In this document: piece after piece, positions 1-32,000 of the stretch
How the letters are laid out: every line of letters starts with the position of its first letter
Numbering within the stretch: the first letter of the stretch is position 1
NCBI GenBank assembly: GCA_963765255.1
Contig: CAVXVI010000001.1
Location: 733,983-765,982, forward strand
From: an uncultured Methanobacteriaceae archaeon
GTDB taxonomy: Archaea > Methanobacteriota > Methanobacteria > Methanobacteriales > Methanobacteriaceae
Length of the DNA stretch: 32,000 nucleotides
Direction of reading: 5' to 3'
Translations under genes and position numbers: made by a program
Notes under the pieces: model-generated
Database searches by the model: none
Told to the model about the DNA's origin: nothing
The model's input: only the letters and a program-made list of their open reading frames with translations

Positions 1-736
1 CTATTATTTCGCCTCTGTGTAGGGCAGCAAGTGTTTGTTCAGAAGTTGCAATTAAGAACAGATCTTCGCCTTCGATCTTGTATAAGGTTTCTTCAAAATC
101 AGATAGCTCTGCTGTTTCTTTTATTACATCATGTTTAATGAAATAGGGTGTTTGAAATGGTATAAACCCTTGTTCAGAAAGTATATCAACAGCAAACTTC
201 AACAACGCCATATTAAGATATACCATATCTGCTTTTAGATAATAGAAACGTGAACCTGAAATTTCAGCAGCTTTTTTAAAATCCGCACCATCAATGCCTT
301 CAATTAAATCCACATGGTTTGATGGTTTAAAATTGAAGGAAGGTTTTATGCCTTCTTTAGATATTAACAAATTATCTTCTTCGTTTTTTGAAACTGGAAC
401 ATCTTCATCAACTATATTACCAATTTTATAACGATATTCATCCCTTTTTTCAATGAATTCAGTGATTTTTGGTTCTAAACTGACAATTTCTCCTGAAACT
501 TCCTTAGCTTTGATTTGAAGTAATTTTAATTCATCTTTGCCCTGTTTTCGAGCTTCATTAAAAGATTTTGAAAGTTTATTCCTTTCAGCACGAAGTTCGT
601 TCAGTTTTTTAAGTCCATCTCTCCAGTTTGTATCATATTTAATTACTTTTTCAACATTTTCTGTATCTCTGAAACGTTTTTTTTCTGAGTTACGAATTAA
701 ATCCGGATTTTCCCTGAATAGTTTGATATCTAACAT
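1..736 (-). CDS. serS: Seryl-tRNA synthetase, N-terminal ~245 codons; the rest of the gene lies beyond the left edge
   Basis: Absent from the ORF track because it runs off the edge. My translation of the minus strand from ATG 736..734 stays open to position 1. It reads MLDIKLFRENPDLIRNSEKKRFRD, then a long charged coiled-coil arm, then GSRFYYLKADMVYLNMALLKFAVD and LFLIATSEQTLAALHRGEII. This is the canonical SerRS tRNA-binding arm followed by entry into the class II core. Confidence 0.85.
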   Translation of the reverse strand, partial: MLDIKLFRENPDLIRNSEKKRFRDTENVEKVIKYDTNWRDGLKKLNELRAERNKLSKSFNEARKQGKDELKLLQIKAKEVSGEIVSLEPKITEFIEKRDEYRYKIGNIVDEDVPVSKNEEDNLLISKEGIKPSFNFKPSNHVDLIEGIDGADFKKAAEISGSRFYYLKADMVYLNMALLKFAVDILSEQGFIPFQTPYFIKHDVIKETAELSDFEETLYKIEGEDLFLIATSEQTLAALHRGEII

Positions 737-859
737 GTTATCATCGGTTTTTATTTTATAATTCTTTATTTAATCTTCGATTTATTCCTTCATGAATTAT
801 CAAGATCATTATTAAAATTTAAAGGTCAATAAATCTATAATATAAATTCAGATATTTAT

Positions 860-2014
860 CTATCTTTCAAATACAATATTCCCATCTTTGATTAAAACTT
901 TTATGTTTTGTGGTTCAGTTCTATTTATCAATGAAAGGATAGGATCTCCTGACATTCCACTTATAAGCATAATATCTGCAATTTTTCCCGCCTCTATCGA
1001 ACCTAAATTAAGACCCAAAGCGGTTGCAGGATTTAATGTAGCCATCTTATATACTTCTAAAGCTGAGAGATAAGTTTTATAATATCCTCTTGTTACCTTG
1101 AGAGCATATTCCATTTCTTTAAACATATTTGGGGAGTTTAACATTACATTATCAGTTCCAAGGCATACATTTATTCCTCTGTCTAACATGTCTATTATTG
1201 GAGGTATTCCAACCCCGAGTGAACCATTAGACCGGGGACAACAAACAACTGGAATTCCCATTTCTCCAATAAGTTTTAAATCATCTTTTAATGGGGCAGT
1301 AACATGTATTAACAGATTGAAACCTCTAATTAATGCCCGTTCGACTTCAGTTTTACCCTTAAGTTTTAAAGATCTTGTTTGAAGATCTTCATACTCAGCA
1401 ACATGTATCGAAGAAGGTTTAGAATGTTTTCGACATATTTTAGTAATAGATGAAGCTACATCATCTTCAATTTCGCCAAAACCGCTTAAAGCTATTCCAT
1501 CGCAAGCATCAAGTAGTTTTTCTGCTATTTTTTCAACTTCTGATATGATTGGGCTTTCTTCATAGAAAGTATCATGTCTGCCTAAAATTATCTTCCTTAT
1601 GGGAATATTTTTTGATGCCTTTTTAAGAATATTAATCCCTTCGTAACCTCCTTCACGAAAGTCAATGAATGTGGTGGTCCCTGTTTTTAGCATGTACTCC
1701 ATAGAACCTTGCATAGCCTTAATCATATATTCTGGTGAAGTTTCAGACAATATGCGGTGTTTTATACCGTTAGGAGGTTTTACAATTTTGTCTATAGGTT
1801 CACCATCACCTACATCTTTTGCAACGGAGTCTCCAATATGGACATGGGAATTTATTAATGAAGGAGAAGCAATACAACCATTTCCATCTACCATTCTCCC
1901 TTTCTCCACTCTATCGGATAACTCAACAATCTCAGTGTCATCAATTATGATGTTCGTTCTTCGAACTTCCATATCATCCCCGCATAGAACCCGGGCATTT
2001 TTGATAGTGATCAT
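860..2014 (-). CDS. Metal-dependent amidohydrolase (chlorohydrolase/aminohydrolase-deaminase superfamily), substrate unknown
   Basis: 384-aa ORF with an ATG start. The N-terminal beta-sandwich region is followed by the HxH metal motif (LINSHVHIGDS). A later ...SSIHVAE... histidine and a C-terminal LGTDN aspartate motif are typical of the TIM-barrel amidohydrolase fold. Confidence 0.7.
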   Translation of the reverse strand: MITIKNARVLCGDDMEVRRTNIIIDDTEIVELSDRVEKGRMVDGNGCIASPSLINSHVHIGDSVAKDVGDGEPIDKIVKPPNGIKHRILSETSPEYMIKAMQGSMEYMLKTGTTTFIDFREGGYEGINILKKASKNIPIRKIILGRHDTFYEESPIISEVEKIAEKLLDACDGIALSGFGEIEDDVASSITKICRKHSKPSSIHVAEYEDLQTRSLKLKGKTEVERALIRGFNLLIHVTAPLKDDLKLIGEMGIPVVCCPRSNGSLGVGIPPIIDMLDRGINVCLGTDNVMLNSPNMFKEMEYALKVTRGYYKTYLSALEVYKMATLNPATALGLNLGSIEAGKIADIMLISGMSGDPILSLINRTEPQNIKVLIKDGNIVFER

Positions 2015-2167
2015 TATATTTAACTATTTATTTTATTATTTATTATTTTTAGTAATTTTAAACGCTTAAATTATAAAATTTTTAAAAGTAATTGGATGAA
2101 TTTTAATCTTAACTTTAGAATGCCAATAATTATTAAATTTAAAAAATAAAGGTATTAAAGAAGTTTA

Positions 2168-5100
2168 TCATAGCAAATCATGATATTGATTCAAAGATTT
2201 AACACCAATATCTCCTTCTTTAACGTGTTCTATTGCATTTAACACTGCACGTGCACCTGCAAGTGTTGTAACATAAGGTATTCCGAGTTCTACAGCCATT
2301 CTCCTAATATAAAAACCATCGTCTGCCGACTGCTTACCTGAGGGGGTGTTAATAATAAGGTCTATCTGTCCATTTAAAACAGCATCCTTAATATTTGGCG
2401 ATTGTTGGCTTACTTTTCCTATGGTATTAATATTAACATATTTATCAACAGCATTGGCTGTCCCTTCAGTTGCTACGAGTTCAAATCCAAGACTCTCAGC
2501 ATTTTCAACAATGTCCCTAATACTATTTTTATCGGAATCCCTAACACTTATAAAAAGCCGTCCCTTTTTAGGTAGTTCCATACCTGCAGATAGCAAAGCT
2601 TTGTAATATGAAATACCGAAATTTTCATCGATTCCCATACTTTCCCCAGTTGATTTCATTTCAGGCCCTAGAATTGAATCAGCAGCGGGAAGTTTGATGA
2701 ATGGGAATATAGATTCTTTAACTGCAACATGTTTAATTTTAATTTCATCCCTAAGTCCCATATCTTTAAGCTTGTATCCTATCATAAGTTTAGCTGCTAT
2801 TTTAGCAAGAGGAACTCCTACTGCTTTGCTAACGAATGGAACTGTTCTACTTGCTCTTGGATTGGCTTCAATTATATAAACTTTATCAGATTTAACAGCG
2901 TATTGTATATTCATTAATCCTATTACATTCAGCTCTAATGCCAATTTGGTTGTATAATCTTTTATAGTTTTTAGAACGTCCTTTGGAAGACTTTGTGGGG
3001 GTATCACACATGCAGAATCACCTGAATGAACTCCAGCTTCTTCTATATGCTCCATAATGCCTCCGATAAATACCTCTTCCCCATCGGATAATGCATCTAC
3101 ATCAATTTCTATAGCATCTTCAAGAAATTTATCTACTAGGATAGGATGTTCTGGAGAAATTTTAACTGCTTCCTTCATATACTCTTTGAGTTTGATATCA
3201 TCGTATACAATTTCCATGGCTCTTCCACCCAATACATAGGATGGTCTTACAAGAACTGGGAATCCTATTCTTTTAGCAACCAGTCTGGCATCTTCAAATG
3301 AGTATGCAATTCCATACTCTGCTTGAGGTATTTCAAGAAGATCTAAAACTTCTGTGAAACGTTCTCGATCTTCAACACGATCTATACTTTCATGTGCTGT
3401 TCCCAATATTTGAATACCCTCTTCAGCAAGAGGTACTGCTAGGTTTATTGATGTTTGGCCTCCAAATTGAACAACAACTCCGTCAGGCTTTTCTTTATCC
3501 ATTATACTCATTACATCTTCGAGTGTTAGAGGTTCGAAGTAAAGTTTATTTGAAATATCGTAATCTGTACTCACAGTTTCTGGATTGTTGTTTATAATGA
3601 TAGTTTCTATACCTTCATCTTTCAAAGCAAGGGATGCGTGGACACAACAATAATCAAATTCTATGCCTTGTCCAATCCTTATTGGACCCGCACCTATAAT
3701 TACTACTTTTTTATTATCCGAAACAGCTACTTCATCTTCACCTTCGTATGTTCCATAGTAATATGGAGTTTTTGCCTCAAATTCTGCAGCACAAGTATCA
3801 ACCATTTTATATGTTGGTATGATTCCAGTATTCCTTCTATGATCCCTGATATATTTCTCTTTATATCCTGTTATCTGAGAGAGAATAGCGTCGGAGAATC
3901 CCATCCTTTTCGCTTTTATTAAAATATCAGGTTTGAGAATTTCATCAGCACCTAAACTAATTAGATAAGCTTCAAAATCTACTATACTTTGTATTTTATA
4001 TAAAAAGAATCTGTCGATCTGGGTTATGTCGTGAATTTCATTAATTTCCCTTCCCGATTTAAGTGCTGTGTACAGATGGAATATCCTTTCATCAGTAGCA
4101 TTTCTTAATAGGTCATCGGTGTAAGGAACTTCTTCGAATCCGTGCTTTTTGATATCAAGGGATCTTATGGCTTTATGAAGTGATTCTTCTATTGTTCTAC
4201 CAATAGCCATTACCTCACCAGTTGACTGCATCTGAACTCCTATCTCTCTTTTTACTCCTTTGAACTTGTCGAATGGCCATCTTGGAATTTTTGCAACCAC
4301 ATAATCTAGTGATGGTTCAAATGATGCTGGCGTTTCCTTGGTAATATCATTCTGAATCTCATCAAGAGTCATTCCAACAGCTATTTTGGCAGATATTTTG
4401 GCTATAGGATAACCTGTAGCCTTTGATGCTAATGCACTGCTACGACTTACTCTAGGATTTACTTCAATAACTTTATATTCTCCTGTTTCTGCATTAAATG
4501 CAAATTGAATATTACATCCTCCTTGGATATGTAAAGCTCTTATGATCTTTATTGAAGCATTCCTTAACCTTTGATTATCAATGTCCGAAAGGGTTTGTGA
4601 AGGAGCAACAACGACACTCTCACCTGTGTGTATCCCCATGGGATCCATGTTTTCCATGTTACACACAATTATACAAGTGTCGTTTTTATCTCTCATTACT
4701 TCATATTCAAACTCTTTCCAGCCAATAACAGATTCATCAATGAGTACTTGATTGATGAAGCTCATATCAAGCCCTCTTGTTGCAACTTCGATAAGTTCAT
4801 TCTCGTTGTATGCAACACCACCGCCTGTTCCACCTAATGTGAATGCGGGCCTAACAATAACTGGATAACCTATTTCTTCAACGGCTTCAATAGATTCTTC
4901 AATAGAAGTTACAGCTCTACAGTGCGGTATGGGTTCTTCTAGTTCCATCATGAAATTACCAAAAAGATTTCTATCTTCAACATTTCTTATGGTTTGGATA
5001 GTAGAACCAATAACTTTAATACCTTCAAGAGCCCCTATTTTTTCAAGTCCCGTTGCAACATTCAATCCAGTTTGACCACCCATTGTGGGAAGTATGGCAT

Positions 5101-5350
5101 CTGGTTTTTCTTTTTCTATGATTTGAGCTACGATTTCAGGCGTCAGTGGTTCTACATACACTGTGTCAGCCATATCAACATCTGTTTGTATGGTTGCAGG
5201 GTTGCTGTTTACAAGTACGGTTTCAATTCCCTCATCCATAAGAGATTTACATGCTTGAGAACCTGAATAATCAAATTCTGCAGCTTGACCTATTTGTATG
5301 GGTCCTGAACCAATGATAAGAACCTTTTTTATGTCTTTGTCCCTTGGCAT
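2168..5350 (-). CDS. carB: Carbamoyl-phosphate synthase large subunit
   Basis: 1060-aa ORF with two tandem ATP-grasp halves ([23 protein letters not shown] and [23 protein letters not shown]). The N-terminus is [23 protein letters not shown] and a C-terminal MGS-like domain is present. It lies downstream of carA on the same strand. Confidence 0.97.
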   Translation of the reverse strand: [1060 protein letters not shown]

Positions 5351-5469
5351 TTATGATCCTCTACCTTTTAATAAATTTTAATCGACAATATTTTCTTTTA
5401 TATGATTATTTTTTCTTAAAGTTGAATATATCAACTTAAATTCTCGGTATCTGATTTTTTTGTAACTAT

Positions 5470-6552
5470 TTAATACTCCTTTAAAACTTTAAGAAAGTTA
5501 TCAAAGTAATGATCCGAATCGTTAGGCCCGGGTCCTGCCTCGGGATGATATTGTACACTTGAAATTGGAAGTTCGTCATGTTCAATACCTTCGGGTGTTC
5601 CATCATTTAGGTTTACTTGATTAATTTTAATAGGCAAGTCTTTGCATGAATCAGCATCAACAGTAAAACCATGATTCTGGGAGGTTATTGTAACTTTACC
5701 CGTTATTAGATCTTTTACAGGTTGGTTTATGCCTCTGTGTCCGAATTTCATTTTATAAATTTTAGCACCGAAAGCAAGGGATATGATCTGATGACCTAAA
5801 CATATACCCGAAATTGGTAATTTCTCCGAGAGATTTCGCACTGTTTTAGCTGCTTCTGTGACTCTAGTGGGGTTTCCTGGCCCACTTGAAACAAGCACAG
5901 CTTCAGGGTTGTAATCTAAAATTTCTTTATATCCCGTTTTGTATGGTACTACCACAACACCTATTTCCCTTTTTAAGAGAGCATTGATACTATTCTTTTT
6001 TATACCGCAGTCAAGAATCACTGCACGGTGTTTTAGTTCTTCACCAATAATTTTTGGTTTTTTTACTGCAACAGTGTCAACCAAGTCCATATCTTCAATA
6101 TTTTTCTGTTCATTTACTAGTTTTAAAAGTTCATCATCCTCAATTTCTTCTGTCGAAATTGCACCTTTCATAGCTCCATGACGTCTGATCTTAAGGGTTA
6201 GATATCTAGTATCAATTCCGCTTATACCTGGTATTTGATATTCTTCTAAAAAATCTGGTAAATTTTCCCTCGAGAGTCTATGGGATGGATAGCTATTTTG
6301 TTCTCTTACAACATATCCTTCTGCTTTTATTCCCTCAGATTGGAACCAATCTCTTGATATTCCATAATTACCTTGTAACGGATAGGTTGACATAAGAATT
6401 TGACCTTTGTAAGATGGATCTGTCAATGATTCAACGTATCCGGTCATTCCAGTAGCAAAAACCACTTCTCCTGTTTTAATGGTTTCAAAACCGAACCCTT
6501 CTCCTTTAAGTATTGTACCATCTTCTAAAGCTAATTTGGCCTCTTTTAGCAT
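5470..6552 (-). CDS. carA: Carbamoyl-phosphate synthase small (glutamine amidotransferase) subunit
   Basis: 360-aa ORF. The class I GATase nucleophile elbow is GICLGHQ and the HPE triad region is [23 protein letters not shown] sits 3 nt upstream of the ATG. Confidence 0.97.
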
Positions 6553-6782
6553 TTCATCACCGGTTAAATTAATTATAAATTAAAAATTTGAGTTACGATC
6601 AACGATGGGATATAATACCATTTGATCATCATAAATCTGTAACTGATCGTTTATTAGATTTTTTATCAAAAAATATTTCATGATCTTAATCAGTTAGTTT
6701 ATTTTACTAGTTTATTAATTAGGTTATTACAGATATCAAATAATAAGATTTATTTATTACAAATCAATTTATTCAAATAATA

Positions 6783-7217
6783 TTATTCCAAGATTTTGCT
6801 CATAATTGCAGCGTCTTCACGGTCTTCATAATAATCTGCAACGATATTTTCTTCTTTGAAACCCATTTTACTATAAAATTTCCTTGCACCTTTATTTCCA
6901 ACCCTCACTTCAAGTTTAATGACTTTAACATCGAACTTTTTGAAGGCTTCGAGGCTGGTCTCGACTAATTTTGATCCGACATCTTTTCTTCTATAGTTTT
7001 TGTCTACTGCAATAGATATTAAATGTCCTTCATCTTCATATTTGATCCAAAATATAATATATCCTACTACCCTATTATTTTCTTGGGCCACAAGGAATCC
7101 CGCTCCAAGGTTATAAATATCAACAAGAATATTGGCAGGGTAGGGGTCACTAAAAGACGCTATTTCGATTTCAAGGACTCTTTTGACGTCCGGGCGTTTA
7201 AATTCTCTTATTATCAT
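6783..7217 (-). CDS. rimI: GNAT-family N-acetyltransferase, RimI/Ard1-like (ribosomal-protein or N-terminal acetyltransferase)
   Basis: 144-aa ORF with the GNAT acetyl-CoA motif (IAVDKNYRRKDVGSKLV ... ARKFYSKMGF). A GGAGA RBS precedes the ATG. Confidence 0.75.
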   Translation of the reverse strand: MIIREFKRPDVKRVLEIEIASFSDPYPANILVDIYNLGAGFLVAQENNRVVGYIIFWIKYEDEGHLISIAVDKNYRRKDVGSKLVETSLEAFKKFDVKVIKLEVRVGNKGARKFYSKMGFKEENIVADYYEDREDAAIMSKILE

Positions 7218-7243
7218 AAATTTCTCCAGTAAGTGGTAAAAAA

Positions 7244-7624
7244 ATGTGGAAAGACTTTTCAGAATATATCATAGCGAATTATAAAGATGCTTCACTTATT
7301 ATTGAGGTTGGTGTAGGAGGTTTCCCACTGGTTGCTTTAACACTAAAACAATATCTTAACATGGATATCATCATGACAGATATTAAACTTTACCATAATG
7401 AAGTTGTAGTCGATGATATCACCAATCCGGATATGGATATATACAGTGGTGCGACATTAATCTACTCAATACGTCCTCCTGAAGAACTTCAAACTCATAT
7501 AAAAATGGTGGCAGACTCTGTTGGTGCTGACTTAATTATAAAACCACTTTCAACAGAATTTATTAATTTAGATAATAGTTTGAAGCTTATGAATTACAAA
7601 AAAGCGATATTTTACAAGAAGTGA
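7244..7624 (+). CDS. UPF0146-family small protein (Rossmann-like, putative SAM-binding fold), function unknown
   Basis: 126-aa ORF. EVGVGGF is a glycine-rich loop, and IYSIRPPEEL ... DLIIKPL is the pattern I recognise from the archaeal UPF0146 family. The stop codon abuts the next gene's ATG. Confidence 0.55.
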   Translation: MWKDFSEYIIANYKDASLIIEVGVGGFPLVALTLKQYLNMDIIMTDIKLYHNEVVVDDITNPDMDIYSGATLIYSIRPPEELQTHIKMVADSVGADLIIKPLSTEFINLDNSLKLMNYKKAIFYKK

Positions 7625-10144
7625 ATGTTTATGAAATGGCAGAATATTAAAATAGATGAAACACTGAAATTATTGAAGTCTAATTATGGTGGTTTAGCTA
7701 GTGGAGATGTACTGAAAAGGGTTGAAATTTATGGAAAAAATGAATTGATTGAAGAAGAAAAACCAGGTCCTTTTATCAGATTTCTAAGTCAGTTCAAGGA
7801 TTTTCTCATAATTTTACTTATAATAGCAGCTGCAGCTGCAGCATTGGTAGGAGATAGAACAGATGCCGCAGTTATCCTTATTGTGGTTATTTTGAATGCT
7901 GTTGTTGGGTTTATACAAGAAAACCGTGCCGAAAATGCTATGGAACAACTTAAAAATATGACTTCCACAATGGCTACTGTTATTCGTGATGGGAATACTA
8001 AAAAAATTGCTGCAAGTGATCTAACGATTGGGGATATAGTTAAACTCGAAGAGGGGGATAATGTACCTGCAGATATGAGATTATTAGCAAGTCATGATCT
8101 TATGGTTGATGAATCAGCACTTACAGGAGAATCAAAACCATCGAAAAAAGATGCAAATATTGTATCAGAGAATGATACGACTAATATGGTTTTCATGGAC
8201 ACTTATGTTTCATCTGGACGTGCAAGAGGTGTTGTCGCAGAGATAGGAATGAAAACAGCAATAGGTAAAATTGCAGAATTGATACAAGGCGAAGAAGAGA
8301 AGACTCCATTGCAGGATAGAATACACGGTCTTGGAAAACTTATGGGTTTAATTGCACTTATTGTATGTACGGGCATATTTGGACTTCAATTATTCAAGGG
8401 AGTACCATTAGTTACAAACTTCTTAACAGCAGTTTCTCTAGCCGTTGCGGCAGTACCTGAAGGATTACCTGCAATCATGACTCTAACGTTAGCATTGGGA
8501 ATGCAAAGAATGGCAAAAAGTAATGCTGTCGTCCGTAAACTACTTGCTGTAGAAACTTTAGGTTCTTGCTCTACAATATGTACGGATAAAACCGGCACTC
8601 TTACAAAAAATAAGATGACAGTCCGCCAAACACAGATAACAGCTCCTGAAATAGCATTTAAAATTGCAGCACTATGCAACAATTCTAATATTTCTAATGG
8701 TAAGATTATTGGCGATCCAACAGATGGTGCAATGTTGATTTATGCAGAAGAAAATGGATACAAAAGGGAAGAACTGGAAAAAATACATAAAAGAATTTTT
8801 GAAATACCCTTAGACAGCGAAAGAAAGAGAATGACCACTGTAAATCAGTTTAATGGAGAAAGATATGTTCTCATAAAAGGTGCACCCGAGATAATTATAG
8901 AACTCTGTAAAAATGTAGAAGAGGATGGAAAATGCAATAAAATAACTAATGATAATAGATTAGAAGTATTGGAAGATCTTAAAGGCATGACATCTGAAGC
9001 TCTTAGAGTTCTTGCTCTTGCTTATCGAAAGTTGGGACCAGATGAAGATTTTGAAAATAGAGAAGCTTTGGAAAGTAATCTAACATTTGTTGGACTTGTA
9101 GGAATGATGGATCCTCCAAGGGAGGAAGCCAAAGAGGCTGTAGCATTGTGTGAAAAAGCTGGCATCAAGGTGGTAATGATCACTGGAGATAACAAAGACA
9201 CAGCAGCTGCAATAGCATCGGAGATCGGTATTTTAAAGGATGGGAAAGTACTAACTGGGCCAGATCTTGATAAAATAGATGATAAAAACTTTGAAGAAAT
9301 TGTGCAGGATGTAAGTGTCTATGCTCGAGTATATCCTGAACAGAAGGTTCGTATAGTAGAAGCGCTTAAATCTTCGGGACAAGTAGTTGCTATGACTGGG
9401 GATGGTGTGAATGATGCTCCAGCACTTAAGAAGGCTGCTATAGGTATTGCGATGGGTTCAGGTACTGATGTGGCCAAGGAATCTTCAGATATGTTGCTTC
9501 AAGACGATAACTTTGCAACCATAGTTGAGGCAGTTAAAGAGGGACGTACAATCTTTGATAATATAAAAAGATTTGTCAAATTCCAGCTTTCAACTAATAT
9601 AGGGGCAATTCTCACCATTACTAGTGCTTCACTTTTGAGTCTACCAATACCATTCAATCCGATCCAAATACTCTGGATAAACATAATAATGGACGGACCT
9701 CCAGCTCAATCTTTGGGTGTCGAACATTCTGAGGCAAATGTAATGGAACGACCACCTAGTAAGGGGAACATTATACCTAAAAGAAATCTTATTAAGATAG
9801 GAATTGCTGGAGTTGTAATGAGTATTGGGACACTTATACTCTATTACTATGAATTAACTAGCGGTGCAAGTGAAATTAGTGCGATGAGTGTAGCATTCAC
9901 TGTTTTTGTCATGTATCAAATATTCAATGTTTTCAATTGTAAAGCCAAAGGAAAGTTTCCAAACAAAACATTGATCATAGCAGTTGCTGCGTCTTTCCTT
10001 CTCCAACTGGGTGTAATATACTTACCATATTTACAGCACATATTCAGAACAACTTCTATTTCAATCATGGACTGGATTCTAATCGTAATCGTTGCATCTA
10101 GCATATTCTTAACAGAATTTATCAGTGAAAAGGTGATAAAATGA
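7625..10144 (+). CDS. P-type cation-transporting ATPase, type II (Ca2+/PMR1/SERCA-like)
   Basis: 839-aa ORF with the TGES actuator motif, a PEGLPA motif in TM4, the phosphorylation site CTDKTGTLT, MITGDN and GDGVNDAPALKKA. There is no CPC/CPH heavy-metal motif and no N-terminal metal-binding domain. The true start may be the second ATG at 7631, which has better spacing from GTGA. Confidence 0.93.
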   Translation: MFMKWQNIKIDETLKLLKSNYGGLASGDVLKRVEIYGKNELIEEEKPGPFIRFLSQFKDFLIILLIIAAAAAALVGDRTDAAVILIVVILNAVVGFIQENRAENAMEQLKNMTSTMATVIRDGNTKKIAASDLTIGDIVKLEEGDNVPADMRLLASHDLMVDESALTGESKPSKKDANIVSENDTTNMVFMDTYVSSGRARGVVAEIGMKTAIGKIAELIQGEEEKTPLQDRIHGLGKLMGLIALIVCTGIFGLQLFKGVPLVTNFLTAVSLAVAAVPEGLPAIMTLTLALGMQRMAKSNAVVRKLLAVETLGSCSTICTDKTGTLTKNKMTVRQTQITAPEIAFKIAALCNNSNISNGKIIGDPTDGAMLIYAEENGYKREELEKIHKRIFEIPLDSERKRMTTVNQFNGERYVLIKGAPEIIIELCKNVEEDGKCNKITNDNRLEVLEDLKGMTSEALRVLALAYRKLGPDEDFENREALESNLTFVGLVGMMDPPREEAKEAVALCEKAGIKVVMITGDNKDTAAAIASEIGILKDGKVLTGPDLDKIDDKNFEEIVQDVSVYARVYPEQKVRIVEALKSSGQVVAMTGDGVNDAPALKKAAIGIAMGSGTDVAKESSDMLLQDDNFATIVEAVKEGRTIFDNIKRFVKFQLSTNIGAILTITSASLLSLPIPFNPIQILWINIIMDGPPAQSLGVEHSEANVMERPPSKGNIIPKRNLIKIGIAGVVMSIGTLILYYYELTSGASEISAMSVAFTVFVMYQIFNVFNCKAKGKFPNKTLIIAVAASFLLQLGVIYLPYLQHIFRTTSISIMDWILIVIVASSIFLTEFISEKVIK

Positions 10145-10944
10145 GGATAATTATAATGGCGGGTACATCTGATGCAGTGCAGATCATAGGCAATATTGCC
10201 AAACATGGAGATATCGAATTGATTGCAACTACAACTACTAAGTATGGTGGTGATCTTGCAATATCTGCTGGTGCAGATGAGATTATTGTGGGACGTTTAG
10301 GTGTGAATGAAATCGCTGATCTAATATCCATAAATAAAATTGACTTATTAGTTGATGCTACACATCCATTTGCATCTGAAGCAACTATAAATGCTGTGAA
10401 AGCAGCCCACAACTCTGGAATAAAATATCTCCGATATGAGAGACCATCAATAGAAATCCCAAGCAATGAAAACATATTTGAGGTGTTATCTTTCTATGAA
10501 GCAAGTATGAAAGCTTTAGAACTTATGAAAGAAAATCCTAATTCTAAAATGATGGACCTCGCTGGTGTTACAACCTTAATGCAGATAACTAAATTGATCA
10601 AACCGGAATTAATCGTTGTAAGAGTTTTGCCAATGGTCTATTCTATAAAAAAATGTCTCGAAATTGGAATTCCAAGTGAGAATATAATTGCAATGCAGGG
10701 AACTTTTTCTAAAGAATTCAATAAAGCAATCATGAAAGAATATGCAACGTCTGTAGTCATAACGAAGGAAAGTGGTGAAACCGGAGGCACCCCATCGAAG
10801 ATAGCAGCAGCTATTGAACTTAAAATTCCTATAATTTTAGTTAAAAGGCCTATAATATCTGAATTAGAAAATGAGACGGTATTCAATGATATGGATGACC
10901 TCCTCAAGAAGGTCATAAGTCTAAATGAGAACGAAATATCATAA
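10141..10944 (+). CDS. cbiJ: Cobalt-precorrin-6A reductase
   Basis: 267-aa ORF. The N-terminus MRIIIMAGTSDAVQI and the pattern ...LLVDATHPFA...ITKESG..GG are as in CobK/CbiJ. Its ATG overlaps the ATPase stop (ATGA), and a GGTGAT RBS lies inside the ATPase 3' end. Confidence 0.85.
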   Translation: MRIIIMAGTSDAVQIIGNIAKHGDIELIATTTTKYGGDLAISAGADEIIVGRLGVNEIADLISINKIDLLVDATHPFASEATINAVKAAHNSGIKYLRYERPSIEIPSNENIFEVLSFYEASMKALELMKENPNSKMMDLAGVTTLMQITKLIKPELIVVRVLPMVYSIKKCLEIGIPSENIIAMQGTFSKEFNKAIMKEYATSVVITKESGETGGTPSKIAAAIELKIPIILVKRPIISELENETVFNDMDDLLKKVISLNENEIS

Positions 10945-11039
10945 ATTATTCATTTTTGATTTAAATAATAATATCATATGATATATATTTTTAAATATTT
11001 TTTTTAATAATAAAATAACAAAATTAATTATTTAAGTTA

Positions 11040-11095
11040 GCCTCAGATCGCCCATCAGTCATCATGAATCAGAGCTCATAGGGTTCATCACAGGC
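11040..11095 (-). ncRNA. C/D-box sRNA (guide for 2'-O-methylation), 56 nt
   Basis: The minus strand reads 5'-GCCT GTGATGA ACCCTATGAGCT CTGA TTC ATGATGA CTGATGGGCGAT CTGA GGC-3'. The C box is at 11091..11085, D' at 11072..11069, C' at 11065..11059 and D at 11046..11043. Both guide spacers are exactly 12 nt, and GCC/GGC form a terminal stem. The element is a G+C-richer island in an otherwise A/T-only intergenic region. Confidence 0.78.
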
Positions 11096-11147
11096 TTAAA
11101 AAAAAATAAGCTAATAATTAATAAAAAAAATAAATAGAGGGTCGTTA

Positions 11148-12380
11148 TTATCCGAACATCACTCCAGCTTCTTTCCTCATCTCTTCATCGTGTTCCATGC
11201 CAACTATTTTATCAACAGCGTCCATGAAATCGTTCATTGTAACAGTAGATCTTTCTTCCCTTATTGCAAACATACCCGATTCAGTACATATTGCTTTTAG
11301 ATCAGCACCTGATGCTCCTTCTGAAAGTGATGCAATATGTCTTATATCAACATCTTCATCCAAAGTCATCTTCTTAGTATGGATCTTTAATATTTCATTC
11401 CTACCATCTTCATTTGGAATTGGAACTTCAATGAATCTGTCGAAACGTCCAGGTCTTAACAGGGCAGGGTCAAGTATGTCAGGTCTGTTAGTTGCTGCAA
11501 CAATTCCCACATCACCTCTACCTTCAAAACCATCCATTTCAGCGAGTAACTGCATAAGTGTTCTCTGAACTTCCCTATCTCCACTGGTAGAACTTTTGAG
11601 TCTTTTAGCTGCTATGGCATCGATTTCGTCTATGAATATTATACTTGGGGATTTCTCCTTAGCAAGTTCAAAAACACCTCGAACAAGTCTTGCACCTTCA
11701 CCTATATATTTTTTAACGAATTCAGATGCAACTATCTTTATAAAAGTTGCATTTGTTTCGTGTGCAACTGCTTTTGCAAGTAGGGTTTTTCCAGTTCCTG
11801 GAGGGCCGTAAAGTAATACTCCTTTAGGAGGTTCTATACCTATGTTGATGAACAGTTCCGGTTTTTTGAGTGGTAGTTCTACAGTTTCTTTTATCTCAAC
11901 TACCTGTTCTTCCAATCCGCCAATCTGTTCATATGCAATATCTGGTTTTTCCTCTACTTCCATACCTGTTACAAGAGGGTCTTTTTCTGAAGGCAGAACA
12001 TGTACTATGCTGAATGTCTGCTGGTTAAGTGCCACACGAACTCCTGGTTCAAGTGACTTTTCATCTAAGAATCGTGAATATCCAATTACAAAATTAGGGC
12101 CTGTGCTACTTTTCACAACTACCCTGCCATCATCTAAAACTTCAGTTACTGTGGCAATTACTAATGGTGGCGATCTGAACCTTTCAATCTCTCCGCGAAG
12201 AGATTTAACTTCCCTGTCCAGCCTCATTTTCTCGTTTTCGATCAGGACTTTATCCTTTTCGAGCTTCCTAACTTTCCACATTAGGTTACGTTTGGTTTTA
12301 GTGTTGTCCTCTTTTAGGATTTTTATCTCCGTTTTAAGGTCTTCAATCTTTTTTAATACATTTGGGGACATGTTTTCCAT
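11148..12380 (-). CDS. pan: Proteasome-activating nucleotidase (AAA+ ATPase)
   Basis: 410-aa ORF with an N-terminal coiled coil and OB domain. Walker A is [15 protein letters not shown], Walker B is IIFIDEIDA, and the second region of homology is present. The C-terminal ...GVMFG tail resembles the HbYX proteasome-docking tail of PAN but ends in G, so it is not an exact HbYX match. Confidence 0.95.
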
Positions 12381-12520
12381 GATCCTCGCTCACTCCTAAC
12401 TTTTATAAAAAAAAATAATACTCTAAGACTTAATATTATTTACACAATTTATTGTTCTTAATAATATTTAAATATAGGGGTATAGATTATATAATGATTA
12501 CAAATGCAAAGTGATTACTC

Positions 12521-12994
12521 ATGAGATGCGAGATATGTGGAAAAAAAATAGTAGAAGAACCAATAAAAACTAAAGTAGATGGTTCAATCATGCTTACGTG
12601 TAAAGATTGCTCAAAATTTGGTAAAGTACAAAGAGAAGCACCTAAACCAAAAAGACCTGGAGCACCAAGGGGTGGGACTCCTAGGAGAATACAAAGACCA
12701 AAAGAACCGGCCGAAGAAGTTGTAGAAAATGTTAAGGATATAGTTAGACAGGCAAGAGAAAGGAAAGGATGGTCTCGCGAAGAACTTGGAGAAAAGATCT
12801 ATGAGAAAGCTTCAGTTGTAAGTAGAATAGAGTCAGGAAAAATGGTTCCTGATCTCAAACTCGCTAGAAAGATCGAAAAATTGATGAACGTAGTATTAAT
12901 TGAGAAAAATGAAGACGTGTCTGCGGATGGATTAGGACATTCTAAAGTTAGAGGAGCAACTATTGGAGATATTGCCCAAATAAAAAAGAATTAA
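12521..12994 (+). CDS. Archaeal multiprotein-bridging factor 1 (aMBF1): zinc ribbon plus HTH protein
   Basis: 157-aa ORF. The N-terminal CxxC...CxxC ribbon is MRCEICGKK...CKDCSKFG. The C-terminal cro/C1-type HTH is RERKGWSREELGEKIYEKASVVSRIESGK. Confidence 0.85.
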   Translation: MRCEICGKKIVEEPIKTKVDGSIMLTCKDCSKFGKVQREAPKPKRPGAPRGGTPRRIQRPKEPAEEVVENVKDIVRQARERKGWSREELGEKIYEKASVVSRIESGKMVPDLKLARKIEKLMNVVLIEKNEDVSADGLGHSKVRGATIGDIAQIKKN

Positions 12995-13126
12995 TTTGCA
13001 TATTATTTATTGGGTTGAAAGATTAATTCAGCTAAATATTTTTTTTTAATTTCATTAAATTACTTAATAAAATATAAAAAATAATTAATTTCAATTTTTT
13101 TATATTAATTTTTAACATAATAACAC

Positions 13127-13501
13127 TTATTTATTTGATTTTTTGTTCGGTTTATCTTTATGAGAATAGTAACCCTTTAAATATGTAAGTCCATGAAATG
13201 TTTCTTCCAACGACTTAAATTCACCATACTCTTCACTGATAACTATAACATGTGCTGGTGGGTGTATCTTCCTGATGTGGACAATACTTTTAGTTGTATC
13301 ATCTTCAACACGGACAAGCACGGCTATATCTGATTTTGATCTTACTTCTTGTCTAAGAATCTTACTTGCAATTTCGTCAGCTTTTCTTGAGTTTATTATT
13401 CTAGGTTTACCAGCGACTTTCAGTCCAGCATGTCGTTCAATGTCTGCTAAAGTATTCAAAAGTTTGCCTTGATCTTCAGCACGTATTAAAATTAAAGCCA
13501 T
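13127..13501 (-). CDS. Small cytoplasmic protein of unknown function; last gene of the co-directional cell-wall block
   Basis: 124-aa ORF with an ATG preceded by a strong GAAGGAG RBS at 7-8 nt. There is no signal peptide or TM segment, and the C-terminal tail is lysine-rich. I do not recognise the family. Confidence 0.6.
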   Translation of the reverse strand: MALILIRAEDQGKLLNTLADIERHAGLKVAGKPRIINSRKADEIASKILRQEVRSKSDIAVLVRVEDDTTKSIVHIRKIHPPAHVIVISEEYGEFKSLEETFHGLTYLKGYYSHKDKPNKKSNK

Positions 13502-13619
13502 ATTTTTACTCCTTCTAATAAATTAGATATTGATAATAAAAATTTAATATTTAATAAAATAGTTAAAAAGGAATATAATGTATCCATCTATTCCTAATTA
13601 TTAAATTATTCTATTTCAA

Positions 13620-14882
13620 TCATTTCTTTTTGAGGAATGATGATATTAATGTACTTCTAAAGAGAACTAGAATAACTAGTATCAATCCTATTGCTGTTTG
13701 TACATTACCTAAATTGCTCAAATCAGATGAACTTATTGGTAAATTCCATGAAGGAGAGGATTTATTGCCTTGTAGTGGCGTATAGTATACTCCAACTGCT
13801 CTTTGGTTTTCCTTTACATTAATGTCCATAGGTTCTACGTGGTTAACACCTACCAATAGCCCGCTTCCTATAGCTTTATTAATTGAATTAGCTATTGATG
13901 TTGAGCTATAACCATATTTTTCAGTTGATGCTTGTACAATTTCTTGGGTTGTTTCATAAATTCCCGGTGCATCGGTTCCATAAACAGATACAGCTGTTGA
14001 GTTTGTAGTTACTGTGATCGCACTTCGTAGAGCTTCAGTTGCTGTTACTGTAGTTAATGGGGTGCCATCAATAGGACTTGTTTGATAGTTAGCAGCTTCT
14101 GGGAAACCAATACTCCATCCGTTTGGACTTATTTTACTGTAATTTTCATCCATGGGAAATCCAGTTGTATTATAAGCTGTAGGTGTAAACATGTCTCCTG
14201 TTGTTATTCCAGAAACAAGGTTAATTGCTCCTCCTCCATGTTTTTCACCAGCATTTACGGCCACATTTTGAAAAGCAGCTGCAACAACATCTGTTGCAGG
14301 ATAACCGTCCCTTATCATCTCTCCCATTAGTTCAGCTGTTTGAAGACGAACAGCATCTGCTGTACCGTATTGGGGATTACCCGGAGTATTTCTGAGGTGG
14401 ATTATTGCACCACGATCTCCAGGGGGAAGGACTGCCAGACCTCCATCATACGGTGTTATAGTTATTGTACCGTTATTAGAAACAATTATAACATATGCTA
14501 AGAAATAACCTCCCACTGCAGCGCCGATTGTTGGTCCGCCATCCATAACTCTTATTCCTGAAAATCCATTAGCTAAAGTTGCTGCCTGAGCAGCGGTACC
14601 GCCATTTTCAAGACTATTTACTGATGAAACTATGGCACCAAGTCTTGGTGTCTCATTACCTTCACCACCAGACAGTACTGCGAAATGTTTATCCTTTGAC
14701 ATTATAAAAGTCGATTGGAACATATTTTCAGCCCAAGATTGACTTCCTGCAGCTGCACCGTTAGGATCTTTACCTGTTGGATCTGTTATCACTATAACGT
14801 TCATGGTTGCTGATGCGGTGTTTACAACCATTGAGAAAGTTATAAAAAATAAAACAAATCTCATTAAATTTACTCTCTTCAT
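13620..14882 (-). CDS. Exported, C-terminally membrane-anchored surface protein of unknown function (cysteine-free, many N-x-S/T sequons)
   Basis: 420-aa ORF. The N-terminal signal peptide is MKRVNLMRFVLFFITFSMVVNTASA, and the C-terminal hydrophobic anchor plus basic tail is AIGLILVILVLFRSTLISSFLKKK. The ectodomain is rich in Gly, Ala and Thr. Sequons present are NET, NGT, NTT, NYS, NST and NKS. Its start lies 10 nt after the stop of the upstream gene, and the RBS AGGGG overlaps that stop. Confidence 0.75.
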   Translation of the reverse strand: MKRVNLMRFVLFFITFSMVVNTASATMNVIVITDPTGKDPNGAAAGSQSWAENMFQSTFIMSKDKHFAVLSGGEGNETPRLGAIVSSVNSLENGGTAAQAATLANGFSGIRVMDGGPTIGAAVGGYFLAYVIIVSNNGTITITPYDGGLAVLPPGDRGAIIHLRNTPGNPQYGTADAVRLQTAELMGEMIRDGYPATDVVAAAFQNVAVNAGEKHGGGAINLVSGITTGDMFTPTAYNTTGFPMDENYSKISPNGWSIGFPEAANYQTSPIDGTPLTTVTATEALRSAITVTTNSTAVSVYGTDAPGIYETTQEIVQASTEKYGYSSTSIANSINKAIGSGLLVGVNHVEPMDINVKENQRAVGVYYTPLQGNKSSPSWNLPISSSDLSNLGNVQTAIGLILVILVLFRSTLISSFLKKK

Positions 14883-14892
14883 AATTTAGCCC

Positions 14893-15336
14893 CTAATATG
14901 TTCCATTCAGCCCTTTAATTTGGATGTTTGAAAAGTCTTCAACAACATTAACAGTAACTATTCCTGTTTGATTATCGACTTGAACATTTGCTGCATCTAT
15001 CGGAGTTATCTGTGTACCTGGGATGGTAGTTAACAAAACAGCCTGTTGTGCATTACTTATGGCTTCATTTAACGGAACCATACGTTTAGTCGTAACTAGT
15101 GTGTCTCCCTGTATGTAGCTTCCGGATCTAAATCCAACATTAGCTAAACTAGCTTTAATTGAATCTAACGGTACTATATCGTTACCGTGAACTATCACTC
15201 CGGATATTTCGACTCCGTGATTTCCTACATCTGTGGATGATGCATAGGACATATAAGTCATGACTCTTCCTGAAAAAATAAGCATGAAGGCCAGTAATAA
15301 AATAATTAATGTATCTCTCCTAATTTTTATGAACAT
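14893..15336 (-). CDS. Small N-terminally anchored (type II) membrane protein with a POTRA-like ectodomain (FtsQ/DivIB-like pattern)
   Basis: The ORF track gives 14893..15366. I prefer the ATG at 15336 (MFIKIRRD...) because AAGGTGA lies 4-5 nt upstream and an AAATTTATAAATATT TATA-like box lies further upstream. The protein has a short basic N-terminus and one TM segment (LIILLLAFMLIFSGRVM). The ectodomain runs VEISGVIVHGNDIVPLDSIKASLANVGFRSGSYI ... PLNEAISNAQQAVLL ... ITPIDAANVQVDNQTGIVTVNVVE. This fits the beta-alpha-alpha-beta-beta POTRA pattern (I..I.v.Gn..v....i...l....G ... g.l.i.V.E). The POTRA call is pattern recognition only. Confidence 0.6.
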   Translation of the reverse strand: MFIKIRRDTLIILLLAFMLIFSGRVMTYMSYASSTDVGNHGVEISGVIVHGNDIVPLDSIKASLANVGFRSGSYIQGDTLVTTKRMVPLNEAISNAQQAVLLTTIPGTQITPIDAANVQVDNQTGIVTVNVVEDFSNIQIKGLNGTY

Positions 15337-15502
15337 TCTTTCACCTTTAGTGCATTGACTTTGCACTTATAATATTTATAAATTTATTATTTTTACGAAA
15401 TTTTAAAATTAATTGATCTTATCTTTATTGATTAATCTTAATTGTTATAATAGTATGTAAAGTAATAACATAATATGATACTGCCTAAAAACTTTGACAA
15501 TT

Positions 15503-17023
15503 TTATATATCTTTCAATTTGAGAATATTTTCTTTGTATTTGAATGCAGCTTCTCCTAAACAGATTAAAGCATCACTTTTACATTTTAATCCTATTTTAA
15601 CTCCTGCTAACACTTGATCAGAACTTGCTCCAAGCGTGCCTTTTTGGAATTTTTCTGAAGACATGTTAGTAAGTAAGATCTTCCCACTAGAAATATGTTT
15701 ACCATGTTTTTCAGCAGCCTTGCGTGAAGCGAACGATGCGGGGATAATAAAATCTCCGTATTCAATGACATTTTGTAATATTTCCATATCTCCCAATTCT
15801 CCAGATTCTGATGAAACAGTAATAACTACAGTGATGTTATTGTAAACCTTTTTTAACTCCCTAAGAACTGTTTCGATTCCCGCAGGATTATGACCGTAGT
15901 CGAGAATAACATCCATTCCATTGTTATCATACAAGTGTTCAATCCTACCCGGAACACCTTTAAAACTTTTTATAGAAGATAATATTTCATGAATTGGTAT
16001 TTTAAAGAATTCTCTTGCAGCTGCTATTGCTCCAATAGAATTGTAAACATTATGTAGTCCTATTAATTGCATCTCAACTTCTACATCTCCTTCTGGGGTT
16101 TGCAGAGTATAATTTCCATTTGCTTCATCTATATTTTTAGCTAGATAATTTGGTATTGGTCTATTTATTCCGCATTCACAACTGTACTTTCCTGAACCTG
16201 TAATAGTTTCATTTATAATAATCTCTCTTCCACACCAGCATGGCTTTTTACCAATTACTTCAGATGGAGCATCAACACCGAAGGTAATAACTAAACTTTC
16301 CGGGTTTAGCATTCCAAATATAGTAGGATCATCTGAGTTAACAATTAATAATTTGTTTTTGAAGTATTCTATGAATTCCCCTTTAATACCCGCGTAACTT
16401 ATAAAATCAAGGTTTTCATCAAGATGATCAGGGTTTATATTTGTTACAACTCCACACTCTGGTTCGCTACGTTCAACCATTAGTTTAAGATCCCCAACTT
16501 TTCCAAACGTACCTGTTTCAAGAACAGCCACATCTCCACTTAGTCTGGCTTGTAAAGGAGGTATATAGTCAATATTTCCCTGTAAATTCCTAAAACCATG
16601 TTCTGTAGGTTCTAAACCACATTTTCGGCATATATGTTTCAGTAGTGTAGTAGTAGTCGTTTTACCGTTAGTTCCAGTAATACATAATACTGGTTTTTTG
16701 GGCTTAAAACGTTCTAATATGTCCGTTACCGATAAAATATCTTTTTTATATCTTTTAATTTGGTTAAAAAACTCAGATGTTTCCATTAAACTTGGGGGTG
16801 TCACGATATAAGTGGATCTATTAAAAAATGATTCAGGATGTTCTGATAAATCTAATGGTATTTTATAATCGGTTAATGTGTAAAGATAATCGCATTCTTC
16901 CTTTTTATGTAAATCTGTTCCTATTACAGAATAACCACGGTCCATTAACATCCTTGCAATGAGATTTGATACGATTCCACAGATTCCTATTACTCCATAA
17001 ATTTCCGGATTTTCATTATTCAT
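15503..17023 (-). CDS. Mur-ligase family protein, MurC-like N-domain (pseudomurein peptide ligase candidate) with a Cys4 zinc-ribbon insertion
   Basis: 506-aa ORF. The MurC-style N-terminus is [29 protein letters not shown] and the P-loop is [14 protein letters not shown]. Other Mur-ligase motifs are [14 protein letters not shown] and [13 protein letters not shown]...CECG insertion lies at aa 262-284. The start overlaps the upstream gene's stop by 8 nt. Confidence 0.85.
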
Positions 17024-18422
17024 ATTTTTTACAACCTTCTCTGATACCGGACATCATTTTGGTTTTAACATCTTCATAATTAGTAATGGCTCCAGGACCA
17101 ACATGTAATATAATAGATCCTGAATGGGAATGTTTAATAGATAATTCTCCCGCTGTGATCATGTCTTCAACAGGAATTTTAATTGCTGATGATTTTCCTG
17201 CTCCTTGGATTACTTCATTTGCAGCTTCAATATTGAATTTTTTAGTTGTTTCATTATACCCACTACAAATTATTACATTAGCGTATTCTCCGACAACTTC
17301 TCCCACTTTATACTTATCTCGAGGATTTGTACTATCTGGATTGTCTATAATAACAATTAATTCTTGGTTTTGAAAAATTTCAAGTGTTTTAACAAGGCCT
17401 TCAGGAACAAATGCAGCATCAAAATGAACTTCTCTGCCCTTAAAATTTCCGATATATTCCATGTGACCTGCAATTCCTTTAAAACTTTTTAAACCTTTAA
17501 TTATAGAATTTTCGTCCAATCCATACGCAAGTGCTGCAGCAGTAGCTGCAATAGAGTTTTCAGAATAATATCCCAGTAATTTGAAAGATGTTTCAAAATG
17601 ACCCTTGATATTTAAATTGGGTATATCGTACGTTATATCGAATATCCCATCCTTTAATTTCCCATTAACATCACATTTATTATTTTCTTGACAATAAAAG
17701 ATTGTGTCATCCCTTAAATTTTCAAGATAATTGGTACACTGTATACCCGAAACCAAAATTTTACTAGAATCTGCTATAAAAAGTTTACGTGCAACATATT
17801 TCTCCATGGAATATTCAAATTCATCCAGATGATCAGGATAAATATTGGTAATTATTCCGACATTTAAATCAACTTTTGACATGAGCCTTGAAGTTCCATG
17901 GGGAAGCTCAATAACGGCTATATTGTTTATCTTGTGGAGACCATTTACAATCCCATCTACAATAACCTCACTAAGAAGATTTCCCATTCTTGATGAACAA
18001 GTCCATACTTTGTAACCATCATTCTGAAATATATTTGACAAGATATGAGTGGTGCTGGTCTTTCCAAGCGTTCCTGTAATCCCTATTATATCTAATTCCA
18101 ATAGATTGTTTATGACTGTTGAAACATAATCATTGTCTAATATTTCAACTTCTTTATCATTCAATAACTTCCTGATTGGAGAATTTTCAGGTACTGTGGG
18201 TGAAATATAAGCATAATCTACCTTTTCAATACCTAAAGATGCATCTGAACCCAACATCAGTTCTACACCTTCTTCTTCCATTATTTTGAGAGTTTTCTGC
18301 ACCTCTGGTTGAAATTCTTCAAGAACTTTTCTATCAGTTATAATTACTTGATTTCCTGCATGATTAAGGATTCTTCCAGCTGGACGTCCGGCGTTACCTG
18401 CTCCTATTATTATACATTTCAT
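17016..18422 (-). CDS. Mur-ligase family protein, MurD-like N-domain (pseudomurein peptide ligase candidate)
   Basis: 468-aa ORF. The N-terminal Rossmann GxGxxG is [18 protein letters not shown], as in MurD. The P-loop is [15 protein letters not shown] and TNIYPDHLD is present. A GAGGGA RBS sits 8 nt upstream of the ATG. Confidence 0.85.
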
Positions 18423-18666
18423 AATTAATTTCCCTCAAAGAATTTAGTTAAGACTACTCAACAATCTTTAAAACATGATTAAAATTAAATTTATTCACAT
18501 TAATTTATTTATTATTTGTCATAATTTCGATTTTATATATGTTCGTTATGAATTAAATGGATATTCTTTACAACTTATTTATTTGCCATTTATACAAAGA
18601 TTTTAGAAAAAATAGTAATTATAATATTAAATAACTAAAAAGAAACATTAGAGACAGAAAAATCTG

Positions 18667-20184
18667 TTAGTGATTATTTGTATCTAAATTTTTATTTATT
18701 TTCGATATAATTTTGCTTGCAGGATCCATTCCCTGAGCACCTATAAGTAATACAGTGTCGGCTTTTTTTGCAGATTTTAAGGTATATTCCAGTGCAGGAT
18801 ATAAATTTTCAAGATACACACATTCCAATTGGTTTTCCATTAAAGTTTGTAGTACAATATCCATTTCAGTTTGTTTTACAGTGTTGGCACTGTCAACGGC
18901 TTCGGCACTACTTGTCACTATAATACTATGATCTAAACCTTTTAGCCCATTCACAAGTGCTTTGGAATTTAAATCATTTATTGTAGATCCTCTTGAGCCT
19001 CGGATTGCAAATACAACATAGAGGGTTCCTTTACATATCTTAGCAGCACTTCGTATAGTGGCTACTATTCCATCAGGATTGTGAGCAAAGTCATCTATTA
19101 TCAATGGATTTTTACCCAATATGCTGAATCTTCTTTCAAGCTGTTTATAAGAAGATATTCCCTGTTTAATCACTTTCTTATTAATATTTAAAGCTAAACA
19201 AGCATCTATTGCTGCCATGGTATTTTGAAGGAAGTGTTTACTATTAAATGGAAGTTCATCTGTTTTCAGAAATAAGTCGGAGTAGAGATAAATACCATCC
19301 AATTTTAATGTTATATTCTGATAATTAGAACCATTCTCAATACTTCCATGAGATAAAAGATTAATAACATCTCTTTTTTGTATGATCTCTCCCATTTTCA
19401 GAAGCAAAGGATCATCAGAATTTAGAATAGCATATCTTTTTTTTAAATCATTTTTTTCAAATTCAATACTATGTTCTGATATGTTAGATATAGCTTCTAA
19501 AGATCCAAATATCTCATTAAATGTTTCTTCAATAGAATTAACCAGACCTATATGATCCAAACCCACATTTGTGATTACTAATACATTAGGATCTATTGCT
19601 GAAGTCATTAAGTACGCATGATTTTCCATGAGTTTGTCTAACCATCCTTGTACTTCTGAAACTTCTATAACCATAGCTTGAATTGGTTTATTATTAATAT
19701 TTTCGAAATCAGCAATTTGTACTGCCACAACCGGGTCGATTAATGTATTAAATTCGGATTTAGCATCTGTATTAGTATAAGTGTTGTAACCAGCTAAAGT
19801 TAATATCTTGTAGATCATATGTGCTGTTGTTGATTTACCATTCGTACCAGTTACCACCACACGTAAAGATTCTTTAGCAAAAGTTTCAACTGCCCATTTG
19901 AGAGCAAATGCATTGGCAAATTCGATTTTAGGCGTAATTATCAGGGGTAAATTGAGTTTTTTTGATGTTTCAATGGCTTCTGAAGTTGGATTTTGTGTGA
20001 TGATACAAGAAACTTTTTTTTGTGATGCTATGGTAATACCTTTCTCATCAATCCAGTGCCTTATCACAACATCCCCAGGCCTTGCACGATTTAAAAAAGT
20101 GAAGATACCTTTAACAGGTTTTATGTCTCCTATTAAATCCCCCTTAACTTTTTGGGCCAAATAAGATGTAGTAATTTCATTCAT
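18667..20184 (-). CDS. Mur-ligase family protein, MurE/MurF-like N-domain (pseudomurein peptide ligase candidate)
   Basis: The ORF track starts at a TTG at 20265, which overlaps the upstream gene by 58 nt. I prefer the ATG at 20184 (MNEITTSYLAQKVKGDLIG...), preceded by AGGGAT. The MurE/F-like N-domain contains ARPGDVVIRHW...CIITQ. The P-loop is VTGTNGKSTTAHMI, and ITNVGLDHIG and DDFAHNPDG are also present. Confidence 0.8.
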   Translation of the reverse strand: MNEITTSYLAQKVKGDLIGDIKPVKGIFTFLNRARPGDVVIRHWIDEKGITIASQKKVSCIITQNPTSEAIETSKKLNLPLIITPKIEFANAFALKWAVETFAKESLRVVVTGTNGKSTTAHMIYKILTLAGYNTYTNTDAKSEFNTLIDPVVAVQIADFENINNKPIQAMVIEVSEVQGWLDKLMENHAYLMTSAIDPNVLVITNVGLDHIGLVNSIEETFNEIFGSLEAISNISEHSIEFEKNDLKKRYAILNSDDPLLLKMGEIIQKRDVINLLSHGSIENGSNYQNITLKLDGIYLYSDLFLKTDELPFNSKHFLQNTMAAIDACLALNINKKVIKQGISSYKQLERRFSILGKNPLIIDDFAHNPDGIVATIRSAAKICKGTLYVVFAIRGSRGSTINDLNSKALVNGLKGLDHSIIVTSSAEAVDSANTVKQTEMDIVLQTLMENQLECVYLENLYPALEYTLKSAKKADTVLLIGAQGMDPASKIISKINKNLDTNNH

Positions 20185-20207
20185 ATTTATATCCCTTTGA
20201 TAAATAA

Positions 20208-21281
20208 TTAGAATACTCTGTAACCATACAATGTAGCTAAACAAACTAGTAAGGTTGCTCCCCAATAAATTATAATAATTTTCTTCTCAGATAATCCCTT
20301 ATAGTTAAGGGTATGATGAAGGGGTTCTACTGGCAATTTAATAATATGTGCCCTATGAAGAAGGCTAACAATTACTGAAATTATTGGTACAGCAAGTGCT
20401 AAAACCGCAAATAATATTATATCTCCTAAAAATGCAGCAGTAATATATCCTGCTCCGAGGGCAAAAGATCCAGTATCTCCCATAAATATGCTTGCAGGAT
20501 ATTTATTATACACTAGAAAACCAAAACAGGCACCAGCAATTACAATAAAAGGTAATGATCCGTTTGGATTTCCTGTTGATATCACAAATATTGCCGAAGC
20601 AATTGAAGCTATAGCAATTATTCCCGCTGCAAGACCATCCATTCCATCGATAAGATTAACTGAATTTATTGATCCTACAATACCAAATATTATAATTGGG
20701 ATTATGAGTAGTCCTATATTAAATCCTAGTATGGAAGCACCAACAGCTCCTGAAGCTATAAGAAATAAAGAAACTAGTATCTGTGCGGAAATCTTTTCGT
20801 TTTCTTTTATTTCACTTTTTATTGGTGCTTCACCAGTTATCTCGACTAAATTATTTTTTAAGAGATATTCTAAGTCTTTTTTAGCTTTAGGTGTTGTTAC
20901 TCTAGCATTTTCACCAGTTTTAAGAGTTAATCTACCAATTTCTACTTCTTTTGGACTTATATTCCTTATAACTTTTTGAATTTCCTTTGTTTTGAGTCCT
21001 ATAAGATCATCCATCAATCCAACGATTCCAGCGACCATCATGATAATTACTGTTAAAACAAGGTTTTTATCAGCGTAAAAAATACATGCAAGTAGAAGAA
21101 CTCCCATTAATATGGCAAGTCCTCCCATGGTAGGTGTTCCTGCTTTATGACTATGTTCTGTGACTATTGGATTATCTTTAACATCTGCATATTTCAACAT
21201 CTTCTTGACAAAAAGTGTGAAAAATGCTGTAGCTATGAATGTGAGTAAGAATATGAAAACTTCAACTTGAATATTGCTCAA
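20208..21281 (-). CDS. MraY-like polyprenyl-phosphate phospho-sugar(-peptide) transferase (PNPT/GT4 family)
   Basis: 357-aa polytopic membrane ORF. It has a TTG start with a GGTGAT RBS 3 nt upstream of the TTG (5 nt from the GGTG core) and no nearby in-frame ATG. Motifs are GLMDDLIG (DD), NSVNLIDGMDGLA (NxxNxxDGxDGL), FMGDTGS and the His loop PVEPLHHTL, which is MraY-type rather than WecA/AglH-type. Confidence 0.88.
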   Translation of the reverse strand: MSNIQVEVFIFLLTFIATAFFTLFVKKMLKYADVKDNPIVTEHSHKAGTPTMGGLAILMGVLLLACIFYADKNLVLTVIIMMVAGIVGLMDDLIGLKTKEIQKVIRNISPKEVEIGRLTLKTGENARVTTPKAKKDLEYLLKNNLVEITGEAPIKSEIKENEKISAQILVSLFLIASGAVGASILGFNIGLLIIPIIIFGIVGSINSVNLIDGMDGLAAGIIAIASIASAIFVISTGNPNGSLPFIVIAGACFGFLVYNKYPASIFMGDTGSFALGAGYITAAFLGDIILFAVLALAVPIISVIVSLLHRAHIIKLPVEPLHHTLNYKGLSEKKIIIIYWGATLLVCLATLYGYRVF

Positions 21282-21428
21282 AATATCACCTTTAAATTGT
21301 TTTATAAGAATGGAATCATTTTGAAATATAAATGCAGTTAACTATTTATATATACCATTTCTTATGTATCCTTTTATTATACAGGTTCCCTTTAATTTTA
21401 TTCTAATGTATAATCTTATCTTCAAGTT

Positions 21429-22565
21429 CTATTTTAAAATTTTTAGATCTTTAGATATTTTAATGGCTTTTGCCATTGTTTCACCGCGTATTGTTATACG
21501 TTCATAATTTTTAGGTCCATGAATGATCCAAGAATTTTTATTGGGAAATTCCCTGAATTTATGATTGTTTTTATTTGAAGGATAACTACCGACTGGTATC
21601 TCTATTGCAGAATAATGTTTAATTTTATCTTTGAGTTTTGAAGCATCCCAGTACCCTGTTGCCATATCAATTAGTTCATGCATTATATTTACACCCGTTG
21701 CGGCATTTGTGATATATCTTGTACCGCTGGGTCTGGCATTTATTTCTATAACATTATTTTCTTGTGTTTTAGTGTTAAATATAATATCAATATCTGCTGT
21801 ACCCTCTAATCCTATTTTATTTGCAATGTCTATAGCAATTTTTTGAATTTTGCGATTATTTTCTTTGTTATTAATGTCCTTTATTTCTAATGGGGCTTTT
21901 TTAATCTTTTCCAATGGATGGATACATTCTAATGTAGTTTTTCCTTTATAAACAGGAACTAATGGCACTGTTTTCCCATTCCATCTTAAGACTTCTATGG
22001 AAATTTCAGAACCAGCAATAAATTTTTCAGCTACACCATTTTCAAATAAAGGGAAATATCTATCTGAATCGTTTATGGAAGATACTATCTTTATTCCGGA
22101 TCCACCTTGTCCTTCTATTTTTTTTAAAACCATTGGTTCATTGTTTTTTATTTTTTGTTGAACCATTTTATAATCATTCTTTGTTATTTTAAAATATTCC
22201 GGAGTTTTAATATTATTTTTTACAAAAAATTCTTTGGTTTTAAATTTGTCTACACATGTTTTAGCTGCAAAAACAGGAGATGCTACTACAGGGATTCCAT
22301 AATCCTCTTCTAACTTCTTTTTCATAATAGCTACTTCAACAAGAGGTCCATCAATCCCTATTAATGGAACAACTCCATCTACTTCTTCTTGAATGGCAAT
22401 TTTCATTGGTTCATCCATTCCTCTTGAAACAATATAATTAGAATCAGCTAGTTTCAAGTTGGGAGATTGGGCATTTGATTCGGATATAATGCTCGTTATA
22501 GAATTTTTTTTGGTGTAGAGTGCTACATCATCAAATAGACGAGCCCCTATAAACAAGATTTTCAT
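21429..22565 (-). CDS. ATP-grasp enzyme, CarB-like single ATP-grasp module (pseudomurein-cluster 'CPS-like' ligase candidate)
   Basis: 378-aa ORF. VIEINARPSGTRYITNAATGVNIMHEL aligns by eye with carB in this same window ([26 protein letters not shown]). It also has the glycine-rich loop KKIEGQGGSGIK. It is the first gene of the co-directional block. Confidence 0.8.
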   Translation of the reverse strand: MKILFIGARLFDDVALYTKKNSITSIISESNAQSPNLKLADSNYIVSRGMDEPMKIAIQEEVDGVVPLIGIDGPLVEVAIMKKKLEEDYGIPVVASPVFAAKTCVDKFKTKEFFVKNNIKTPEYFKITKNDYKMVQQKIKNNEPMVLKKIEGQGGSGIKIVSSINDSDRYFPLFENGVAEKFIAGSEISIEVLRWNGKTVPLVPVYKGKTTLECIHPLEKIKKAPLEIKDINNKENNRKIQKIAIDIANKIGLEGTADIDIIFNTKTQENNVIEINARPSGTRYITNAATGVNIMHELIDMATGYWDASKLKDKIKHYSAIEIPVGSYPSNKNNHKFREFPNKNSWIIHGPKNYERITIRGETMAKAIKISKDLKILK

Positions 22566-22718
22566 TTTATCACGATTAGCTTTAATATATTTTGACTAGA
22601 AAATTTTTAAGTAATTATTAATATGAATATTTTTTTTATTAATATAAATCCAATTTTTTAATGCTTTATCTTTTCTAAAAGTCATAGTTAAAGGTGTAAG
22701 ATTTCCTATATAATAATA

Positions 22719-23219
22719 TCAATCTAATGATGAAGTTTGTACATCGAACGAATACTTAATAATTTTAGTTAATTTTTCCACACCAATGTTGGCTTCCTTT
22801 GAAATTTGATTGGACAATTCCATATTTTTTGGTTGAATCCCAATCAGCAATATTTTGACATTTATAAATGATTCTAAATATTTGATCATGAATGATAATG
22901 GCATGGCATGAGTTGAAATGTTGTAATCTGCTATTTCCTCACATCTAATCAGTTTTATTGAACCCGGATTCTTTTTCATTTCAACAGCATCTATAAAAAT
23001 TATGTGGGATGGTTGTTCTTTTTTTATAATACCTGTATAGTTTTCTGGGACTGTTCCAGCATTTATAACTACAAACCCTTCTTGATTTCTGAATAATTTT
23101 ACCAGATTTTTAGCTATTAATGGTCCTACTGCATCATCTCCACGCATATCATTACCAATACATAAAAAAATGAGCTTACTACAGTCCTCTGTGAATATTC
23201 TCAATTCTTGCTCTAACAC
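22719..23219 (-). CDS. hycI: Hydrogenase maturation endopeptidase (HycI/HybD family)
   Basis: 166-aa ORF with the signature LIFLCIGNDMRGDDAVGPLIA (GNxxxxDDGxG). The start is GTG at 23219, or TTG at 23204. Either start overlaps the 3' end of the upstream methyltransferase gene. Confidence 0.85.
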   Translation of the reverse strand: MLEQELRIFTEDCSKLIFLCIGNDMRGDDAVGPLIAKNLVKLFRNQEGFVVINAGTVPENYTGIIKKEQPSHIIFIDAVEMKKNPGSIKLIRCEEIADYNISTHAMPLSFMIKYLESFINVKILLIGIQPKNMELSNQISKEANIGVEKLTKIIKYSFDVQTSSLD

Positions 23220-23886
23220 TCTCTAATCCCCCACCCATCTTATAATATAAGTTTAATTGTATGATATCGTTGGAATAAACTTTTGTTTTTTCAATAGGAA
23301 TTATTAAAGGAGGATTTAGCATAGGTGTTGGGCCACAGATAATATCCTCAGTTATTAAAGTAAATGTAGTGATTTTTACACCAGAAACAATCCCGGATAT
23401 TTTTATTTTGAGAGCTATTGATTCATTAAATATAGGGGGTGTATAATACATAAAATTTATTCTACTGTAGAAGTTAGGGTTTCCTAAAACCCTGTTTTTT
23501 GGATGTCCATCCTCTTCATAACATATATCTTCAATATCAACTCGAACAGGTTCTATACAATTTAAAATTCCGAAAGGGATAATTTCCCCATTGTCTCTCA
23601 AATATTTCCTTACAGAATTTAATACTGGAACTTGTTCTTCATCTATAAGTGCGGTATCCAACATTTCACAGATGATAACATCTGCTTTTTTTGAAAATGA
23701 AAATTTAGTTGCATCTGCATTGATAACTTCGACATTATCAAGATCTTTGAGATTCGATCGTGTGCATTCTGCAAGGGGTTTATTAATTTCAACTGCATAA
23801 ACAAAATCTGAATGTGGAGCTGCCCATGCTGAAAGAATTCCTGAACCTGCTCCTAAATCATAAACAGTTCCTTTAGCTTTTTTCAA
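23179..23886 (-). CDS. Class I SAM-dependent methyltransferase with PRMT-like architecture; the coding signal continues upstream of this TTG to 23952
   Basis: Motif I is VYDLGAGSGILSAWAA, the post-I region is YAVEIN, and ICEMLDTALIDEEQV resembles the PRMT double-E/THW region. A C-terminal beta-rich domain follows. The codons upstream of the TTG read FTSYHHNLISDTARLAGFYEAI. By eye this aligns with the PRMT N-terminal helix (F.SY...H..ML.D..R...Y..a). No ATG, GTG or TTG exists there (see findings). Confidence 0.7.
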   Translation of the reverse strand: MKKAKGTVYDLGAGSGILSAWAAPHSDFVYAVEINKPLAECTRSNLKDLDNVEVINADATKFSFSKKADVIICEMLDTALIDEEQVPVLNSVRKYLRDNGEIIPFGILNCIEPVRVDIEDICYEEDGHPKNRVLGNPNFYSRINFMYYTPPIFNESIALKIKISGIVSGVKITTFTLITEDIICGPTPMLNPPLIIPIEKTKVYSNDIIQLNLYYKMGGGLESVRARIENIHRGL

Positions 23887-24000
23887 TATGGCTTCATAAA
23901 ATCCTGCTAATCGTGCAGTGTCTGATATGAGGTTATGGTGATAGGACGTAAATTAACACCTTCGTAAAATTAATCCTGTAAACTCGTAAATTATGAATAA

Positions 24001-24025
24001 ATTAATAATATTTAATATTATTAAT
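24001..24025. repeat. Perfect 25-bp palindrome (12-bp arms, 1-nt centre): ATTAATAATATT-T-AATATTATTAAT
   Basis: I read it directly and verified both arms base by base. It lies 52 nt downstream of the nikR stop and immediately upstream of a TATA-like TTATTCATAATTT for the methyltransferase-hycI operon. Confidence 0.6.
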
Positions 24026-24076
24026 GAATTCTACTGTAATATATCCTACTACCATGTAGATTGGAATTTGTGAAAT

Positions 24077-24487
24077 TTATTCTATTTTTTCGCCGCTTGC
24101 AGTACTTGTTAGTTTTACGTGCTCGACGCCTTTCAATCTCATAATCTTCTCAGTTAGGTCACGTATGTATTTAACGTCTCCCTTAACAACCACAACTTCT
24201 AAACAATATTTCTCAGTCATGTGAACATGCATTACAGCGTTGATATAATCTCTGTAGTCGTGCTGAATATCTGTTAAATCTTCCATAACACCAGTGTAAT
24301 GATGGTCATATATTACTGCAAGTATCCCTATTCTCTCGCCTTCCATCTCATTCATCCACTGATAACGGACTATATAATCTTTTAATGCGTCTCTAATTCC
24401 CTTAGACCGTGATTGGTATCCTCTATCTTTAAGAACTTCGTCAAATTCACTTAATAATTTTTTAGGTAATGACATGCTTATTCTCAT
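24077..24487 (-). CDS. nikR: Nickel-responsive transcriptional regulator NikR
   Basis: The N-terminal ribbon-helix-helix is MRISMSLPKKLLSEFDEVLKDRGYQSRSKGIRDALKDYI. The C-terminal ACT-like nickel site is VMHVHMTEKYCLEV. I prefer the ATG at 24487, preceded by GGGAGGG, over the track's upstream start at 24535. Confidence 0.9.
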   Translation of the reverse strand: MRISMSLPKKLLSEFDEVLKDRGYQSRSKGIRDALKDYIVRYQWMNEMEGERIGILAVIYDHHYTGVMEDLTDIQHDYRDYINAVMHVHMTEKYCLEVVVVKGDVKYIRDLTEKIMRLKGVEHVKLTSTASGEKIE

Positions 24488-24522
24488 CACAATATTCCCT
24501 CCCAATTTATAATACCATAATA

Positions 24523-24558
24523 CTAAATTTGGCACTATTTAAAGCTTGTCCTAAATTT
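24523..24558 (-). promoter_or_regulatory. Putative nikR promoter: a TATA-like CTTTAAATA (24543..24535, minus) flanked by two copies of CTAAATTT 28 bp apart
   Basis: The TATA-like element is about 50 nt upstream of the nikR ATG. CTAAATTT occurs at 24523-24530 and at 24551-24558. This is a positional argument only. Confidence 0.3.
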
Positions 24559-24838
24559 ACAATGTTGGTTTTATTGCAAACATATCCCTAAATATTTCAA
24601 ATTTTGTATAGAAATAATTCACATTCATCTTATATAAAATTAATACTTAATACTTTTATCTCATATCCTCACTTTTATTAATACTATGCGAAATATCAAT
24701 AATAATTGAAATTTGCGATTTATTTTGATCATTGTTCATTAAATTGAAAGCTAGAAACAATATGTTATAGTAAGTTTCCACCCAAAATTTGCACATGAAC
24801 TAAAGCACTAACAAAATAATTATTAATCATGTCCAACA

Positions 24839-24853
24839 ATATCCCTATATAAT
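24839..24853 (+). promoter_or_regulatory. Putative BRE/TATA promoter of the CBS-domain gene (ATATCCCTATATAAT)
   Basis: The TATA-like CTATATAA is centred about 45 nt upstream of the ATG at 24894. A GGAGGG RBS follows at 24882-24887. Confidence 0.35.
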
Positions 24854-24893
24854 GATTTCAAGTAATATGTAGTTAAATATCCGGAGGGATAAG

Positions 24894-25295
24894 ATGGAAG
24901 TTAAAGAAGCCATGAATCAGGGTGTCATAACTGTTAACCCGGAAATTAAGCCATTAGAAGCATTTGAAAAAATGTATAAAGAAGGTGTCCGTAGATTATT
25001 TGTTATAGATACTGAAGGGAAGCCTAAAGGCGTTATATCCTACTCGGATCTAATAGGAGTTCTTGGAAGTCTGCGGCCAACAAACAATAATATTGCTGTT
25101 TTGAAAATATCAGATATTATGACTGAAGATGTAATAACTATAGATTCTAATAATGGGATCGAAGATGCTGCAAATCTTATGGTTAGAGCTGATGTATCAG
25201 GGCTTCTGGTTTTAGAAAATAATAAACCCGTAGGTGTAATTACTAAAACAGATATATGTAGGATGGTCGCTGCAGAAATGTTGGTACCAGCTTAA
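24894..25295 (+). CDS. CBS-domain pair protein (stand-alone Bateman module)
   Basis: 133-aa ORF with two CBS repeats. The first is V.EAMNQGVITVNPEIKPLEAFEKMYKEGVRRLFVID..GKPKGVISYSDL. The second is ISDIMTEDVITIDSNNGIEDAANLMVRADVSGLLVLENNKPVGVITKTDI. Confidence 0.85.
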   Translation: MEVKEAMNQGVITVNPEIKPLEAFEKMYKEGVRRLFVIDTEGKPKGVISYSDLIGVLGSLRPTNNNIAVLKISDIMTEDVITIDSNNGIEDAANLMVRADVSGLLVLENNKPVGVITKTDICRMVAAEMLVPA

Positions 25296-25532
25296 AATCT
25301 TAATCAAAATTTATTTAAAAAGAAATTCCTTTTTCTTCAGTATTATTTAATTCTAATTATAAAATTTTAAATTTAAATAAGTAAATGAAAGTTTGCTATT
25401 AAATTATTATATTTATAAAATTTTTTTTCAAAGATTTTAATTAAGAATATTATAATAGAATAAAAATTAGATAAAATTACAAAAACCGTTATAATGCTTT
25501 AAATACATTTTAATAGATAAAATAAATAAAAT

Positions 25533-25684
<152 letters not shown>

Positions 25685-25972
25685 ATACATTGTTTTTGAC
25701 AACATACCATGGTTTTGGTTTTATGGTATATAAGTTTTTAGGTTCAGTTACTTTTGAAGATTGCAGTTTTTCTGATATTTTCATGAGAAATTAACTAATT
25801 AATTGATATGAAATCATATAATTGATTGTAAAATTTGAGCAGCGATTACTAATAATTATATATGGGAGCTTATTCAAACAGTGAAAAGTTCAGATAATTC
25901 TATAAAAGTCATCTTAAATCTTAAAAAAATATGAAAAAATAAATTTTACAAATATAAACTGGTGTAAAAAAT

Positions 25973-26623
25973 ATGTACATAGTAATAATGGGTGGTGGAA
26001 GAGTAGGGTTAAGATTGGCTATCTCTTTGGTAGCAGTAGGTCTTGATGTTACTCTCATTGAAAATGATTCAGATTTATGTGGTAATGCGGCAAGTGAACT
26101 TGATGCAATGGTAATCTGTGGAAACGGTACAGATATAAAAACTCTTTCAGAAGCAAATATAGCCGATGCAGATGTTTTTGTTGCAGCCACTGGAAATGAT
26201 GAGGCAAATTTACTTTCTTGTATATTGGTTAAGGATTATAAAATTCCTAAGGTAATTGCAAGGGTTAGCAATCCGGATCATGATGAAGCATTCCGTAAAG
26301 TTGGAATAGACATCGTTGTAAGTCCAGAACTTACAGCTGCCGGTTATTTAGAAAAATTGATAACTCGACCTAAAATTGCTGATCTTATCGTAATTGGAAA
26401 GGGCAATGCAGAACTCCTTGAACTTACTGTAAATAATTCTAAAATATTTGGGAAAAAAATAGGAGATCTCAGCCCAACAGAGGATTATATCATAGCTGCT
26501 GTACACAAAAATGGTGAAATAAAAATTCCAAAAGATGGTATGATGCTTAAAAAAGGGAATAGGATATCTATACTTGTAAAAACCCCAGCTATTAAGGCTG
26601 TCACCAAAAAATTCACTGAGTAA
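25973..26623 (+). CDS. trkA: TrkA-type K+ transport/channel regulatory protein (RCK: TrkA-N plus TrkA-C)
   Basis: 216-aa ORF. The N-terminal NAD-binding Rossmann is [16 protein letters not shown], followed by ATGNDEANL. The C-terminal TrkA-C domain contains LELTV...GKKIGDL. No TrkH/KtrB partner is present in the window. Confidence 0.88.
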
Positions 26624-26635
26624 ACTTCTAATAAA

Positions 26636-28165
26636 TCATTTTTTGCCTAATTTTTCTTCTATAATTTTCATATCAACATTTTCACTAACTATTTCAGCCA
26701 ACCTGTCAATTGAAAACTTTTTCATTTCCTCAAAATCATCATTAACATATCCGAGTTTTTCTAAACCCTTCATATCTCTTATATAATCGGTGAAGAATCT
26801 TCGGAAACGAAAGTTGTGGAATATTCCATGTAAATAAGTTCCAGATGTCAAATTATTAACAGCACCATCAAAACATGACTCGGTATTATTACCACACCCA
26901 ACAATCATATCAAGTAATGGTTCAGAGTCCCCAAGGAATGTTAATCCTTCATGAAGTTCATAACCTGTAACTCTTTCTCCTTTTAAACCTTCAAATATCC
27001 CTTTACCTGTTATTTTACCATGACTTTGTGTTACTATTTTATCATTTTTATTAAATTTAGTCTGGATATCAAGCAGTCCTAAACCTTCAACACTACCGTG
27101 CTTAGATTCTTGAAAGTTTTCGTCTATTATTCTTGTTCCCATCAACTGGTATCCACCACATATTCCGAAAATTGGTATCGTTGTTGACAATAGTTTAATC
27201 TCATCTGCGAGTCCTGATTCATTAAGAGCTATCATATCACTTACACTGTTTCTTGTGCCGGGGATTATAATAGCATCTACATCACCTATTTCGTCTGACA
27301 TTTCAATTAATTTAATAGAGACATCTGGTTCGTATTCTAAAGGATCTATATCGGTGAAATTGGATATCTTGGGAAGTCTTATTACTCCAATTTTGATTCT
27401 ACCTTCCTGACTATACTTATGCTCGGTTAATGATGCAGAATCTTCTTCTGGTAGTTTAAGACTGTCATCATAGGGTAATACACCTAAAACTGGTACCCCT
27501 ACAATATCTTCGATTTGTTTTATCCCTGGTTTAAGTATATCTAGATTTCCACGGAACTTATTAATTATGATACCTTTAATTCGTTTTCTGTCTAATTCTG
27601 GTAGAAGAGAGAATGTGCCAGCAATTGATGCAAAAACACCTCCACGGTCAATATCAGCAACCAAGATAACATCTGCATCTGCCATTCGTGCAATCCGCAT
27701 ATTTGCCAAGTCTTTATCTAACATGTTTATTTCTGCAGGAGAACCAGCTCCCTCTATAAAAATAATATCATAATCACTTTTTAATGCTTCAAGTGAACTT
27801 TCAATAGCTTTAAGAGCTTCTTGTCTGAAGTTATTTTGATAATGATAGAAATTCATATCGCCTGCAGGCTTTCCATGGACGATCACTTGGGATATAAAAT
27901 CTTCTTTAGGTTTAAGAAGAATAGGATTCATATTATACGAAGGTTCTACTCCTGCTGCTTCAGCTTGAAGAACTTGTGCCATCGCGATCTCAGCATTTTC
28001 ATTAGTGGTGTACGAGTTAAGGGACATGTTTTGGGATTTAAATGGTGCAACTCTATAACCTCTATTTGCGAATATTCTACATAATGCTGCTACTACAACA
28101 CTTTTACCTGCATTTGAAGATGTTCCTTGTATCATAATGCATAATTTTTTGTTTTCAAGATGCAA
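26636..28165 (-). CDS. cobQ: Cobyric acid synthase (CobQ/CbiP)
   Basis: 509-aa ORF with the N-terminal P-loop IMIQGTSSNAGKSVVVAALCR. The C-terminal GATase-like domain has GICGGYQLMG and YLHGIF. The TTG start at 28165 has a GGAGG RBS 6 nt upstream. An in-frame ATG 10 codons downstream is an alternative start. Confidence 0.93.
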   Translation of the reverse strand: MHLENKKLCIMIQGTSSNAGKSVVVAALCRIFANRGYRVAPFKSQNMSLNSYTTNENAEIAMAQVLQAEAAGVEPSYNMNPILLKPKEDFISQVIVHGKPAGDMNFYHYQNNFRQEALKAIESSLEALKSDYDIIFIEGAGSPAEINMLDKDLANMRIARMADADVILVADIDRGGVFASIAGTFSLLPELDRKRIKGIIINKFRGNLDILKPGIKQIEDIVGVPVLGVLPYDDSLKLPEEDSASLTEHKYSQEGRIKIGVIRLPKISNFTDIDPLEYEPDVSIKLIEMSDEIGDVDAIIIPGTRNSVSDMIALNESGLADEIKLLSTTIPIFGICGGYQLMGTRIIDENFQESKHGSVEGLGLLDIQTKFNKNDKIVTQSHGKITGKGIFEGLKGERVTGYELHEGLTFLGDSEPLLDMIVGCGNNTESCFDGAVNNLTSGTYLHGIFHNFRFRRFFTDYIRDMKGLEKLGYVNDDFEEMKKFSIDRLAEIVSENVDMKIIEEKLGKK

Positions 28166-28718
28166 ATTTGGCCTCCAATATTATAATCTCGTGAATATTT
28201 GTTTTATTAGCTATTATCCTATCTATCCGTTATGATAATTTCAAAATATAATAATTCTTCTATAGGTGATTCTATTTTGGATATGATATTATATGTTATA
28301 TGAAAAGTTGAAATTTATTTATATCATTAGGTCATAACCATACAAAAAGTTGAATTTAATTTAAAGAGTGTTACAATTTTATATTAGAAAATTTATTAGA
28401 ATAAGGAGTATTATTAGATAATATGGACTATATGTTCAAATATATCGGTTTTAACCACTTACAAATAATTTAACAATTTTAACACCAACCAATGCTTTTA
28501 TATACCTTAAGTTACTAAAATAAAAAAAAATACTCGTAGATAAAACAACTGCAATTAACAAAAATCTAAAATAAGTATAAATTATATGTTGATCAATACT
28601 GAAAATTCAAAAGACAAATAACCTAATATACAAGATCATATAATATAATATCAACAGTATAGCAAAATAAACACGTTGATTTTTGTATATTGCAAAATTC
28701 AGGAGGCTGTCATTGATT

Positions 28719-30635
28719 ATGACAAGTGCAAATTCAAATTCTAACAGTTCATTCAAAGATAAACTTGATTTCAGAAGTTATAAATCTTCTGGAGATATAA
28801 ATGTCCCTGTAAGGATAATAGACCAAATAATAGGTCAAGAAGAAGCTGTTGAAACCGTTATAAAGGCTGCAAAACAGAGGAGAAATGTCCTTTTAATTGG
28901 TGAGCCTGGAATCGGTAAATCAATGCTAGCTAAGGGGATGGCAGAGCTTTTGCCTCCTGAAGAACTTCAAGACATACTAGTATATCCTAATATTGAAGAC
29001 AACCATAACCCGCTTATAGGTGCTATGCCTGCTGGCGAAGGTAAAAAGGTTGTAATGAATTACAAAGTAAAGGCCAAAGGACAAGAAGAAAAGAAGAATA
29101 TGATCATGATGATTGTAATCGGATTTATTCTGGTCGCTGGATTTATAACGGCACAGTATTTAGCAGCTATAATAGCTGCAGGAATTGTTTTACTTGTAAT
29201 TATGCAAATGAAACCACGCAGTACTATAATGGTTCCAAAACTTCTTGTAAACAACGACAGTAAGAGTATTGCTCCTTTCGTTGATGCAACAGGTTCCCAT
29301 GCTGGTGCTTTACTTGGTGATGTAAGGCACGATCCTTATCAATCAGGCGGACTTGGGACACCAGCACACGAACGTGTAGAAGCGGGAATGATTCATCGTT
29401 CAAATAAAGGTGTTTTATATGTCGATGAAATAGGCACCATGCAGATGAAAACTCAGCAAGAACTTTTGACAGCTATGCAGGAGAAAAAGTACTCTATAAC
29501 TGGACAAAGTGAAACCAGCAGTGGAGCTATGGTACGTTCTCAAGAAGTCCCATGTGATTTCGTTTTAGTTGCTTCAGGAAACCTCCAAGTATTAGAGGGA
29601 ATGCATATAGCACTTCGTTCAAGGATAAGAGGTTATGGGTATGAAGTATTCATGAAAGATTCCATGCAAGATACTCCAGAAAATAGGGATAAATTAGTAC
29701 AGTTTATTGCACAAGAAGTTAAAAAGGATGGTAGAATACCTCACTTTAGTAGAGAAGCTGTAGCAGAAATTATTCATGAGGCTCAAAGGAGAGCAGGGAA
29801 AAAGGACACTTTAACTCTCAAATTAAGAGACCTCGGAGGGCTTGTGAGGGCAGCAGGCGATATAGCCAAGGGTGAAGGTGCTGATACAGTAACCGTTGCT
29901 CACGTTATTAGCGCTAAAAAACTTGCAAGAACATTAGAACAGCAAATTGCAGATAGATACATTGTCCAAAGGAAAAAATATAGTGTCTTCAAATCTGAAG
30001 GATGTGAAGTTGGAAGGGTCAATGGACTTGCAATAATAGGTGATAGAAGCGGTATACTTTTACCAATTGCCGCTGAAGCGGCTCCTGCTCAAAGTAAAGA
30101 TGAAGGTAAAATTATAGCAACTGGTAAATTAGGAGATATTGCCAAAGAAGCTGTTCAGAATGTAAGTGCTTTGATTAAGAAAAATACCGGTACCGACATA
30201 TCGAACCATGATATACACATACAGTTCCTCCAAGCATATGATGGGGTTGAAGGAGATAGTGCAAGTGTTTCTATTGCAACTGCAGTTGTTTCTGCACTAG
30301 AAAATGTTCCTGTAGATCAATCAGTTGCATTAACAGGATCCTTAAGTGTTAGGGGTGATGTTATGCCTGTAGGTGGGGTTACAGGTAAGATAGAAGCTGC
30401 CGCAGAAGCTGGAATGAAAAAAGTTCTCATACCTGCATCAAACATGGATGATGTTCTGATTGAAGAAAGATACAAAAACAAGATACAAGTGATCCCTGTG
30501 GAAAACATGAGTGATGTTCTTGAACATGCTTTAATTGGTAATGGTAAAGAAGGTCTCATTGAGAAAATGAAGAAAATTACCGATATTGTACCTCAAGGTA
30601 TTCTCCAAAAACCTCATAAACCTATGACTCACTAA
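28719..30635 (+). CDS. lon: Archaeal membrane-bound Lon protease (LonB type)
   Basis: Walker A is [15 protein letters not shown]. Two TM helices ([35 protein letters not shown]) are inserted in the AAA+ module, and Walker B is VLYVDEIG. The C-terminal Ser-Lys protease has [19 protein letters not shown] and [10 protein letters not shown]. The track's TTG at 28683 is unlikely to be the start. AGGAGG at 28701-28706 favours TTG at 28713 or ATG at 28719. Confidence 0.93.
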
Positions 30636-30657
30636 ACTGTGCCCAAGTATAGATTTG

Positions 30658-30693
30658 AATGAAAGAATATCTTTCATTATTATCCATTTTTTT
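30658..30693 (+). terminator. Hairpin plus T-run downstream of lon
   Basis: AATGAAAG (30658-30665), loop AATAT and CTTTCATT (30671-30678) form a perfect 8-bp stem. A T7 run follows at 30687-30693, 23 nt after the lon stop. Confidence 0.5.
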
Positions 30694-30976
30694 ATAATAT
30701 CAAAAAATAAATTTTGTAACCCTATTTTTGATTAAATATCACTATTTTACATATCACCATATTACATAGTATTATAAGTGGTGAGAACATATATTTTACA
30801 ATAGAATTAAATTAGATAATTTATTAAATAATATAAAATGTGTTCCTGAATTTCAAATTAAATTATAGGTACTAATTTTTGATTTCAAAGATTTCAATTC
30901 GAAACCTAACAATTATTTTGAGCGTAATTTAACCTATTCTATTTACTGATTTTCAGGAAGCTAAAAGGAAGATAAA

Positions 30977-32000
30977 ATGGAAAAACTTAGATTTAAAGAT
31001 TTAAATATATCTAGCGAAATACAGAGAGCCGTTGAAGATATGGGATTTGAGGAGGCCACTCCAATTCAGACCCTCGCAATACCACATATTCTTGAGGGTA
31101 AAGACGTCACAGGTCAGGCTCAGACAGGAACAGGTAAGACAGCGGCCTTCGGTATACCAATACTGGAGATGGTTGACCCATCCGAAAGGGAACTCCAGGC
31201 AGTAATACTGTGTCCAACCAGAGAACTTGCAATACAAGTTGCAGAGGAACTGAAAAAATTATCAACTTATCTAAAGAGGGTAAATGTACTGCCAATTTAT
31301 GGTGGGCAACCAATCGAAAGACAGATTAAGGCTCTCAGAAAGGGTGTACAGATTATAATAGGTACTCCTGGTAGGGTAATGGATCATATGAGACGCGGAA
31401 CTCTTGATATGGGACATGTGAAGGTTCTTGTTCTCGATGAAGCAGATGAAATGTTAGACATGGGATTCAGGGAAGATATCGAGTTTGTTTTAGATTACAT
31501 ACCTGATCAGAGACAGATATTATTGTTTTCAGCAACTATGTCACCGGATATTTTATATATAACACGAAGATATCAGGATGATCCAGAATTTTTAAAGGTT
31601 GTTCCCAAAGAACTCACAGTTCCAGAGACAGAACAGGTCTACTTCGAAGTTAAAGAAAAAATGAAACTCGATGTATTGTCACGTCTTCTGGATATCAATG
31701 ACTTTAAATTGTCCCTTGTATTCTGTAACACAAAAAGAAGGGTTGACAAACTAGTAAGTCACCTTCAAATCCGAGGATACGCTGCTGACGGTCTTCATGG
31801 AGATATGAGTCAGAGACAAAGAGATAGTGTCATGTCAAAGTTCAGATCTGGAAATATTGAAATCTTAGTTGCAACAGATGTTGCTGCACGTGGAATCGAT
31901 GTGGAAAATGTAGAAGCAGTTTTCAACTATGATGTACCAAATGATGATGAGTATTACGTTCACAGGATCGGAAGAACTGGTAGAGCTGGAAAAACTGGAA
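30977..32000 (+). CDS. DEAD-box ATP-dependent RNA helicase, N-terminal ~341 codons; continues beyond the right edge
   Basis: Absent from the ORF track because it runs off the edge. My translation from ATG 30977 stays open to 32000. It contains the Q motif (FEEATPIQ), I (AQTGTGKTAAF), Ia (PTRELA), II (VLDEADEM), III (SAT), V (ATDVAARGID) and VI (HRIGRTGRAGKTG). Confidence 0.93.
   Translation, partial: MEKLRFKDLNISSEIQRAVEDMGFEEATPIQTLAIPHILEGKDVTGQAQTGTGKTAAFGIPILEMVDPSERELQAVILCPTRELAIQVAEELKKLSTYLKRVNVLPIYGGQPIERQIKALRKGVQIIIGTPGRVMDHMRRGTLDMGHVKVLVLDEADEMLDMGFREDIEFVLDYIPDQRQILLFSATMSPDILYITRRYQDDPEFLKVVPKELTVPETEQVYFEVKEKMKLDVLSRLLDINDFKLSLVFCNTKRRVDKLVSHLQIRGYAADGLHGDMSQRQRDSVMSKFRSGNIEILVATDVAARGIDVENVEAVFNYDVPNDDEYYVHRIGRTGRAGKTG

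What the first reader, a model, noticed from the sequence alone, without database searches (positions are those of the whole stretch)
13127..22565. dcw-like pseudomurein island: cytoplasmic ligase/transferase genes followed by an uncharacterised extracytoplasmic module
Eight consecutive minus-strand genes are present:
- a CarB-like ATP-grasp enzyme
- an MraY-like transferase
- a MurE/F-like ligase
- a MurD-like ligase
- a MurC-like ligase (8-nt overlap with the MurD-like gene)
- an N-anchored POTRA-like protein
- an exported, C-anchored protein (10-nt gap from the POTRA-like gene)
- a small cytoplasmic protein

The content and order echo the bacterial dcw cluster (mraY, mur ligases, ddl, then ftsQ). 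Comparative-genomic and structural work has already proposed the Mur-like, MraY-like and CPS-like genes for the cytoplasmic and membrane steps of pseudomurein synthesis. To my knowledge no enzymes are assigned for flipping, glycan polymerisation or formation of the epsilon-(gamma-Glu)-Lys cross-link outside the membrane. The genes at 13127-15336 are physically appended to the ligase genes, and two of them are topologically on the correct side of the membrane. That makes them the best candidates in this window for an undescribed part of the system.
Basis: partly seen in the sequence, partly recalled or inferred. Interest (0 to 1): 0.75.

Follow-up and report, generated by a model that had tools for sequence, protein, structure and literature searches.

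The report
Pseudomurein cluster with exported enzyme pair
This is the already published pseudomurein cell-wall gene cluster of a Methanobacterium, but structure prediction now suggests that its two unexplained outer-surface genes encode a membrane-tethered threonine N-terminal-nucleophile (Ntn) type enzyme and a POTRA-type scaffold, giving a testable candidate for the unknown wall-building steps outside the membrane.

Summary
In detail: eight minus-strand genes lie at 13127-22565. Seven of them score above the curated NCBIfam cut-offs for pseudomurein families: ATP-grasp, MraY, pMurE, pMurD1, pMurC, Mfer763 and Mfer764. The novelty claim is overstated. Subedi 2021 ("cluster 2") and Lupo 2025 ("cluster A") already described the two appended genes as pseudomurein-specific genes of unknown function that always follow the ligase genes.

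New results here:
- **Mfer764-like protein (13620-14882).** It has a variable signal peptide that ends in [V/A/S]-x-A. An invariant Thr follows it (104 of 104 sequences). The AlphaFold model (pLDDT 83) matches Ntn hydrolases; the best match is circularly permuted Taspase-1 (E 3.6e-6), followed by proteasome subunits, HslV and aspartylglucosaminidase.
- **Mfer763-like protein (14893-15336).** It is an N-anchored protein with a POTRA-like domain. Foldseek ranks FtsQ and BamA first, and the family profile matches BamA POTRA2 (E 6.9e-4).
- **Conservation of the pair.** The two genes are adjacent in 74 of 74 Methanobacteriaceae loci and in Methanopyrus.
- **DUF356 gene (13127-13501).** It is absent from the Methanopyrus locus and is probably not part of the module.

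Best reading (inferred, untested): an exported threonine amidase or transpeptidase acts on pseudomurein stem peptides, with a POTRA partner as scaffold.

The parts
21429..22565 (-). ATP-grasp enzyme of the pseudomurein cluster (the 'Ddl/CarB-like' gene)
   Evidence: NF053643, 559 bits, above its cut-off of 500. Pfam ATP-grasp_3 and CPSase_L_D2 also match. Lupo 2025 notes that the orthologue was characterised as a small carbamoyl-phosphate synthetase.
20208..21281 (-). MraY-family phospho-sugar-peptide transferase (polytopic membrane protein)
   Evidence: NF053644, 557 bits, above its cut-off of 450. Pfam Glycos_transf_4 and MraY_sig1 also match.
18667..20187 (-). pMurE peptide ligase. The reading frame runs up to 20265, but ATG 20187 is the likely start.
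   Evidence: NF053648, 680 bits, with the model starting at residue 36 of the frame. Mur_ligase_M and Mur_ligase_C match.
17016..18422 (-). pMurD1 peptide ligase
   Evidence: NF053646, 730 bits.
15503..17023 (-). pMurC peptide ligase. It overlaps pMurD1 by 8 nt.
   Evidence: NF053645, 743 bits. Coordinates.
15341..15382 (-). Putative own promoter and ribosome-binding site of the Mfer763/764 gene pair: TATA-like TTTATAAATA at 15373-15382 and GGTGA at 15341-15345.
   Evidence: Read directly from the sequence. This is an inference; no archaeal promoter tool was available.
14893..15336 (-). Mfer763-family protein: a single-pass membrane protein anchored at its N-terminus, with a POTRA-like outer domain.
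   Evidence: - NF053641, 222 bits.
- AlphaFold model, pLDDT 80.7.
- Foldseek top hits are FtsQ (8hhf_Q) and POTRA domains of BamA, TamA and Omp85.
- The family profile matches BamA POTRA2, E 6.9e-4 against all PDB sequences.
- Pairwise comparison with E. coli BamA residues 93-130 gives E 5e-4.
15241..15312 (-). Transmembrane helix of Mfer763 (aa 9-32), probably retained rather than cleaved off.
   Evidence: It is a helix in the model. Its column entropy is 0.2-0.37 bits, so it is more conserved than the outer domain at 0.60 bits.
14932..15207 (-). POTRA-like domain of Mfer763 (aa 44-135)
   Evidence: Secondary-structure order is beta, alpha, small beta meander, alpha, beta, beta.
13620..14882 (-). 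Mfer764-family protein: exported, tethered to the membrane by its C-terminus, with an Ntn-hydrolase-fold domain.
   Evidence: - NF053642, 644 bits.
- AlphaFold model, pLDDT 83.2.
- Foldseek matches circularly permuted Taspase-1 at E 3.6e-6, followed by proteasome, HslV, Anbu, DUF1028 and aspartylglucosaminidase.
14808..14882 (-). Signal peptide of Mfer764 (aa 1-25), ending in A-S-A
   Evidence: Its n/h region is variable (2.13 bits, against 0.83 bits for the mature part). Position -1 is Ala in 103 of 104 sequences, and position -3 is V, A or S.
14805..14807 (-). Codon of Thr26, the predicted N-terminal residue of the mature protein and the proposed nucleophile
   Evidence: Thr in 104 of 104 sequences. 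It sits directly before the first beta strand, residues 27-32. The prediction was written down, before the model and the fold search.
14178..14807 (-). Ntn-hydrolase-like domain (aa 26-235)
   Evidence: Secondary-structure order is 4 strands, 2 helices, 4 strands, 2 helices, 1 strand. pLDDT is 90-97 over aa 81-160.
14043..14150 (-). Degenerate zinc-ribbon region (aa 245-280). All four ancestral Cys are lost in this genome.
   Evidence: 51 of 106 homologues have 4 Cys here; 16 of 106, including the window, have none. Weak Pfam zinc-ribbon matches occur in 39 of 106 members.
13644..13709 (-). C-terminal transmembrane anchor of Mfer764 (aa 392-413), followed by a basic tail
   Evidence: It is a long helix, 385-418, in the model. 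It is highly conserved at 0.68 bits.
13127..13501 (-). DUF356 gene: a neighbour judged NOT to be part of the module
   Evidence: - PF04009, E 4e-38.
- Within 1 kb downstream in 64 of 69 Methanobacteriaceae loci, but absent from the Methanopyrus locus.
- Separated from Mfer764 by a 118-nt AT-rich gap.
- The family is also listed in a Borg element.

Best explanation
The region is the pseudomurein precursor cluster: ATP-grasp enzyme, MraY-like transferase, and the pMurE, pMurD1 and pMurC ligases. It is followed by a tightly coupled two-gene module that works outside the membrane.

**Proposed mechanism (inferred).**
1. The Mfer764-like protein is exported by the Sec pathway.
2. Signal peptidase cuts after A-x-A and exposes an invariant threonine as the new N-terminus.
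3. That threonine heads the first strand of an Ntn-hydrolase-type alpha-beta-beta-alpha sandwich. It acts as the nucleophile, with its own free amino group as the base.
4. The enzyme stays tethered to the membrane by a conserved C-terminal helix, next to where lipid-linked precursors emerge.
5. It attacks an amide bond of the pseudomurein stem peptide. The most likely reaction forms an acyl-enzyme ester with release of the terminal alanine, then passes the acyl group to an amino group of a neighbouring stem. That is cross-linking, as gamma-glutamyl transpeptidase does with its N-terminal Thr. Alternatively the acyl group passes to water, which would be trimming or turnover.
6. The Mfer763-like protein is a single-pass membrane protein with one POTRA-like domain. 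It is the non-catalytic partner: a scaffold or regulator that holds the enzyme or the nascent stem peptide by beta-strand pairing, as FtsQ/DivIB and BamA POTRA domains do.

**Shown:** gene identities, synteny, taxonomic restriction, conservation patterns, fold matches.

**Inferred:** the signal-peptide cleavage site, the catalytic role of Thr26, the substrate, and the partnership of the two proteins.

The DUF356 gene is a bystander.
For: **Membership of the pseudomurein cluster.**
- All seven genes score above the curated NCBIfam cut-offs.
- Subedi 2021 and Lupo 2025 describe the same cluster.

**The pair is a unit tied to pseudomurein.**
- The gap between the two genes is 10 nt, and a ribosome-binding site overlaps the Mfer763 stop codon.
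- Mfer763 lies directly upstream of Mfer764 in 74 of 74 loci.
- The same order, ATP-grasp, MraY, pMurE, 763, 764, occurs in Methanopyrus kandleri, where every other neighbour differs.
- Only 63 hits were found among 1.84 billion representative proteins. Just two clusters are full length; the rest are fragments or chimeric assemblies.

**Mfer764 as an Ntn-type enzyme.**
- The idea of an N-terminal Thr exposed by signal peptidase was recorded from sequence alone, before the model and the fold search.
- Thr26 is present in 104 of 104 sequences, Ala at -1 in 103 of 104, and V/A/S at -3. The signal peptide is variable (2.13 bits) while the mature protein is conserved (0.83 bits).
- The model has pLDDT 83 and a core above 90. 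Its first strand starts at residue 27, and its order of 4 strands, 2 helices, 4 strands, 2 helices, 1 strand fits the nucleophile-first Ntn topology.
- The seven best PDB matches are circularly permuted Taspase-1, which is the nucleophile-first form (E 3.6e-6 to 3.4e-4, probability 1.0).
- The next matches are proteasome subunits, HslV (TM-score 0.55 when normalised by the target's length), DUF1028, Anbu and the aspartylglucosaminidase beta chain, which itself starts at its nucleophile Thr.
- A profile comparison with 15 Asparaginase_2 sequences aligns Mfer764 residues 38-166 to the beta subunit. It puts invariant G73 on the oxyanion glycine G231 and R80 on R238. The support is only P = 0.037.

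**Mfer763 as POTRA.** Its transmembrane helix is more conserved than its outer domain, which argues for a retained, interacting helix.
Against: - There is no experimental evidence for any step.
- Sequence methods do not place Mfer764 in any Ntn family. Pfam gives no hit at E up to 10, PDB sequences give none, and the hhalign probability is only 1.4%.
- Foldseek rmsd values are large (6 A or more for Taspase). The TM-score normalised by the query's length is only about 0.3, because more than 40% of the protein lies outside the matched domain.
- I could not obtain coordinates or residue-level structural alignments. The superposition of Thr26 on the catalytic Thr is therefore inferred from strand order and chain starts.
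- Some Ntn-fold proteins are not enzymes, for example proteasome alpha subunits.
- The alignment behind the model is shallow (effective number of sequences, Neff, about 2.2).
- Lupo 2025 reports a Sec signal for only one of the two proteins and 'Other, 1 TM' for the other. Many database entries of Mfer764 start at an internal Met that removes the signal peptide. This may explain the discrepancy but was not shown to.
- The published candidates for cross-linking are transglutaminase-like proteins.
- Pfam does not recognise a POTRA domain in Mfer763: 3 of 101 members, best E 0.19.
Confidence: 0.45

Rival explanations
1. Mfer764 is an Ntn-type hydrolase only. It would be a stem-peptide trimming peptidase or an autolysin that opens the sacculus for growth and division. 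The cross-link itself would be made by the transglutaminase-like proteins proposed in the literature.
For: - The fold evidence is the same as for the best explanation.
- The nearest structural neighbours (Taspase, proteasome, HslV, aspartylglucosaminidase) are hydrolases.
- Transglutaminase-like exported proteins are the published cross-linking candidates.
Against: - An autolysin is rarely the most conserved, single-copy, strictly syntenic partner of the precursor genes in both pseudomurein orders.
- The transglutaminase genes are not linked to either cluster, and many are adhesin-like.
- Ntn enzymes can catalyse transfer (gamma-glutamyl transpeptidase; from my own knowledge).
Confidence: 0.25
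2. The pair is a division or elongation scaffold rather than an enzyme. Mfer763 would be an FtsQ/DivIB analogue, and Mfer764 a catalytically dead Ntn-like protein. Together they would position the wall-synthesis machinery or tie the membrane to the sacculus.
For: - FtsQ is the top Foldseek hit for Mfer763, and the architecture matches: N-terminal transmembrane helix plus POTRA, encoded at the distal end of a cell-wall cluster.
- Both transmembrane helices are unusually conserved.
- Non-catalytic Ntn folds exist.
Against: - Thr26 is invariant exactly at the predicted cleavage site.
- About 60 invariant residues, many of them polar or glycine, lie in the Ntn-like domain. This looks like an active site.
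- FtsQ shows no significant sequence similarity (E 0.063 in a one-to-one test).
- Subedi 2021 found no FtsQ orthologue by PSI-BLAST.
Confidence: 0.15
3. The fold assignments are artefacts of shallow alignments or of generic four-layer sandwiches. Under this reading the proteins have a different, still unrecognised fold and function.
For: - Neff is about 2.2 for Mfer764 and 1.6 for Mfer763.
- No sequence-level Ntn signal was found.
- PP2C-type sandwiches also appear among the weak hits.
- No Mfer763 fold hit reaches E 1e-3 or better.
Against: - The model's core has pLDDT 90-97.
- Nearly all of the top 50 hits belong to one superfamily for each protein.
- The N-terminal Thr prediction preceded the model.
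- An independent sequence-profile search hit BamA POTRA2 at E 6.9e-4.
Confidence: 0.1

Closest known systems
Pseudomurein biosynthesis gene cluster 2 (Subedi et al. 2021), also called cluster A (Lupo et al. 2025)
   Same: The genes and their order are the same: ATP-grasp, MraY, pMurE, Mfer763, Mfer764. All score above the curated NCBIfam cut-offs. The published description says the last two genes are pseudomurein-specific, contain transmembrane segments and have no known domain.
   Different: Here pMurD1 and pMurC are inserted between pMurE and Mfer763. This variant was seen in 42 of 70 loci; pMurE is directly upstream in the other 28. The fold-level readings (Ntn, POTRA) are not in those papers.
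Bacterial dcw (division and cell wall) cluster
   Same: Both have an MraY-family transferase, Mur-family ligases, a Ddl-like ATP-grasp enzyme and, at the distal end, a single-pass membrane protein with an N-terminal helix and a POTRA domain (the position of ftsQ).
   Different: There is no ftsW, ftsI, murG, ftsL, ftsA or ftsZ, and the gene order differs. Similarity to FtsQ is at fold level only.
POTRA-domain proteins (FtsQ/DivIB; BamA/TamA/Omp85)
   Same: The core is beta-alpha-alpha-beta-beta-like. Foldseek rmsd is about 3 A over 93-97 columns to BamA POTRA domains. The sequence signature I-x-x-I-x-v-x-G-N-x-x-v-x-x-x-x-I-x-x-x-L-x-x-x-G matches BamA POTRA2.
   Different: Pfam POTRA models do not reach significance. 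An extra small beta meander lies between the two helices. The protein is archaeal, single-domain, and lacks both the FtsQ beta domain and a barrel.
Ntn hydrolases with a Thr nucleophile (Taspase-1 / Asparaginase_2 / aspartylglucosaminidase; proteasome beta / HslV)
   Same: It shares the four-layer alpha-beta-beta-alpha sandwich. A Thr sits at the very start of the first strand, and glycines sit at the end of strand 4, where the oxyanion-hole glycine lies.
   Different: - The nucleophile would be exposed by signal peptidase, not by self-cleavage.
- The chain order is nucleophile-first, like HslV or engineered circularly permuted Taspase, not like native Asparaginase_2.
- There is no sequence-family membership.
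- It carries an extra zinc-ribbon region, a C-terminal domain and a membrane anchor.
Wall cross-linking enzymes: penicillin-binding proteins (Ser), L,D-transpeptidases and sortases (Cys); gamma-glutamyl transpeptidase as a Thr-Ntn transferase
   Same: The proposed chemistry is the same: an acyl-enzyme forms outside the membrane and is then attacked by an amine. This comparison rests on established knowledge of those families and was not tested here.
   Different: The folds are unrelated, except for gamma-glutamyl transpeptidase, which shares the Ntn fold. No activity has been shown for Mfer764.
Transglutaminase-like / PeiW-type proteins proposed for pseudomurein cross-linking
   Same: They are also exported, and they are the current literature candidates for the same step.
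   Different: They have a Cys-protease fold, exist as many paralogues, are not linked to the biosynthesis clusters, and none is encoded in this cluster.

Membership tests
Pseudomurein cluster 2 / cluster A | Each gene scores above the curated family cut-off (ATP-grasp, MraY_archaea, pMurE, Mfer763_fam, Mfer764_fam). | tested here: met
   scores of 559, 557, 680, 222 and 644 bits against cut-offs of 500, 450, 600, 170 and 560.
Pseudomurein cluster 2 / cluster A | Mfer763 and Mfer764 lie directly downstream of the ligase gene(s) on the same strand. | tested here: met
   (74 of 74 loci). The Methanopyrus locus shows the same arrangement.
Pseudomurein cluster 2 / cluster A | Restricted to Methanobacteriales and Methanopyrales | tested here: met
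   - 63 hits among 1.84 billion representatives, all belonging to the family.
- 222 genome hits, and the 80 listed are all Methanobacteriaceae-type.
- Methanopyrus kandleri has a member.
- Literature.
- Limit: the other 142 genome hits were not listed, so their titles were not read.
Bacterial dcw cluster | Presence of ftsW, ftsI, murG, ftsA and ftsZ, with conserved murD-ftsW-murG pairings | tested here: not met
   None of these is among the window ORFs. Subedi 2021 reports that they are absent or unlinked.
POTRA domain | Match to a curated POTRA sequence model (PF07244, PF08478 or PF08479) | tested here: not met
   no hit; 3 of 101 members hit PF07244, best E 0.19.
POTRA domain | beta-alpha-alpha-beta-beta fold that superposes on known POTRA domains | tested here: inconclusive
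   almost all of the top 50 PDB hits are POTRA proteins, with rmsd about 3 A over about 95 columns. However, the best E is 3.4e-3 and the model has an inserted beta meander. Sequence support: E 6.9e-4 to BamA POTRA2.
FtsQ/DivIB | Significant sequence similarity to FtsQ, and a beta domain after the POTRA domain | tested here: not met
   E 0.063 in a one-to-one test. The outer domain is only about 105 aa, so there is no room for a beta domain.
Ntn-hydrolase superfamily | Four-layer alpha-beta-beta-alpha sandwich | tested here: met
   E 3.6e-6, probability 1.0. The hits span Taspase, proteasome, HslV, Anbu, bile-salt hydrolase, DUF1028, aspartylglucosaminidase and GlmS.
Ntn-hydrolase superfamily | Thr, Ser or Cys as the first residue of the mature chain, at the start of the first strand | tested here: inconclusive
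   Thr26 is invariant and follows an A-x-A site; the first strand starts at residue 27. The cleavage site itself is predicted, not measured. No residue-level superposition was available.
Ntn-hydrolase superfamily | Catalytic activity that depends on the N-terminal nucleophile | not testable with these tools
   This needs biochemistry.
Asparaginase_2 / Taspase (peptidase T2) | Sequence-family membership, and self-cleavage at an internal Thr | tested here: not met
   - No Pfam hit.
- hhalign against a 15-sequence profile gives P 0.037 and probability 1.4%.
- The Thr follows a signal peptide, not an alpha subunit.
Sortase substrate (LPXTG-type sorting signal) | A conserved LPXTG-like motif directly before the C-terminal hydrophobic segment and basic tail | tested here: not met
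   The motif is LP[IV][SN]x with no Gly, lies about 10 residues before the helix, and reads TPISP in Methanopyrus.
DUF356 as part of the pseudomurein module | Linked to the cluster in both pseudomurein orders and restricted to them | tested here: not met
   It is absent from the 21-kb Methanopyrus locus. PF04009 is listed in a Borg element. The full taxonomic profile was not tested.

The most novel reading that the evidence does not exclude
Mfer764 is the long-sought pseudomurein cross-linking enzyme. It would be a membrane-tethered Ntn-type transpeptidase whose catalytic N-terminal threonine is unmasked by signal peptidase, working with a POTRA-domain partner (Mfer763). That would be a further independent enzymatic solution to cell-wall cross-linking, besides penicillin-binding proteins, L,D-transpeptidases and sortases. 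It would also be a wall-synthesis target specific to methanogens and open to threonine-directed inhibitor chemistry.
Probability: 0.2. Interest if true: 0.85.

Novelty: already known. Interest (0 to 1): 0.5.

Why it matters
How pseudomurein is flipped, polymerised and cross-linked outside the membrane has been open since the pathway was sketched around 1990. Published candidates rest on weak analogy.

The gene pair itself is already known. What this analysis adds is a specific hypothesis that can be proved wrong:
- One defined residue (Thr26) is proposed as the nucleophile.
- One defined fold (Ntn) is proposed for the enzyme.
- One defined partner (a POTRA protein) is proposed as scaffold.

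The question can therefore be tested with a point mutant, an N-terminal sequence and a peptide assay.

The protein is exposed on the surface, is single-copy, and is universal and unique to pseudomurein methanogens such as Methanobrevibacter of the rumen and the human gut. That makes it an attractive target for methane mitigation or anti-archaeal agents. Threonine-Ntn enzymes already have mature inhibitor chemistries (boronates, epoxyketones, vinyl sulfones).

Tried and rejected
1. **C-terminal tail as a modular sorting signal.** The tail of Mfer764 seemed to occur on unrelated proteins (P0295, P0290, P0303). On inspection these are chimeric or fragmentary assemblies carrying the identical Methanobrevibacter tail. 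Rejected.
2. **Sortase-type LPXTG signal.** The motif is not conserved. Rejected.
3. **Strict homology to Asparaginase_2 as a natural circular permutation.**
   - By eye the beta-subunit motifs line up.
   - hhalign against E. coli IaaA alone found only 15 columns (E 0.097).
   - Against a 15-sequence profile built from plasmid-borne homologues it gave P 0.037 and probability 1.4%.
   - The alpha-subunit mapping was not supported.
   - Kept only as suggestive.
4. **Sequence searches of both families against PDB and Pfam.** There was nothing for Mfer764. DUF356 has no solved relative.
5. **Bacterial promoter and terminator scan.** It found 61 sites against 56.5 expected. It is uninformative and is the wrong model for an archaeon.
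7. **DUF356 as a third member of the module.** Rejected on the Methanopyrus locus and on the equally conserved synteny of unrelated neighbours.

Full report
**What is there.** The window has about 33% G+C. The nearest database relatives of its genes are uncultured Methanobacterium and Methanobacteriaceae genomes.

Eight consecutive minus-strand ORFs occupy 13127-22565. Seven score above curated NCBIfam cut-offs for pseudomurein families:
- ATP-grasp enzyme, 21429-22565
- MraY-family transferase, 20208-21281
- pMurE, 18667-20187 (the reading frame runs to 20265)
- pMurD1, 17016-18422
- pMurC, 15503-17023
- Mfer763 family, 14893-15336
- Mfer764 family, 13620-14882

The eighth ORF (13127-13501) is a DUF356 protein.

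That ATG is preceded by GGTGA and by a TATA-like box 37-46 nt upstream. The Mfer764 start codon is 10 nt after the Mfer763 stop codon, and a G-rich ribosome-binding site overlaps that stop.

**What was already known.** Subedi et al. 2021 described 'Gene Cluster 2' as Ddl/CarB, MraY, pMurE, Mfer763, Mfer764. [quoted passage not shown] Lupo et al. 2025 recovered the same genes independently as cluster A. They list OG0001162 and OG0001472 as pseudomurein-specific proteins 'devoid of known domains', and they name transglutaminase-like proteins as the best cross-linking candidates. A 2026 paper assays PMurB, PMurC and PMurE but does not mention the two unknowns.

No paper in the searchable library links pseudomurein with Ntn hydrolases, Taspase or POTRA/FtsQ-like proteins. 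Subedi 2021 explicitly reports no FtsQ orthologue by PSI-BLAST.

**Distribution and synteny.**
- A profile of the Mfer764 family searched against 1.84 billion representative proteins gave 63 hits. Only two were full-length clusters: one Methanobacteriales-type and one Methanopyrus. The rest were fragments or assembly chimeras.
- A scan of one genome per prokaryotic species found 222 genomes with a relative. The 80 best are all Methanobacterium, Methanothermobacter, Methanobrevibacter and their allies.
- In those loci Mfer763 lies directly upstream of Mfer764 in 74 of 74 cases. pMurC (42 loci) or pMurE (28 loci) lies just before it.
- The whole neighbourhood is also conserved there: NikR, a methyltransferase, HycI, the cluster, DUF356, aMBF1, PAN. 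Adjacency within this family therefore says little.
- The informative comparison is Methanopyrus kandleri. There the neighbours are all different, yet pMurC, ATP-grasp, MraY, pMurE, Mfer763 (149 aa) and Mfer764 (416 aa) are contiguous. A 369-aa polytopic membrane protein follows them, and there is no DUF356.
- DUF356 is thus linked only in Methanobacteriaceae. It is separated from Mfer764 by a 118-nt AT-rich spacer. Its Pfam family is also listed in a Borg element of Methanoperedens. I do not count it as part of the module.

**Mfer764: sequence.** The family is extremely conserved. The N-terminal hydrophobic stretch is the exception. It is variable (2.13 bits per column against 0.83 for the rest) and ends in [V/A/S]-[A/S]-A. 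A Thr follows in 104 of 104 sequences. That is the pattern of a cleaved Sec signal peptide. It makes an invariant Thr the first residue of the mature protein, at the head of a beta-strand-like stretch, T-[CML]-N-[VI]-[IV]-[VI]-I-T-D.

From this I wrote down the hypothesis of an N-terminal-nucleophile (Ntn) enzyme unmasked by signal peptidase. That was before any model existed.

**Mfer764: structure.**
- An AlphaFold model was built from 106 sequences, including Methanopyrus. It has mean pLDDT 83.2, with 90-97 across residues 81-160.
- After the signal helix its elements run 4 strands, 2 helices, 4 strands, 2 helices, 1 strand. This is the order of nucleophile-first Ntn folds such as HslV and proteasome beta subunits (their topology is from my own knowledge).
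- The seven best Foldseek hits against the PDB are all engineered, circularly permuted human Taspase-1. That is the version in which the catalytic Thr is the first residue (E 3.6e-6 to 3.4e-4, probability 1.0).
- Next come proteasome subunits, HslV, bile-salt hydrolase, DUF1028, Anbu, the aspartylglucosaminidase beta chain and GlmS.
- A few PP2C-type sandwiches also appear, with poor scores.

**Mfer764: limits of the sequence evidence.** Sequence methods do not confirm membership of any one Ntn family.
- Pfam and PDB sequence searches are empty.
- A profile-profile comparison with 15 Asparaginase_2 sequences gives only P = 0.037. I assembled that set from E. coli iaaA and plasmid-borne homologues.
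- The alignment it finds is nevertheless the expected one. It covers beta-subunit residues 185-314 and puts invariant G73 on the oxyanion glycine and R80 on R238.

**Mfer764: remaining domains.** The rest of the protein is a zinc-ribbon-like insert, a small alpha/beta domain, and a highly conserved C-terminal transmembrane helix with a basic tail. The insert has four Cys in 51 of 106 homologues and none in this genome.

**Mfer763.**
- The model (pLDDT 80.7) shows a long N-terminal helix (residues 7-32), a disordered linker, and a 95-residue domain with the order beta, alpha, small beta meander, alpha, beta, beta.
- Foldseek ranks FtsQ first (E 3.4e-3). POTRA domains of BamA, TamA, CdiB, Sam50 and Omp85 fill almost all of the top 50, with rmsd about 3 A over 93-97 columns. 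No hit reaches E 1e-3.
- Independently, a family profile searched against all PDB sequences found exactly one hit. It is the start of POTRA2 of Haemophilus BamA, E 6.9e-4.
- The same segment of E. coli BamA scores E 5e-4 in a one-to-one test. E. coli FtsQ does not (E 0.063).
- Pfam's POTRA models are not matched significantly.
- The N-terminal helix is more conserved (0.2-0.4 bits) than the outer domain (0.6 bits). This argues that it is a retained, interacting membrane anchor rather than a cleaved signal.
The architecture is FtsQ/DivIB-like, and the detectable sequence signal is BamA-like.

**How it most likely works.** The cytoplasmic enzymes build the nucleotide-linked stem peptide, and MraY moves it onto the lipid carrier (literature). 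The tightly coupled Mfer763/764 pair acts after export.

I propose the following, all inferred:
- Mfer764 is a membrane-tethered Thr-Ntn amidase or transpeptidase that works on stem-peptide amide bonds.
- Mfer763 is its POTRA scaffold or regulator.
- Transpeptidation would be an acyl-enzyme ester on Thr26 followed by attack of an amine. It is attractive for three reasons. The precursor carries a terminal alanine that could serve as the leaving group. Gamma-glutamyl transpeptidase shows that Thr-Ntn enzymes can transfer acyl groups to amines. And no other conserved exported enzyme is linked to the cluster.
- A purely hydrolytic role (trimming or autolysis) is about equally compatible with the fold evidence.

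My confidence levels:
- The pair is a pseudomurein module working outside the membrane: about 0.85.
- Mfer764 is a Thr-Ntn enzyme: about 0.6.
- Mfer764 makes the cross-link: about 0.2.

**Verdict.** As a finding it is therefore 'already known'. The added value is a concrete structural and mechanistic hypothesis that I did not find in the papers searched. It turns an old open question into a few decisive experiments.

Noticed in passing
window 13520-15010 (whole Mfer764 gene plus the last ~40 codons of Mfer763), compared with L015 and L001: The region shows mosaic divergence. Against L015 the flanks are 92-99% identical at nucleotide level, but this tract drops to 69-80%. Conversely, L001 shares 95% / 93% amino-acid identity for Mfer764 / Mfer763 while its flanking genes are only 80-94% identical. 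This suggests allele exchange by recombination, or diversifying selection on the surface-exposed module.
   Followed up: partly
window 14043-14150 (Mfer764 aa 245-280): Most homologues carry a CxxC...CPxC zinc-ribbon-like motif: 4 Cys in 51 of 106, with weak Pfam zinc-ribbon hits in 39 of 106. This genome and 15 others have lost all four Cys. A metal site or disulfide in an exported protein appears to be dispensable.
   Followed up: partly
L081 11253-12362 and L081 3259-4263 (Methanopyrus kandleri AV19): In Methanopyrus a 369-aa polytopic membrane protein lies 1 nt downstream of Mfer764. It is probably Lupo's pseudomurein-specific OG0000796 and could be a flippase or polymerase candidate. A 334-aa protein with an SGGKDS (PP-loop ATPase-like) motif precedes pMurC. 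Neither has a homologue in this window.
   Followed up: partly
public protein entries P0029, P0065, P0079, P0088, P0244, P0319, P0374: Many database gene calls for Mfer764 start at an internal Met and so lack the signal peptide. This could explain why published targeting predictions did not report a Sec signal for this family.
   Followed up: no
public protein entries P0246, P0255, P0256, P0288, P0290, P0295, P0303: Several metagenome-derived 'proteins' fuse pieces of Mfer764 to unrelated sequence. They look like assembly chimeras and could mislead domain-architecture surveys.
   Followed up: partly
window 2168-6552: The genuine carbamoyl-phosphate synthetase genes (carB, 1060 aa, and carA, 360 aa) lie about 16 kb from the CarB-like ATP-grasp gene of the cluster. 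The small ATP-grasp protein is therefore an extra paralogue, not the housekeeping enzyme.
   Followed up: no
window 11148-24535 and loci L001-L080: A much larger block is syntenic across Methanobacterium, Methanothermobacter and Methanobrevibacter: NikR, methyltransferase, HycI, the cluster, DUF356, aMBF1 (opposite strand), PAN. Gene adjacency within this family is weak evidence of shared function.
   Followed up: yes
window 18667-20265: The longest pMurE reading frame (TTG at 20265) would overlap the end of mraY by 58 nt. The family model starts at residue 36 of that frame, so ATG 20187, 20 nt after the mraY stop, is the likelier start.
   Followed up: partly
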